Below are positions 1 to 64,000 of a DNA stretch of 64,000 bases, piece by piece. The position numbers and the translations under genes are program-made. The DNA comes from a virus. Positions within the stretch are counted from its first letter, which is position 1; every line of letters starts with the position of its first letter. The notes under the pieces were generated by a model, which worked only from the letters and a program-made list of their open reading frames with translations, had not been told where the DNA came from and ran no database searches. The stretch spans positions 1 through 64,000 of IMG/VR virus record IMGVR_UViG_3300042549_008312; one strand, written 5' to 3'.

Positions 1-355
1 TTAATGTTCTATTTTTCTTAGAATTCTCTAATAATTTGGTTTTACCAACATATTCACCTTTATTATATCTTTTAATATAGGCTTGGTAAGCATCACCATC
101 CCAAATATGACAATTGTTATCAACAAGGTATTTGATGTTAGTATCACCACGTAAAAACCACAGAAGTTCGGTTGTTATTGTTTTGAATGGCATTTTCTTT
201 GTGGTTAGTAATGGAAATCCATCTGACATTTTATGACGGATTGTATAACCAAAGATTGATTTGGTTCCTGTGCCTGTCCTGTCTTGTTTTTCAACTCCAT
301 AATCTAAAATAGATTGAAGTAAGTCTGTATGTTGTTTATCAATCGTATTCTTCAT
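1..355 (-). CDS. thyA: Thymidylate synthase, N-terminal part (runs off window)
   Basis: Manual translation [36 protein letters not shown]...FPLLTTKK...[12 protein letters not shown]; DRTGTGT and FPLLTTKK are ThyA hallmarks; not in the ORF track. Confidence 0.95.
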
Positions 356-358
356 AGT

Positions 359-661
359 TTAATGTTGATTTATTGTAACCGACTTAACTGTATTGACTGG
401 TGCTACATGTTCAATGGTTATATTACCAATATGAGTTAATTCTTCAATAGTCATACAAGTATCACTAAAATCCAAATAAACTTTTGTTGAGTTGGGTGAA
501 CCCGAAATTCTATGTGGCCTGCAACCACCAGGAAATTTATTAATCATTTTATTTAAAATCTCACTGAATTGAGTCATGTTAAGTGGGTTTGTATATTCAA
601 TAATATACACAACTTCAGTTATTTTAAAAATTCTTTTTAGTTTTTTAATTAATTTTTTCAT
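359..661 (-). CDS. Hypothetical protein
   Basis: 100-aa ORF in operon orientation, with a promoter-like TATTATTG just upstream. Confidence 0.6.
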   Translation of the reverse strand: MKKLIKKLKRIFKITEVVYIIEYTNPLNMTQFSEILNKMINKFPGGCRPHRISGSPNSTKVYLDFSDTCMTIEELTHIGNITIEHVAPVNTVKSVTINQH

Positions 662-688
662 AGTACAATAATAATAATTTTAATTTAA

Positions 689-1111
689 TTAAGCAAGTGT
701 TTTAGCAACTTCTCTGTTAATATCTCGTTCCTTGATACTCGCTCTTTTATCATGCAGTTTCTTACCACGAGCAAGAACAATTTCTATCTTAAAAAGACCA
801 CGTTCATTCTTAAAAATCTTATAAGGAACGATGGTGAGTCCTTTGACTAAATCCTTTTGTAACTTAACCAACTCCTTCTTCTTAAGCAACAACTTTCGAT
901 CTCTGGTTGGTTCGTGGCTATAAGCAGTACCGTTACCAGTTATGTTAATATTTTTAACATAAAGTTCATCACCAACAAAGACACAGAAAGCTTCGGTCAT
1001 TGATATCTTACCATCCTTAATCGACTTCACCTCTGACCCATGGAGTTGCATACCAGCGACCTCAGTCCTGATAAACTCATATTCAAACCTAGCTTTTTTA
1101 TTTACAAACAT
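689..1111 (-). CDS. smpB: SsrA-binding protein SmpB
   Basis: NKKARFEY, GSEVKSI, RDRKLLL, ARGKKLHDKR motifs. Confidence 0.97.
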   Translation of the reverse strand: MFVNKKARFEYEFIRTEVAGMQLHGSEVKSIKDGKISMTEAFCVFVGDELYVKNINITGNGTAYSHEPTRDRKLLLKKKELVKLQKDLVKGLTIVPYKIFKNERGLFKIEIVLARGKKLHDKRASIKERDINREVAKTLA

Positions 1112-1115
1112 AATT

Positions 1116-1658
1116 TTATTTCTTTAATAGTTCTATTATTTGTTCAAGTTTCATTATATGTTTGTCCTTTGGGTCAACTTCAATGTATTTCTCAACGTTA
1201 CCTCTTATCTTTGGTGTTATGATCGGGTAAGGGTTTGTTCTAACATCCACGAAAAATTCTTTGTTAAGATTGATACCACGAATGATCTTCTTACCGTTTT
1301 GTTTATCATCTTGTACATGAAGTATTAAATGTAACTTGCCTTCACCAGTAACAACTTTTTTGTAAGTGTTATTCAGTTTGTCTGGTCTGAACCATAGGTC
1401 ATCAAATATCATCATAGGTACATTGGGCCCAGTAACCTCAATATGTATATCTTTGCTTTCGATATACAAGTCAGCGTCACCTTTCTCATGGTTATTCTCC
1501 TGGGCGCTACCAGATATGTAATCGGTTGTACCAGCACCAAGACCAACGATGTCAACCTTTAACCCAGTTTCAGATTCGATTATCTCTTTAATAAGATTCT
1601 CCTTGGTTGCTGATTGCTCCCAACTATCTTTATATGCGTCCTTCCAAAAATTACTCAT
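1116..1658 (-). CDS. Hypothetical protein, possible PD-(D/E)XK-type nuclease
   Basis: E...GDADLYI...IEVT spacing resembles the restriction-endonuclease-like fold. Confidence 0.4.
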   Translation of the reverse strand: MSNFWKDAYKDSWEQSATKENLIKEIIESETGLKVDIVGLGAGTTDYISGSAQENNHEKGDADLYIESKDIHIEVTGPNVPMMIFDDLWFRPDKLNNTYKKVVTGEGKLHLILHVQDDKQNGKKIIRGINLNKEFFVDVRTNPYPIITPKIRGNVEKYIEVDPKDKHIMKLEQIIELLKK

Positions 1659-2151
1659 TATTATTTAACATATTGTTTATATAATTTAAACCGATTGTAC
1701 TACCTGATATATAACCCGTAAAATTACTCATGAAATTTGGGTCAAATGTCATTGTATCCATAAAAGTTTCACCATCATCAATTTGATACCAGGTTTTAAA
1801 TTCGGATTCAGCTTCTTTAGATCTCTTGATCTCAATTTTTTCTTCAGAAACTGTTCCACCGCATAATGAACATATTTGTTTAACCACAGTTATATCACCA
1901 ATAATACCAGGTATTATTATTTTATGTTCTTTATCAGTAGCCACTGAACCATCCTCATTTGTATGGTCGCATAGTTTGGGAAACTGTTTGATCTTCTCCT
2001 CGGTATCAAGCAATAAATTTCTATGAACCTCAGTAAAGGCTTCTAATTTACGTTCTAGATCTTCCTTTATTTTTTTTATATCAGAAGCTATCTTATCTTT
2101 TTTAAGATGAAGCGCTATTAATTCCCCCTTTCTTTCTATAAACGGATTCAT
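1651..2151 (-). CDS. Hypothetical coiled-coil/Zn-ribbon protein (start revised to MNPFIERK)
   Basis: The longer ORF start overlaps a terminator and promoter; CDH and CSLC motifs. Confidence 0.6.
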   Translation of the reverse strand: MNPFIERKGELIALHLKKDKIASDIKKIKEDLERKLEAFTEVHRNLLLDTEEKIKQFPKLCDHTNEDGSVATDKEHKIIIPGIIGDITVVKQICSLCGGTVSEEKIEIKRSKEAESEFKTWYQIDDGETFMDTMTFDPNFMSNFTGYISGSTIGLNYINNMLNNNE

Positions 2152-2189
2152 GCAACAAAAATAGGAAAAATAATTAATAAAACCAAATA

Positions 2190-2221
2190 AAAAAACCCCA
2201 CTTTTTTGGAGTGGGGTTTTA
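2190..2221 (-). terminator. Intrinsic terminator
   Basis: aaaaacccca ctt..gga gtggggttttt inverted repeat with T tracts. Confidence 0.75.
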
Positions 2222-2249
2222 ATCATTGATTATTACTCAAACTATTTTA

Positions 2250-2831
2250 TTACAAATACCTCAATTTATATATTGTTGAATTGATTAACTCAACAAATGT
2301 GTCGATTTGGTTTTGTAAATAAGATTCTTTTACTGAACCCCTATTTGATTCGATTTTTGTCTCTAAATCTTGGAAGTATTTTATTAACGCTTCACCTGAT
2401 TCAAAATCTGAAAAACCTTCTGGGCATTTGTAACTCTTCATTATACCATACTTACCTTGATAGCTTTCAACAAAACCATCGATTAATGGAATGATACCCT
2501 CATAATATAATTGTAAAGCCTGGTGCATCGCTAAGCTATGCTCACCAGTGGTTTGCCAATGAAATATGTGTGACTGTGTTCTAGAGTGTAAAATTTCAGC
2601 TATTACATCTTTGAAATCACCGTTGTTTTTAGGTGTTTCTTCCTTAGTTTCTTCATTATCAGACTCTTCATTATCAGAATCTTTATTCTCTTCATCTTTT
2701 GACTCCTCATCCTCGGGTTTGATCTCTTCTAATTCAGTTGATGTTAACTCTTTTTCTTCTGCTTCGTTAACAACTTTTTTATTAAGGTTTAATCCCATAA
2801 ACTCAGATTTTTTAAATTTAAAATTACTCAT
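2250..2831 (-). CDS. Ferritin/Dps-like (DUF5856-like) protein with acidic N-terminal extension
   Basis: HIFHWQT...HQAL..YY..I..LID..VESYQGKYG...LQNQID....LI..T.YKL helical-bundle pattern. Confidence 0.75.
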   Translation of the reverse strand: MSNFKFKKSEFMGLNLNKKVVNEAEEKELTSTELEEIKPEDEESKDEENKDSDNEESDNEETKEETPKNNGDFKDVIAEILHSRTQSHIFHWQTTGEHSLAMHQALQLYYEGIIPLIDGFVESYQGKYGIMKSYKCPEGFSDFESGEALIKYFQDLETKIESNRGSVKESYLQNQIDTFVELINSTIYKLRYL

Positions 2832-2877
2832 ATCCTTTGTTTTACTATAAATACACGGGAATATTTAAAAAGATAAG

Positions 2878-3441
2878 TTAAGGGCAATAAAGTATAGTTG
2901 GGTTATCTTTGTGTATGTCAATCCCCCAGGTAAATTTTTTTAAACTAAATGGACCTGAAATTATATGACAACCATTTTTGGTTGGGACCTCAGCATAGAT
3001 TTTACCACCAGCTTTGATAATATCCTGAACTCTATCATCCTTCTCAGGCATCCATTCGTCATCAAAGTCAACGATCCATTTCTTGTTCTTATCAGAATGG
3101 TGTTTACCACAAATCGTATCGTAGGTGTTCTTTATTGCTTTGTGATTACCGTCAGCAATCAGGTTGGCCATTCTTCTTAAACACTCTAACGCAATCTTCT
3201 TATCATCACGAACATTCAACCTAAGATAGGCTCTGGCGTTGTTTAATTGACACTCACGAACAGAATAAAGATAATACTTGTGATAATCCTCAAGCGAATA
3301 GATCTGGTAATTGGCTATAACCTTGTTATTACCAGAAAGTTCTGGGTTATCCTTCCTACGTTTTATTACTTGTAGGAAGTAGAACTTTGAGTCATCCTCA
3401 AAGTTCATGAAAGGTTTAAGTAGTTCGAAATTATCAACCAT
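2878..3441 (-). CDS. Conserved phage protein with AEP/primase-polymerase-like motifs
   Basis: WIVDFD (DxD) and TKNGCHII (GxH) motifs. Confidence 0.5.
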   Translation of the reverse strand: MVDNFELLKPFMNFEDDSKFYFLQVIKRRKDNPELSGNNKVIANYQIYSLEDYHKYYLYSVRECQLNNARAYLRLNVRDDKKIALECLRRMANLIADGNHKAIKNTYDTICGKHHSDKNKKWIVDFDDEWMPEKDDRVQDIIKAGGKIYAEVPTKNGCHIISGPFSLKKFTWGIDIHKDNPTILYCP

Positions 3442-3875
3442 TACATACCGTATTGATTAGGTTCAACAGTGTGTTCAATTTGAACTCTGACGCAATCCTG
3501 TGGTAAACGATTAATATGTCGATAGTTATTAATGTAACCCATCATATTGGCACTACCAATAGCATTTGCAGAATGAATTACCACTTTACAAACTGGGGAT
3601 CCATCCATCCACCTTTCAATTAGCCATTTTGTGCAATCCATTCCTGTCTTCTCAGTAATGTTATCATAGTTTAATTCGTAATTGCGATAAACATTCTTAT
3701 GCCACTCTGCCATAGCGGAGTCACCCAAATCGTGATCCAATGAAATCATTTCAATGTTATCTAAACCGATTTCTGTAACCTTCTCAACAAATTCCTGATA
3801 GCTTCTAACAACAACCCATTCATTTGAAGTGGGTGTGCGTACATCATCTAAGTATATATTATATTTTTGTGTCAT
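3441..3875 (-). CDS. Cyclic-phosphate-processing receiver-like domain protein
   Basis: IYLDDVRTP, ISLDHDLG, TG.D..KW, IHSAN motifs; located in RNA-repair cluster. Confidence 0.8.
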   Translation of the reverse strand: MTQKYNIYLDDVRTPTSNEWVVVRSYQEFVEKVTEIGLDNIEMISLDHDLGDSAMAEWHKNVYRNYELNYDNITEKTGMDCTKWLIERWMDGSPVCKVVIHSANAIGSANMMGYINNYRHINRLPQDCVRVQIEHTVEPNQYGM

Positions 3876-3879
3876 AACA

Positions 3880-3911
3880 CAAAAGTAATAAAACTTATTT
3901 AAATAACCAAA
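3880..3911 (-). promoter_or_regulatory. Bacteroidota sigma-A type promoter (-33 TTTG, -7 TACTTTTG), 4 nt before ATG
   Basis: TTTGGTTATTTAAATAAGTTTTATTACTTTTGTGTTATG on the minus strand. Confidence 0.75.
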
Positions 3912-4133
3912 CTATTTTAGTGATTTTTTATTGAAGAAAAAATATAGCCCAAAGAAAAGACCCGCTATACAATAGAAAATAACGTCCGTAATCCAATAAG
4001 AACCTGTTAAGTCCATCGTCATCTTGAAAAGTGCATCGAACCCAAAAGGGTTGAAAAACATAGCAAGCATTAAACAGATAGTGGAAAGCTTTTTTAAAAA
4101 AGTTGCTCGCCAAGTTTTGATTTCTACTGTCAT
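3912..4133 (-). CDS. Small two-TM membrane protein
   Basis: Two hydrophobic stretches. Confidence 0.6.
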   Translation of the reverse strand: MTVEIKTWRATFLKKLSTICLMLAMFFNPFGFDALFKMTMDLTGSYWITDVIFYCIAGLFFGLYFFFNKKSLK

Positions 4134-4211
4134 CGTCCATACTTAGATATTAAAATGTTTATAATCAACACTGAACGTGTATCATAAACATAAATATGGG
4201 CTATTTACGCT

Positions 4212-4778
4212 TTATCCTAAAAATGCGATAATTTTTTCTTTGATACCAGATTGTTTAATACCCTCAACACCACTTGGTGTGAGTACGAAGTTATCCAACC
4301 CCCAGTCTTTCCATGATTCACCGTTCTTACCCATATCAAGGTCATCAACTGAAACCCAATGAGTAATCTCAGGGTGATCGTGTAGATACTGTTTAATTTC
4401 AATAACACGAGTCATCTCCAAGTCCCATCGCGGTGACCATATCCAATTATTATACCATGTACATTGACCCAAATCTGGTGTCAACGCAATTGGTTTCTTG
4501 ATGATACCTTTGGATTCGTAGTACTCACCCATCTCTTCAAGGTTTGCCCATCGTTTCCAATCAGATGATACAACAATCTCGGCACCTGTCTCTTCAATAA
4601 TTTGATTTAATACTTTAACAGCTTTCTGATTAAAGTTATCGAATCGATATTCAATTGGCATTTCTCTTGTGGTCATAGATAATTTACGGCCGCCCCATTT
4701 TGCTTGTTTCTTAAAACGATTACCCCACTCTGTGGATAGACAGATTACTCCGTCATGATCTAAAAATATAACTTTCAT
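4212..4778 (-). CDS. HAD phosphatase, Swiss-army-knife RNA-repair type (HAD_SAK-like)
   Basis: VIFLDHDGVI, IVVSSDWK, WVSVDD. Confidence 0.85.
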   Translation of the reverse strand: MKVIFLDHDGVICLSTEWGNRFKKQAKWGGRKLSMTTREMPIEYRFDNFNQKAVKVLNQIIEETGAEIVVSSDWKRWANLEEMGEYYESKGIIKKPIALTPDLGQCTWYNNWIWSPRWDLEMTRVIEIKQYLHDHPEITHWVSVDDLDMGKNGESWKDWGLDNFVLTPSGVEGIKQSGIKEKIIAFLG

Positions 4779-4779
4779 A

Positions 4780-5352
4780 TTAATAATTTAATTCTATTAC
4801 GGTTTTTTCCAACATTGCTTTTGCTATTTCATAATAGTGTTGGTTAAACCCATCTTTATTTCTTGGCGATGGTAGTACATGAACAAAATGATTTCTTTGG
4901 TTGTATAACATATCAGAATCATCATCTATAATTATATAATTCTCAATACCAGACTCGTCCATTCTTTTTTGTTGTTCTTCTTCTGACCAGTTTATATTAT
5001 GGAATTTCAAATCATTTTCTAAAAAGTGTTTAATCTCCATACCCCTTGGTATGTTTATACCTGAAGTTCTTATTGAAGGTGTGACACCTATAATATTACC
5101 ACTCATGTTTTCAAGATCCCATACCTTTCTCATAAACTCAATACCGCTATGTCTCCAGGTTGATGATATTACAATCTTCGCACCAGTTTCATCAATGAGT
5201 TTATTCAATAGATCTTTGCTACGAACACAGAACCTTTGGTAATGGTCTTTACGACCATCTTCCCAAATCCATTCTTGGTATTGACACTCACCACCACGGT
5301 AAGCGTTCTCACAGTTTAAAACACCATCTATGTCCAAAAAGATTACTTTCAT
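4780..5352 (-). CDS. HAD phosphatase, Swiss-army-knife RNA-repair type (paralogue)
   Basis: VIFLDIDGVLN, IVISSTWR, RG.EI..FL, YIIIDDDSD. Confidence 0.85.
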   Translation of the reverse strand: MKVIFLDIDGVLNCENAYRGGECQYQEWIWEDGRKDHYQRFCVRSKDLLNKLIDETGAKIVISSTWRHSGIEFMRKVWDLENMSGNIIGVTPSIRTSGINIPRGMEIKHFLENDLKFHNINWSEEEQQKRMDESGIENYIIIDDDSDMLYNQRNHFVHVLPSPRNKDGFNQHYYEIAKAMLEKTVIELNY

Positions 5353-6029
5353 GCGTACTGAGTCCTCAATAGTTTAACGATATCCATAGCATCATCAATG
5401 GCGTTGTGTGTAACATGTGGGTCCAAATGTGCACGCTCTTTGCAAAGCGACAGTCCTGGGATAGCCTCATCATTCTTCCAGTCAACAAATAAGATTGATG
5501 GATCGATTGTTCTACCTCTAGCTCTTAACACTTGTTTCCATCTTGGTAACCTTTCCAAGAACTTGTTATCAAAGTTCGCAAAGTTCTTACCAGCACCGTT
5601 AAAGTAATACGGTTTCATCTTTGATGTCAACATTGGATATGTTTTACCATTAACAACCTCAACCATTCTATTTGGGTCAAACAACTCAGGACCACCGTCC
5701 AAAGCTTTGTGATCATATAAGAAATGGAATATTCTTTTGGTTACGTTTTCTTCGGTAAGATATTCACGGCCAGTCTTGACTTCAATCTCTTTACGTTCTA
5801 AGGCAGTCTTAGCTATTTTATAACTAAGGATATCAGAAATGAGATCTCTGTTCATGTTAAGAGCAAAGATCTCACCTTCCAATCTTTCATGTATGATGGC
5901 AATCTCAAGTTTGGGTAATTCTTCAAATGGTTTTAGGTTGTTGGTGTCTTCGACAACCAACCCTATTGACAGTGTTTGGGTGTTCTCACCCAAACCTGTT
6001 GTTTCTATGTCAATGCTTACGTATGTCAT
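5349..6029 (-). CDS. DEDDh 3'-5' exonuclease
   Basis: SIDIETTG, FD..FL, THNAIDDA. Confidence 0.85.
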   Translation of the reverse strand: MTYVSIDIETTGLGENTQTLSIGLVVEDTNNLKPFEELPKLEIAIIHERLEGEIFALNMNRDLISDILSYKIAKTALERKEIEVKTGREYLTEENVTKRIFHFLYDHKALDGGPELFDPNRMVEVVNGKTYPMLTSKMKPYYFNGAGKNFANFDNKFLERLPRWKQVLRARGRTIDPSILFVDWKNDEAIPGLSLCKERAHLDPHVTHNAIDDAMDIVKLLRTQYA

Positions 6030-7048
6030 TATTTTTCGTTTAATAAAAATTTATTTGAAATTGCTTTGAAGCTGATCTTTCTATCCATACTTCTAATAAC
6101 AACACCCTCTCTATCGAACCTATCATTAAGAACTGATTTACCATCAGCATAAGCCAACATCTCATCAATTGTTTCTGGTAGTTTCATTGTAAGGTTTGTT
6201 AAAAATGGTACGGTTTCCAATTTTAACCCGTGTTGCATGGTAGCCAAGAACATTGGTAATCCATAGTAAGTTTGAAAATCAATGTCAAATACATTAAAGA
6301 ATTTAACGGTGTGACCTTTAATTTTGTAAGGGTTTCCTTGAATACCCTCTCCAATCAATTCACCTTGTATAGCCAGGTTCCGTCCGTTCTCACGTAACTT
6401 CTCTTCAAGTTTTAACTCACGAGCCACCTTCCAGAAAGTATTACCCTCAGTTTCTTCAAGGTCTAAGTTTCTGGAACAAACACCAAATAGATCATCTCTT
6501 AAATAGAACGTTGCAGAGCTACCATCAAGTTTTTCAGTTACATAGAAATCCAAACCTTCCTCAACCCATTTTGCGTAGTCTTTGGTTAGATTCTGCACAC
6601 GCTCCTCATCTGTCTTATGTAAGAAACCTGGGAAGTTACCACGAACCTTACCAGCAAGTTCAGCTGGGATAGGTGGTTCGTATTTAACGATAGCCAATCT
6701 CTCGGTAACATCAAGACCTTCATACGCTGTCCAACCAAAGTCTCCGAAGACACTCATAGGTAAGATCAAACCTTGTGAAACTTGTCCACGAAGTCTAATC
6801 GTTTTAAGACGGAAACCTTCTTGGTCACCCATTCTTTTAAATGAACTCTTACGCAAGAACTCAAACTCTTCTCTAACAGGTAGAAATGAGTCGATCTCAC
6901 AGTAAACTACATGGTCACCAACTTTGTGACCAACATTCTTTGCTACAACAACATCCCAGTTGTTGATACGTGCAACTTCAATAGCATCAGCACCCTCAAT
7001 AGGTCTGATATCAGCTATTATTTGTATGCTTGCTAATTTTCTTTCCAT
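6029..7048 (-). CDS. ATP-dependent RNA ligase, DRB0094/Rnl2-like with N-terminal OB domain
   Basis: RKLASIQ.I..I.PI.GADAIE, TEKLDGSS, QGELIG.GIQ.N, REGVV, SFKAISN.FL. Confidence 0.92.
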   Translation of the reverse strand: MERKLASIQIIADIRPIEGADAIEVARINNWDVVVAKNVGHKVGDHVVYCEIDSFLPVREEFEFLRKSSFKRMGDQEGFRLKTIRLRGQVSQGLILPMSVFGDFGWTAYEGLDVTERLAIVKYEPPIPAELAGKVRGNFPGFLHKTDEERVQNLTKDYAKWVEEGLDFYVTEKLDGSSATFYLRDDLFGVCSRNLDLEETEGNTFWKVARELKLEEKLRENGRNLAIQGELIGEGIQGNPYKIKGHTVKFFNVFDIDFQTYYGLPMFLATMQHGLKLETVPFLTNLTMKLPETIDEMLAYADGKSVLNDRFDREGVVIRSMDRKISFKAISNKFLLNEK

Positions 7049-7332
7049 TCTTTTTTATATATTAATTCCCAATGTTTTCTATATTCTCTAACGTTAATCA
7101 TTTTGATAGGGTATTCCCAATACACATCTTCGTAAGAAATATGAAGGTACAAAACAATTGTTGACGGTGGAACGTAATTATCTTTAGCCCATTTAAATAA
7201 TTGTTTGATGTTCTTTTTTAACCTCATCTTCTTAGCAAAGGTGGGGTAATCACAATCCCAAATTTGTGGGAATGCGCTTAACACACCTCTACCAATACCC
7301 TGGTATCCTATATTAAATACGACTTGTTTCAT
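7033..7332 (-). CDS. Hypothetical protein
   Basis: ORF tightly coupled to its neighbours. Confidence 0.55.
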   Translation of the reverse strand: MKQVVFNIGYQGIGRGVLSAFPQIWDCDYPTFAKKMRLKKNIKQLFKWAKDNYVPPSTIVLYLHISYEDVYWEYPIKMINVREYRKHWELIYKKEWKEN

Positions 7333-7747
7333 TACAATTTAATTTCGAAACGATCCTTCATTTTTTGTATTGTTTCTTCTGGACAGTCGTGTTCGTTCAC
7401 ACCACCGTGTCTGTTCTCAACGATGATACTGAATACTTTATAGTTCCATTGTTCTGCCAATAGAAAATACGGAACCATTTCCCACTCCTGTGTGAATGTG
7501 TTTGAGACAATGATGATGCTATTATCACCAGTTGTATGGTTCAATAACATCGCTCGTTCAACACTATCTTGACACCACTTATGCGCATCTCTTATTTTAG
7601 CGGGGTTGAATTTATATTCCCCGTCTTCCATAAAATACATGTCGGCTTCAAAATGTGCATAGCCAGCCCCACCAGCTCCCAACAACTTGGCAGTGGTGCT
7701 CTTACCTGATCCAGGTATTCCTCTTAATAATATTAATTCTTTACTCA

Positions 7748-7748
<1 letters not shown>
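7332..7748 (-). CDS. P-loop polynucleotide kinase-like (AAA_33) protein
   Basis: LILLRGIPGSGKST, EAD.YF, VSNTF...WE, NxHxxP. Confidence 0.85.
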
Positions 7749-8078
<330 letters not shown>

Positions 8079-8086
<8 letters not shown>

Positions 8087-8714
8087 GGTGGTCGTATGCG
8101 ATCATTGATCTATTTTCTCTTTTTTCCATTAACTTCAGGATGTCTTTTAATTCGTATGGTTCCATCCCGTTTGAACCATCCATTCCAACGTCCATCATTT
8201 TACCTGGACCAAACTTCAAGTGCGCTGGTAAGTGAACGTGCCCATGCAAATGTATAACCCCTTGGTTAAGGTCATGCCATGATGCAATCGGAAAGTGACA
8301 CAGAACCATTCGGTGAACGTCATGAGAGCCACCCTTATCCACTTTAAGTGTTAAGTAATGGTATTTACTCACAGAAGCAAATAAGCTCTGTATATCCTCT
8401 TTATTTCGATCGATATGGTGGTCATGATTACCAAGCACCAGGTGAATGTTCTGACACATGATTCTGTGTCGAAGTTCAGCGATTCTTTCAAACCCGCCAA
8501 AAGACCAGTCACCCAAGTGAAATAGTATATCGTCTGGACCAACGTTGTTGTTGATCGCATTAACAATCGCAGCGTTCATCTTATCCAAAGATTCAAAATC
8601 CCTGGTCTTGCCCTCATCTGGCCAATTAGACGTAGCACGGCAAATGTTGCTGTGTCCGTAATGTGTATCTGATGTGAACCATACCTTTTGGTCCCTTGCT
8701 ACATTTATTTTCAT
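8079..8714 (-). CDS. Calcineurin-like metallophosphoesterase (start revised to MKINVAR)
   Basis: SDTHYGH, HLGD, LGNHD, HGHVH motifs; TATATTTG promoter 4 nt before the revised ATG. Confidence 0.9.
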
Positions 8715-8727
8715 ATTGCAAATATAA

Positions 8728-8979
8728 TTAAAAATAATCACAACACCAAATTGGTGTTTTTTCACCCACATACCCACCGTGGATATTGTAGTAATAATGC
8801 TCTAAAGCATCTTCTTCTGTCATCCCATCATCAATGATAAGGATGTCAATGATTTTACTCATGGAATAGATAAGTCTACCAGTTTGGTCATCATAACCTA
8901 TGATAGCCTCATCCAATCCATCAGCTTTTAAGAACTCATCCTCTGGATTCTGTTCTATTATTGTTTCTAGCATGCTCAT
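8728..8979 (-). CDS. Small acidic conserved phage protein
   Basis: ADGLDEAIIG...YS...A.E.Y.YNI.G.YVGE.TP. Confidence 0.65.
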   Translation of the reverse strand: MSMLETIIEQNPEDEFLKADGLDEAIIGYDDQTGRLIYSMSKIIDILIIDDGMTEEDALEHYYYNIHGGYVGEKTPIWCCDYF

Positions 8980-10046
8980 ATTTTTCTGTATTCTGGATAA
9001 ATTAAATCCCAAATTATTTTACTGTGATCTCTTTCGTCTAACATAGTGAACAACAAAGATGGGTGTTTGTACTGTAGAGCATATTGAGCAAAGGTTGCTC
9101 TATATTTTTCTTTTGGTACATTATGGTTTTCCAAACCTTTAACTATTGTATTAAAGATCCAAGTGTATTCTCTTTCAATCGTTTGGAACTGGGTGGTTAA
9201 CTCATCTACATAGACTCTTATCTTTGCGTGAAACTCATCAGGTACATCAACCAATGAAGCCATTAAATCTTCACCGTTGGCCAATGTTTCCCAGATGTTT
9301 CTTGTTGAGAAGTTTGTCATGATTTTGTGTAATCTAACATACTCCTCAAACTTGATCTTAACACGATAACCAGATGGGTAGAATCTGATTACAAATCCTT
9401 CTTTACCAGATTCATTTAAATTTTGGTATCTTTTAAATAAATCTTCAGTTAATGGGTCCATCGAAGTCCAAACAACATCCTCATAGTCTATACCAGAAGC
9501 TCTAAACATAGATTTTGCTGTCGCCCAATTCAACTCAAATTCAGGTGTTGTTGCACCAAGAAATGTTATCATCTCCTCACCGTAGTCAACAACAATCCTG
9601 TTCTCAGGATAAATGATCTCACATAAGTAAGTAACATTAGGAATAAAACGTTTTAAATCGTATTTTGATTTAAGAATCTCCAAACCTTTAACAGCTTGGT
9701 CGGATGTAAACGAACCCCTTGTTGCTAATAACCATTCACCGTTATAGTTAAATAAGATACCCAAAGAACCATCCATTTTTTCTTGGACATATACGTACTC
9801 ACTATCCCATGGAATAACATCCTTATCAATAACCTCTTCGTAGTTAAAGAACTTTGGAAATGGTTTAGCAATCACAGCACCAGAATCATCAGTGACAAGT
9901 CCACGGCATGCGATGGTAACCTCATCCCATAACATTTCGTACTGCACCTTTTCGCTGTAGTTCCAAATTGTCAATGGAAGAGTTGGGTGTGTTTGTTTGT
10001 ACAACAACCCATCTTCGTGATACTTGTTTAATGTTTCTAAGTTCAT
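8976..10046 (-). CDS. T4 Rnl1-like RNA ligase
   Basis: CRGLV, PFPKFFN, EKMDGSLG, ATRGSF.S.QA, EIIYP.NRIV, EGFVIR, KIKF.EY..LH. Confidence 0.92.
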   Translation of the reverse strand: MNLETLNKYHEDGLLYKQTHPTLPLTIWNYSEKVQYEMLWDEVTIACRGLVTDDSGAVIAKPFPKFFNYEEVIDKDVIPWDSEYVYVQEKMDGSLGILFNYNGEWLLATRGSFTSDQAVKGLEILKSKYDLKRFIPNVTYLCEIIYPENRIVVDYGEEMITFLGATTPEFELNWATAKSMFRASGIDYEDVVWTSMDPLTEDLFKRYQNLNESGKEGFVIRFYPSGYRVKIKFEEYVRLHKIMTNFSTRNIWETLANGEDLMASLVDVPDEFHAKIRVYVDELTTQFQTIEREYTWIFNTIVKGLENHNVPKEKYRATFAQYALQYKHPSLLFTMLDERDHSKIIWDLIYPEYRKI

Positions 10047-10306
10047 AACCTGTCTGCTATTTTTTTGATAATCTCTTCTTCTTCGTTTGTTAAGCGTAAT
10101 CGACCTCTGCCACCCAATTTACCCATAACCACATCCCAATCTTCATCCATAAGATTCTTATCGTTTTCTGGGATATGGTTACCAGGTTTGGTGATGTGAC
10201 CATCTTCAACTAACGCATCGATTAGTTCTTCAATCTCTCTTGAGTTACATGATGATACAAATTCATCTGGATCAATGTCAATGTCTTCTGTGTAAAATGT
10301 TGGCAT
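10043..10306 (-). CDS. Hypothetical acidic protein
   Basis: First gene after a TACTTTTG promoter at about 10326-10333. Confidence 0.6.
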   Translation of the reverse strand: MPTFYTEDIDIDPDEFVSSCNSREIEELIDALVEDGHITKPGNHIPENDKNLMDEDWDVVMGKLGGRGRLRLTNEEEEIIKKIADRL

Positions 10307-10384
10307 AGTATTTTTATTTGTTCAACAAAAGTAAACAAAAAACACTTAACAAACAAATTTTTTTAAAAAAATTATTTGGAAATA

Positions 10385-10409
10385 AAAAAGCCCCATCTCT
10401 GGGGCTTTC
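10385..10409 (-). terminator. Intrinsic terminator
   Basis: aaaaagccccatctctggggctttt. Confidence 0.8.
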
Positions 10410-10411
10410 TA

Positions 10412-13400
10412 TTATGCTGGTTGTTCGCCAGTCATTGGTATTTGTTTATCTGGTCTCAGATATTTTTTGTTTAATGTATCAATTAAGAGTTTCATAACTA
10501 TTAACATATTCTTCTCATCCAACTTGGTATTTGTTTGTCTGCTAATAATTGTAGCCGCTTTTTTAGATAAACCGATTCTAAATGAATCTTTTTGTCCTTT
10601 TAAGTCGTAACCACCAACATTGTCTGGTCTAAAAGTATCAATAGGGAAATTCCCGCCCTCTATTTGTTCACCTGGCTCAAGTACTGTTATATTAGCAAGA
10701 GCTTTTCTATACATAGATGCGTCACCACCACTTTCATTAATATACATTACCATTAGATTTCTGGAAATCATTGCAGCACCAATTAACACGGATTGTAAAA
10801 ATGCGGCTAATTTTGGTGCACTAAGTTGGTCAACAGGGTTTTGTTGGTTATACTTCGTTGCAATCTTACTTTGGAAATCAGTAATTACGCTGGATAAAGC
10901 CATCATTAATTTATAATTTGGTTCTTTTTTAAGCTTATCTATATTATTACTCGCTTCGTCAATTCTATTTAATGCGGAAACAAAAGAACTTATTTCACCA
11001 CCACCATTTTTAATAAATTTTCTCATTCTATTTTCTGGTACAAAAGCTAATCCATTTAATGTAACAGTTAAATAGTTTCTTAGTTTTGTTGGGCTTATTT
11101 TTTGGTCCTCTGGGTACATATCATTGTAACCCTTAGCAATTCTTTGCGCATAAGTTGGTGCAACCAAAGCCAAAGCTTTCATTATCTTAAAGAATCTACC
11201 GTTTTGGTTTACAACTTCTTTTGGTTTTTGTTCCCCGCCTTCTTCTGGTGCAACTCTAGCCTCTTCGATCATTATAGCAATCATCTCAGCTTTAGTAAGA
11301 ATTGAACCTTCTTCTAAGTTTTGACCAGCTGCTCTAAAACCACCAAATGTGTCACCACTTTTAGCAGCGTTCAACCCTTTATTCACTTGAGTTTTATCGG
11401 TAGACGTTAATCCTGGGCTTTGTTTACCACCTTTTTGTCCAGTTAAGTAATCAGCTTGTGCTTCTTTATTACCTTCTGGGTTTTTAGTCATCTGATCAAT
11501 TAAGTAAGAGAAGATTAAAAATAAACTATTCATATAACCTGGTAAATTAGCTAAGAATGTACGTCTATCATTATAAACTTTATTCATCGAACCTTTAGAT
11601 TGAACTCTTTCAGCTCTTTCTTTAAGTTTATTAATTTGTATTTTACCTAATTGATCAATAAGGCTGTTACCATCCCTAGATTCACCATCATCACCTCTAC
11701 CTTTCTTAAGTTTAGTGGAATATAAAGCTTTATTAAAATCACTAACAAATATTTTTAAACTTTTAGCGTCTGATTGTAACAAACTATCAATTGTTAAATC
11801 TTTAGTGCTAACTACTGGGTTTTGGTTAGCGCTTTGAATCATCGCATTTAACTTAGGGTCTTGGCTATTAAAACCTTTGACCATATCCATAAGTTGTTTT
11901 AATTTTTCAATATTTGTTTTAAGTAATCTTAATTGGTTTGAACTTAAACCAATATCTTCCAATGTTTCTTCAGATACAGTTTGTAGACTCTCCATTAATT
12001 TTATTAAATCACCAGCATCTTGAGGTGTTATCTCTAAATTACTTGGAACCTCACCATCACCGCTGTAAACTTTTTCAATATTGCTTGTACCACCTTTACC
12101 ATATGTATCGGTGTTAGCTTGTGATTTAAAGTTATAAAGGTCTTTAAAATAATTTTTAAGTTTGTTATATAATATAAGATCCCCACCTTGTTTTGTTTTT
12201 TTAGGGTCTGAATTTGGATCTGGATCCTTATTTGGGTCCTTATTTGGGTCCTTATTTGGATCTGGATCAATTGGGTTCTCATCACTTAGGGCAACTGGTC
12301 TTAAGCGTTGCATTAAATCATTTAAAATCTGCGCTCTTGAGGATTTCCTACCTTTATATCTAAGCAAAGCAAGGGCAACAGCACCAGCAATTGCGGCACC
12401 ACCCATGAAAATTAAACCTTTTTTACCTAAAGTAGCTGTTGCAACTGTTGTTGTGATTGTTCTTGTTTTCCAGATAGTTGCTGTATTAACAATCATACCA
12501 ACTATTTGGCCACCTCTAATTGTTGTAAGTAAGTCACCCATTACTTTACCAGTACCAGCCAATATTCCTTTAAAAATTTCCCCTAGTTTTTTATCTTTAA
12601 ATTCTGCTCCTGATACAACAGCATTCATAATTTCCCTGGCTTCTGTTGGGTTTTTACAAATACCTTTTTGTGCTGTTACATACTCAATACCCTTTTTATA
12701 ATCACCACCACCTATTGCCGCAAACGCTTGTTTTAATTCAGCTGGGCTTGAGTTTGGTGTTATGGTTATATTGCTCCCAAGGGTTTTAAGAGACGCATTC
12801 ATACATTGTGTTATACCCTCTCCGTATTTTTGTGTATGTAATACCGCTGGGTTTAACCTTTCTTCAGTAACTTTTTCAACCTCTTCTGTGGTCATTGTCT
12901 TAACCTCATCAGGTGTAAGTAAACCTTTAACTAACCAACCAACACCACTTAAACCCATTAAAGTTGGTAAAGTCCAAGATTTTAATGTTTTCATTCTGTC
13001 GGAATCGTAGGCCTGTAATTCACCTTTCTTAATACCAGCTTTTGTATCAGCAGCTTTTCCAGCTAATTGACTTTTTTGTCTTTCAATTTCAGCATCCCTA
13101 GCTTTATCTTCTTCTATACCTAATTCTACTTCATATAACTCATTTTCTTCACCAATCTCTTCACCTTCATTAAAAGAACTAAAAACTGCGCTTAAATCAT
13201 AATCTAAGAACTTTTTAACATATTCTCTTAAATCATCAATTAACGAGTTGGCTTGAACATCGGTTAAATATTTTTTATCATTTGGATCTAATTTGGAGTT
13301 TGCAACGATTGTATCGTAAACAGCACCAATTTGTGATACAGTGGTAACGAATACTAATTGATCTGTTATGTTGGGGAAATTTGGTGCCATTCTTTTAATC

Positions 13401-13783
13401 TGGGCATCCAAATCTCTGATAATCTGATTGTTTTCTTTTTCTAAAATTGCTTTAATTTTGGCTTCAGCGTCTTTTGTTACACCCCATCTGGTTTGTAACT
13501 GCCAGTTCGCTGGGTTCCATCCGCTACGATCAAATTTTGCACCAATAGTATTACCTGTTATGTCGGTTCTACGGTTTGTTTTTAATTTTGCAAGGGCAAC
13601 ACCACCTTTTTTATAACTACCCAATTTGGCTAATTGACCTTTGATTTTTTCCCACATACCCTCATCTAGATTTTCTAGATCAAGTTTTGAGATTTGAAGT
13701 TCGAGTAATTCTACTTCGTTCAATGTTTGTAAACCCATTTTCTCTCTAATGGTATTAACCTCATTTAATATATTTTTTTCCAT
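10412..13783 (-). CDS. Large (1123 aa) putative virion/membrane-associated protein
   Basis: Hydrophobic segments near aa 270-290 and 455-475; DPNK tandem repeat; TATTTATA motif upstream. Confidence 0.6.
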   Translation of the reverse strand: MEKNILNEVNTIREKMGLQTLNEVELLELQISKLDLENLDEGMWEKIKGQLAKLGSYKKGGVALAKLKTNRRTDITGNTIGAKFDRSGWNPANWQLQTRWGVTKDAEAKIKAILEKENNQIIRDLDAQIKRMAPNFPNITDQLVFVTTVSQIGAVYDTIVANSKLDPNDKKYLTDVQANSLIDDLREYVKKFLDYDLSAVFSSFNEGEEIGEENELYEVELGIEEDKARDAEIERQKSQLAGKAADTKAGIKKGELQAYDSDRMKTLKSWTLPTLMGLSGVGWLVKGLLTPDEVKTMTTEEVEKVTEERLNPAVLHTQKYGEGITQCMNASLKTLGSNITITPNSSPAELKQAFAAIGGGDYKKGIEYVTAQKGICKNPTEAREIMNAVVSGAEFKDKKLGEIFKGILAGTGKVMGDLLTTIRGGQIVGMIVNTATIWKTRTITTTVATATLGKKGLIFMGGAAIAGAVALALLRYKGRKSSRAQILNDLMQRLRPVALSDENPIDPDPNKDPNKDPNKDPDPNSDPKKTKQGGDLILYNKLKNYFKDLYNFKSQANTDTYGKGGTSNIEKVYSGDGEVPSNLEITPQDAGDLIKLMESLQTVSEETLEDIGLSSNQLRLLKTNIEKLKQLMDMVKGFNSQDPKLNAMIQSANQNPVVSTKDLTIDSLLQSDAKSLKIFVSDFNKALYSTKLKKGRGDDGESRDGNSLIDQLGKIQINKLKERAERVQSKGSMNKVYNDRRTFLANLPGYMNSLFLIFSYLIDQMTKNPEGNKEAQADYLTGQKGGKQSPGLTSTDKTQVNKGLNAAKSGDTFGGFRAAGQNLEEGSILTKAEMIAIMIEEARVAPEEGGEQKPKEVVNQNGRFFKIMKALALVAPTYAQRIAKGYNDMYPEDQKISPTKLRNYLTVTLNGLAFVPENRMRKFIKNGGGEISSFVSALNRIDEASNNIDKLKKEPNYKLMMALSSVITDFQSKIATKYNQQNPVDQLSAPKLAAFLQSVLIGAAMISRNLMVMYINESGGDASMYRKALANITVLEPGEQIEGGNFPIDTFRPDNVGGYDLKGQKDSFRIGLSKKAATIISRQTNTKLDEKNMLIVMKLLIDTLNKKYLRPDKQIPMTGEQPA

Positions 13784-13901
13784 AATTTAAAAGCGTATTT
13801 AGATACCTATAAATATCTAGTTTTATTATAAAAAACCCAAATTGGGTATTTTTTATACCCTATACCAAACTTATCAATTGATGAATATGGTATATATTTA
13901 A

Positions 13902-14081
13902 TTAATTATATAAAAAACAATATTTGTTATCTTTTTCTGTCAACCCAACACGATGCACTGTACCGTTGTAGTTAACCTTTATTGTGTTGTTTTCAATTAC
14001 TGGGTCAACAACAAAACCTTTATATAAAGCACCTAAAAAGTTAAAGGTTACTTCCTCACCTCTTTTAAATTTTATGACCAC
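13902..14081 (-). CDS. Small SH3-like hypothetical protein (GTG start, 59 aa)
   Basis: Manual translation VVIKFKRGEEVTFNFLGALYKGFVVD...; below the ORF-track cut-off. Confidence 0.5.
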   Translation of the reverse strand: MVIKFKRGEEVTFNFLGALYKGFVVDPVIENNTIKVNYNGTVHRVGLTEKDNKYCFLYN

Positions 14082-14920
14082 CAGCGCTCAATATTTTCTT
14101 CCATCAATTTAAAGAGTAATTTTCTTGCTCTATTATGATTATAGTGACCGATATTCATAGCAATTCTTTGTTTAGCATCACCCTCAGTTTCACTATCTCT
14201 TGGTTCTATTCCAAAGATCTGTAGTTTTTTATCTGCTAAAACCTTTTTATAAGCTGATGGATGTTTCTTAAAGAAGTCATCAAAGTTTTCTTTAAGTTGT
14301 CTTGACTCCCATGAGCTATAACCTTCTTTATCAGGCACTGGTTCAAACCAATGTTTGGTTTTATGATAATCCATGTATTCTGAACTATAATGCTCGTCTT
14401 TAACTAATTTCATTAGACGAACACACGTCATCATGATTTCAGAATCTCTTTGTGCGCTGGTATGCCAATCTCTGTCACCAATATATTTGGCTTGGGCTTT
14501 AAGTTTGTGCATCATAACCTCAAAGATATAATGGTCATCCCAATGGCGATCTTTCCAGATAATAGGAAACCAATACCAAAGATTCTTCAATCCAGTCCAA
14601 ACAGTCTTATGTAGATATTTACCATCATTGCTCCACCACATTGGAATGAACTCAATTTTTCTAATGATCCAGGGTTTACTTTCTCTTTTTTCGGCCCATT
14701 GGTCGAATATGTCTTTTTCTGGTTCCATATTTTCTTTAGAAAAAGAGGTGATGCGGTCGAATATATCATCGCCTCTCATGTTACATGTTGATCCAACTGG
14801 GCAACATTCGTCATCACAATGTAATTTTGTAACTGGACAAATCATATCATCCTTTACTATGTAATCCTTTCTTGTTCCTAGATCGATATCTTTTATTTTT
14901 TTTGCGTTTTCTAGTCCCAT
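14072..14920 (-). CDS. Hypothetical conserved phage protein
   Basis: W.W.P.IW.DR.WD and C-terminal WW; Cys-rich N-terminus. Confidence 0.65.
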   Translation of the reverse strand: MGLENAKKIKDIDLGTRKDYIVKDDMICPVTKLHCDDECCPVGSTCNMRGDDIFDRITSFSKENMEPEKDIFDQWAEKRESKPWIIRKIEFIPMWWSNDGKYLHKTVWTGLKNLWYWFPIIWKDRHWDDHYIFEVMMHKLKAQAKYIGDRDWHTSAQRDSEIMMTCVRLMKLVKDEHYSSEYMDYHKTKHWFEPVPDKEGYSSWESRQLKENFDDFFKKHPSAYKKVLADKKLQIFGIEPRDSETEGDAKQRIAMNIGHYNHNRARKLLFKLMEENIERWWS

Positions 14921-15312
14921 ACCGCTCTTTTTGTTTTTTTAATAAATCTTATGACGCTGATATTAATTCGTCTTTTAAAACATTTAAACTTAATATTAAA
15001 TTGTTTTAGGTGATCCATTTTGTAGTCAGCTCTAATAAAAGAGTTTAATTCTCTAATCATTTTTTTATCACGCCTCATCGGTTTAATGTAATACTCATTA
15101 AAGAGATTATCATTATAGATGGTGTATTTGCCGTTGTTATAATCAGCCAACTCACTTGTGGTTCTAGTCAACGCATCAAAAGATAATATCTTAAAGGTAT
15201 TAGTTTCATACGGGTTTCGCTCAACAACCAGTTGGTTGTAATCGTCTACAGCTAATAACACCTTTACAATAGGTGCACGCTTAAAATCTAAATCTGTTTC
15301 AGTATATAACAT
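14911..15312 (-). CDS. Hypothetical protein
   Basis: ORF. Confidence 0.55.
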   Translation of the reverse strand: MLYTETDLDFKRAPIVKVLLAVDDYNQLVVERNPYETNTFKILSFDALTRTTSELADYNNGKYTIYNDNLFNEYYIKPMRRDKKMIRELNSFIRADYKMDHLKQFNIKFKCFKRRINISVIRFIKKTKRAVWD

Positions 15313-15317
15313 AAAGT

Positions 15318-15533
15318 TTATTTTTCTTTTTCTATTTTGTTGTTACTAACATGTATTAAAAGACTAAATAATATCTTTAATCCAAATGCTTGTAAAAAAG
15401 TGATCGACTTGATCCCAGGTATAGCTGGGATTAGACAGTAATTCCATAATAACATAATTGGTAACGCTGTTATCACAGCGTATAAAGCCAATATGAATAA
15501 AAAACCTAAAATTGTTCCTAAAAATTTAAACAT
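15318..15533 (-). CDS. Small membrane protein
   Basis: Hydrophobic; LWN...P...I.F.QA.GL pattern. Confidence 0.65.
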   Translation of the reverse strand: MFKFLGTILGFLFILALYAVITALPIMLLWNYCLIPAIPGIKSITFLQAFGLKILFSLLIHVSNNKIEKEK

Positions 15534-15554
15534 AATATATTTTGTAATTTAATT

Positions 15555-15728
15555 TTATCCGTTATACCAATTATCATAGTCATCGTGTTGCCAAGTAATT
15601 GGTTTTTTGTATTTTTTTTTAATCTCTTCCACCTTATTAAGGTAGTTGTTTATATCAAACTCCTCTGGTTTAATATCTGTTAGAGTTGATTTTATTTCTT
15701 CAAAAATGAGACTATTTAAGTTTTGCAT
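15555..15728 (-). CDS. Small hypothetical protein (57 aa)
   Basis: Manual translation MQNLNSLIFEEIKS...DNWYNG. Confidence 0.5.
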   Translation of the reverse strand: MQNLNSLIFEEIKSTLTDIKPEEFDINNYLNKVEEIKKKYKKPITWQHDDYDNWYNG

Positions 15729-15853
15729 TTTCAATTTTTTGTGCTTGCTTTACTTGATTTTTATTATTAACATAATTGATACCAATTACGGTTAATGCTA
15801 TAATAATATGTAATGCGATTAATACTGATAGTATTCTACCGTATAAATCACAC

Positions 15854-16396
15854 TTACTGTTCTGTGAGTTCTGTTTTGAGTATGACATAATTTTTTTGTT
15901 GAAAGTCTACATTAAATTTCCTCATTAAAGTTTTTAAAGAGTCAATTGGGTTTAATAACGGATATAACTCAGCCGCATCCTTTGGCATGTTATAGTTTGG
16001 GTAACTGTGTCCAGATTCTTTAATCCATTTATGATTTTGGTTCATAAACTGAAAAGACCTGCCTGACTCATCAATAAAGTCAAATCTTTCCCAACCTGTT
16101 TTATCTCTTGGTTCGGACCAACTCTCCTCATGCTTAACAAACCTGTCAATATGGCCAGTAATTTTATCGGGATTATCATATATGTCATGTAAATCACCAA
16201 TTATTTTATATTTGTTACATTCAATACCTGTAAATTCCAAAAGAATATCGATATCTTCACCCTGTTTTTTTATTAACTTACAAGTGGTCTCATCGATATA
16301 TATCTCATCGTGAGGACCTTCCAACAAAACAAACAAAAGTCTTGCCGTGTAAGTATCAGCTGGGATACCTGACCAAATTCTATTTTCATTACTCAT
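15854..16396 (-). CDS. Hypothetical protein
   Basis: ORF behind a TATATTTG promoter. Confidence 0.6.
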   Translation of the reverse strand: MSNENRIWSGIPADTYTARLLFVLLEGPHDEIYIDETTCKLIKKQGEDIDILLEFTGIECNKYKIIGDLHDIYDNPDKITGHIDRFVKHEESWSEPRDKTGWERFDFIDESGRSFQFMNQNHKWIKESGHSYPNYNMPKDAAELYPLLNPIDSLKTLMRKFNVDFQQKNYVILKTELTEQ

Positions 16397-16478
16397 ATAG
16401 TTACAAATATAATAAAAGTTTAAGAATAAACAAATTTTTTTACCAAGAAACTTCTATTTATCTTAAATAGAACGAAAC

Positions 16479-17078
16479 ATGAAAAAAAATTTACTGTTAA
16501 TATTCTTCGGATTATTACTGATTACGCAACAAGCTTTTGCACAAAGAGCTCAAGTCGCTTTCAAAAATGAACTTTTTAGTGGGGTTTACTCAGAAGTTTA
16601 TCAACAACCTTTATGGATAACTTACAAAGTATTATGCCCAAATGGGAAAGCGTCAAGAGAAGGTATGGATTTCTACACCAATGATAGTATTAAAACCTCA
16701 GATCATCTTGACTACGCTTCTAACGAATATGACAAGGGTCATTTAGCACCAGCAGCTGATTTTAATTGTGATAAAAAAATGTTATTACAAACATTTAGTT
16801 ATCTAAATTGTGCCCTTCAACAAGAAAACCTAAACCGTGGTGTTTGGAGATTTCTTGAGGTTCATGAAAGAGAGTTGGCAAAAAGCGGTGCTAGTGTTAG
16901 TGTTAAAATAGAACTTATTTTCTCACCTAAATCAAAAAAATTACCAACAGGTGCTACAATTCCAGATGGTTTTACAAAAACCATTATGGTTAACAGTAAA
17001 GTTATCGAAAAATACTATTTTCCAAACATCGCACCAGAAAAAGGTAAAAAGTATTTAGACTACAGTGTTAAATTTTAA
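16479..17078 (+). CDS. Secreted DNA/RNA non-specific endonuclease (NucA/EndoG-like)
   Basis: Signal peptide; YDKGHLAPA, Q...LNRG.W..LE, IP.GF.K. Confidence 0.9.
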   Translation: MKKNLLLIFFGLLLITQQAFAQRAQVAFKNELFSGVYSEVYQQPLWITYKVLCPNGKASREGMDFYTNDSIKTSDHLDYASNEYDKGHLAPAADFNCDKKMLLQTFSYLNCALQQENLNRGVWRFLEVHERELAKSGASVSVKIELIFSPKSKKLPTGATIPDGFTKTIMVNSKVIEKYYFPNIAPEKGKKYLDYSVKF

Positions 17079-17317
17079 CGGTGGTTTTTTTCTTATTTAC
17101 TTTACCAGCTTTTTTAATGGTTTTGGTATAGTTTTCAAGCATTTTACCCTGATTAACCATAGAGGTCTTTACCTCGGTAAGTTTTATATACGTTTTCATT
17201 GTGCAAATATAATATAAAATTTATTAACAACAAAATTTTTTATGTTTTAAAAGTATTTATATTAAAATAAAGTGGTAATATCTTATCAACAAAAGAATTA
17301 ACAGAAAAAAATAAATA

Positions 17318-17986
17318 ATGCCAGTTCCAATTACAAACGTAAAATTCAGTGACATGTGGGCTGAAGCTAATGGTACCGCATATACAACGGGAAGTCTTAG
17401 TTTAAACGATATGAGTTTTTTTTCATATTTTGCTGGTCCTAATGGTTCTGGTGCCCGAACAGACAATAACTGGGGTCAAGGAGAAGCGTTAGGGGCAAAT
17501 AGAATATACGGTACTGGTGCTAAAACAACAAATATTCAAGTAGGTGATTTTGATGGGTTAAGATATTTTTATGATAATAGCACTTTATCGATTGATGTGG
17601 ATTTCATTAATAACCTACCCCCAAACGTCCCATTTCCACCACCAGGTACAAATAATGATTTGAATATAGATGTGGGGCTATATGATAGCACTTACACTTA
17701 TAATTATGTTTCTTCTGGTGCTATTATGGTTCCACCTGGTACTAATTCCCTCACAACAATTTCTCTAACCACCACTCCGATTATTTTTAGAGCGTATTGG
17801 ATAGTTAATATTGTAGCAACCCCACAACTTATACCAGGAGCTGTGGTTGACATATTAATTAATGGTAATGCTAAAGTTGTTGGTGGGGTGATAAACGCAG
17901 GTCCGCCAACAAGTTTTGATGGTATCACTTATGGTACTGAAGATGTCGCAGGTTTTGGATTAGATATCCAAGTTGTTTGTTACTAA
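17318..17986 (+). CDS. Putative virion structural protein
   Basis: G/T/N/P-rich, low charge; TATTTATA upstream. Confidence 0.5.
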   Translation: MPVPITNVKFSDMWAEANGTAYTTGSLSLNDMSFFSYFAGPNGSGARTDNNWGQGEALGANRIYGTGAKTTNIQVGDFDGLRYFYDNSTLSIDVDFINNLPPNVPFPPPGTNNDLNIDVGLYDSTYTYNYVSSGAIMVPPGTNSLTTISLTTTPIIFRAYWIVNIVATPQLIPGAVVDILINGNAKVVGGVINAGPPTSFDGITYGTEDVAGFGLDIQVVCY

Positions 17987-17990
17987 AATG

Positions 17991-18575
17991 TTAAAGAATC
18001 TTATCAATGATTTTATATTTTAAACCCTCTTGGGCTGACATATACCAATCATCTTTACGAGCTTTATAATCATTCATCTTAGCAACGGGTATTTTTGTTC
18101 TACTTAAAACATAGTCATCATACACCTTTTGGATTCTTTCACATTCCTTAATATTTTGTTTTGCACCTGTAATATTACCCCAGAACACGTCTGATATTTC
18201 ATGGTACATCAGGGTTGATGTTTTATGTGCAAACCTAACGTGGGTTGAAATATAAATGATAAAACCCATGGACATCGCTGAACCATAGCAATACCCGTGA
18301 ATTGGTGTCTTTGAATGTTCGATCGCAGCAATTAAAGCAAAACCGTCATATACTGAACCACCAAAACTATTAACAACTAATTTAATAGGTTCTCTGTAAT
18401 AATCTTGTAAATCACCCTCAAATTCATCGTCAAGTGTATTGATGTCGAGAATTGATTCTATTATATCCGCAACGCTTGATGAGGTTATGTCGGAACTTAA
18501 TACGATGTTCCTGGAATTATTATCCTTCACATCAATATTTGATTTAAATTTTTTCTTATATGATTTTTTTAACAT
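17991..18575 (-). CDS. Divergent ClpP-family protease subunit
   Basis: NSFGGSVYDG, G.AMSMG (Ser), LMYHE (His), DWYMSA.E..KY.IID. Confidence 0.88.
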   Translation of the reverse strand: MLKKSYKKKFKSNIDVKDNNSRNIVLSSDITSSSVADIIESILDINTLDDEFEGDLQDYYREPIKLVVNSFGGSVYDGFALIAAIEHSKTPIHGYCYGSAMSMGFIIYISTHVRFAHKTSTLMYHEISDVFWGNITGAKQNIKECERIQKVYDDYVLSRTKIPVAKMNDYKARKDDWYMSAQEGLKYKIIDKIL

Positions 18576-18578
18576 AAA

Positions 18579-18896
18579 CTACATAATTTCACTAATGGAT
18601 TCCGTAATCAATGTGGTAGGTTGGATCCCTATTGTTGTTTTAATAACTTCACCCTTTTTAACATATTTTATTGTCGGTATTGACCTAATGCCGTATGATT
18701 TAGACAATTCTTCGTTTTGATCAACATTGATTTTGCAAAACACAACATCTTTATATTTTTCATCCTCAATAATGGTTTCCAAAATTGGTATCAGCTGTTT
18801 GCATGGACCACACCAATCTGCGTAAAAATCCATAACCACCGCACTATTCTTACTAAGAATCTGCTCTAAATGTTCTTTGTTTTCTATCTGTATCAT
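18579..18896 (-). CDS. trxA: Thioredoxin
   Basis: DFYADWCGPCK, GIRSIPT. Confidence 0.95.
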   Translation of the reverse strand: MIQIENKEHLEQILSKNSAVVMDFYADWCGPCKQLIPILETIIEDEKYKDVVFCKINVDQNEELSKSYGIRSIPTIKYVKKGEVIKTTIGIQPTTLITESISEIM

Positions 18897-18936
18897 ATCT
18901 ATAATTATAGTATTATATTGTAAAGAGTAAAGAATT

Positions 18937-19341
18937 TTAACCTTTTGGTTTGTAAGTTTCCTTCAATTCTCTCGTCTTATCAATGAGGGATAAATTTCCC
19001 TCATCGGTACCAAACACAATGGTTTCGTAATCAAACATATCTATTTTAGCTATTTCAGCTAATAATTTAAAACTTTCCTGATTATTGGTAACAAAAGATG
19101 GTTTTGAGTGGAGTTGTAACCACCCCGTTATTGCATCGGTTATATAGTTTTCTGAGTCTTTTAAAGTAATCATAGATCTATCCTCATTACCCTCAAAATG
19201 AAACATATAGTCGTTGTAAAGTAAACCTTCAACGATAACCCCATCATTAACAGGTTCAGCATATAGACTACCAACACTACTTAACAAGTATAAAGCATTT
19301 AGCTTGTCACCACTTATTAATGTATTAAAATATATATTCAT
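18937..19341 (-). CDS. Hypothetical protein
   Basis: ORF with its own promoter. Confidence 0.55.
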   Translation of the reverse strand: MNIYFNTLISGDKLNALYLLSSVGSLYAEPVNDGVIVEGLLYNDYMFHFEGNEDRSMITLKDSENYITDAITGWLQLHSKPSFVTNNQESFKLLAEIAKIDMFDYETIVFGTDEGNLSLIDKTRELKETYKPKG

Positions 19342-19365
19342 GTTACAAAATTAATAAATTAGTTT

Positions 19366-19920
19366 TTAATAACCAAATGTAAGAACCAAATCTTTATATT
19401 TTATTTTATCTGGTCTCATTGAAACCATGTCCATGTGATCTATATCAATGATTTTTTCATCATTAATACTTTTCTCGTAATTGGTTGTTTGTCTGGTAAA
19501 TTTGTTGTATTTTTCTAGGTTATCAGCCATAAATTTATTAATATCATCACGTTCTTCTGGTGAGGTTTCGGTTATTACTATTCTAACCAAATAAAATGTG
19601 TGTTTATCATACTTCCCTTGATATCTTGGTATGAAAACAAATGATAACCTGTTTCTAAATCTTGAAAAAAAGTTTAATAATTCATTATCAAAACGATTTT
19701 TAGCAAATTCATTTTTATTCAAGTTTAATAAAATACCTAATTGTGAGACGGTAAAAATATTTTTTTCAGCTGATAATTGGTCATTAATATTTAAATCTTG
19801 TGCAATTAAATAATATAACGATTTTTTATATAAGAAATTGTTATTAAATGAGCAATAATCATTTTTCATTTTATCGAAAAATGTTATAAAACCCTTTTTA
19901 ATATCGGTATTTTTCCCCAT
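19366..19920 (-). CDS. Hypothetical protein
   Basis: ORF with its own promoter; weak similarity to 19945-20346 (L.ILL.L...F/ LSF.F, ends F.Y). Confidence 0.55.
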   Translation of the reverse strand: MGKNTDIKKGFITFFDKMKNDYCSFNNNFLYKKSLYYLIAQDLNINDQLSAEKNIFTVSQLGILLNLNKNEFAKNRFDNELLNFFSRFRNRLSFVFIPRYQGKYDKHTFYLVRIVITETSPEERDDINKFMADNLEKYNKFTRQTTNYEKSINDEKIIDIDHMDMVSMRPDKIKYKDLVLTFGY

Positions 19921-19944
19921 CGTTACAAATATAATAAAAAGATT

Positions 19945-20346
19945 TTAATAATCAAAAACAAATTTTGTTGTCATGTCTTTTTCGTTTTTACCCTTTTTAA
20001 TAACTTCTTTAATATTAATACCAACCTGGGCGAATAATTTCATTATCTTTTTCTTAATGGCAATACCTGTTTTATTACTATCGCAGTTATATAAAATAAA
20101 CATCGGTACCAATTCATCTGTATTATATTGAAACACAAAATATAATTTTGTTTTAAATAAAGATAACTCATTAAAGAACGAGTTATCAAGTGAGGACATT
20201 AAATGGTTTTGTGTTTTTGTTAAGGTAACAAGTATGTGTAAATTATAAAAATTAATGACAGTTGTTGTGTGTTCGTATTTTTTAAGACCTAAATACTTTA
20301 TTACATTATCATCCGCTCTTATGAAAGTAGCGTATATCTGTGGCAT
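19945..20346 (-). CDS. Hypothetical protein
   Basis: ORF. Confidence 0.55.
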   Translation of the reverse strand: MPQIYATFIRADDNVIKYLGLKKYEHTTTVINFYNLHILVTLTKTQNHLMSSLDNSFFNELSLFKTKLYFVFQYNTDELVPMFILYNCDSNKTGIAIKKKIMKLFAQVGINIKEVIKKGKNEKDMTTKFVFDY

Positions 20347-20669
20347 TAAAATGAAAATTTGTGGGTCTCTTCAAGATCACCTTTTGTTATATTATCCAGT
20401 AACCAGATATGTTCTTCTTTGATGAGAATTAATGTACCAAAACCTTGAGCAAAAATTTTGTAATTATCAAAGTTAGCCTCGTTATAATCACCATTTTTCA
20501 GTATATCAACAAAAACTTTACCGTTGATAATGTACTCTGGTTTGATTAAAAACCTTTCGTTAACAAAAAATATCTCAGGGTTCTCTTTTACGCTTAAATT
20601 GTTTTTAAGACACCAATTTAAAAAAGATCGGTTAAGTTCAATATTTATTTTCTTATTCTGATTACTCAT
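20346..20669 (-). CDS. Hypothetical protein (possible degenerate PD-(D/E)XK fold)
   Basis: KPEY.I...FVDI pattern. Confidence 0.45.
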   Translation of the reverse strand: MSNQNKKINIELNRSFLNWCLKNNLSVKENPEIFFVNERFLIKPEYIINGKVFVDILKNGDYNEANFDNYKIFAQGFGTLILIKEEHIWLLDNITKGDLEETHKFSF

Positions 20670-20729
20670 ACATATAAATACATCTGATTAATACATTAAT
20701 ATAAAAAAGGGGTTCTTTGTTATTTTATT

Positions 20730-21137
20730 TTAACCTTGTAAAAGGTCTTTCTTTTCGCTAAGTTTATTATGGTCAGCAATTATTTTGCTGACATTGTCCA
20801 ACGTTTTATCGAAACGTGAATCAACATATTTGTTTAATTCATCGACATGTCGGTGGGCTTCTTGATCAACCCTTTCAATCTCTCTTGAGAGATCGGTGGA
20901 TCTTTCATGGATTGTTCGATGAACCTCATCAAATTGTTTGTGAATTTCTCTTCGGAGTTCATCCAAATCACGCACAAGGTCATTTCTACCTTCTTGGTTA
21001 TATCTTTCGATATGGTTTATTGTATTTTCTTGGTTTGTTTGTTTTTTCGTTAATCTAACAACCATCACAACCCCGATCACAAGTAAAATTGCAACCAAAG
21101 CAGTAACGATCCCTAAACTGAAATAAATTGTTTCCAT
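20730..21137 (-). CDS. N-terminal TM + coiled-coil protein
   Basis: Hydrophobic N-terminus, heptad pattern, YVDSRFDK. Confidence 0.65.
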   Translation of the reverse strand: METIYFSLGIVTALVAILLVIGVVMVVRLTKKQTNQENTINHIERYNQEGRNDLVRDLDELRREIHKQFDEVHRTIHERSTDLSREIERVDQEAHRHVDELNKYVDSRFDKTLDNVSKIIADHNKLSEKKDLLQG

Positions 21138-21162
21138 GTTTAAAAATTTTTTTTAATGTATT

Positions 21163-21174
21163 ATGTCAAAGAAC
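21163..21174 (-). promoter_or_regulatory. boxA-like antitermination motif GTTCTTTGACAT
   Basis: Identical 12-mer also at 33404-33415; both lie next to tRNA genes. Confidence 0.6.
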
Positions 21175-21185
21175 CCCTTTTTTTG

Positions 21186-21274
21186 CGGAAGGTACTGGAC
21201 TCGAACCAGTGGATCCCCTTTCGAGGATCAACAGTTTAGCAAACTGCCGCATTCGGCCTCTCTGCCAACCTTCC
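21186..21274 (-). tRNA. tRNA-Ser(GCU)
   Basis: Cloverleaf with loop TTGCTAA and long variable arm. Confidence 0.93.
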
Positions 21275-21278
21275 AGTG

Positions 21279-21353
21279 TGGACCCTGTAGGGCTCGAACC
21301 TACGACCTACTGATTATGAGTCAGTTGCTACTAACCAACTGAGCTAAAGGTCC
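21279..21353 (-). tRNA. tRNA-Ile2(CAU) (lysidine type)
   Basis: GGACCTT acceptor and CTCATAA loop; resembles Ile2 rather than Met bodies. Confidence 0.8.
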
Positions 21354-21444
21354 AAATTCGGTGTAAAGTAGTCACGGCCACTTCTAGTCCATTACACCTG
21401 TTTTTATAACCGTGGCACAATGTGGCTCGACCCTGGTTATAATT

Positions 21445-21535
21445 TGGCGGAAGGAGTAGGATTCGAACCCACGGAACGGTTTCCCGTTCTTCAGATTTCA
21501 AGTCTGACGCAATCGACCAACTCTGCCATCCTTCC
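21445..21535 (-). tRNA. tRNA-Ser(UGA)
   Basis: Loop CTTGAAA, long variable arm, encoded CCA. Confidence 0.93.
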
Positions 21536-21569
21536 GTATTATATTATAAATATAAGCAAAAACTTTTAT

Positions 21570-22034
21570 TTAAACAAGTTTTTCTTTATCTTTTTCAATT
21601 GTTTTTTTAGAGACCAGACCTCTACCGTATTTGGTTATACGTTCTTTGTATCTTTCTTTAACGTGTGGGCTAATTGGTATTGGTGTACCATCTTCATCAA
21701 TTCTAACAAATTTGATGTTGGTGTGGGTAACGATTTCCTGGTCACCTGTACGCACATTGTGTTTTCTAACTTCGATGTATAAGGACACTGATGTGTTACC
21801 AAACTCAATAACTTTACCGTAGATTTTAAGTAACGCATTAACCTTAACGGCTTTCTTAAAGATTAACTCATCGATCTTAATTGTAACAACCATTGGTGTG
21901 TCACAAATCTGTGCAGCGTATGCGGCCGAAGCGTCATCAATTAAACTCACTAATGTACCACCGAACATATTGTCGTGTACACCGATATCACCCTTCTTAC
22001 AAATGTAAGTCGTTATTAATTCCATCTGTTCCAT
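21570..22034 (-). CDS. Acyl-CoA thioesterase (HotDog, YciA-like)
   Basis: D.G.H.NMFGG.L...ID, VVT..ID...F, G.TS, FV.ID..G.P. Confidence 0.88.
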   Translation of the reverse strand: MEQMELITTYICKKGDIGVHDNMFGGTLVSLIDDASAAYAAQICDTPMVVTIKIDELIFKKAVKVNALLKIYGKVIEFGNTSVSLYIEVRKHNVRTGDQEIVTHTNIKFVRIDEDGTPIPISPHVKERYKERITKYGRGLVSKKTIEKDKEKLV

Positions 22035-22281
22035 TAAACAATTTTAAGTACTTATTCCTAATTTCTAAAGATTTTCTTTTAAGACTGAAAGAATCGCTAT
22101 CAACCGCCTTAGCGATAATTTCCTCTTCTTCTTTAGTTACATGTTCTAACATAAAATCAAATTCATTGTCAGTTAAATTGTAAAATGATAAAAACATATC
22201 ATCCATTAAATCAAACATACCATGTTGTCCTGGTTGGTTTGTTTTTAAACATTCTTGCACCTCTGGCCTTAATACTTTCAT
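21997..22281 (-). CDS. Hypothetical protein
   Basis: ORF, start revised to MKVLRPE. Confidence 0.55.
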   Translation of the reverse strand: MKVLRPEVQECLKTNQPGQHGMFDLMDDMFLSFYNLTDNEFDFMLEHVTKEEEEIIAKAVDSDSFSLKRKSLEIRNKYLKLFNGTDGINNDLHL

Positions 22282-22324
22282 AATTAAAAAATTAGGGCGA
22301 TACCAAAATAATACCGCCAATTTG

Positions 22325-22708
22325 TGGAGATGAGGGGATTCGAACCCCTGTCTTGTCTAGCCATTAATTAACCCTCGTTCACATGCTTATTCAATTTTTC
22401 TAAACTGACAAACTTCACAATTCCCTTATTTTGACGGTTCGGTTTACTGAGAACTAATCTTCCGCTCGCTTATAAGATAGCGACACATCTTTTTGCAGTT
22501 TTGGGTGACTGTTGTTAGCCAAGCTTTCGCTTAGACTAATTCTAGATCTGCAAACTCAACAGACTGACCATTAAACGTGATGTTTCCGTCAGCATCGATA
22601 TAGCTTTCGCCATTTAAAACTGTATATAGGTTATTAAAGTGTTTCCAATACTAACACTGCATGCATCAAATTAAAGAACGTATCTATCAATCAATTCCAG
22701 TCATCCCC
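22325..22708 (-). ncRNA. ssrA: tmRNA (SsrA); tag ORF 22611-22531 encodes (A)GESYIDADGNITFNGQSVEFADLELV*
   Basis: 5' GGGGATG pairs with 3' CATCTCC-A (G3-U70), T-arm CAGGGGTTCGAATCCCCT, resume context TTTTAAAT-GGC; smpB in the same window. Confidence 0.92.
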
Positions 22709-22715
22709 ATATTTA

Positions 22716-22802
22716 TGGTACCGAGGGCGGGACTCGAACCCGCACGAACGTAATGTCCAAGGGATTTTAAGTCCCTCGTGTCTACCATTCCACCACCTCG
22801 GC
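22716..22802 (-). tRNA. tRNA-Leu(UAA)
   Basis: Loop CTTAAAA, long variable arm, CCA. Confidence 0.93.
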
Positions 22803-22893
22803 ATTGAAATATGATACAAAAGTAGTAAATAAATATGGACTATACAAGTGTTTTAATAAAAATTTTCAATTATTTTGTGATATTTATCTATAT

Positions 22894-23673
22894 ATGGGGT
22901 TAATTGAGGAAATAAAAAGAATGAGACAGATTATGTCCGTTATTAATGAAGAAAAAGGTCATGTGTCAGTATCTTGTCCAAAGTGTGATCACTCATGGAA
23001 AATTGAGGATGATGACCCTGATCCATATCTATGTCATACCTGTGGTTATGATAAACTTGAAGGTAAGTATGAACCTGAAAAACTGGCTAAATGGAAAAAA
23101 GAGTCTGGTCTAGAGGAGAATGATGATGAAGAAGTTGAAGATGATGATAACGATTTTTTTGGTATAAGAGAAGATCTAGCTGACCTTAAGAAAGAATTGG
23201 TTGCTGCTGGTGTAAACGATAATACAAGATTACATCTAACACATGATAGTGAATTAAAAAGAGTTAACACACCACAAAAAGCAACAGGGCCAAAACCAAA
23301 TGGTCTTTGGTATTGTGTTGGTTTTGGTTGGTTAGATTTCACAACCAGCGATTTCAAAACTTTTTATACAATCGGTAACCGTGTTCATGCTTTTGACATT
23401 AGTCTTGATGGTTTGGATGTGCTTCTTATAAGAAATTATGACCAATTGGTCAGATTTGAAAATAGATACTTGGTTAAGGATGAAACAAATTACTCAAGAA
23501 AAAATAACTTTAGCATTAACTGGGCTAAAGTTGCTGAAGATTATGATGGTATAGAGATAGCGCCATACATATATGAAGCTAGATATGAGCATGCCTGGTA
23601 TTACGGTTGGGACGTTGCTTCTGGATGTATCTGGAACACAAGTGGTTTAAAATCAAAAAAACTCCTACAATAA
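22894..23673 (+). CDS. Hypothetical protein: Zn-ribbon + conserved KP.GLW / YDGI / W.YGWDV.S.CIWN domain
   Basis: CPKC..W...D...CH.CG; start revised to MGLIEE. Confidence 0.6.
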   Translation: MGLIEEIKRMRQIMSVINEEKGHVSVSCPKCDHSWKIEDDDPDPYLCHTCGYDKLEGKYEPEKLAKWKKESGLEENDDEEVEDDDNDFFGIREDLADLKKELVAAGVNDNTRLHLTHDSELKRVNTPQKATGPKPNGLWYCVGFGWLDFTTSDFKTFYTIGNRVHAFDISLDGLDVLLIRNYDQLVRFENRYLVKDETNYSRKNNFSINWAKVAEDYDGIEIAPYIYEARYEHAWYYGWDVASGCIWNTSGLKSKKLLQ

Positions 23674-23725
23674 AGGTATTTATTAAAAACACAAACTATT
23701 TATAATATAGCAAAATCATATAATC

Positions 23726-24475
23726 ATGAAAATTAAATTAACCTTAAAGCAAATAAAGAATTTAATCAATGAAGGTAAATTACCTTATAGATTCTTGGAA
23801 GATAATAACCCAGAAGAGACTGAAACTATTGATGGTGAAATGTCTGGTGATGGTGAGAAGATGTCAAACGAACCTGAAATGTCAGCTGATGAACAAATCA
23901 GAAGTATTAAAGGTGGTAGCATTATTGACTTCTTACAGCAAATGCCAAGAAGAGGTTCATACGGTTATGTTTATTATACAGCTGAAATCCCTGTTAATAA
24001 AAACTATATCGATGATGACGGTGTTAAGAAACCAAACCCTATAGTTGGTAAACTATACAAAAACACCGTATTTAAATTCCAATTTGATAAATCTTATAAA
24101 AGAGCTGTTGAAATTAAAAACGAAAAAACTGGTGATGATTATGAGGTTGGATCTAGACAAGCGGTCTATAAAGATGTTGAGGGTTACAATATGTTATTAG
24201 AAGGCCCAAAAGGTTTATATTTCCCTATTGTATTAGACGACCCTAAAGGTGATCAAAGCGCAAATTACATGTTAATGAATGACAACGGTGGTTTTGATGT
24301 TGTATCGAAAGAACAAATAAAAAAATATTTAAAACCCGTTTCAGGTACATCAACATATATTAATTACAGATCTTTAATTGTCCAAAAAATATTTAAAATT
24401 AAAGCTGGGGGTAGGGCGTTTAGCAACTCAGAGTTCCCTTACGAATATTTAGGACCAGAAAACTTACAGAAATAA
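23726..24475 (+). CDS. Hypothetical protein
   Basis: ORF behind TATTTATA. Confidence 0.6.
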   Translation: MKIKLTLKQIKNLINEGKLPYRFLEDNNPEETETIDGEMSGDGEKMSNEPEMSADEQIRSIKGGSIIDFLQQMPRRGSYGYVYYTAEIPVNKNYIDDDGVKKPNPIVGKLYKNTVFKFQFDKSYKRAVEIKNEKTGDDYEVGSRQAVYKDVEGYNMLLEGPKGLYFPIVLDDPKGDQSANYMLMNDNGGFDVVSKEQIKKYLKPVSGTSTYINYRSLIVQKIFKIKAGGRAFSNSEFPYEYLGPENLQK

Positions 24476-24506
24476 AAAAAGCCCCAATTTAAGGGGCTTT
24501 TTCTTT
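24474..24506. terminator. Bidirectional intrinsic terminator between convergent genes
   Basis: aaaaaagcccc aatttaa ggggctttt. Confidence 0.8.
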
Positions 24507-25537
24507 TACTTATTAAATCGTTTAAACGATGCTTCCGTTATCAGATTATATTTGGCACGTCCAATAAACTCACTAAGATTCTTTGCATCCGTATAACTCA
24601 TAGCTGATGTTAGATAATGTTTAAAGTTATCAACCCAACCATCTATAGTATATTCAACAGCATGCACCCTTACAACACCTTCAGATGTTTTAACGTCCGT
24701 CTTACCCCAACTTGCTTGCACCTCTTTGGTTGACATCCCTCTGAATTTCTTGTATAGTTTACCACCAGCTTTAAAAAATTCTTTTGCTTTTAAATTGTAC
24801 TGATTAATACGTTCACCATCCTCATCTACGGTATCACCAGCACTTTCCAGGGCTTTATTAAAGATTGAACCAAGCATTACATAGTCAGCACCAAGGGCCA
24901 ATGCTTTAATTACATCTGAATACTTTTTAAACCCACCGTCAGCAACAATTTGCGCTGGTTTTTCTAAAGTGCATGAAACTTTATATGTTTCAACAATCAA
25001 TGAGGCCATTGGATACCCGACACCTGTGTGTACAGTTGTTAAACAACCACCACCGTTTCCAATACCAATTCTAACATAGTCAGCACCAGCATCAGATAAT
25101 AAAGCGTATGTTTCTGGATTGGCAACATTACCAACCATCAATACCAATGAATCACCATATTTCTCCTTCGCTGTTCTGGTTAATTCGTGTACAGCTGGCA
25201 TATGGCCGTTTGCAACATCTAAAAGAATGTGATGTTTTGATTCTTTTGGTTGATCGTTCTTAATGAACACATCTTCGAATTGAGTAAGCCCATATGAAAT
25301 CCACTCACTAAAACTTGTCTTGGGATGTAAATCTGTATTGGCTGTTCTTGGTAAGATCACATTAATACATTGCTCTTTAAAATAATGAGCGTTGTGTATG
25401 TTCACAACTGTATCCATGGGCGCTGTGAATAAAGGTAATCCACCTTTATCATCAAAGGGGTATATTTCCGATCTGGAGTTAATTCTGGTTATTGCCGATG
25501 GCATTAACAACACATCATCAAAGTCAAATAAAGTCAT
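24506..25537 (-). CDS. IMP dehydrogenase/GMP reductase family (no CBS domains)
   Basis: FDDVLL.P, APMDTV, DVANGH, GIG.GGGCLT, ADGG, FRGMST, SEG. Confidence 0.9.
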   Translation of the reverse strand: MTLFDFDDVLLMPSAITRINSRSEIYPFDDKGGLPLFTAPMDTVVNIHNAHYFKEQCINVILPRTANTDLHPKTSFSEWISYGLTQFEDVFIKNDQPKESKHHILLDVANGHMPAVHELTRTAKEKYGDSLVLMVGNVANPETYALLSDAGADYVRIGIGNGGGCLTTVHTGVGYPMASLIVETYKVSCTLEKPAQIVADGGFKKYSDVIKALALGADYVMLGSIFNKALESAGDTVDEDGERINQYNLKAKEFFKAGGKLYKKFRGMSTKEVQASWGKTDVKTSEGVVRVHAVEYTIDGWVDNFKHYLTSAMSYTDAKNLSEFIGRAKYNLITEASFKRFNK

Positions 25538-25594
25538 ATTGTTTTATTTTATGTTATGGGACAAAAGTAGTAACTAATTTGGTATAAACCAAAT

Positions 25595-26239
25595 TTAAAC
25601 CCACTTTGGTTTATCTAAAATATATTTTTCTCCATAAACCTTTAGATCACTATTTATTATATCATCAAAATTACTTACATAGTTTTTTGAGGTCGACATT
25701 TTACCAAAAAGCTTAAAACCTAGATAACCGTAACAAGGTTTAGGTGAGTACTGATGTAAATACTCATCACCAGCATAATGAATTAAATCTTGTGGTATTG
25801 GTGTGTATAAATCTGTTTTACCAAAAATAAGTGTACCCCACCCATAATCCCTATTATAATGAACTCTTAAACCGAAAACATATGGTTTTATTTTAATCTC
25901 CAATTGGGTTTTATCCATACCGATTAAATTAACTTCATCATCCTCGTTATAAAATCTAACAACATCATCAATCATTTTCCCATTAAATAATATATCATCA
26001 TTACATAAAGCGTAATATTTTGACTTGGTTAATAATACACCTAAATTCCAAGATTTATTACACATTAGATTTGATCCAGTGTTTACGATTTTAAGTTTTT
26101 CATATTCAGGTAGTCTCACCCGATTTTCAGAATTTTCAATTAAAATAATCTCACTAACTAATGGATGAAAATTTAACATTTCCAATAAAAATGGCATTGT
26201 TTCAGCCATATATACGGTTGGTATGATAAAGGTTACCAT
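25595..26239 (-). CDS. Glycosyltransferase family 2-like
   Basis: FIIPT, EIILIEN, WNLG, CNDD. Confidence 0.8.
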   Translation of the reverse strand: MVTFIIPTVYMAETMPFLLEMLNFHPLVSEIILIENSENRVRLPEYEKLKIVNTGSNLMCNKSWNLGVLLTKSKYYALCNDDILFNGKMIDDVVRFYNEDDEVNLIGMDKTQLEIKIKPYVFGLRVHYNRDYGWGTLIFGKTDLYTPIPQDLIHYAGDEYLHQYSPKPCYGYLGFKLFGKMSTSKNYVSNFDDIINSDLKVYGEKYILDKPKWV

Positions 26240-26245
26240 ATTTAA

Positions 26246-26791
26246 TTATCGTTTAATACCCCAAAAATACAAATCACATGTTTCTGGTTCGTATTTAAAT
26301 TCATATTCGGTGAAAATATTATTCACATCAAGAACTTTTTTAATATCGCTTTCTGTTAAATTTTTATAGTAGTTAGCCCATTCTTCACTAAATTGGGAAA
26401 GAAATGGTGCGTTTTCTGGTGTTGTCCTCAAAGTACCATGCTCATGTCTACTTGTTGAGGCACATGTAAATACCATTAAACCACCAGATCTTAATAACCT
26501 AACCATGTTATTTAAAGACCTCGCATAATACATATCATGTTCAAAACATTCCCCAGATGTTACAATATCAAATTGGAAACCAGAGTCATATAAATGAGCT
26601 GGGCAAATAACATCAACATTGGGTCCGCTAGCTAAGTCTAAACCAATATAATAATATGGTTGTTGAAATAGGTGTCTAACATTACCGTTGATATCTAATG
26701 AACCAATATCCAGTATTTTAACATCAGTGAAAAGGTTTGGGTATTTTTCTTTAACTGATCTAAAGAAGTTTTGTTGTTGTTCGTGTGCCAT
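26246..26791 (-). CDS. Class I SAM-dependent methyltransferase
   Basis: ILDIGS.D.NG, YIGLD...G.NVD, ECFEH, L..GG. Confidence 0.85.
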   Translation of the reverse strand: MAHEQQQNFFRSVKEKYPNLFTDVKILDIGSLDINGNVRHLFQQPYYYIGLDLASGPNVDVICPAHLYDSGFQFDIVTSGECFEHDMYYARSLNNMVRLLRSGGLMVFTCASTSRHEHGTLRTTPENAPFLSQFSEEWANYYKNLTESDIKKVLDVNNIFTEYEFKYEPETCDLYFWGIKR

Positions 26792-26833
26792 ATTTTTTTT
26801 ATAAAAATAGAGAAACTTTTTAATAAAACCAAA

Positions 26834-27823
26834 TTATTCCTCAACAATTCTTGCTGAATCAATGTAAAACCTATCATTGGGGTTGGTTAGATTTAATTCT
26901 TTAAATAAAGAACCATTGACAAATATTTTTATGTGAGCAGCGTCCGCATAATTAACCTTTAAGTTAATCCAAACACACCTATAATAAGGTACAATAAAAG
27001 TTTTTGTTACCCCATTTTTGTTTTTATCAATAACAACCACGTCAATAATGTTCCCGTCTAACTTACTCAAATTATCATGAGCAATATGTAACACGCCATC
27101 AACTGTGTGTAAACAGTATTTATCAGATAAACCAATAAATGTTTGATTAGTGTTAATCTTCATTACATCTTTTATCTTATCAGTACTCTCAACTTTAATT
27201 TTTAGTTTTGACCATAGGGTATCATATATCATACCCTCTGTAAGAGGAAACGTTTGTTTATGATATCTTGATTTATATTCGGATACCAAATACTCCTCAT
27301 CATATTTTAAGTCATCAAATGATAGTTTTTTTAAGTTAAAGCTAATGGGTAAAAGTAAATGTTTAGTTTCTTTATGGCTTGCTGGTTCAAAACCAACCAA
27401 ATCGCATTCACCATCACATATTAACGCTTTAGCTTCCTCAAAGTGTGTAAAATCGTTTATTTCAGAATCATATTCCAAATAATGAACAATGTCATACCCA
27501 AGAGCTTTTAGGTAAGCAAAACCACCAGATTGTAATGTCCAACAAGCTAAAAGTGTAGTGGCTGATTTTAAATTTATAAATGTAAATTTTATATTACCGA
27601 TTTTGGTATTAGACCAATATTGTATTGTTGGATCAAGTATTAATTTATTTTCGTTATCAAATATTGTGTATTTACACATTTCTTCAATATCTTTTGGTAT
27701 TGGTGAATGTGATATAACCATTATGTCCTTACCTTGTTTACTAATACTATCAACCAAAGACCTTAAAACTTGTTGTTTTTTAAAAGTAGGGGTATAGGCG
27801 GTTATTAAATAAATTTCTTTCAT
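26834..27823 (-). CDS. Putative glycosyltransferase-like protein
   Basis: SH.P, HYLEYD (DxD-like) within the sugar cluster. Confidence 0.5.
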   Translation of the reverse strand: MKEIYLITAYTPTFKKQQVLRSLVDSISKQGKDIMVISHSPIPKDIEEMCKYTIFDNENKLILDPTIQYWSNTKIGNIKFTFINLKSATTLLACWTLQSGGFAYLKALGYDIVHYLEYDSEINDFTHFEEAKALICDGECDLVGFEPASHKETKHLLLPISFNLKKLSFDDLKYDEEYLVSEYKSRYHKQTFPLTEGMIYDTLWSKLKIKVESTDKIKDVMKINTNQTFIGLSDKYCLHTVDGVLHIAHDNLSKLDGNIIDVVVIDKNKNGVTKTFIVPYYRCVWINLKVNYADAAHIKIFVNGSLFKELNLTNPNDRFYIDSARIVEE

Positions 27824-27824
27824 A

Positions 27825-28766
27825 TTATTTAACCCATTTCATTATAGTTGAACCCCAGGCCCAACCAGAACCAATCGCTGTGAATACGATGATATCACCT
27901 TTATTAATCTGATTATTCATAACAGCGTCATCTAATGCTATGGGTACCGATGCACCAGCAATGTTAGCGTATTTATGCATAACAGTTTTAACCTTTTCCA
28001 TTGGTAAACCAACTTCATCAGCAACTATTTTTAATATATTGATACTTGGTTGGTGTGGTATAAGCATATCAACTTCCTCAGCTTTAATATTTGATTTTTT
28101 AAGTACACTCTTTATCGATATTGGTAAAACCTTAATAGCTTGTTCCCAAACCTCTTTACCTCTCATTATGAAAGGTGCGTTAAGTGGCATGTTGAAACCA
28201 GTCATACCAGTGTCCTTACCATTTGCACTACTTTCAAATGACATCCAACCATCTTCATCATAACCCAAAACAATTGCACCAGCACCATCACCAAAAAATA
28301 CGGAGTGTTGGTTAGTCCAATCTGTATGTTTTGAGTAAGCTTCTGTTGCAATAATTAAAACGTTTTTATGTACCTTATGACTTATAAGTGGTATCATAAG
28401 ATTAATTGCGTAAACAAAACCAGAACAAACAGCGTTTATATCAAAAGCTGGTATATCTCTATCAATATTAAATTTATTGTGTATGATACATGCTGTTGAT
28501 GGTGATATTTTTTCTGGACTAGATGTTGCAACAATAATTAAATCAATACCATCAATTCCCATATTAGCCGACTCAAGCGCTTTTAAGGCAGCTTTATAAC
28601 CCATCTCGGATGGTGTTTCTTCGGCAACTCTTCTTTCATCAATACCAAGTTTATCTTTAACCCAAACATGTGTTGTATTAACAGTTTTTTCAAGGTCATG
28701 ATTAGTTACAATCTTATTAGGTAAATAAGAGCCAACACCTTTTATACTAACATTATTATAAATCAT
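27825..28766 (-). CDS. fabH: 3-oxoacyl-ACP synthase III (FabH family)
   Basis: FDINAVCSGFVYA, FGDGAGA, PHQ, AN..GAS. Confidence 0.9.
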   Translation of the reverse strand: MIYNNVSIKGVGSYLPNKIVTNHDLEKTVNTTHVWVKDKLGIDERRVAEETPSEMGYKAALKALESANMGIDGIDLIIVATSSPEKISPSTACIIHNKFNIDRDIPAFDINAVCSGFVYAINLMIPLISHKVHKNVLIIATEAYSKHTDWTNQHSVFFGDGAGAIVLGYDEDGWMSFESSANGKDTGMTGFNMPLNAPFIMRGKEVWEQAIKVLPISIKSVLKKSNIKAEEVDMLIPHQPSINILKIVADEVGLPMEKVKTVMHKYANIAGASVPIALDDAVMNNQINKGDIIVFTAIGSGWAWGSTIMKWVK

Positions 28767-29298
28767 ATTCTAACATTTTATTCTCCCTGTTTTTAATTAA
28801 TTTAATCGGGTTACCACCATATATACCATAAGCAGGTAGATCTTTACTGACTAAACTTAATGCACCAACTGCCGTACCCTCTTCAATTGTTACACCTGGT
28901 AAAACAACCACGTTACAACCAAGAACAACATACTTCTTTAAATGCACGGTTTTGCTTCTAACGTTAGTAAATTCTTTAGGTACTGTTGGCCCAACTAAAT
29001 AATTACCAGAAAAATCATCTGATGATGAGTAAATTGAAACTTTTCCTGATATTTGCGAATGATCCTCACAAATTATAGCACCAGAACCTATTAAATGAGC
29101 ATAACACGCAATATGTATATAATTACCCAATTTAATACCACCTTCACCAGCACTTAAGATACAAAAATCATCTATTCTAACATTTGAACCGATCTCGATA
29201 TTTTTAGCGTTATATATTGACGCTTTGTCCGATATTAAAACGTTTTCACCTAACGATTTAAAACCCATTTCTAATAATTCATTTCTACTGTAAAACAT
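28756..29298 (-). CDS. Hexapeptide-repeat sugar N-acyltransferase (VioB-like)
   Basis: GFK.LGENV.IS....IY....I.IG.NVRIDDFC, left-handed beta-helix repeats. Confidence 0.85.
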   Translation of the reverse strand: MFYSRNELLEMGFKSLGENVLISDKASIYNAKNIEIGSNVRIDDFCILSAGEGGIKLGNYIHIACYAHLIGSGAIICEDHSQISGKVSIYSSSDDFSGNYLVGPTVPKEFTNVRSKTVHLKKYVVLGCNVVVLPGVTIEEGTAVGALSLVSKDLPAYGIYGGNPIKLIKNRENKMLEYDL

Positions 29299-29299
29299 A

Positions 29300-29953
29300 T
29301 TATCTATTAGCTTTTGTGTAAATCTCAAATTTAGATAAATCTGGGTATGGTAATTCTAAATCAGCATTATGTTTTGGTTTACCGTTTATATCATAAAATT
29401 GACCCATTAATAATAAACCCCTAGTTGCTAACTCTGGCATCATATAATAGTTCCAACCCAACATATCAAGATTGTCATCATGGTATGAACATTCACGTCT
29501 ACCAGAATATCTCGCACGTTTAAACCAAAGATAAGCTTCATGACTATCTGTTAAAATAGCACCACCTTTTGACAACTTAAAATGTTTGTAAGGACCTGTA
29601 AATGAAACACACATATGTGTTTCAGGGATATACATATCCGCTGTAAATCTTAACGCTGAATCCCATACATTACTACCTTTAAGTTCGTAAGCACCCTTAA
29701 TAGTTTTACCTTCAACATGATCAAAACCAACTTTTAAACCAGTATGAATAATTTCACATGGTACAGATGGGTATGTTCTACTAGGTATGGTGATTGTATC
29801 ACCAGTTATAGATTTTTTTACGTTTTTTTCGTAATATAATGCTAAAAATAATGCATTACTTTGGTTATCAACTGTAACCACATAAGGAGCACCAGTGTAA
29901 TCACTTAATGCTTTTTCAAAGTCTTCTGTTATTTTGTAAATTCCGTTTGCCAT
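29300..29953 (-). CDS. Short DegT/DnrJ/EryC1/StrS-family sugar aminotransferase
   Basis: FE..L..Y.G...VV.V.....AL.LAL, DSA, SF...K....GGAILT, GWNY.M. Confidence 0.8.
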   Translation of the reverse strand: MANGIYKITEDFEKALSDYTGAPYVVTVDNQSNALFLALYYEKNVKKSITGDTITIPSRTYPSVPCEIIHTGLKVGFDHVEGKTIKGAYELKGSNVWDSALRFTADMYIPETHMCVSFTGPYKHFKLSKGGAILTDSHEAYLWFKRARYSGRRECSYHDDNLDMLGWNYYMMPELATRGLLLMGQFYDINGKPKHNADLELPYPDLSKFEIYTKANR

Positions 29954-30548
29954 ATATTTTTTTATTAATTATTTTTTTTTTACAGGGTACTCCCACATAA
30001 GTTCCTGATTCTAATATGTTATTAACAACAGCGCCATTCATTCCAATAACACAATCAGATGTAATTTGTATCTTTTCTTTAATATTAGAACAGCTACCCA
30101 TATAAACTCTATCACCAATTTCAACATTTCCACCAACAACAGCGTTTGGCATTGCGCTGAAATAATTGCCGATAATACAATCATGCCCTATTTGATTACC
30201 TCTATTTAAAATAGCGTGTTCACCTATATTAATATTGGTTGTGAGTATACTATATGCACCAATAAAACTACCCTCACCAATTTTAACATCACCGATTAAT
30301 AGAGCGGTTGGGTGAATGAAGGTAAAAAATTGAGTGTCTTTTGGTAATCTTTGGGTGATGTCATATCTATCTCTTGAGTCAGCGACCGCAATCATTGCGA
30401 TATGTTTTTTTGGGTCAAATAATGATAATGGTAATACGTCTTCACTATGTTTAACATATTGGTCATCAACAAATCTATCTAATTTAACACCCATCTGAGC
30501 CATCACTTCTCTAGAGTGGCCACCACCACCTATTAAAACTTTTTCCAT
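29916..30548 (-). CDS. NeuD/PglD-like sugar acyltransferase
   Basis: IGGGGH.REV, FIHPTA, IGHDC, YVGVP. Confidence 0.88.
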   Translation of the reverse strand: MEKVLIGGGGHSREVMAQMGVKLDRFVDDQYVKHSEDVLPLSLFDPKKHIAMIAVADSRDRYDITQRLPKDTQFFTFIHPTALLIGDVKIGEGSFIGAYSILTTNINIGEHAILNRGNQIGHDCIIGNYFSAMPNAVVGGNVEIGDRVYMGSCSNIKEKIQITSDCVIGMNGAVVNNILESGTYVGVPCKKKIINKKIYGKRNLQNNRRL

Positions 30549-30627
30549 GATCTATTCGTATTATTATATAATAATATGAAAATGTATAGAAAAAACAAGT
30601 ATTTAAAAAAACATATTGGAAAATAAA

Positions 30628-30713
30628 TGGAGCCTTCTGTTGGATTCGAACCAACGTGTCCTTTCGGATCCTGATTACAAGTCAGGTGCAATCAACCACT
30701 ATGCGAAGAAGGC
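30628..30713 (-). tRNA. tRNA-Thr(UGU) with atypical long variable arm
   Basis: Acceptor GCCTTCT/AGAAGGC-U-CCA, loop CTTGTAA, variable hairpin TCC-GAAA-GGA. Confidence 0.8.
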
Positions 30714-30715
30714 AT

Positions 30716-30792
30716 TGGAGCGGGTAGCGAGACTCAAACTCGCAACCCCCAGCTTGGAAGGCTAGTGCTCTAGTCAATTGAGCTATACCCGC
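30716..30792 (-). tRNA. tRNA-Gly(UCC)
   Basis: Loop CTTCCAA, U73, CCA. Confidence 0.92.
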
Positions 30793-30878
30793 AATTTGGT
30801 CTGGATCAGAGTCCTTCTGCCAGACGAGACCTCGTAGTTGACTTTCGTCAGAGCTTATCGAGACACTATTTTTTTTTG

Positions 30879-30969
30879 TGGCTGACACAGGACTCGAACC
30901 TGCACTGGGCAACCTTACAACCTTTCGGCCTTGGGGGTTTGGGCACCATCCCGCATTACACAGTCAGCC
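30879..30969 (-). ncRNA. tRNA-like RNA with no recognisable anticodon arm
   Basis: Acceptor GGCTGAC/GTCAGCC-A and T-arm GCAGG-TTCGAGT-CCTGT intact; middle irregular. Confidence 0.65.
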
Positions 30970-31237
30970 ATTTGTCCCCATCCTGAGATCATGGATGAGT
31001 AGTCATATCGGTTTGTTTACTTTGAAACAACCTGCTGGGCATCCCCGTTAAAAAAAGTCAAACTACTGGGAGCCTCTGTTACCTAGCTTTATTCCCACGA
31101 GACTGGCGTTTTATAGAGCCACACCCAGTTTCTACCCATGAGATAGTCTTCTATGTGGATATTAGGATGTCCAGTCCGATACCCTATCAAGTTTAAATGA
31201 GACATTGACAAGTCTACTGAGTATCTCTTACCCATTG

Positions 31238-31311
31238 TAGTGATAACGAGACTCGAACTCGTAACCTAATGCGTATAAGGCATGTGCTCTCACCAATTGA
31301 GCTATACCACT
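31238..31311 (-). tRNA. tRNA-Ile(UAU)
   Basis: Loop CTTATAC, A73. Confidence 0.85.
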
Positions 31312-31396
31312 AATTATTGCCATGGTCTGCCTCGTAGTACAGACTGTACCCCTTTAAGTGACTCACTAACCCTAGGTGTGGGTAGCATAGCAATTG

Positions 31397-31468
31397 TAGT
31401 CCCTACGGGAATCGAACCCGTCTTTTCAGGATGAAAACCTGATGACCTAACCGATAGTCGAAAGGACC
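31397..31468 (-). tRNA. tRNA-Glu(UUC)
   Basis: Loop TTTTCAT in TCAGG/CCTGA stem. Confidence 0.9.
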
Positions 31469-31609
31469 AAATAGGACAATGATGGAGTACCCGTCTCGCT
31501 CCAATCTTAATTGCTTCCTGAGTTTTAATGAGGCCTCAGCAAAGGGTGATGAATTCCGATTCCACTCTGGATTGTCGACATCCGTTGAACGGGGAAAACC
31601 ATTGTCTTG

Positions 31610-31681
31610 CTGTGATGGGGAATTCCGAGATCCCGACCTGAGAGTTAACAGCTCCCTGCTCTACCTCTGAGCTACATCACA
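31610..31681 (-). tRNA. tRNA-Asn(GUU) with atypical T-loop
   Basis: Loop CTGTTAA, G73; T-arm GGGAT-CTCGGAA-TTCCC. Confidence 0.82.
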
Positions 31682-31891
31682 AAATAATTGATGATTCGAC
31701 CACATTTCTTACCAGAGCGGGACAAAGGGGTCTATTGGTATTGTACCCTCATGCACTCAATTGGGATTGCGGCCCCGTGAGTCTCCCGATGCGCCATTGT
31801 CTTTCATTAACTTTTCTCCGTCCTATCTGTTGTGGGATTCTGGCAGTGTTCCCTCAGGATACTCGTTTAATTACTCTTTCATCATCAATTG

Positions 31892-31962
31892 AGCGATAGA
31901 CAGGATTCGAACCTGCGACCCTAACCTAGAGGATTATGCTCTACCAACTGAGCTACTATCGC
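31892..31962 (-). tRNA. tRNA-Gly-like body with 5-nt anticodon loop (CUCUA)
   Basis: GCGATAG/CTATCGC-U acceptor, perfect D and T arms, anticodon arm TAATC-CTCTA-GGTTA. Confidence 0.7.
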
Positions 31963-32178
31963 AATTTGGCTACTCCTTTGGGGAAGTTTCGCCATTAACG
32001 TGAATGGGGTGATCAAACCCACTAACATCACGGGTATAGGTTTTAACAACAAAACCATTACCAAAAAACGCCAGTTTTTAACGCCCAAAACTGAATAAAC
32101 GGCTCGACTCTTCTGTGGACTCAATTTTAAGTGCGCTCCACATCACCTCTCAAGCTGAACAATACTGCGAACACTCCC

Positions 32179-32253
32179 TGGTTGCGGGGGCAGGATTCGA
32201 ACCTGCGACCCCGAGCTTATGAGGCTCGTGAGCTACCTCTGCTCTACCCCGCA
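32179..32253 (-). tRNA. Initiator-like tRNA-Met(CAU)
   Basis: TGCGGGG acceptor, GAGC D-stem (A11-U24), CTCATAA loop, CCA. Confidence 0.85.
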
Positions 32254-32326
32254 ATATCTTATGGTTTTGCCTCACCAAAAAGCTTCCATTGTATGAAGTC
32301 CAATAGATAAAGTCCTCGGTTTGTTG

Positions 32327-32400
32327 TATCCCCGACAGGATTCGAACCTGTGACCTATTCATTAGAAGTGAATTGCTCTATCCAGCTGAGCTACGAAGAC
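32327..32400 (-). tRNA. tRNA-Arg(UCU)
   Basis: Loop CTTCTAA, A20 in D-loop. Confidence 0.92.
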
Positions 32401-32407
32401 ATAATTT

Positions 32408-32467
32408 CGGAATGCGTTTTTTTCAAAGTAGAAGTTTGATTTTGTAAAATTTGCTGAATGCATTCCC
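32408..32467 (-). ncRNA. Stem+CAGCA-motif small RNA with a UCU anticodon-like hairpin
   Basis: GGAATGC/GCATTCC closing stem, TTCAGCAAA, TCAAA-CTTCTAC-TTTGA. Confidence 0.6.
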
Positions 32468-32487
32468 ATTAAGTTAAGATAAAATAC

Positions 32488-32611
32488 AGGATGAATTTAT
32501 ACGTGCTCTAACCAGCTGAGCTACCTGGGATGCCGAAGCATTGTCCCAGGGTTGGATTCGAACCAACGACCACGAGGTTAGAAGCCTGAAGTAAATTGCT
32601 GTAACCATCCT
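32488..32611 (-). ncRNA. Circularly permuted tRNA-Arg(UCU)-like / YrlA-like RNA
   Basis: Order is anticodon loop, T-arm, looped acceptor stem, D-arm, all inside a terminal stem AGGATG/CATCCT. Confidence 0.8.
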
Positions 32612-32623
32612 CATTATTTTATC

Positions 32624-33265
32624 TTATATCTTTCTACCTTTTGACCAACCATTATTTAGGTAATCTTCAAGGTTTTCTTTTTTAATTTTTTTATTAACAC
32701 CATCTTTAGTTATCCAACAAGTTCCGTATTGTGAGTTTTTTTCACCAACACCAATACCTTTACTAGAATTACTCATTTTTTGTTTAGTTTCTTCTGAATG
32801 CGTTTTACCTTCAAAGGTATTGTACTTAATTTTACCCTCTTTGTGACTTTTTTTCATGGTATTACGCAATCTTTCAACAACAACATCCCTATATTCAAGA
32901 TCGTCAAACATTTTTTGTTTATGTGCTTTACCCCCGCAAATTGATCGGTGTCTTTGTTGTTCGTCACTAATAAAACCACCAGTACCACCACCCATTAAAT
33001 TCATACAATTTTTATCAACAAGCATTTCAGGTGTGATGGCAACTTTTTCGGCCTCAATTAATAAATCCCTATTCTCAAAGAATTCAAGTATTTGTTTTTC
33101 ATGGTTTTCAATACCATATTTTCTAATACTCTTTCTTAATCTTCTACCGCTACCTATATAACCATCTTCTAAGTTATCTGCGCTATGCATACCTATATAA
33201 TACCTGTTTGTTACCAAACAAGTTGTTTTATACAAGTAATGTATTGTTTTTTGTTTCCTTGGCAT
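32624..33265 (-). CDS. Free-standing GIY-YIG homing endonuclease with NUMOD3 (Seg-like)
   Basis: YLYKTT....R.YIG.H, Y.GSG, GKTHSEETKQKMS; inserted in the tRNA cluster. Confidence 0.9.
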   Translation of the reverse strand: MPRKQKTIHYLYKTTCLVTNRYYIGMHSADNLEDGYIGSGRRLRKSIRKYGIENHEKQILEFFENRDLLIEAEKVAITPEMLVDKNCMNLMGGGTGGFISDEQQRHRSICGGKAHKQKMFDDLEYRDVVVERLRNTMKKSHKEGKIKYNTFEGKTHSEETKQKMSNSSKGIGVGEKNSQYGTCWITKDGVNKKIKKENLEDYLNNGWSKGRKI

Positions 33266-33314
33266 AATCTACATTTTTAATATAAATAGTACCAAAGAAC
33301 AAAAAAGTTCTAGG

Positions 33315-33386
33315 CGGTCCATGCGGGAATCGAACCCGCCTCACCACCGTGACAGGGTGGCATCCTAGCCGATGAACGAATAGACC
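33315..33386 (-). tRNA. tRNA-Asp(GUC)
   Basis: Loop CTGTCAC, G73. Confidence 0.92.
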
Positions 33387-33403
33387 ATTTTTGATTTTCC
33401 AAT

Positions 33404-33415
33404 ATGTCAAAGAAC
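33404..33415 (-). promoter_or_regulatory. boxA-like antitermination motif GTTCTTTGACAT
   Basis: Between the first and second tRNA of the operon; second copy at 21163-21174. Confidence 0.65.
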
Positions 33416-33457
33416 TTAATAGGAAACCACAGTTTTACGACAACGTCAACCTATCTT

Positions 33458-33533
33458 TGGTGGTGCGGGCAGGAATCGAACCTGCGACACAAGGATTTTC
33501 AGTCCTTTGCTCTACCAACTGAGCTACCGCACC
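33458..33533 (-). tRNA. tRNA-Phe(GAA)
   Basis: Loop CTGAAAA, CCA. Confidence 0.94.
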
Positions 33534-33539
33534 AAATTC

Positions 33540-33594
33540 GGGATGGATTTTGTTTGTATTTATCCGTTACATGTAATGTGCTGTAACCATCCCC
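33540..33594 (-). ncRNA. Stem+CAGCA-motif small RNA
   Basis: GGGATGG/CCATCCC stem followed by TTACAGCA; shares GGATGGTTACAGCA with 32488-32611. Confidence 0.6.
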
Positions 33595-33610
33595 ATTTTC
33601 TAATCTGTTA

Positions 33611-33642
33611 CAAAACTAAGAAGTAATTTCTATACTTCCAAA
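33611..33642 (-). promoter_or_regulatory. Bacteroidota sigma-A type promoter for the tRNA operon
   Basis: TTTG-N20-TAGTTTTG. Confidence 0.7.
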
Positions 33643-33680
33643 TCTTTTTTAAATTTTTTTCATTTTTTTTCTTTTAAACG

Positions 33681-33708
33681 AAAAAACCCAGAGATCTCTC
33701 CCTGGGTT
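33681..33708 (-). terminator. Attenuator terminator hairpin
   Basis: AACCCAGGGA-GAGA-TCTCTGGGTT-TTTT. Confidence 0.85.
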
Positions 33709-33763
33709 CCTTATTGTATCTAGTATATTTTTTACTTGAGATTTTTACAATAGGAACCCAGGG
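33700..33763 (-). promoter_or_regulatory. Antiterminator hairpin (18 bp, one bulge) overlapping the terminator 5' arm
   Basis: CCCTGGGTTCCTATTGTA (33763-33746) pairs with TACAATAAGGAACCCAGGG (33718-33700). Confidence 0.8.
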
Positions 33764-33810
33764 CGATTCTCATCACCAAATGTTCTTCCTATATTTGTAA
33801 AGTTTCTCAT
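33745..33810 (-). CDS. Putative attenuator leader peptide MRNFTNIGRTFGDENRPGFLL
   Basis: 21-codon ORF whose 3' end is the antiterminator 5' strand; codons match the downstream tRNAs. Confidence 0.75.
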   Translation of the reverse strand: MRNFTNIGRTFGDENRPGFLL

Positions 33811-33884
33811 CGAAATTCTTGTTATTTTCCTATATATACTTCAATTTTACTAAAAGTTTCAAAAAAAGAAATATTTTTTTAAAA

Positions 33885-34352
33885 TTATCTGCAATAATTA
33901 TCTGCTGCGGAGCTTGCGGCCCACGCATCTGGTTTACCAACGGCATCATATCCCATTGATTTAGCGTAACCAATACCCGCTTCATACAATTGATTTGACT
34001 TCTCACTTTGCTTTGAGTTGTAATCAACGTGTACAGTTATTTTTGTGTCTATGTCTTTCAATATTTCGGCTGCGTTAACTGATCTAACAACCTCAGACCA
34101 TAGCTTTGGATGCATGTTCGCTATTGGATCACCTTTCTTTGGTCTTGGTTCGATTTCTTTACAGTGAATGACGTGAGCACCCTTACCAAACTCATATAAA
34201 CAAATTGTTGTAACATAATTAACATTGCTTCCAACTTCTTGTGAGTCGCAACCAATATAAATTTCAGACTCTGGATGTTTTACCAACCATTCTGATACAT
34301 ATTCGGACACATTCTCAATAATCAACCCATCTTTTGTCCTAAAATCTTTCAT
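33885..34352 (-). CDS. RNase H-like YkuK (DUF458) family protein
   Basis: IYIGCDSQ, EV..S, VHVDYN, KPDAWAASSAAD. Confidence 0.82.
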   Translation of the reverse strand: MKDFRTKDGLIIENVSEYVSEWLVKHPESEIYIGCDSQEVGSNVNYVTTICLYEFGKGAHVIHCKEIEPRPKKGDPIANMHPKLWSEVVRSVNAAEILKDIDTKITVHVDYNSKQSEKSNQLYEAGIGYAKSMGYDAVGKPDAWAASSAADNYCR

Positions 34353-34355
34353 TTC

Positions 34356-35945
34356 TTACATTTTAAATGTGGTAAACCCTGTTTCACCACTGTTATCTTT
34401 TATAAAATTAATATGTTGTGCTCTCCCATCTTTATGGATGATCACATGCGATTGTAACCATGAGCTTGGTCCGATATTGTAACCAACTCTTAGTTTTGTT
34501 GAGGTACCAACCGCTAAAGCACCGTCTTTTCTCCCTGGTGAGTGGTAATGACCAACAATGACCTTTGTATTAAGCGTTCTAAACTGATTTAGAGACCCTC
34601 TGCTGCCATTTGATCCAACATCACCATGTTGACCCAACTCCCAATCTTTAACCATGTAAGAAGCGTTCCTATTCAATGTAATGAACTTGGGGAATCTTTG
34701 GTTGATCACCTCAGGTATTACACCTTTAATTTCACCCTTAGCATGCTGTCTCAAAAGCATTGCGGAGTATTCCATGTATACCAATGAGTTTTTGCTTGTC
34801 GGTTGTCTTTTCCAATCCTCATTTGTTAACCAGCGATCCAAAAAGTCATCATGGTTACTTCTAACAATAACAACGTTTTTATAATCTTTGAATGACTCCA
34901 ACCCATCGAGCATGTTATTTATTTCCCTCTCAACAGAATTGGTGCCGTTCATTTCTTTTGCAAATTGAATGAATGGGTTTTTCATTTCATGGTGGCTGAT
35001 TGAGTTGCCATCGAATACGTCATGTAATACAACATGCTCTGGTTTCATCTTGCCTAACAACTCATGTGTCTTATCAATCACATCTTGATCATGATGACCA
35101 TAGTGAATGTCACCAAACACAATTGCTGATAATGAATCAACCTTACTTACCTCTCCACCCTCAACTCTATGACAAAGATCGGTAAAGTTACCAGTCTTAT
35201 CATGTGCGGTTACTTGTCTAACATAGAACGTATCCTCATCCTTAATTTCAACGATGGCAAAACCATATGTGTGATGGAACTCGCCTTTCTTACCAGATTT
35301 TGAATCCGTGTAATTCATCTTTGTTACCGCACCAGTTGTAAGCATCATTTTAGGTTTATTACCCTCAAGAACTGAGATCATCTCAAGTTGTACCTTTGGT
35401 GCTCCAAAGATGCATGAGTTAATACCACTTACACCTTGCAAACCACTCATTGGGTTTGTTGCTGTTGGTTGAATTTTTAAATCTGACATAATTGACACAT
35501 ATTTGTGAACATCATGTCTATTCGCATCCAAATAAGGTACAACAGCGTTATCCCATTCTTCATGATCTTTATCAGTGAACACCGATGTTGGGTTTTTATA
35601 ACGTCCAGCAATTACGTGGATATCAGCACCCAAAAATTCAGCATACGCTTTAATATTTTCAAAGAGTGGTTTATGAACTGGTGTGTCATTCTGAGCCCAA
35701 GTAATAAGGAACATTTTTTGTTCTTTATTAGTCGGTCTTTGTTTGGCCGTCAGATATTGTTCCGATTCAACCTCAACCTTCTCCTTAAAGTTTAATTTTT
35801 CAGAACACCATTTTCTAACTGTTCTTTCGGATTTACCGAATAAAGCCACAAGCGAGTTCATTCTATCATCCCAAGATAACTCCTTATTAAGGTAGATGTT
35901 TCTTGCTTTGTCAATTTCTTGTTCTGTTAAGTCTTTAAATTTCAT
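34356..35945 (-). CDS. T5 A1-like protein (HTH + metallophosphoesterase/nuclease)
   Basis: SERTVRKW HTH; ITWAQN.T.VH, Y.NPT, GDIH, HD.FDG, SNHDDFL, HGD.G.NG.RG, GH.HSP, GPSSW. Confidence 0.75.
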   Translation of the reverse strand: MKFKDLTEQEIDKARNIYLNKELSWDDRMNSLVALFGKSERTVRKWCSEKLNFKEKVEVESEQYLTAKQRPTNKEQKMFLITWAQNDTPVHKPLFENIKAYAEFLGADIHVIAGRYKNPTSVFTDKDHEEWDNAVVPYLDANRHDVHKYVSIMSDLKIQPTATNPMSGLQGVSGINSCIFGAPKVQLEMISVLEGNKPKMMLTTGAVTKMNYTDSKSGKKGEFHHTYGFAIVEIKDEDTFYVRQVTAHDKTGNFTDLCHRVEGGEVSKVDSLSAIVFGDIHYGHHDQDVIDKTHELLGKMKPEHVVLHDVFDGNSISHHEMKNPFIQFAKEMNGTNSVEREINNMLDGLESFKDYKNVVIVRSNHDDFLDRWLTNEDWKRQPTSKNSLVYMEYSAMLLRQHAKGEIKGVIPEVINQRFPKFITLNRNASYMVKDWELGQHGDVGSNGSRGSLNQFRTLNTKVIVGHYHSPGRKDGALAVGTSTKLRVGYNIGPSSWLQSHVIIHKDGRAQHINFIKDNSGETGFTTFKM

Positions 35946-36334
35946 AATTTACTTTCAAGTTTTTGTAATTGTTCGTGTGTTTTTTTAAAATCGTCTACTA
36001 ATAGCTCATGTTCGTCAATGGCTTTATTAATAATGGTCATTTTATTATACCAAATATTCGTCATGGTTGTTTTGATCGTATTTTCATTTGTTTCAGCTAA
36101 TAAAGTCATAACAGTTGGTTCGATTATCTCAATGAGTTCATTCTGTAGTTCGATTATCTCAACACGTTTCAAAGCAAATTCATCTTGTAAGGATACCAAC
36201 TTTTCATTTAAAGAAATGGCCGCATTTCTAATTTTTTTTGTGTAATTATCCGTTTCAACAATGTCGGTGAGATCAACACCTTGTTTAATTAATTTATTAA
36301 CGCTCCATTTAGCTATACTGTATAATAATCCCAT
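35942..36334 (-). CDS. Hypothetical coiled-coil protein
   Basis: ORF. Confidence 0.55.
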   Translation of the reverse strand: MGLLYSIAKWSVNKLIKQGVDLTDIVETDNYTKKIRNAAISLNEKLVSLQDEFALKRVEIIELQNELIEIIEPTVMTLLAETNENTIKTTMTNIWYNKMTIINKAIDEHELLVDDFKKTHEQLQKLESKL

Positions 36335-36394
36335 ATATTATAATAATAAAAATTTTTTTACTAAAAAACAAATCCTAACCAACATTTTTTTGTT

Positions 36395-36643
36395 TTAATT
36401 ACTTTCGGTTTCTCCATTTTCTAAACTAAAAATTCTAAGTGCGTTTATTATTACTTCAGACTCCTCAAGAGAGAAAGCGCCTTTTGATTGCGCATGTCTT
36501 AATGCAGCATTTATTGTTAAAACAATTTCTGCTTCTGAACCTTCTTTTACTTTTGTTAAAAAAGTTTGATACTCTTCATCGGTATTATAAGCCAATACGC
36601 TAAATAAAACACCTTTTGGTTTTTGTTCTTGTTCGTTACTCAT
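36395..36643 (-). CDS. Hypothetical protein
   Basis: AQ.KG.FSLEES motif; start revised to MSNEQ. Confidence 0.6.
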   Translation of the reverse strand: MSNEQEQKPKGVLFSVLAYNTDEEYQTFLTKVKEGSEAEIVLTINAALRHAQSKGAFSLEESEVIINALRIFSLENGETESN

Positions 36644-36644
36644 A

Positions 36645-37334
36645 TTAATTATTAAATTCGTAAAATTTATCGATACCAAGCAAAATAAAGTTGGTATCTC
36701 CTATTAATTCTTCTTTTGTAAAATGGAAATGCCCGTTGAACCAATATTCAACTCTATTGCCATTAAGTTTTAGTGTTTCATACATAACCTTAAAACGTTC
36801 TCTTTCTTCTAATAATGTGTTATGTAATGATGGGTCTTGTGCTATAAAGTACCAAACCAACTCGTTAAAATGAACTGGTTCGCAGAAACTAGGAGAGCTA
36901 TGTGCAATTACAACATCAATGTTTTCTTCAATCGCATTTAACTTATCGATATCCAAAATAAATTGTTCATCCAACCAATAATCAACACCAGCTTTTCTTT
37001 GACATCTGTCAATACTAATAGCACCACCAACAAATAGATAACTTCTACCTTCAATGTTTCTGACAGTATAGTCAGGTAAGAACTCTATGTTACTAAAGTT
37101 ATAGTTACCATCAAAATAAGATGGGTCATCGTGATTACCACGAATAACTAATAAATTGTTGTTATTTTTTGCTAGTTTTTTATTGATGTCAACCATCTCT
37201 TCATCCATCCTAGCACGATTACGAAACCCCACACCAAAATCACCAACCTGTATAATGGTGGTGTCTTTTACGGCCATGGCCTTCATGTAAAGTTTTTGGA
37301 AATTACCGTGAATATCCCCTAATATCTGTACCAT
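36645..37334 (-). CDS. Calcineurin-like metallophosphoesterase
   Basis: GDIHG, VGDFG, RGNHD, GGA.SID, GHFH. Confidence 0.9.
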   Translation of the reverse strand: MVQILGDIHGNFQKLYMKAMAVKDTTIIQVGDFGVGFRNRARMDEEMVDINKKLAKNNNNLLVIRGNHDDPSYFDGNYNFSNIEFLPDYTVRNIEGRSYLFVGGAISIDRCQRKAGVDYWLDEQFILDIDKLNAIEENIDVVIAHSSPSFCEPVHFNELVWYFIAQDPSLHNTLLEERERFKVMYETLKLNGNRVEYWFNGHFHFTKEELIGDTNFILLGIDKFYEFNN

Positions 37335-37352
37335 AGGTACAAAAATAATAAA

Positions 37353-37589
37353 TTATTGGTTAATAACCAACTCTTTATGGTCAATTTTTTTCAATTCGGT
37401 ATCTAATTCATGTTTTTTTCTTTTATTATGACTGTATTTGTAAACATTAAACGTCAAATACGGTAAATAAATCAGATAGAATGACCATAAGAATAATGGT
37501 ACCCCGCCACCGAATAATAATAGAAATGGTGAAAAAATGATAACTATATCCATGGTACAGGATATTATTTCAATCTGTCTATAACTCAT
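37353..37589 (-). CDS. Small membrane protein
   Basis: Hydrophobic central region. Confidence 0.5.
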   Translation of the reverse strand: MSYRQIEIISCTMDIVIIFSPFLLLFGGGVPLFLWSFYLIYLPYLTFNVYKYSHNKRKKHELDTELKKIDHKELVINQ

Positions 37590-38806
37590 GTTGTTACTCT
37601 TCTAAGTTTCCCGTTTAAGAAGGATTTATAATTAGGACCTTTCAAAATAATAATCTCATTACCTTCTCTTTTAAATCTGAAGATACCAGCGGCTTCCGCT
37701 GCATCAAGCAATGTTTGTAAATAACCTTGCTTATGTTTTAAATTATTTTGTTCAAAAAAGTCGTCCAGAATTGGTTTTCTAGCTGTGCTAATGAAACCTA
37801 TTAAGTCTAAAATAATTTTGTTCTTATTTGGTGAACTAAAAGAATACGAGAAACTTGGATTGTCTGTTTTCCAGAAAATAAACTCAGTATTAAACGGTTC
37901 TAATGTGATAACTCTAGTATCAATGAATTTTTTAAGTAGGTTAAAATATGTTTTACGGAAAAATCTTTCGGCAACAAAGGCATCCGTTGGGATTCTGTAG
38001 ATTTCTAAGAAGTGGTTGATAAAGATTTTACCTTGTCTATTCTTAACTTTAATCTTAACTTTGTTTGAATCACCTGGAAATAAAACTGTTTCAACAAGTA
38101 TTGTTGGTGCTTTAACTGATTCCCATGTAATCATTAACTTACCATCTTCTTTCAAAGTTTTAATAGGTTTCCAATCACCAAGATCGCTTGATAATTTATA
38201 ATCATTGAACTTACTTTCAAACACAGATTTTAAAACCAAATCCACCCTTCTTGGGTTTTGTGTTTTTTTAACCTTTGCTTGTGTTGGTATGTGTGGTGTT
38301 TGCCCAGCGGTTGGTTCCTTTGTAATAGGAACATCTTTTACCGTATTTTTAATTTGTTTGTTAATAACAGGTGCTGGCGCTGGTGCAGCGGGTCTTGGTG
38401 CTGGCGCTGGCGCTGGAACAGGCTTTGGTTCTAATTCAGCATCAATTTCACTAAATAGGTCTTCCAATAACTCTTCATTTTCTTTTAAGATTGGTATTTT
38501 CATTTGATACCCGTCATAAAAATCAGATGAATTAATATCAACAGCATCCATGTCAATGGAATACCCAGACTCTTCTAAAACTTCTGAGATTCTGTTATGT
38601 AAGAAATCTTCTAGAAAAAATTCTAAAGAGCTTTCTTCATCAAAGTTTCTTGTCGCTTTTTTAATCTCATTAATTGTGATGATTTCACGATATAAACCCG
38701 TATTTTCTAATCGATTATATGATAATTGAACACGATTGTTTTCCGACTTACCTTCACTAAGGATTTGCTCAACTATCAATTTTCTATATTGGTCAGATTT
38801 TCTCAT
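37586..38806 (-). CDS. Hypothetical protein with Pro/Ala linker
   Basis: PAPAPAPRPAAPAPAP linker; TATTTATA upstream. Confidence 0.65.
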   Translation of the reverse strand: MRKSDQYRKLIVEQILSEGKSENNRVQLSYNRLENTGLYREIITINEIKKATRNFDEESSLEFFLEDFLHNRISEVLEESGYSIDMDAVDINSSDFYDGYQMKIPILKENEELLEDLFSEIDAELEPKPVPAPAPAPRPAAPAPAPVINKQIKNTVKDVPITKEPTAGQTPHIPTQAKVKKTQNPRRVDLVLKSVFESKFNDYKLSSDLGDWKPIKTLKEDGKLMITWESVKAPTILVETVLFPGDSNKVKIKVKNRQGKIFINHFLEIYRIPTDAFVAERFFRKTYFNLLKKFIDTRVITLEPFNTEFIFWKTDNPSFSYSFSSPNKNKIILDLIGFISTARKPILDDFFEQNNLKHKQGYLQTLLDAAEAAGIFRFKREGNEIIILKGPNYKSFLNGKLRRVTT

Positions 38807-39051
38807 TATAATATAAATATCTTGTTTTTTAGCTTTATTCTTAAAAATAAAACTAATATTATTGTATTAATGATTTTAGAGGTAAGAATATGCAAAAAAA
38901 TGGCTGAAGTTCATGTCATTGACGGTATTAGCAAACGCCCAATTTCAATAATAAAAAGCAGTTTAGAGGCTCTAAATTCACTTATTATTGATCTTATGGG
39001 AAAATACACCATAACAACAATTAAACGTAACAGAAAGCGTTTATTGACGTA

Positions 39052-40734
39052 TTAATTATCGTATTTGATAATTGTAACTTCTGGCCCTCTTTTATTTTTA
39101 TTTAAAGAGGATATTTTTTCGTTTGTTATTGCGGTATCATCAATACAAATTGCAATAATTTCTGGTAGTGAACTTAATTTATCAGGAATGTTCGATAATT
39201 TTTCATTACCATGAAAATCCACCAAATATAACTTATCACAACCCAATATTTCATCTGTAATCGTTTTTATATTACAGTTAGAGGCTGTTAATCTAGCCAA
39301 GTTGGTTAATGTGTTAATGCCAGTTGGTAATTCCTTTAATTTAGCGTTATAATCCAAAACAATATCCGTTAGGTTAATCAAACCAGTTAAATCAAATTTA
39401 TTTTCAATCTTGCAACCAGAAAAATCAACAAAATTTAAATCTGTTAATTGGTTAATCCAAGATGGTACCTCAGTTAATAAATTATTTCTAACTTTTAGGT
39501 ATTTTAAATTCTTAAGATTTTTAATTGAGTTTGGTAATGACTCTAAACCGCAATCAGAAAAGTCTAATTTTTCCAAACTTTCTATGTCACCGATCTCATT
39601 CAAGATATCAGAATCCATTTTATTACCACTGAAATCTAAAACTTTTGGTTTAGACTCTTTCAACATCTTAATAATTTGATCACCGTATCCTAATTTTAAT
39701 AGGAACTGGATATCATCGTTAACTTTGTTCTTTAACTGTCTTTTTGGTAAAACAGTTTTGGTGATGTACTTTTTGAAGTAGTCTTTAATATCTTTATTCG
39801 TATAAAAGAAATCGTTAATATCAATCGGCCTGTCTGGGATGTTCATGTATTGCTGATCCTCAAAATGGAATTGCATACGAACATTTGGGTCATTCTTAGC
39901 GGCTTTTTTAGAACCATAACCTTTTTTGATTAAAACAAACAACTCCCCACGGCCATGATATGAATCAAACATACTACCATATCTTGTACCAGCTGTACAC
40001 CAAGTTGTATATTTACCAAATTCAACATTTGCTTCTTTATCGTGAGTTATAACAATAACCCAATCTTTATTTTCAAATACTAATTCAGCACGACCAACGG
40101 TTTCATCATAATCTTTACTTTTTTCAATAAAAAGTTGGTGATTCTTAATGCAATTTAATTCTTTGGGGTCAAGTGTATGCACATTATCGGAAGATCCGTC
40201 ATCATCCATCATCGTATATGGCAACACAACCTCACTAAGTGTTTGGTAATCTGGATATTTGTTGATATCTCTCTTACTTTCATTCAAAACATTTGATTTT
40301 TTTAATAAAGAGAATGTGTCCAATGAACCTTTAACTGTTGTGTATAGATCTTCGTAGAAATTACTATTAATATTGGCATCTCGATCTGTTGGTGTGTAGG
40401 AAATTAATTGATTTTTGTATAAACCAAGTAACCATTGTAAATTTTCTTTGTTTGGTGTTGGGTCACATTCAACTAAAAAATTAAACACAACTTCTCTTGG
40501 TGTATTTTCATCACCAATATAGTTTGAGATAGGAATTTGCATATTTGACAAAAACGTAAATAAGTAACGATCATAAAAGAAGTCCTCTGGTTCTTTATAT
40601 GTCATACCATGGAGACTAGTAAAACCCTCGTGTCTTGGGTTAAACTTATCTAACTGTCCTCTTTTAACAGCTTTTCCATATGTTGCTTTAAATGAGTTTT
40701 CATATAGAAACTCAACTCGTGTTTTCTTTTCCAT
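39052..40734 (-). CDS. Leucine-rich-repeat protein with N-terminal T.WCT (PcfJ-like) domain
   Basis: About 7 LxxLxxLxxLxLxxNxLxxLP repeats; YTTWCTA...F.SY. Confidence 0.85.
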   Translation of the reverse strand: MEKKTRVEFLYENSFKATYGKAVKRGQLDKFNPRHEGFTSLHGMTYKEPEDFFYDRYLFTFLSNMQIPISNYIGDENTPREVVFNFLVECDPTPNKENLQWLLGLYKNQLISYTPTDRDANINSNFYEDLYTTVKGSLDTFSLLKKSNVLNESKRDINKYPDYQTLSEVVLPYTMMDDDGSSDNVHTLDPKELNCIKNHQLFIEKSKDYDETVGRAELVFENKDWVIVITHDKEANVEFGKYTTWCTAGTRYGSMFDSYHGRGELFVLIKKGYGSKKAAKNDPNVRMQFHFEDQQYMNIPDRPIDINDFFYTNKDIKDYFKKYITKTVLPKRQLKNKVNDDIQFLLKLGYGDQIIKMLKESKPKVLDFSGNKMDSDILNEIGDIESLEKLDFSDCGLESLPNSIKNLKNLKYLKVRNNLLTEVPSWINQLTDLNFVDFSGCKIENKFDLTGLINLTDIVLDYNAKLKELPTGINTLTNLARLTASNCNIKTITDEILGCDKLYLVDFHGNEKLSNIPDKLSSLPEIIAICIDDTAITNEKISSLNKNKRGPEVTIIKYDN

Positions 40735-40793
40735 ATTACAAAAGTATACAAAAAATCCTTAACAACAAAGTGTTTCGAATAAAATTTTTAAAA

Positions 40794-41264
40794 TTAAAGA
40801 AGAACTCTAGTTGAATTGATATAATCAACCGATTCGAATAGGTTTTTACCTTTTTCTTGTGTTTTGATGAATTTCTTAACCAATTGGCCAGCAATTGCGT
40901 TTGCCTCATCCTCTATTTCACCACCAATGTCTTGTACTGGTTTTACAATACGATCATCCTCATATTGTTTCTTATGAACCATTTCATGAGCAACACTTCT
41001 CATTACATCACCCAACATTCTATTCTTAGCGTAAACACAAACAAGTTTATCTTTATCACGATAAAACGCTGTTGTTACAACACCGTTTTTATCTCTATCA
41101 TGACATAATAAGCATTCGAAGTCACCAGATAAATCCAATTCCTTACAACAAAACTCTATGAAAGATTTTGCTGTTTCAAACTTATCTTCAGGAAACTCAA
41201 GACCATCCTCGATTTTTAAATCGCAAGACGGTGCTTTACCTTTTATGACTTCTAGTAATTTCAT
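40794..41264 (-). CDS. Putative zincin metallopeptidase
   Basis: AHEMVH..Q and E.EANA.AG. Confidence 0.7.
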   Translation of the reverse strand: MKLLEVIKGKAPSCDLKIEDGLEFPEDKFETAKSFIEFCCKELDLSGDFECLLCHDRDKNGVVTTAFYRDKDKLVCVYAKNRMLGDVMRSVAHEMVHKKQYEDDRIVKPVQDIGGEIEDEANAIAGQLVKKFIKTQEKGKNLFESVDYINSTRVLL

Positions 41265-44200
41265 TATAATAAATTATTTATATCCCTATTCTTAAATGAA
41301 CCTGCGGTTCCGTTTGTTCCCATTAAGTAGTTAACTGATGGCGCTTGTACATATTGTTGTTTCTGTGTGTTAACAACCAACCAATCGAAACCATCATATA
41401 ATAACTCAACACTTTCTAAAGTTTCCAATGGGAAAAAATAACCAGCGTTAGTGAGTCTTGTATTAATGTTGGATGCGATGATTCTATCCTGTGTACCACC
41501 TGAAACCCATTTACTCGCAACAATCAAATCATTTATGTTATTTAAGTTGTTTCTTTTTGTAACAAATTTAATAACCCTACTCTCATCGTTCGCACTTACA
41601 AATGGTGGTAACACAACAATATAATTTTCTGTTGATCCTGTGCTAACAACATCCAAAACAACATATGTTAATTTAGATGTAAAACCTGTTATTTGTAACT
41701 CTTTAACTTGTATTGGATCTGTATTAGCACTTGTTGTAAATATAAGATTAAAAGTGTCACCAGTAAAGCTATTTTCATCTAAGAATATAAATCCGTGTGT
41801 TGTTACACCTTCTTTTGATTGAGCATCATTGGTTGGGTCAAAGTCAACTTGAACTGTTGAGCTATCACTATTTTGTATTTCAAGTACTGTGTTGGTTAAT
41901 GTTGCACCTGTTACAATGGCACCACTTAAACCTGATGTACCAGAACTACCGTTTTCGCCAGCTGTTCCTGAAGACCCGTTTTCTCCGCTTGTTCCAGAAG
42001 AACCTGATTCACCACTTGTACCATTCTCTCCTGATGTACCTGAAGACCCTGATTCACCACTTGTTCCTGAAGAACCGCTTTCACCAGCTGTTCCTGAAAT
42101 ACCAGAAGTTCCGTTGGTACCATCTACACCAGACAAACCTGAAGAACCGTTTTCTCCTGAAGATCCTGAAGAACCATCAACACCACTTGTTCCATTCTCT
42201 CCACTTGTTCCTGAAACACCAGAAGTGCCAGCTGTTCCTGTTTCACCGCTTGAACCAGATGATCCCGACTCACCAGATGTACCTGAAGAACCACTTTCCC
42301 CAGCTGTTCCTGAAGATCCTGTTTCACCAGAAGTTCCTGAAGAACCACTTTCCCCAGAAGATCCAGAAGATCCTGTTTCACCAGAAGTTCCTGAAGAACC
42401 ACTTTCTCCACTTGTTCCCGACTCACCAGAAGAACCTGAAGAACCGCTTTCCCCAGAAGTTCCTGAAGATCCTGATTCACCTGATGATCCTGAAGAACCA
42501 TCAACACCACTTGTTCCAGTTTCACCACTTGTTCCTGATTCACCTGAAGTACCAGCTGTTCCTGTTTCACCGCTTGAACCAGATGTTCCTGTTTCTCCCG
42601 ATGTTCCTGAAGAACCACTTTCACCAGCTGTACCTGATTCACCTGAAGTACCAGATGTTCCAGATTCACCAGATGTTCCTGTTTCTCCCGATGTTCCTGA
42701 AGAACCACTTTCACCAGCTGTACCTGATTCACCTGAAGTACCAGATGTTCCAGATTCACCAGATGTTCCTGAGGTTCCTGATGAACCTGAAGTTCCACTT
42801 GTGCCTACGCAAACTCCGTTACTTAAAATCGTACCATTACCCGAAATTATAACTATGCTGGGAGTACTCCCGAAACTAAGCGCACAAAATGTTAAAGAAC
42901 CACTTGTTACAGGCCCCACACTTACTAAAGCACCCGAGCAATCATTGTAATCAAAATATAAATCACCGCCACCTACTTGATAGGTTACAGTATAACTTAA
43001 ACAACTTAAACCATCAACACCTGATGTTCCAGAAGATCCATCAACACCCGAAGTTCCAGAAGATCCATCAACACCTGATGTTCCAGAAGATCCAGCCTCA
43101 CCACTCGTCCCACTTTCTCCTGAAGTACCAGATGATCCAGTTTCGCCAGAAGTTCCTGATTCACCACTTGTTCCTGAAGAACCAGTTTCGCCAGATGTAC
43201 CTGAAGATCCGCTTTCTCCAGCTGTACCTGATTCACCAGATGTTCCTGAAGATCCACTTTCTCCAGCTGTTCCTGATTCACCTGAAGTACCAGCTGTTCC
43301 TGTTTCTCCGCTTGTTCCTGAAGAACCACTTTCCCCTGATGTTCCAGTTTCACCTGATGTTCCTGAAGAACCAGACTCACCAGATGTTCCAGTTTCACCG
43401 CTTGTTCCGCTTTCTCCTGAAGTACCAGAAGATCCACTTTCTCCAGCTGTTCCTGAAGATCCCGATTCACCAGATGTACCCGAAGAACCGCTTTCCCCAG
43501 CTGTTCCTGAAACACCAGAAGTTCCGTTAGTACCATCTACACCAGACAAACCTGAAGATCCGTTTTCTCCTGAAGACCCTGAAGATCCAGATTCACCTGA
43601 TGTTCCATTATCACCACTTGTTCCTGAAGATCCTGTTTCACCAGAAGTACCTGAAGAACCGCTTTCTCCAGCTGTACCACTTTCCCCACTTGTTCCTGAA
43701 GAACCCGACTCACCACTTGTTCCTGAAGACCCTGTTTCACCAGAAGTTCCTGAAGAACCAGACTCACCAGATGTTCCAGTTTCACCGCTTGTTCCTGAAG
43801 AACCAGTTTCACCTGAAGTACCAGAAGATCCGCTTTCCCCAGATGTTCCAGTTTCACCGCTTGTTCCTGATTCACCAGAAGTACCAGAAGATCCAGTTTC
43901 ACCGCTTGTTCCTGAAGAACCACTTTCTCCAGCTGTTCCTGAAGAACCGCTTTCACCAGAAGTTCCTGAAGATCCAGTTGCCCCACTTGTTCCTGAAGTT
44001 CCAGCGACACCGCCAGTTCCAGCCCCACCAGTACCTGGTACCAATGGCCAACCTAAAAATGCAGCGGTTGTATTACTAATCTTTATATAAACAGGTAATG
44101 GATTACTACCTGGTTTTACATCTGTTACATAATTGGTTGTTGTACCAGTCATGTCATAATATAAGACATCACCAATGGAACCAAGACCAGTTAAACTTAA

Positions 44201-44923
44201 ACCACCAGTAATTTTACCGAATGGTCTAACTGTCATGTTACCATCCTCTGGTTCATTAACACTTGTGATTACACCAAAAGCTTTTTCTAATTGGGATTGA
44301 TTTGTGTCATCAACAACTTGAAATTGTCCAGTTGAATCTAAATAAACTAATTGGCTGACTGTATAACCAGTTGCATATAATAAACTTGTATCATCATTAT
44401 TATAGTAAGAAGCTATTAAATTTCTATATTGAAATCTTGCGTATAAGTCATTTACCCAATAGTTAATATCTGGTAAATTACTTCTAAGTAATTCAACCGA
44501 ACTTAATACTGGATCACCATCGTCAGATAGGTTAAATAATAAACCATAATTACCATCAATTGGTATGTTATTACCACTTAAAGAAGTATCAGATAATAAA
44601 TTATATAGACCGACATCTTTTAAAACAACATCAATCTCAGTAGCACTTGTTGGTGATGATACACTAATAATTTCGTATGAAAAACCGTTATTCGATTGAC
44701 CAAACCACATACCCGCAACTACTTGGTTGGCATCGTATGTATAAGCATTCGGTGTAATTCTATCATCTGATGTGATAGTTGGTATAACCTCTAATGTTGC
44801 GGTAAACGTATAACCATACCCATTGTATATACTACTAGGATTTGTATATGTTGTATCAGTAGCAACTGTACCAGACTTAATTCTGGCAACAAATGTTATT
44901 GGTAATGTTGATAAATTAGCCAT
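41264..44923 (-). CDS. Gly-X-X (GSS/GTS/GES) repeat fibre-like virion protein
   Basis: Two long Gly-every-third Ser/Thr/Glu tracts between globular domains. Confidence 0.8.
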   Translation of the reverse strand: MANLSTLPITFVARIKSGTVATDTTYTNPSSIYNGYGYTFTATLEVIPTITSDDRITPNAYTYDANQVVAGMWFGQSNNGFSYEIISVSSPTSATEIDVVLKDVGLYNLLSDTSLSGNNIPIDGNYGLLFNLSDDGDPVLSSVELLRSNLPDINYWVNDLYARFQYRNLIASYYNNDDTSLLYATGYTVSQLVYLDSTGQFQVVDDTNQSQLEKAFGVITSVNEPEDGNMTVRPFGKITGGLSLTGLGSIGDVLYYDMTGTTTNYVTDVKPGSNPLPVYIKISNTTAAFLGWPLVPGTGGAGTGGVAGTSGTSGATGSSGTSGESGSSGTAGESGSSGTSGETGSSGTSGESGTSGETGTSGESGSSGTSGETGSSGTSGETGTSGESGSSGTSGETGSSGTSGESGSSGTSGESGTAGESGSSGTSGETGSSGTSGDNGTSGESGSSGSSGENGSSGLSGVDGTNGTSGVSGTAGESGSSGTSGESGSSGTAGESGSSGTSGESGTSGETGTSGESGSSGTSGETGTSGESGSSGTSGETGTAGTSGESGTAGESGSSGTSGESGTAGESGSSGTSGETGSSGTSGESGTSGETGSSGTSGESGTSGEAGSSGTSGVDGSSGTSGVDGSSGTSGVDGLSCLSYTVTYQVGGGDLYFDYNDCSGALVSVGPVTSGSLTFCALSFGSTPSIVIISGNGTILSNGVCVGTSGTSGSSGTSGTSGESGTSGTSGESGTAGESGSSGTSGETGTSGESGTSGTSGESGTAGESGSSGTSGETGTSGSSGETGTAGTSGESGTSGETGTSGVDGSSGSSGESGSSGTSGESGSSGSSGESGTSGESGSSGTSGETGSSGSSGESGSSGTSGETGSSGTAGESGSSGTSGESGSSGSSGETGTAGTSGVSGTSGENGTSGVDGSSGSSGENGSSGLSGVDGTNGTSGISGTAGESGSSGTSGESGSSGTSGENGTSGESGSSGTSGENGSSGTAGENGSSGTSGLSGAIVTGATLTNTVLEIQNSDSSTVQVDFDPTNDAQSKEGVTTHGFIFLDENSFTGDTFNLIFTTSANTDPIQVKELQITGFTSKLTYVVLDVVSTGSTENYIVVLPPFVSANDESRVIKFVTKRNNLNNINDLIVASKWVSGGTQDRIIASNINTRLTNAGYFFPLETLESVELLYDGFDWLVVNTQKQQYVQAPSVNYLMGTNGTAGSFKNRDINNLL

Positions 44924-44933
44924 TTATTAATTT

Positions 44934-47309
44934 TTATATATAGATGTCGTTAGTTGGTAATTGAAATGTTATATAACCATATGCGGTACCCGTACCATAT
45001 ATACCCATATTTAATGTAGATAACGATTTAAAGTTCATTGTTGTTTTAGCTGTGTTCTGTACAACCACTGATTGTGATGTCGCTGTACCATGCATCATCC
45101 TACTCATGAAATCACCAGTACTTAATTGTGCGTGTGTCATAAAGTTAATTGGCCAGACACCTAATGGATGTGTTATTGTTATTTCATTCGCACCGTTTCT
45201 TGTAAATATCCAACCACCAGAACCTGATGCGATTGTAGCGCCTGAAGGATCTTTAGCTAAAACAAAAGGAGACCCAATCAAACTACCACCACTATATTCT
45301 AATTTAATAATATAAACACCTGAACCACCCGCTGGTGAAGTACCACTTGTACCAGCGGCACCAGATGTTCCTGATGAACCAATGCCACCATCGGCACCCG
45401 CAGTACCAGAAGAACCGCTTTCCCCAGAAGAACCAGAAGTACCAGGACCACCAGATGTTCCTGAAGAACCAGCTTCACCAGATGTTCCTGAAGAACCAGC
45501 TTCACCAGATGTTCCTGTTAAACCAGATGTTCCTGAAGAGCCTGATTCACCACTTGTTCCTGAAGAACCGCTTTCCCCAGCTGTTCCTGAAGAACCTGAT
45601 TCACCACTTGTTCCTGAAGAACCAGAAGTACCAGGGCCACCAGAAGTACCAGCTGAACCAGATGTTCCATTTTCACCGCTTGTTCCTGAAGAACCTGATT
45701 CACCGCTTGTTCCTGAAGATCCAGCTGTTCCTGTTAAACCTGAAGATCCACTTGTTCCTGAAGAACCTGATTCCCCAGAAGATCCAGAAGATCCGCTTTC
45801 TCCTGAAGTACCACTTGAGCCTGATTCCCCAGAAGATCCAGAAGATCCTGTTGCACCAATTGTACCTTGTAAGTTGCTTGTTGAAGGTGTTACACCACCA
45901 GATGTGGCAAAAACAATATTTGTTAAAGTAATCTCTAATTGACCAGTAGCTGGGTTATAAGTAATAACCCTACCTTCAGCGTAATTTGAGATATCATATG
46001 CTACAACAACCGATTCACCAGGCGAATAAGATAAATTAGGTGTTGTTGTTACAGTCATTGGTGTTGGAGTACTTAAAGATGAATAATCAACAGGGGCTAG
46101 TACCGAACCCAGATATTTATCACTTACACCAGCAGTTCCAGAAGTTCCACCGCCACCATCAGTTCCAGAAGTTCCAGGGCCACCGCTTGTTCCTGATGTT
46201 CCAGGTCCACCACTTGTTCCTGAAGTACCTGCTGTTCCAGAAGATCCTGATGATCCAGTACTACCACTTGTTCCTGATGAACCAGATGTTCCTGAAGAAC
46301 CAGCAGATCCTGAAGATCCATCACCACCAGAAGCACCGTCTAAGTTGATAGTCCAGCTAGTATGTAAACCAGCGCCAACAACTCTTGTTGGGACACCGAA
46401 TGTTAATAAACCTATTGTACCGTCATAAGTTATAACTTCACATTCTTGATAATTATTTATATCATATGTAATTACAATTGATTGAGCAGTGGTATAAGCT
46501 AACCCAGTACCAACTGTTATCGTACCAGGAAGACCTAATGTATGTGATGTTGAGGATGTTGTTTTATATAAATCACCATTGGCACCACTTGTTCCTGTTT
46601 CACCTGACGATCCTGAAGAACCACTTACACCAGCTGTTCCAGTAAAACCTGATGATCCTGAAGAACCAGATTCACCTGATGTTCCCGAAGAACCAGATTC
46701 ACCTGATGTTCCCGAAGAACCATCGGGACCTACAACACTTAGACCATCAGCACCCGAAGATCCAGATGAACCAGTAAAACCTGAAGTTCCAGATGAACCA
46801 GATGAACCAGATGTGCCGTATGATAAACCAGAAGATCCAGCTGAACCAGCTGTTCCAGTTAAACCAGATGTACCTGAAGACCCAGAGTTACCAGATGTTC
46901 CTGAAGTACCAGTACCGCCACCAGCTATTGAACTTAAATCAATATCAACCGTGCTGCCATCAGCAGCTGTGAAGGTTATAATATTTGTACCACTATCAAA
47001 TTCAGCGTTAACAAATTCAGCGCCAGTCCCACCACCACTTCCAGAGATTTTTCTCCAAAGAGTAATAGGTGTACCGTCAACTGTTATTGTTTCAGCGAAA
47101 TCACCACTATTATTATCATAGACAAACGCAGTGTGTGTCTGAAGGCACAAGTATAATGTTGTTGTCCCAGTTACTGTTACGTATGCAAACTGATCAGCCC
47201 TGAAGTCTTTTGCCGACCATTCGACAATCTCAAGGAACTGCATATTTGCATCTAACTCATTATGTGTTAATGGTCTGGATAGATTCGCTCTTAATACTAA
47301 ATTTGACAT
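44934..47309 (-). CDS. Gly-X-X repeat fibre-like virion protein
   Basis: N-terminal L.LR.....PLT..ELDAN anchor motif; three GSS/GTS tracts separated by two similar beta domains (L.Y..GE/AQS.V..YD..NY...V.TY....G.L). Confidence 0.8.
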   Translation of the reverse strand: MSNLVLRANLSRPLTHNELDANMQFLEIVEWSAKDFRADQFAYVTVTGTTTLYLCLQTHTAFVYDNNSGDFAETITVDGTPITLWRKISGSGGGTGAEFVNAEFDSGTNIITFTAADGSTVDIDLSSIAGGGTGTSGTSGNSGSSGTSGLTGTAGSAGSSGLSYGTSGSSGSSGTSGFTGSSGSSGADGLSVVGPDGSSGTSGESGSSGTSGESGSSGSSGFTGTAGVSGSSGSSGETGTSGANGDLYKTTSSTSHTLGLPGTITVGTGLAYTTAQSIVITYDINNYQECEVITYDGTIGLLTFGVPTRVVGAGLHTSWTINLDGASGGDGSSGSAGSSGTSGSSGTSGSTGSSGSSGTAGTSGTSGGPGTSGTSGGPGTSGTDGGGGTSGTAGVSDKYLGSVLAPVDYSSLSTPTPMTVTTTPNLSYSPGESVVVAYDISNYAEGRVITYNPATGQLEITLTNIVFATSGGVTPSTSNLQGTIGATGSSGSSGESGSSGTSGESGSSGSSGESGSSGTSGSSGLTGTAGSSGTSGESGSSGTSGENGTSGSAGTSGGPGTSGSSGTSGESGSSGTAGESGSSGTSGESGSSGTSGLTGTSGEAGSSGTSGEAGSSGTSGGPGTSGSSGESGSSGTAGADGGIGSSGTSGAAGTSGTSPAGGSGVYIIKLEYSGGSLIGSPFVLAKDPSGATIASGSGGWIFTRNGANEITITHPLGVWPINFMTHAQLSTGDFMSRMMHGTATSQSVVVQNTAKTTMNFKSLSTLNMGIYGTGTAYGYITFQLPTNDIYI

Positions 47310-47438
47310 TTTTTATATAAAATTTCTTTGATTTTATTATTACTTAATATAAATAGTTATTAATAGGAGAAAATGTCAGTCAAACCGATTAAAACTTAAT
47401 TTATTGAAAAATGTGCATATAAATAGCAATAGGGCATA

Positions 47439-47463
47439 AAAAAAGCCACTCGAAGGTGGCTTA
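47439..47463 (-). terminator. Intrinsic terminator
   Basis: aaaaagccac tcgaag gtggctt. Confidence 0.75.
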
Positions 47464-47468
47464 GTTTA

Positions 47469-48137
47469 TTATTTCTTTGGTTTTCGATTCATGACCGAAT
47501 CGATCATCCCGTATTCCTTGGCTTCATCAGCTCTCATCCAGTAATCCCTTTCAGAATCAGCATATACTTTATCATACTCTTGTCCAGTGTGGTGTGAAAT
47601 GATATCATACAATTCTTTCTTCAATTTACCGATCTCTCTTGCTGTGATTTCAATATCAGTTGCCTGACCTTCAGCACCACCTAATGGTTGGTGAATCATC
47701 ACTCTTGAGTGCGGTAATGCGTAACGTTTTCCTTCAGCTCCAGCACAAAGTAATACAGCGGCCATTGATGCGGCTAATCCTGTACATATTGTTGATACCT
47801 CTGGTTTAATGTATTGCATTGTATCATAGATACCCAAACCAGAATAAACAGAACCACCTGGAGAGTTTATGTAGATCTGAATACCAGCTTCTTTATCGAT
47901 TGATTCCAAGAAAAGTAATTGCGCCTGGATAATGTTGGATACTTGATCGTTGATGCCAGTACCCAAAAAGATAACCCTTTCCATCATTAAACGTGAGAAT
48001 ACATCCATCTGTGTGACGTTCATCTCTCTTTCCTCAATAATATAAGGGGTTATTGAACTGTTAAATCTGATAAGTGTTTCAGATTTAATTCCCATGTGCT
48101 TTGTAGCGTACTGATTAAACTCTTTTCCTAAATTCAT
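47469..48137 (-). CDS. clpP: ATP-dependent Clp protease proteolytic subunit
   Basis: MDVFSRLM.ER..FLG, YINSPGG, G.AASMA, MIHQP.GG, ERDYWM. Confidence 0.96.
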   Translation of the reverse strand: MNLGKEFNQYATKHMGIKSETLIRFNSSITPYIIEEREMNVTQMDVFSRLMMERVIFLGTGINDQVSNIIQAQLLFLESIDKEAGIQIYINSPGGSVYSGLGIYDTMQYIKPEVSTICTGLAASMAAVLLCAGAEGKRYALPHSRVMIHQPLGGAEGQATDIEITAREIGKLKKELYDIISHHTGQEYDKVYADSERDYWMRADEAKEYGMIDSVMNRKPKK

Positions 48138-48171
48138 ATGTTATTTTTTATTTGTTACAAATGTAATGATA

Positions 48172-49875
48172 TTATGTTAGATAAACAAGATTTTTCATGA
48201 TTGATTTCAAATCTTTTTCTGAATACTTTTCTTTAAGTAATCTCTCAAATTCTTTTCTTGAGTAATGAGCTTTTAGACCCACATATTTTGCCTTGTTTTT
48301 GTTTTTATTGTAGTTACGATTAAACTTAGAAAAATGCTGTTTTAAAACACAATTTTTTGTTTCATCAAGGGCTGATAAACTAATCCCTTTATTATAAACA
48401 CGATCATTCATAAAGTTCTCATGTACCATTAATCTCATTTTTTCTTTTCTGTGACTTAAGATTATTGTTGCAAATCTTTTATCATCATAATCATGCTCAA
48501 CTTTCCAAAAAATTGATTCTGAGTTTGTCGTGATTCTTTTATTTATGTGTTTGGTAATAGAGCACTTTGACCCTTTTGGTAATTGTTTCTTTAAACGATT
48601 TAAAAAAGTTTGGGACACCGTATACAAACCAGTTCTTTCAACCGCATTTGCTAATGATGATAAAACACCATCAATTGATATTGACCCAAAATACATAATA
48701 TCAGTATTAATCTTAACGCAATAAACATCACGTAAAACACGCATTACATTAAGCATGTTTGTGATTGAGTGGATGCAACCATCAAGGTTAACCTCATTAG
48801 TATTTTCTATTACGGACTTAAAAAAGGTTTTATTTTCAATTAAAATGTCCAAAGGTAATTTTGATGGGTTAAGATAAAAGCCAGTTGTATTATCACGAGA
48901 ATAAACCAATTTAAAAAGTTTGCTATTCTTTATTTCATGTGCTGTGTAACCAAGTTTATATAAAACTGTTAAAGCATTTTCATTTATTGTGTAATATATT
49001 TCTTTAATATCACTGTCTGTTTGTTTTTCACTAAACCAATCACATTTTTCTTCCTTACCTTTATTGTGGTAGTATATGTTGGTGTTTAGTAGTTCCTTAT
49101 AACCAATTAAGTTAGCAACAAATTCTTCATCGGTATCAAAATATTTAGCGTAATAAGCATACATGGTTTTACCCCTATAATCCTTCTTATCATCCCTAAA
49201 ATTTCTTGCGTATTCTAAAACACTACAAGCTTCTGGTAAGATTAGGTTAAGTTTTCTAAAGTAATTAAGCATTATAAAAACACTAAAATAATCACTTATT
49301 TTTAATCTCTTGCTATCATCACGAAAAACTTTTTTTAGGTAACCTTCAGTAATAATTTCATTTATCTTTTCGTTATAACCTAAAACACTTAAAGATTTAT
49401 TAATACCCTCGTAGATAGCATTTTTATCTATTAAATTAAGATCAAAAATCCCCTCAATAATTGACAGTACTTGAGTCGTAAAAACAGTTTGTCTAATAAT
49501 TGGTTTTGGTTTTCTTTTTCTTGTCCCACTTTCTATTTTATACACAGAAAATTCACCTGTTGCCATGTCAATCGCCAAACTAGCGTAGCTCTTATACGTT
49601 TTGAGTCTTAAGGTTTTTAATTTCTTAATTTCAACAGAAGTTTTTCTAACAAAATATTTTTTAAAAATAATTTTATTTTTTTCAGTGTCATGTTCAACAA
49701 CAAATGTTTCTCTATGTACATAACAAGGGGTGTTATTTTTCAAAGACTCCTTAAAATGTTCTTCATTGGTTTCTACTAGTTTGGATGACACCCCAAAAAT
49801 TTCATCACTACCTAAGGTATCAGGTACCTCAACTTGAAGTTTTTCTACTATTGATCTATGAATTGTATTAACCAT
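48172..49875 (-). CDS. Hypothetical protein (start revised to MVNTIH)
   Basis: ORF behind a TATCTTTG promoter. Confidence 0.6.
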   Translation of the reverse strand: MVNTIHRSIVEKLQVEVPDTLGSDEIFGVSSKLVETNEEHFKESLKNNTPCYVHRETFVVEHDTEKNKIIFKKYFVRKTSVEIKKLKTLRLKTYKSYASLAIDMATGEFSVYKIESGTRKRKPKPIIRQTVFTTQVLSIIEGIFDLNLIDKNAIYEGINKSLSVLGYNEKINEIITEGYLKKVFRDDSKRLKISDYFSVFIMLNYFRKLNLILPEACSVLEYARNFRDDKKDYRGKTMYAYYAKYFDTDEEFVANLIGYKELLNTNIYYHNKGKEEKCDWFSEKQTDSDIKEIYYTINENALTVLYKLGYTAHEIKNSKLFKLVYSRDNTTGFYLNPSKLPLDILIENKTFFKSVIENTNEVNLDGCIHSITNMLNVMRVLRDVYCVKINTDIMYFGSISIDGVLSSLANAVERTGLYTVSQTFLNRLKKQLPKGSKCSITKHINKRITTNSESIFWKVEHDYDDKRFATIILSHRKEKMRLMVHENFMNDRVYNKGISLSALDETKNCVLKQHFSKFNRNYNKNKNKAKYVGLKAHYSRKEFERLLKEKYSEKDLKSIMKNLVYLT

Positions 49876-49925
49876 ATTATTATTTTGATTTAGGCAAAGA
49901 TAAACAAAAAAACTTAACAAACAAA

Positions 49926-49951
49926 AAAAGGTGAGAAAAATCTCACCTTTT
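49926..49951 (-). terminator. Intrinsic terminator
   Basis: aaaaggtgaga aaaa tctcacctttt. Confidence 0.8.
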
Positions 49952-49958
49952 AAAGTCA

Positions 49959-50130
49959 TGAACGGTATCGGAATCAGGTCCCAGGTTTTAATGTCCCTGT
50001 AACATGGTGTTTTACATTTACGCAGCGTCTCTCGACCTACGGTTTAGTACCCACTCTACACCTTGTGGTGGGGTTTTTTCTGGCTTAGTTGTATATTTGT
50101 AAAACTTGCCGAAAGTATTCCCACCGTTCA
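49959..50130 (-). ncRNA. Structured RNA directly after the DUF2828 gene, related to the tRNA-operon CAGCA-motif RNAs
   Basis: TGAACGGT/ACCGTTCA and GGAAT/ATTCC closing stems; 23/27-nt identity to the 5' part of 32408-32467. Confidence 0.7.
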
Positions 50131-50136
50131 ATATTT

Positions 50137-51534
50137 TTAAGCTGTTATGCAAGCATAACGTTCGCTATTCACTGTTTTGTTCATGATAGCAACTGGTGTG
50201 AAGTCGTCCCCTGCTAAAAGCGACTTTAAGATCGCTGGAGAGAATCCGCTTACCAGTGCAGTACCGTTTTTACCGAAGCTAACTGGTACGTTATCATGTC
50301 TGCTTTGAATGTTCCAGAACACAATTTTTGGGATTGTGTATCCAGCTTCGCTGTATTTATTTTCAATCATTTTGATAGCCGTTTCATTAGAACGAACAGC
50401 TTGATTGAATTCCATATCTGACATAATCAAGATAGTTGTTGGCATTTCTTCTTGTGGAAGAGAATGTTTAGTAGCTTGATCCAAAATCATTTTGAAAGTA
50501 GCTTCAAGATCTGTACTCATACCCCACTCAGCTCTTTCCAATTGTAGCATTCTGTCAACAATACTACCGTTTAAGTATTGCAACTGTGGGTTTGATGAGA
50601 ACGTAATGAAAGCATCTTTAAATTTACCCACGTTTCTTTCAGAGATATATAACCCCAAAGAAACACAAACATCCATACAAGAAAGATTTTGGTTGTTACC
50701 TGCTGGAGTGCTCATCGAACCCGATACATCACACACTGGTAAAATTCTTTCTTCAGTGTTTGTCAAATAGTTTGGAAGTGATTCCCATTGTTTAGTTCCA
50801 ACAACTTTGTCACCACCGTATCTCAACGACTTTAACACATCATATGGGTACAAAGCACCAGCCTTAATTGTTTTTGCGGTGTTTTTGAACTCATCAAATC
50901 TAACGCTATCGTTTTTAACAAACGCTTTAGTGTATCTTGACATAGCCAAAGATGGTACGTGGTTGTAAGTGATTTGTGACCACTGACCAGCACACATCAA
51001 CTGCTCAACAACTTTGGTTTTTTCTACCAATGATTTACGGTATTCTTTTGGGGATAAACCAAGATGTCTTTCCAAAGCAATTGCTTGCTTACCCTTTCTT
51101 GGCATCCATTTAGCACAAAGACCATCGTTGTTGTTTAAAGCAACCTCAATCAATCCCTTAGCTTGTCCTTCCAAAGGAGTACCAAATAATGACAACATGT
51201 CATCCCAACGACCAAACTCAGGGATATACTGAATATTCTTAGCCAAAGACTCAGAATGATTCTCAGCAAGATATTTAAGGATATCTCTAAATACTTTTCT
51301 TTCACCAGCACCAGAGCGTGCATCTCTAGCCCAAAAAAGAATTCTTAAAGCGGTTACAGGGTTTTCGTTAAAGGCTTTGCTATATTTAGCAATTAACCTG
51401 CCGACATCTTGACCACGCATTGCACCTATTACAAAGAATAAGTCAACACATGCATTCAAAGATGATGAATTAGTAACCATACCATTTTCTGTGGTGGTAT
51501 TTTCTGTTCTTAAAGCGTCAACGAAACGTGTCAT
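50137..51534 (-). CDS. DUF2828 / TROVE-like helical domain + vWA domain protein (Ro60-like architecture)
   Basis: TENG, RD.R.GAGE, GRWDD, AKWMPR, YRK.L, VPS.AM..Y..AF, DVSGSM (MIDAS), SDMEF, FWN, SGFSP. Confidence 0.85.
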   Translation of the reverse strand: MTRFVDALRTENTTTENGMVTNSSSLNACVDLFFVIGAMRGQDVGRLIAKYSKAFNENPVTALRILFWARDARSGAGERKVFRDILKYLAENHSESLAKNIQYIPEFGRWDDMLSLFGTPLEGQAKGLIEVALNNNDGLCAKWMPRKGKQAIALERHLGLSPKEYRKSLVEKTKVVEQLMCAGQWSQITYNHVPSLAMSRYTKAFVKNDSVRFDEFKNTAKTIKAGALYPYDVLKSLRYGGDKVVGTKQWESLPNYLTNTEERILPVCDVSGSMSTPAGNNQNLSCMDVCVSLGLYISERNVGKFKDAFITFSSNPQLQYLNGSIVDRMLQLERAEWGMSTDLEATFKMILDQATKHSLPQEEMPTTILIMSDMEFNQAVRSNETAIKMIENKYSEAGYTIPKIVFWNIQSRHDNVPVSFGKNGTALVSGFSPAILKSLLAGDDFTPVAIMNKTVNSERYACITA

Positions 51535-51609
51535 ATTGTTTATTATTTTAAATCTGTTACAAATATAGTAATAGAGTTGTGAAAAACCAAATTTTTTTAA
51601 AAGTTTTTT

Positions 51610-51915
51610 TTAAATTTCTTTTGGGCCGTACAAAAATTCACCGTTTTCATCCACGCCTTTAACTTGAATCAGATCATCTTTCAATAAATCTTCAAAAGTC
51701 TCGGATATGATATACTTATTGGTTTTATCAATTAAATACTCTAACTGCCCTTCCATTAAAATGCAAGAACCAGTTTCTTCGTAATTTTCTGTTACGGTTT
51801 CAGTTATGAACTTTTTTAAAATTTTTCGGTCCATAAACAAACCAGCTTTTTTAAAAAAGTTTTCTGAGTCCAAAACATACATAATATGTTTTACGTATTC
51901 TGTTATTTCTTTCAT
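51610..51915 (-). CDS. Hypothetical protein
   Basis: ORF. Confidence 0.6.
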   Translation of the reverse strand: MKEITEYVKHIMYVLDSENFFKKAGLFMDRKILKKFITETVTENYEETGSCILMEGQLEYLIDKTNKYIISETFEDLLKDDLIQVKGVDENGEFLYGPKEI

Positions 51916-51938
51916 TGTACAATATTAAGGACTATTCC

Positions 51939-52295
51939 TTAAATAACCAAATTTTTACCATAAATTTTTTCAATATCGTCAATATAACCCTTTGACCAAC
52001 TTTTTAGTATGTTAAAGTACCTTATGAAATCTTTGTAGTTCTTTCTGTTAATAATAAATGTTTCGGTGTGTGTATCCTCAAACATGGTTTTTGTTTTTGA
52101 ATTTAAGTAAAGGCTTCCTATCGAACACTTGTGCTGGTGATCAGCGTCTTGTATCTGATTTACGGACATGTATTCATGATTACCATCTGGTGAGATGTAG
52201 TAAATTTTAAATTCGTGATTTACATAATCACTCAAGCTGTACTTGCAAATAAACAAACTGTTCATTTGCGTTAATTTAATTGTGAAGTCTTTCAT
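51939..52295 (-). CDS. Hypothetical protein
   Basis: ORF. Confidence 0.5.
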   Translation of the reverse strand: MKDFTIKLTQMNSLFICKYSLSDYVNHEFKIYYISPDGNHEYMSVNQIQDADHQHKCSIGSLYLNSKTKTMFEDTHTETFIINRKNYKDFIRYFNILKSWSKGYIDDIEKIYGKNLVI

Positions 52296-52369
52296 CTTTT
52301 TTCCTTTTTTAGACTATTTATTATTAACTGGAGATAATAAAACGACTTCACTAATAAATACATCAGATT

Positions 52370-52774
52370 ATGACAAAAAAAGTAAGATTCACAGAAAGAC
52401 AAATAAAAATGCTTGCGGAAGTAGAGGCTCAAAAATTGAAAAATCCTGTTAATGAGGGTATTGAAGATATGTTGAGTAAACACCTAGGTGATGATGAAGA
52501 TAAAAAAATTGAATATCCTTCACAAGAAGATTTAGAAGGTGGTATAGATTCAGACACTGAAATGGATGGAGATGACACCATTAAAGTTACTGATATGAAA
52601 GGTGCTTCAGAATTATTAGGTTATTTAGATAAACTAGAAGAAGCGAAATCCGTTTTAAGCAAAATTGCTGCTAAAGAGGATGATGATAACATCAAAGGTA
52701 GGATCTACGCACATTACGAAAAAACACAAAAACTAATCTTTGAGTTAATCAAAGAATTTGGAATTGTTCACTAA
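52370..52774 (+). CDS. Hypothetical acidic protein
   Basis: ORF followed by terminator gccctcttaaccgagggctttttt. Confidence 0.65.
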   Translation: MTKKVRFTERQIKMLAEVEAQKLKNPVNEGIEDMLSKHLGDDEDKKIEYPSQEDLEGGIDSDTEMDGDDTIKVTDMKGASELLGYLDKLEEAKSVLSKIAAKEDDDNIKGRIYAHYEKTQKLIFELIKEFGIVH

Positions 52775-52842
52775 AAACTTTGGGCCCTCTTAACCGAGGG
52801 CTTTTTTGTTTATTTTAATCCTATTCCCCCTATATTTATAGG

Positions 52843-53481
52843 GTGTCTAAACCATATAAAATATTATTATATAATAACGGTAAACGTGTTAAAGTTATCG
52901 ATCAGATCACCACGTATAATGAATCCGTTAAGATATATAACCAAATACTGGGTGCCAATGTATGTTTTTTTCCAAAAGAATACGATTGGTTGGGTAAAGA
53001 AACTGATTATGAATTAGTTTTGATAGGCCCAAAGACAGGTACCTCAATAAGTCATTTTAGGAATGATATGGGTGCACTCGTTAAAGTTAAACCTAAGGGT
53101 GATTTTGTTATAAAGAAAATTAACCCATACCCCATCGAAGAAGTGTTTAAACATAAGAACACTGATCAAAAGCACACGTTTAAATCTTTAGTTAAGAATT
53201 TCCTGGTGAATAGTGGTAACACAAGAGTTATCCTATCTTTCAATAATAAACTTGTTATTGAATATTTTGAAAATGAGAGGCTTGATGTGTTTGTACTTAA
53301 AAATCAAGAAGACTCGTTAAGATTGAATGAAACCATTAAAGTTTTTACACAAACAAATGGTTTAACAAACTTTATATTTTTTAATGACCCAACAATTGAT
53401 ACTGTAAGAAGGGTTTATGATGCCTTAGAAGCTAATTATGGGATTTCAAGAGAATGGATGGCTAGAACATCAACAAGGTAA
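52843..53481 (+). CDS. Hypothetical protein
   Basis: GTG-start ORF. Confidence 0.6.
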   Translation: MSKPYKILLYNNGKRVKVIDQITTYNESVKIYNQILGANVCFFPKEYDWLGKETDYELVLIGPKTGTSISHFRNDMGALVKVKPKGDFVIKKINPYPIEEVFKHKNTDQKHTFKSLVKNFLVNSGNTRVILSFNNKLVIEYFENERLDVFVLKNQEDSLRLNETIKVFTQTNGLTNFIFFNDPTIDTVRRVYDALEANYGISREWMARTSTR

Positions 53482-53697
53482 TTAAACTCTTTTAAAAATA
53501 AACCTAACATCGTTTATTATGATCTCAAAGGTTTTTTTAGAGACATACCCATGTATTGTCTTATTTATAAACCTAAAAACCTCTTGTTGTAATACCTCGT
53601 GTCTACCTTCATTTAATTTAACATAAATTTCGGTATTTTTGTTTTCACCAGTATTTGAGATCGTTGTTGCGATATTATTTATCTGCTCTAATTTCAT
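53482..53697 (-). CDS. Hypothetical protein
   Basis: ORF. Confidence 0.55.
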   Translation of the reverse strand: MKLEQINNIATTISNTGENKNTEIYVKLNEGRHEVLQQEVFRFINKTIHGYVSKKTFEIIINDVRFIFKRV

Positions 53698-53900
53698 ATA
53701 TATCTAAATACTTTTGATACAAAATTTTTAAATTTTGCCCATCTGGATGGTTCTTTTTTAATGTAATTGTCAAAATTATTAATTTCTTTACCTAAACCTT
53801 TTTTTACTGCGTCAGCATAAGCTTTTTTAGCTTTTTCAATATCAAAATTATCTTTATTTATCTCTTTTTCAAATGTCCTGTAAAGTCTATCGTCTTCCAT
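53694..53900 (-). CDS. Hypothetical protein
   Basis: ORF. Confidence 0.55.
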   Translation of the reverse strand: MEDDRLYRTFEKEINKDNFDIEKAKKAYADAVKKGLGKEINNFDNYIKKEPSRWAKFKNFVSKVFRYI

Positions 53901-53901
53901 A

Positions 53902-54477
53902 TTATTTTTTTATATAAATAGTAAAATCTTCATTTTCCAAATAACCTTGTATCAATTCTGGTTTTGCGATATGCGATAATCGACTAACCATGTCTTCTGG
54001 GTTATATAAATTTAAAGGTGATAAACCAGACCTCTCATCTAAAAAATTAAAGGCCACACCTTTATTACACATTTTATAAGCCAACTCAATTTTCTCAATA
54101 ACCTCATTCATCTCAACAAACCAGGTAAAAACACCTGACCCTATTATATAATCAAAGTTACCTTCAACATCACCTATGTCAGAACATATGAATTTATTTG
54201 TTGGGTATAATTGATTTGCGTAGATAATATACTTGTGGTTAATATCAATTCCTGTGTAATCTATACTGTTATGGTTGTTATTAGCCATATAATCGTTTAA
54301 ATGACCCAATCCACAGCCATAATCAAGCAAAGATGAGTTATCTTCTACCCCAATGTCAAATAAGGCCTTAAATCGCTTCTCTTGCGTTTCTTTGGTTGTC
54401 CAACCAACAGCCATTGGTGTTGTAATTGGGTAATCCTCAAGATACATGTTGTATACGCCAATAATATCACTGTTCAT
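53902..54477 (-). CDS. Class I SAM-dependent methyltransferase
   Basis: GW.....Q..RF, LLDYGCGLG, YTGIDI, FDY...SGVF, G.AFN. Confidence 0.85.
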   Translation of the reverse strand: MNSDIIGVYNMYLEDYPITTPMAVGWTTKETQEKRFKALFDIGVEDNSSLLDYGCGLGHLNDYMANNNHNSIDYTGIDINHKYIIYANQLYPTNKFICSDIGDVEGNFDYIIGSGVFTWFVEMNEVIEKIELAYKMCNKGVAFNFLDERSGLSPLNLYNPEDMVSRLSHIAKPELIQGYLENEDFTIYIKK

Positions 54478-54811
54478 CTGGTAATTTTGATTCAATGTAT
54501 AATTCAATAATGTTTATGTAATAAACAACCCCTGATATAAATGCCGCATCAAAGATAGTAAAAAGAATCTTATCCAACAAACTTAAATTTATTTTACCGA
54601 AAAGAATAACTGTTGGTGAAAACCCTAAAACTGGTACAACAAATAAACCAACCCAAAAACCAAAACACATCATACAACTTAATAAAGAACCCAAAAAAAC
54701 CGATTTGGCTTTTATGGTTTCTCTAAATGGTTTAAATAACTTGCTTTGCACAACAATTGATGTTAGACCATAGGATATGAAAATAAAGTATACGAGGGTT
54801 ATCCAATTCAT
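54467..54811 (-). CDS. DUF1360-like membrane protein
   Basis: F.P.R, L.C..C.GFW.G, TM helices. Confidence 0.65.
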   Translation of the reverse strand: MNWITLVYFIFISYGLTSIVVQSKLFKPFRETIKAKSVFLGSLLSCMMCFGFWVGLFVVPVLGFSPTVILFGKINLSLLDKILFTIFDAAFISGVVYYINIIELYIESKLPDEQ

Positions 54812-54812
54812 T

Positions 54813-55298
54813 TTATTCTTCAGTTTTAGCTATATCAGCTTCAACCTCATTATTTTCGGTGTTTAATTCAGGTTCCTCAGTGATGGGTTCCTCAACTTTC
54901 TTAGATCTTTTTTTACCACCACCCATTATAGATAATGGTGTGTCAAAAGAAAGTTGTTTAAGTTCATCATAACTTAACTTACCAAATAACCCTTTTAGTT
55001 CCGTCATTTTTTCACTGAACAAATCCTGTTTCTTTTGTAGGTCGAGATTATACTCAATTATCCTACTAAAGATGGTATACATCTCTTCAAATGCGAATAA
55101 ATCACTGAACATGATATAGTAGATAAACCCAGTATCCTCGGAAACTTTTTGTTTTTTTAATTTAATTTCTTCTGGCACATGATCTTCAAGTATTGACCAG
55201 GTTGGGTCCAACCAAAAATCAATAACCCTAACATCAGCGTTAATCCTAAAACCAATAAGGTTATCAGGATATTTTTTAAACATTTCGTCTAATTTCAT
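54813..55298 (-). CDS. Hypothetical protein
   Basis: ORF. Confidence 0.6.
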   Translation of the reverse strand: MKLDEMFKKYPDNLIGFRINADVRVIDFWLDPTWSILEDHVPEEIKLKKQKVSEDTGFIYYIMFSDLFAFEEMYTIFSRIIEYNLDLQKKQDLFSEKMTELKGLFGKLSYDELKQLSFDTPLSIMGGGKKRSKKVEEPITEEPELNTENNEVEADIAKTEE

Positions 55299-55504
55299 AT
55301 GTTAATTCCGTTTATAATACATGTTATTATGTAAGAGACAGATAATCCGAGATAGATTAGCTCTTTTTGTGTCAATGTGTATTTTTTAGGTTCAATATCA
55401 ACAATATTACGGTAGAATAGGAATATATGTCTTAATATCACCAAAATAGATAATATAAGGCCTGCTAAAAGCACCTTATTGATTAGTCCAAGTAGTATGT
55501 CCAT
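55295..55504 (-). CDS. Small two-TM membrane protein
   Basis: Hydrophobic helices. Confidence 0.55.
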   Translation of the reverse strand: MDILLGLINKVLLAGLILSILVILRHIFLFYRNIVDIEPKKYTLTQKELIYLGLSVSYIITCIINGINI

Positions 55505-55546
55505 GATTTTATTTTTTTATAAAAATAGGTATAAAAACTGATATTA

Positions 55547-56020
55547 TCAATAATTGTTTAAAAAATACTTATCAAGTGTTTTATATACCTCAAAAAAAAG
55601 ATCGTGTTCAGATTTTGTTTTGGTTATTTCAATTGACATAACGTCATCCCAAAAATTAATGATCTTAGCAAATAAACCTTTTGTTTTAGTGCTATTACCA
55701 TAATAGATGTCCATAAAATAGGCTAAAAAATAGTAATAATGCTCACCCCTTTCCTGGAATAAGATATTTTCCTTTTTGAAGTTGTCTATGTTTTTTTTCC
55801 AACACCAGTTAAAATGATTTACTTGGTCGTCTTGGTAAAGAATAACATCATCACCAAGATAAGTATCTTCGATTATGTATGTTAATGAAATGGAGAAGTC
55901 TCTAAATAATTCAACCTTTTCAGTTGTGATATTATTTATTGTGTTTAAATAGGTTAACTGTTCAAAACTTAATGGTTTTGAAAAGTATTCTAAAAACTTA
56001 TGTATGTGTCCCCTACTCAT
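55547..56020 (-). CDS. Hypothetical protein
   Basis: TYLGDD, HF.WCW motifs. Confidence 0.6.
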   Translation of the reverse strand: MSRGHIHKFLEYFSKPLSFEQLTYLNTINNITTEKVELFRDFSISLTYIIEDTYLGDDVILYQDDQVNHFNWCWKKNIDNFKKENILFQERGEHYYYFLAYFMDIYYGNSTKTKGLFAKIINFWDDVMSIEITKTKSEHDLFFEVYKTLDKYFLNNY

Positions 56021-56100
56021 CCCTTATAATAAATAAGGGCCTCATGTTGATGAAGCCCTTATAAATATAAATTTTAAAAAAAAAATGTAAACTAAATGAC

Positions 56101-59100
56101 TTACAATAATTTTTTCTTGCTAACGCTTTTCCAGAAAACATCGTTTTCATTACTTTGTTTAGCTTTTTTCTCTTCAAAAATTACGTTTTGATCATAAGAA
56201 ACCATTTTCATCATTTTTTGTATTTCCAATGAAACAACATCTTCTTTCAAAGCATCACTTTTTTCATAAGAAAAATCTTTATCAATGTTAAGTCCTTTTG
56301 AACCGTAATCCATATCTCTTTCAGGTCTTCTTGCTTTCACAGCATCTTTTAATTTTTTACCACCTTTTGACTCATGGTCAACATTAGCATGATCTTTTGG
56401 TGCTAACCCATCTGTTTCTTTTTCAACTCTATTTTTAAAAGCCTCAGAAGCGTCATTAGTATAATCAAGGTCTAACATATTATTTCTTCCGTGTTGTCTT
56501 AAAGCAGCTTCATCTTCGAAACTATTGTTTTCGTATTTTTGGTTTTTAAGATTGTCAATTTTTTCTTCAGTTGTTTCTTGTGTTTCCTCAGCGTCTTTCA
56601 TAGCTTCTTTATTTTCTTTTTCAGAAGATTTTTTGTTTTCAGAATCAACATTTTTACCTTTTTTGTCAACAAATTTAGCCAACTCAGCTTCCCCTAAGAA
56701 ATCTATATCATCACCACTGTCAACGTCAAAATTACCCATTTTTTCGATATTTTTTAAGCCACTTTTTTCGATCTTTTTCAAAGCATCCGTTGATGGCTCT
56801 TCGTCAGAAAAATCATCATCTTCAGTGTCTTTGTATTTACTGTCTTGTTTTTCAGTGTAAGATTTGATAAACTCAGCTTTTTTCATAACTATAGGTTGTG
56901 AGTCAGCAACTGTATCCAAAGCGTCTGTTAAATTATCATCCATCATTAAACCAGTCTTATCTAAGAAACCTCTTTTAGTTGGGGATACTAATAAATTTAA
57001 TATACTATAATTTGGATTAACCTCATCTTTATTTACGTTAGGCCCTCTTTCGAATAATCTGTCGCAATACTCTAAATAACTTTCCTCAGGGGTTTTTTGT
57101 ATAAATTTAATAAAATTATTAGCGTTAGCGTCTCTGCTTGAGGCACGTTCACTAAAATACTTATTAAATTCAAGTTTAATTTTATCTGAACTTAAAGCTT
57201 TAGCCACCGTACCCATAGATTTTTCAATAGCGTTCATGAAATTTGTGAAATATTTCATTTCTCTTTCATATTGATCACTAACAGATACATTATCGTCTTC
57301 CATATCATCTTCTTCACTATATTCCATAAGTTTATCTTCTGGTCCTTCAATACCCATTGGTCCAACTGGTGTCATGTCCATTGGAGCTGGTGTCATATCA
57401 CCTTCTGGTGCACCTTCACCTTCTATCTCATTCATCAAGAAATCAAACACATGGCTCAAATTTTCTTTTGTAACAGCCATATGATCAGCAGCCCAATCAT
57501 GTCCGCTATTTAAAATAGCTTCAATCTTACCGTGGTCAAATTTCATTAAAACATCGGCTTGTCTTTTGATTTGTTCCAAATTAGAGAAGAACATGTATCT
57601 GCTACTGTCTTCACTACCTTCTTCTAATTCATTAATTTCATATTTAGCTCTATCTTCTGGGCTCATATAATCTGGGTTTGATCCACCATATTTAGCAAAA
57701 TTAGTACCATGTAAATTATCCATATATTTAGAAATACCATCATTTTTTGCCCAATTATTTGAATCATATGGATCAACACCTTTTTTCTTTAAATAACTAG
57801 CTGTCACCAAATTAAAGTCTTTTGGTGCCCAATCATTATCTTTAATATCCATCACACAATAATCTTTTATAGATTGTTTATCGGTTTCTGCGCTATATTC
57901 CCATCCATTAAAAATTTGACCAGTAGCTTTATTAACAGCAAAATAGTTATAACTTGGGTCTACTTCAAAAGAACCTTCTCCTAAATCCATTTCATTCATC
58001 CAACCTTCTTCTTCCAATTCAACACCATCTCTTTTATCTTTACCAAATTTTTCTTTGGCTTCAAGATAATCTTCCATTGAAAGATCCCATCCCCCTTTTC
58101 CATCCTCACTTTTTTCTTTAACAGCTTTATCAACATGTTCTTTGGCTTGATCATAAGTATGACCCTGTTTAATGCAATATTCTAATTGGTCGTGGATAGC
58201 TGGGTTAATACCCTCAGCTTCATCTACCATTTCACCTTCTTCTTCTAAATATATACCACCTTCTTCTGGATCCACACCAGCGTAATAAGCATCTTCGTAC
58301 ATTGGTTGTTCAGAGGCCATAGATCCTTTATTGTGATAAGATTCTGAGATATAATTAGCAATTTCGTTGGCACAAGAAGAACCTTCATTCATCATGCAAG
58401 ATTTTACCATCTCCATGCAAATTTCAGCATCTTCCATCATTGTTTTACAGTAACCTTCATATGTCTCACCTTCATTTAGTGTTTCAGGTAAAAAACCTTC
58501 TTGAACCAAAGTTTCGTACATGCAGCCTGAAAGTTGTTTATTTTCCATAATACCGCTCATGCATTTTGATGCGAATTCGGGCGTTAATTGTATGTTTTCC
58601 ATAGTATTTGTATTTTCTAAGTTTTTATTTTCTTCTGTATAATTTTCATCCAATAATTCGATGGATTCGTTTAATTGTTCAATAACGGATTCATTGATAT
58701 TTTCCATTTTAACCATATCAATTGTTTCCGCTAAATATTTTTCTCTGATTAATTTTGCAACAAATTCTGGTGACTTACCAGTTTCTTCAGCGATATGAGA
58801 GCAATACCCATAACAACCCTCACACATTTCTTCTTTTGATTTACCAATAAGTTTGATTGGTTTATCAATAGCGCCTTGTGAGCAATATGGGAATGCAAGA
58901 CATTTAGGTTCAATAGCAACTAGCTGACCACCATTGTAAGCTGGTTTTTGTTTTAAATCACCACCAAACCAATCTAATAAATCACCTTCGGTAACCAAAG
59001 CACCTTCAGTACTATATATGTGTTCCTTAACATAACCTTGTGGTGGTATAGCTATTCTACCCACACCAACACCGTTTTTAACACTAGAATCTTTCCATGT

Positions 59101-59259
59101 TTGAAAAAGTCTACTGTTTAATTTCTTTTTTGATATCCTACCCAAAGGACCAATAAACCCACCGTAGTTTGGGCTACCTGGGTCACCTAAGACAGAGGCT
59201 GTTGATGTTGCCTCACCTTCTTCATTTAATAAACTTTTTAAAAAATCCTCTTTTTTCAT
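56101..59259 (-). CDS. Large acidic multi-domain protein, possible head-internal/scaffold protein
   Basis: E/D-rich; C..FPYC.QG motif; YMFF.NL...GHDWA.DH domain. Confidence 0.65.
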   Translation of the reverse strand: MKKEDFLKSLLNEEGEATSTASVLGDPGSPNYGGFIGPLGRISKKKLNSRLFQTWKDSSVKNGVGVGRIAIPPQGYVKEHIYSTEGALVTEGDLLDWFGGDLKQKPAYNGGQLVAIEPKCLAFPYCSQGAIDKPIKLIGKSKEEMCEGCYGYCSHIAEETGKSPEFVAKLIREKYLAETIDMVKMENINESVIEQLNESIELLDENYTEENKNLENTNTMENIQLTPEFASKCMSGIMENKQLSGCMYETLVQEGFLPETLNEGETYEGYCKTMMEDAEICMEMVKSCMMNEGSSCANEIANYISESYHNKGSMASEQPMYEDAYYAGVDPEEGGIYLEEEGEMVDEAEGINPAIHDQLEYCIKQGHTYDQAKEHVDKAVKEKSEDGKGGWDLSMEDYLEAKEKFGKDKRDGVELEEEGWMNEMDLGEGSFEVDPSYNYFAVNKATGQIFNGWEYSAETDKQSIKDYCVMDIKDNDWAPKDFNLVTASYLKKKGVDPYDSNNWAKNDGISKYMDNLHGTNFAKYGGSNPDYMSPEDRAKYEINELEEGSEDSSRYMFFSNLEQIKRQADVLMKFDHGKIEAILNSGHDWAADHMAVTKENLSHVFDFLMNEIEGEGAPEGDMTPAPMDMTPVGPMGIEGPEDKLMEYSEEDDMEDDNVSVSDQYEREMKYFTNFMNAIEKSMGTVAKALSSDKIKLEFNKYFSERASSRDANANNFIKFIQKTPEESYLEYCDRLFERGPNVNKDEVNPNYSILNLLVSPTKRGFLDKTGLMMDDNLTDALDTVADSQPIVMKKAEFIKSYTEKQDSKYKDTEDDDFSDEEPSTDALKKIEKSGLKNIEKMGNFDVDSGDDIDFLGEAELAKFVDKKGKNVDSENKKSSEKENKEAMKDAEETQETTEEKIDNLKNQKYENNSFEDEAALRQHGRNNMLDLDYTNDASEAFKNRVEKETDGLAPKDHANVDHESKGGKKLKDAVKARRPERDMDYGSKGLNIDKDFSYEKSDALKEDVVSLEIQKMMKMVSYDQNVIFEEKKAKQSNENDVFWKSVSKKKLL

Positions 59260-59597
59260 TAATTGGGTGAATTTCTAAGGTCATTTACCCAGAAACTTCT
59301 TCTGGTCCATAACTGTTTATATAATTGAACCAACACGTTTCTTGTTATTTCAACCACTTTATTTTCAAAATCTTTGTTACCTTTAAAAGTATCTTTTACA
59401 ATATCCTTTACCTTTGTTTCAAACTGAGAACCACGTGTTATGTTTAAGAAATCTTTTATTTCATTCTTAATCAAAACTTTAATATCACTCTTATCCGTTG
59501 GGCTAAGTGCTTCATTAATTGGTGTTTTGTCATCCATTTCAAACAAACATTCTTTCAAATATTGATTTAATTGGCTATCAGTTATTTTAACTTTCAT
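59259..59597 (-). CDS. Hypothetical protein
   Basis: ORF behind TATTTATA; L.K.LW..R.FW. Confidence 0.6.
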   Translation of the reverse strand: MKVKITDSQLNQYLKECLFEMDDKTPINEALSPTDKSDIKVLIKNEIKDFLNITRGSQFETKVKDIVKDTFKGNKDFENKVVEITRNVLVQLYKQLWTRRSFWVNDLRNSPN

Positions 59598-59638
59598 GGT
59601 GCTTTTTATTAATATAAATAGTCTTTAAATCGTAAATG

Positions 59639-60046
59639 TTACAATAAAAGTAGTAATGTTAGTATAAAAACTCCACCGCTAGTTATATAGGAAATATTTC
59701 TTTGTCTTTTATAACCTTTTATATTATGATTTAAATCTGAAATATGTTCGTCTTTTGTTTGAATGACCTTATCTTTAGTGGTTATTATAGTATCTTTTTC
59801 CGTTATAATATGTTTTTGGTCAATGATGATACTATCTTTTTCAACCGACTGTTTGGTTATTAAATTAAGACTATCCCTTGTAACACCTATTTCAGCTTTT
59901 AATAACTTATGGTCCTTTTTGAGGATCAATGCGTTTCTTATTGCCGCACAAGGTACGCAGCAGGTTGAATCACTTAAATTCGTCTGCGAAAGAGCTGGAG
60001 AGCTCACCGCTAGACATAGCATTAATACGATTAATATCTTGTTCAT
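59639..60046 (-). CDS. Signal peptide + coiled-coil + C-terminal TM protein (spanin-like candidate)
   Basis: Overlaps the upstream TM/coiled-coil gene; near amidase. Confidence 0.45.
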   Translation of the reverse strand: MNKILIVLMLCLAVSSPALSQTNLSDSTCCVPCAAIRNALILKKDHKLLKAEIGVTRDSLNLITKQSVEKDSIIIDQKHIITEKDTIITTKDKVIQTKDEHISDLNHNIKGYKRQRNISYITSGGVFILTLLLLL

Positions 60047-60308
60047 GTGCCTTTTTTTCCTTATTTAGTTTATTTTTTAAACCAGCCAACTCAACATTAA
60101 ATGCTGCGATTTTAGCATTTCTATTCTCAACGGATTTGTTTAAAGAATCTATTCTTAGATTACTTTTTGTGATTTTTATATTTAATGAATCAATTGTTTT
60201 TTGATAGTGGCTTGTATCGATTACGTTGTTTTTTTTATTAAAAACACTCGTATAGATTAAAAAACCAATACCCAAAAAAAAGATTAAAAAAAGTATATTT
60301 TTTTTCAT
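59970..60308 (-). CDS. N-terminal TM + coiled-coil protein (i-spanin-like candidate)
   Basis: Topology and context. Confidence 0.45.
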   Translation of the reverse strand: MKKNILFLIFFLGIGFLIYTSVFNKKNNVIDTSHYQKTIDSLNIKITKSNLRIDSLNKSVENRNAKIAAFNVELAGLKNKLNKEKKAHEQDINRINAMSSGELSSSFADEFK

Positions 60309-60871
60309 TATTGTAAAGGGTTTTGTGATTGCTTGTTTTGTGTGATCTTAATCAAATTATTTCTTCCGATTTGTGGGTCGTTATATGATCTACCAATTGT
60401 GTTTAATAAATTTAACAAATCTTGGTTTAAAATCAAGGTTCCACCAATTAAATTAATCTTAGGGTCCTCTTCATCAGTATCAACCACAATCTCTTTAACA
60501 CCATCCAAAGTAGGATTTTTAATGACATCAGCTGTTAATATTACACGACCATTCTCTAACCTGATATTAACGTACGGTAACATCAAACCAGTGGCACCAA
60601 TAAAATCACCAATAGCTTTTGTAAACTCAGTTTTACTTTCATCAGATAACTGAATATCATCAGCTTTACTTAAATAACCAACGGTATTAATATTGTCAAA
60701 TGTTAATTCCTCACCATCCTTTGATTCAACCTCAACAGGTTCTGTTCTAACCATTTCATCGTTTTCATTTAATAATGATTTAGTTTTTTTAGCCGATTCC
60801 TGTAATTGAACCGTTCTTACTTTGTGTAGTAATGATTTAATATCATCGTAGCTTTTATCGTAATTGTTCAT
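60308..60871 (-). CDS. Hypothetical protein
   Basis: ORF. Confidence 0.6.
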   Translation of the reverse strand: MNNYDKSYDDIKSLLHKVRTVQLQESAKKTKSLLNENDEMVRTEPVEVESKDGEELTFDNINTVGYLSKADDIQLSDESKTEFTKAIGDFIGATGLMLPYVNIRLENGRVILTADVIKNPTLDGVKEIVVDTDEEDPKINLIGGTLILNQDLLNLLNTIGRSYNDPQIGRNNLIKITQNKQSQNPLQ

Positions 60872-61481
60872 GTTTGTATTCTTTATTTATTAATTCATTT
60901 ATTTTCTTAAAATCGGCTGCTGGTGACAAATCATAGTTGTTTTTTGTGTAATTACTCCTATTCAATACCCCTTTTTGTAAGTTTGGTTTATTTATAACAA
61001 TATTATTCCCTATAAAATCTTTTATTATGCCGTATTCTATACATAAATAGTCTATTAATTCCGCAAGTTTCGTGTACTGTTCATCGGAATAAGTAGCCCA
61101 ATGTTTTTTATTTCTCCAAGGTATATCAACTACATCACCAAAATATTCAGAACCTTTCCAGGTAAAATATTTATCTAAAGCAAGGTCTTTACTTAACCAA
61201 CCAACATTTTCTAAACAAATTGTTATTGAATTTTTTTCTATTTGCTGTTCCCACATAAGTAGGCTATAGTATTTAGGATCAAAGTGCTGGTAAATTTCTC
61301 CGCTTTGTGAAATAAAAAAACACGGCAATCGGTTGTATTTACCGTTGTACCGTGTTTTAATTTTTACCAAGTACTCACCAATGGTACATGACGTATGTGT
61401 AAGAATTATTTGTTTCTTTTTGGTTTTGTTTTTCTGTATGCTCTCATTACTATCAAAGTAATATTCCTTATTGACCACCAT
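60855..61481 (-). CDS. N-acetylmuramoyl-L-alanine amidase (Amidase_2)-like protein
   Basis: IILTHT, F.I...GEIYQ, NSI.I.LEN, Y...Q...L..L...L, D.SP. Confidence 0.7.
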   Translation of the reverse strand: MVVNKEYYFDSNESIQKNKTKKKQIILTHTSCTIGEYLVKIKTRYNGKYNRLPCFFISQSGEIYQHFDPKYYSLLMWEQQIEKNSITICLENVGWLSKDLALDKYFTWKGSEYFGDVVDIPWRNKKHWATYSDEQYTKLAELIDYLCIEYGIIKDFIGNNIVINKPNLQKGVLNRSNYTKNNYDLSPAADFKKINELINKEYKHEQLR

Positions 61482-62337
61482 CTTTTGTGAAAACCATAAT
61501 ATTTTCTATTCCGTTATTCTTAATTTCATCAGTTTTATCGTAAACAGGATAGTTTTCTAAATCGTTTTCAGTTGGGGTTTCTTCAATAGCGGGTTCTTCG
61601 ACAATTTCTGGTTCTGTGTTAATTTGAATATCTATTAAAGAATCTTCTTCAAAATTATTATCCAGATCATCATCCACATCTTCACCAGTTTCATATGGTG
61701 TGAAAGCTAAAGCTGTTGGTTCATCCTCTAAATCATCTTGAGTAATTTCGGGTAATTTACCCTCTTTACGTAATTCATCAACTTTTTCCCAAACTTTTTT
61801 AGCCTCATCATTTAAATTTGATTGTGTAACCGCATCAGTTATTTGTGTTTGTGTTACAGAATCGGTTATTTGGTCATTTACTGCGGTTGTTGTCTCGTCA
61901 TCTGGTCTTATATAATCAACCAATGATTTAATAAAACCTAAAGCCACTAATGGTAAGATTGCCCCACTAACAATTGACAATATTCTTTTTTGTTCAATGG
62001 GGTCACTATCAACTAAACCAAATAATTCAATCCATGACTGGTAGTTAGTTAAATGGGTATAAGCAAAAAAAGCATTACCCATCGCCTGCATTGCCGTTAA
62101 CATAAAAAATAAGGCCCATACAATACCCTTATTCATTTTCTTAAGGGCTATAATGGATGCTAACGATGCTGCGGCACCAACCTCAAAGGCCAGCGCCAAT
62201 GTTACGGCTAGCCATCTTGGGTTTGATAACTCAAAGAAATCAATTACGTGGATTGTTGATATCAAAGATACCATCACATACAATGTGACAAACGTTCCAA
62301 TTATAAAGTTTCTTGTTAATTTATTTTCTGATCGCAT
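61468..62337 (-). CDS. Multi-TM membrane protein with acidic tail
   Basis: Four TM helices, S..H, ..LP. Confidence 0.65.
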   Translation of the reverse strand: MRSENKLTRNFIIGTFVTLYVMVSLISTIHVIDFFELSNPRWLAVTLALAFEVGAAASLASIIALKKMNKGIVWALFFMLTAMQAMGNAFFAYTHLTNYQSWIELFGLVDSDPIEQKRILSIVSGAILPLVALGFIKSLVDYIRPDDETTTAVNDQITDSVTQTQITDAVTQSNLNDEAKKVWEKVDELRKEGKLPEITQDDLEDEPTALAFTPYETGEDVDDDLDNNFEEDSLIDIQINTEPEIVEEPAIEETPTENDLENYPVYDKTDEIKNNGIENIMVFTKDGGQ

Positions 62338-63863
62338 TAATTCAAAATTGTTTTAAATATGTTTTTTGTTTCGTTAATTTCTTCCATAACCTCATCAAGT
62401 GAGTCTTCTTTTTTACCCAAAGGAGCTTTTAATAATTTAGCGACCTCACCTTGCGTAACCAAATCACCGTGAATAATTTGTTCTTCAGCCTCACCCATAA
62501 CAACATGTTTGTTAATGTTTCTGATAACAACATTTGCTGTTGTTGTGATTACATCCAAATTACCGATGATACTATCTTTAGTACCCTGCCAAAGAGCAAT
62601 ATAATTTACAGCGTATTTTAAACCTGGTACGTCAAAAGATTTTAAAACAACATATGCAACTGATTCAGCTTGTAATTCCAAAACTTTAGGTAGGTCTCTA
62701 CCAACATACGCATCCAAAATATGTTTTGATTTTTCACTTAAATTACCATCTTTAGTTTCTTCAGCCTTGGCTTTTGTTTTTAAAAATTCCTGGTGCATTA
62801 ATTCATGGGCAAATTCGTGTATGGCTGTTGAAGCTTTACCAACACCAACAGCATCGCTAGAGATTCTAACTTTACCACCAGCTGAATAACCTTTTTCACC
62901 ACCTTTGGAATCTTCAACAGCGAAATCAATACCATAATCTTGGTAAACTTTAACCATCGCATCAAAGATCTTATCAGCAACTTCATTTTCTTCAGTACTA
63001 AACCAGTCTAGTTTTGGTTTTTCAACAGAAGAAGCACCTTCACCTTTATCATTAACAACATCGGCAGTATCATAAACAGGATATAGTATATACGGCATTG
63101 ACGCAACTGGATCATTCATCATTTTTTCCATTTTTTGTTGCATATCTGGGGATAATTTACCACCTTTACCAAACTTCTTCATGAATTCCTCTTTTCTAGT
63201 TTTTTTATCTAGAGCCGTAGGCGGTTTAAGTGTTGGTCTCCAAATAATAATTTGTTGAGCACCTTCTTTTGGGGCATAACCTAATTTAGACCAACCAGAT
63301 CTTGAATTAACTTTTGTCGCATCCCTTTTTTGAATATAAATCAAAATTTGGTTATTGAATGAATAACCTGGAAATTTAGCCAACCAGTCAAAATATTCTT
63401 TAATCTTCCCAGTTAAAGTAACGCTATCAACCTCATCAGCCAATTCATTAATAAAGCCCTCAATCTTTTTAATAATGTCATCTTTTGACACATCAGACTC
63501 GGGTGCAATAGGTGCTGACATAACAGCATCTTTAACATCCTCGAGCTTTTGTATTAACTCATTAGCTTCGTTTGAACCACCTAAAGATTTATTTGCTTCC
63601 GCAACAGCTCTTTTAGCTATCTCAATAACAGCCTCAATCGGTTTAAACTTATCGTTCAACCACCATTGTTTATTGGTGCCGTCCCACATAAAACCGTTTC
63701 TCTTTAATATATCTTTAGCTGCGATTACTTCTTTTGTAGCAGCATTAGGCTCTTCTAAATCGGAGACAACAATAACTCTGTTTGACCCGAATTGATCTTT
63801 AACGACTTTAGCTAAAGTTAAAGCCTCATTAATTGATGATTTTGTGTGTTTAAATACTAACAT
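62337..63863 (-). CDS. ArdC-like ssDNA-binding domain + zincin (HExxH) domain protein
   Basis: YSFNNQILI..Q, W..LG...K.G, VYD; IHEFAHELMH, E.QAESVAY, YI..W. Confidence 0.75.
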   Translation of the reverse strand: MLVFKHTKSSINEALTLAKVVKDQFGSNRVIVVSDLEEPNAATKEVIAAKDILKRNGFMWDGTNKQWWLNDKFKPIEAVIEIAKRAVAEANKSLGGSNEANELIQKLEDVKDAVMSAPIAPESDVSKDDIIKKIEGFINELADEVDSVTLTGKIKEYFDWLAKFPGYSFNNQILIYIQKRDATKVNSRSGWSKLGYAPKEGAQQIIIWRPTLKPPTALDKKTRKEEFMKKFGKGGKLSPDMQQKMEKMMNDPVASMPYILYPVYDTADVVNDKGEGASSVEKPKLDWFSTEENEVADKIFDAMVKVYQDYGIDFAVEDSKGGEKGYSAGGKVRISSDAVGVGKASTAIHEFAHELMHQEFLKTKAKAEETKDGNLSEKSKHILDAYVGRDLPKVLELQAESVAYVVLKSFDVPGLKYAVNYIALWQGTKDSIIGNLDVITTTANVVIRNINKHVVMGEAEEQIIHGDLVTQGEVAKLLKAPLGKKEDSLDEVMEEINETKNIFKTILN

Positions 63864-63867
63864 TTGA

Positions 63868-64000
63868 TTATTTGTTTTCCAAAGCGTTTATTTCTTTATC
63901 GATTTCAGCTTGTCTGGTAACATCTAACATTTTTCTATCGGTTGATTGGATCATACGTTTTTCGGTTCTAAGACCTTCAAGTCTTAAATCTTCGTGTGTG
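63868..64000 (-). CDS. C-terminal part of a hypothetical protein
   Basis: ...LEGLRTEKRMIQSTDRKMLDVTRQAEIDKEINALENK*. Confidence 0.55.
   Translation of the reverse strand, partial: THEDLRLEGLRTEKRMIQSTDRKMLDVTRQAEIDKEINALENK

Follow-up and report, generated by a model that had tools for sequence, protein, structure and literature searches.

The spacer in front of the first tRNA cluster of the phage genome studied here probably carries a transcription attenuator of the leader-peptide (ribosome-mediated) kind, like those of trp, his and ilv, which would be tuned by its codons and would head that cluster. That some translation-coupled terminator switch acts at this site is more likely still. The genome, IMGVR_UViG_3300042549_008312, is a single virus record of 165,848 bases with 32% GC, and "the window" denotes the whole stretch of DNA that was analyzed, i.e., the first 64 kb of this record. 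The first-pass annotation had counted the phage among the "huge" phages, a description that does not hold, as the genome comprises only 165.8 kb (genomes of relatives range from 206 to 321 kb). The host is presumed, from promoter motifs only, to belong to the Bacteroidota.

Leader ORF and first tRNA cluster of the window

The leader ORF that had been claimed on the minus strand is present and consists of 21 codons followed by TAA (33745-33810, minus strand; the ATG is at 33810 and the TAA ends at 33745). No Shine-Dalgarno sequence was found ahead of this ORF; such a sequence is usually missing in Bacteroidota. The gene immediately upstream of the leader (33885-34352, minus strand) encodes an RNaseH-like protein of the YkuK family (PF04308). 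YkuK-like genes with this RNaseH fold also adjoin tRNA arrays in numerous viral contigs that are not otherwise related (L130-L167; 27-41% identity), which suggests a role of these genes that is linked to tRNA genes or to tRNA processing.

Downstream of the leader, the first tRNA cluster (30628-33533, minus strand; delimited with ARAGORN, Rfam and reading of the sequence) comprises Phe, Asp, Arg(UCU), Met, a degenerate tRNA, Asn, Glu, Ile(UAU), Gly(UCC) and Thr, with structured spacers and a GIY-YIG/NUMOD3 homing-endonuclease-like gene (32624-33265, minus strand) interspersed among them. All nine tRNA species that had been reported below the leader could be recovered. Eight of these were called by ARAGORN, i.e., Phe(GAA), Asp(GUC), Arg(UCU), Met(CAU), Glu(UUC), Ile(UAU), Gly(UCC) and Thr(UGU), while the ninth, Asn(GUU) at 31610-31681 (minus strand), was missed by ARAGORN and detected with the Rfam tRNA model only, its anticodon loop being read off the sequence. 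The degenerate Gly-type tRNA at 31892-31962 (minus strand) is likewise real; it has a shortened anticodon loop and is mislabeled by ARAGORN as Arg(UCU), and relatives carry a Gly(GCC) tRNA in the same part of the array.

Several further RNA features and motifs were observed around the tRNA genes. A phage-encoded tmRNA is located at 22322-22708 (minus strand), next to a tRNA-Leu(UAA). A weak match to YrlA (Y RNA-like), with 38 bits and below threshold, and a closed-stem RNA (see below) were noted at 32502-32574 and 33540-33594 (both minus strand). Spacers between tRNA genes repeatedly contain a short conserved motif that includes TTGACA (approx. 33405-33425 of the window, minus strand; 6870-6885 in L128; 2035-2050 in L170), which may represent an internal promoter or a processing signal.

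Scored under ordinary wobble rules, 14 of the first 15 leader codons are read by the downstream tRNAs, exactly as had been described, with GGT as the sole exception and with all nine species represented. Measured against genome codon usage, as the first-pass annotation had proposed, the match stands out: 15 of the 20 non-start codons match, as compared to a baseline of 0.38 of codons in long ORFs of the whole genome (P = 9 × 10-4; binomial test), and the leader ORF ranks first for codon match among the 884 ATG ORFs of 15-35 codons found in six frames of the whole genome. Among 20-codon windows within genes, 0.13% reach 15 matches and 0.22% cover all eight non-Met species, and the proportion that does both is 2 × 10-5. 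A codon-to-tRNA match by chance is unlikely.

RNA segments and conservation of the element

Relatives of the element were sought among viral and metagenomic contigs with the upstream YkuK-like protein and with the leader peptide, and a search with an alignment of three leader peptides added one locus. A DNA similarity search of the phage collection returned tRNA matches only and no relatives, and an IUPAC pattern scan of viral contigs yielded, among the matches listed, only chance matches and loci already known from the other searches. Overall, the element was found in at least six lineages that are diverged in both peptide and DNA but share ancestry and hence are not independent counts, each time heading the first tRNA cluster. 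These lineages are the clade of the window (L001, L123, L172-L181 and L185), L003/L124, L008/L127 with L170, L129, L128, and L004-L006. The YkuK proteins of the relatives are 48-97% identical to that of the window (48-75% for the diverged lineages), and the element is constantly located between the ykuK-like gene and the first tRNA cluster, despite genes inserted on either side. In six lineages, the leader frame runs uninterrupted over 21-27 codons, and indels leave its conserved blocks in frame. No leader was detectable in L189, the YkuK protein of which is 66% identical to that of the window.

Within the clade of the window, five synonymous and two non-synonymous changes occur in the leader ORF (per-site ratio approx. 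0.12), and the spacer behind the stop codon is more variable than the ORF, including indels. In the L003 group, codons 6-19 show synonymous changes only, and codons 3 and 5 alternate among ACA, AGA and ATA, codons that encode three amino acids but all have a matching tRNA in the first cluster. Across lineages, Asn, Phe-Gly and Gly-Phe-Leu residues are fixed in position.

The sequence from the ORF to the U tract appears to be laid out in four segments, as in the trp attenuator, with three mutually exclusive helices. Segment 1 (33786-33801, minus strand; nucleotides 10-25 of the ORF) is predicted, from MFE folds, shuffles and covariation, to pair with segment 2 in ribosome-free RNA. Segment 2 (33746-33763, minus strand) covers the last six codons (the Pro-Gly-Phe-Leu-Leu region), extends into the beginning of the stop codon, and has either segment 1 or segment 3 as its partner. 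Segment 3 (33700-33717, minus strand) forms the antiterminator with segment 2, and eight of its nucleotides double as the 5' arm of the terminator. The intrinsic terminator itself (33681-33707, minus strand) is composed of a 9-bp stem (33699-33707 paired with 33686-33694), a GAGA loop (33695-33698) and a U6 tract (33681-33686), so that the GNRA-loop terminator with U tract named by the first-pass annotation was found as described. The alternative hairpin, which had been given as 18 bp, exists as a long duplex that overlaps the 5' arm of the terminator; it comprises about 17 pairs and contains one bulge. The attenuator logic put forward for this site fared similarly, in that its core is supported by the comparative tests, while the number of segments is four rather than three. 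Because of the pairing between segment 1 and the last codons, transcription should terminate, and not read through, when the leader is untranslated.

Folding of the region gave a hairpin of 14 pairs with the GAGA loop, the stem of which runs into the U6 tract (z = -4.5 as compared to shuffles); a simple scan for promoters and terminators did not call this hairpin or any other terminator in the leader region. A hairpin followed by a tract of U6 to U11 is present in all lineages, and an RNAalifold consensus showed the terminator to be conserved with compensatory pairs; for example, a G.U pair of the window is replaced by A-U in L181, L185 and L005. In MFE folds from the ATG to the U tract, the early ORF segment pairs with the last codons, followed by the terminator, in every lineage. 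The overlap between the antiterminator and the 5' arm of the terminator amounts to 8 nt in the window and to 3-4 nt in the other lineages.

The duplex of segments 2 and 3 in the window has a predicted energy of -30.9 kcal/mol, which none of 500 shuffles equaled. Among 12 representatives, none of 500 shuffles was as good in seven, 2-8 were as good in four, and 27 were as good in L129. When the partners were swapped across lineages, only 3 of 720 permutations equaled the pairing of each segment 2 with its own segment 3. The duplex of segments 1 and 2 was also better than shuffles in most lineages, the exceptions being L129 and L003.

Covariation was followed in columns anchored on the conserved Gly-Phe codons. 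The wobble base of the Gly codon (G, C or U) is accompanied by its respective complement (C, G or A) in segment 3, and the wobble base of the Phe codon (C or U) is accompanied by G or A, respectively, at its partners in both segment 3 and segment 1, with a single exception, i.e., one G.U wobble in L008. Similarly, L185 differs from the window at four positions of the ORF, and of these, the three within helices are A-to-G changes by which pairing is retained as a wobble. In a covariance-model (CM) alignment of 18 copies, 79% of the cells pair and the covariation score is 0.218 as compared to 0.153 for shuffled data (0 of 500 shuffles reach either value), with the clade of the window one column off because of its bulge, which lowers both numbers. 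In the same alignment, the register of segments 2 and 3 given above was the best among seven slides. RNAalifold applied to a MAFFT alignment recovered only the terminator and no antiterminator. The antiterminator register shifts by one column between clades, and re-alignment with the CM is a partial repair; therefore, the codon-anchored comparison represents the main covariation evidence. Taken together, the short ORF, the antiterminator and the terminator, the conservation of which in relatives had been named as a check, are conserved with compensatory changes in six lineages.

In the folding of the switch, a 30-nt ribosome footprint was masked, and the U tract was masked as well, as it would still be in the RNA-DNA hybrid. 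With the U tract held in this way, the full terminator was predicted both for free RNA and with a ribosome at the stop codon, and the terminator stem was lost from the predicted fold of the window's sequence when the A site of the ribosome was at about codons 5-11. An early stall removed or truncated the terminator in 8 of 10 representatives, with a responsive range that depends on the lineage (about codons 5-15); folding of both states, which the first-pass annotation had suggested, thus bore out the predicted difference between them. When the U tract was free to pair, an equilibrium switch was seen in three lineages only and the terminator was retained in five. The switch would thus have to be kinetic, as in known attenuators.

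We propose that transcription would begin at a conserved block upstream of the leader (see below) or come in from the ykuK-like gene. If no ribosome is present, segments 1 and 2 would pair and segments 3 and 4 would form the terminator, so that transcription would stop at the U tract. If a ribosome reaches the stop codon, segment 2 would lie under it and the terminator would form here too. A ribosome stalled with its A site at about codons 5-11, on the other hand, would cover segment 1 and leave segment 2 free to pair with segment 3, which would prevent formation of the terminator and allow read-through into the tRNA cluster. This stall window would specify Thr, Asn, Ile, Gly, Arg, Thr and Phe, i.e., codons of tRNAs encoded just downstream. 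Its A-site codons (ACA, AAT, ATA, GGA, AGA, ACA and TTT) are all read by tRNAs of the array, four of them as exact Watson-Crick cognates, and the codon enrichment of the leader is concentrated in this stretch. Because the stall-window codons are read by the downstream tRNAs, a shortage in decoding would raise transcription of those very genes and would represent negative feedback on tRNA supply. The model assumes that the presumed Bacteroidota host couples translation to transcription. Amino-acid starvation, tRNA shortage and a general slowing of ribosomes would act like the host anticodon nuclease that had been proposed as a trigger. We infer translation of the ORF, stalling, switching in vivo and the weight of attenuation relative to the downstream promoter from the sequence evidence presented here.

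This downstream promoter, a Bacteroidota-type motif (TTTG, spacer, TAnnTTTG) at 33611-33642 (minus strand), lies between the terminator and tRNA-Phe, as had been pointed out previously, and the same caveat is valid in every lineage, as a host-type promoter motif follows the terminator in each of them (approximately thirty such motifs occur in this genome). Since a promoter stands between the terminator and the genes to be regulated, the attenuator could add read-through to transcription of the array and not gate it. In L128, tRNA-His is located directly behind the terminator, with no promoter in between and with a host-type promoter driving the leader; this is the only tRNA gene found directly behind the terminator. 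A conserved block with sigma-70-like -35 and -10 hexamers, approx. 20 nt upstream of the start codon (33831-33862, minus strand), is a candidate promoter of the leader itself. This block accompanies the leader in all lineages but L128, where the host-type promoter replaces it, and was not found as a motif in other parts of this genome. In L124, the two genes ahead of the leader are on the reverse strand, so that the leader would there need a promoter of its own.

Two other conserved features were noted in connection with the host-type promoters. One is a closed-stem RNA with CAGCA as a conserved motif, which recurs directly behind such promoters and, in relatives, ahead of tRNA-Phe and of the leaders of second clusters. 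The other is a conserved, GC-richer sequence of approx. 250-300 nt between the host-type promoter and tRNA-Phe in L124 (approx. 8720-9050) and L127 (approx. 6760-7085), which is absent from the window.

Leader codons and tRNA content across genomes

Enrichment of leader codons for the tRNAs of the own array was also found in seven of eight other lineages (P = 2 × 10-4 to 0.012). The leader of L004 was not enriched (11 of 25 codons; P = 0.78), at a short locus for which the baseline comes from only 530 codons. Swaps of leaders and arrays between lineages revealed weak covariation, as 6 of 720 permutations matched the observed pairing and the differences were small. Individual lineages point in both directions: L123 and L170 kept their Asn codons and have no Asn tRNA in their available DNA, while Glu is missing from both the leader and the first cluster in L128 and L129, and His is present in both the leader and the first cluster in L128 alone.

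A stronger comparison is possible within genomes, where codon usage is controlled. Four related genomes (G002, G003, G004 and G005), all larger than that of the window, carry 25-31 tRNA genes (ARAGORN) in three to five clusters. Their first cluster comprises the same core tRNA set as that of the window, and each of the further clusters has its own mini-ORF and terminator. The cluster with Arg(ACG), Leu and Gln is preceded by a mini-ORF rich in Leu, Gln and Arg and by a terminator in all four genomes. Similarly, the cluster with Lys, Ile, Val and His is preceded by a mini-ORF rich in Ile, Lys, Val and His in all three genomes that have it, and the cluster with Tyr, Pro, Ser, Trp and Glu is preceded by an ORF rich in Ser, Tyr, Pro, Glu and Trp in both genomes that have it; this last ORF contains several Ala codons where the cluster includes a tRNA-Ala. 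In matrices of leaders by clusters for the four genomes, all 13 leaders matched their own cluster best, by row as well as by column. Over codons 2-18, the match to the own cluster was 0.47-0.82, as compared to 0-0.35 for the other clusters. This within-genome match of leader to cluster is the strongest test of the codon listing. The covariation between leader and array that the first-pass annotation had anticipated is thus found as a match to the own cluster within genomes and is weak between lineages. The second tRNA cluster of the window (21185-22802) has no leader, and the leaders of the other clusters gave a mixed picture for the switch in silico, with several showing none. On balance, we favor the view that, in phages of Bacteroidota-like hosts, each tRNA block would stand behind its own multivalent attenuator, written in the codons which that block decodes, so that feedback would operate cluster by cluster, with slow decoding of a set of codons turning on just the tRNA genes that serve it.

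The element could also be read as a translation-coupled terminator without specificity for the listed tRNAs, since its switch would by itself react whenever ribosomes slow down. It would then sense ribosome activity in general, or a small molecule via nascent-peptide arrest, and serve chiefly to insulate the tRNA array from the ykuK operon. The conserved positions of Phe-Gly and Gly-Phe-Leu resemble those of arrest peptides, and the weak covariation with tRNA content between lineages agrees with such a sensor. We consider this reading unlikely, however, since both the preference of every leader for its own cluster in four genomes and the concentration of codon enrichment in the stall window indicate that codon identity matters, and since the conservation of Gly-Phe-Leu is explained by the RNA pairings.

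It is quite improbable that the ORF is an independent gene, equipped with promoter and terminator, whose small conserved peptide (21-27 residues) acts in its own right and resembles the tRNA set only incidentally. Such a gene would account for the purifying selection in the closest clade, for the Asn, Phe-Gly and Gly-Phe-Leu residues that keep their positions across lineages, and for a leader with its own conserved upstream block and strong terminator next to an array with its own promoter. It would leave unexplained, however, why the last codons show compensatory complementarity both to a segment that overlaps the terminator and to an early segment of the ORF, why, within one and the same genome, unrelated mini-ORFs precede other clusters and each mirror their own cluster, and why the N-terminal codons vary freely yet stay within the tRNA set.

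There is next to no probability that the leader is a chance ORF in an AT-rich spacer and the hairpin behind it an ordinary terminator serving the upstream gene, for although short ORFs are common at 32% GC and the region follows the ykuK-like stop codon, the frame, start context and pairings are conserved at YkuK identities of only 48-75%, no other small ORF among the 884 has as high a codon match, the element remains with the tRNA cluster when genes separate it from ykuK, and the related loci are too diverged to be assembly duplicates of one sequence.

Two observations on other leaders and tRNAs were made in the same material. In a different phage group, a 46-codon ORF (L130, 2424-2564, with matching stretches of L131 and L132) has a 3' part that is complementary to the 5' arm of the following terminator and precedes an array that includes Trp, Arg(ACG), Pro, Val, Gly and Gln; 26 of its 45 codons match this array (baseline 0.37; P = 0.003), and the ORF represents a possible independent analogue of the leader. 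Secondly, tRNAs with a CUA anticodon (amber-suppressor type; ARAGORN) occur in two jumbo relatives (G004 at 40589 and G005 at 16062; loci L203 and L197), where TAG may be read as sense during part of the cycle.

Relation to known regulatory systems

Why phages carry tRNA genes, and when these are expressed, has been debated for decades. Phage tRNA arrays are discussed as codon supplements or as counter-defence against host tRNA nucleases (PMC10264068, PMC11555353, PMC11464382); these papers appear to address the function of the tRNAs and not cis-regulation of their transcription. Our full-text literature searches found no tRNA genes, of phages or of other origin, described as controlled by a leader peptide or by attenuation. 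If an attenuator indeed heads the cluster, the phage would monitor its own tRNA supply via the decoding speed of the codons that are served downstream, and ribosome-mediated attenuation would extend from amino-acid operons to tRNA genes. The element would also be a compact programmable part, in which the codon list of the leader determines which shortage opens the terminator, and this list would provide a sequence-level clue to the codons that are limiting in infection.

In an Rfam scan of positions 20000-36000 with E values up to 1, no known leader or riboswitch family matched within 33681-33880; the KRAS 3' UTR family gave a match below threshold (33652-33686) that just touches the U tract. 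A T-box riboswitch was considered and rejected, as neither a stem I specifier loop nor a T-box match to the Rfam model was found. T-box RNAs bind uncharged tRNA directly, via a specifier codon and the T-box sequence and with no need of translation, and control synthetase or amino-acid genes. The element described here would resemble them in that transcription read-through is set by the state of specific tRNAs, and would differ from them in its dependence on an ORF, besides lacking a T-box match.

The closest parallels are the enterobacterial attenuators, which comprise trpL, hisL, pheL and leuL as well as the multivalent leaders of ilvGMEDA (Ile, Val and Leu) and thr (Thr and Ile). Like these, the element has a short leader ORF and four segments that provide a protector, an antiterminator and an intrinsic terminator; its regulatory codons are placed where a stalled ribosome would free the antiterminator, and several amino acids would be sensed together. 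Unlike the enterobacterial attenuators, it is phage-borne, has a second promoter after the terminator and shows no sequence or Rfam relationship to them. Its codons represent six to nine families, mostly with one or two codons each and not in runs, and the genes behind its terminator encode tRNAs instead of biosynthetic enzymes. Overall, the proposed mechanism would be of a known kind, while its target, i.e., tRNA genes, and the multi-codon roster are, as far as could be checked, new.
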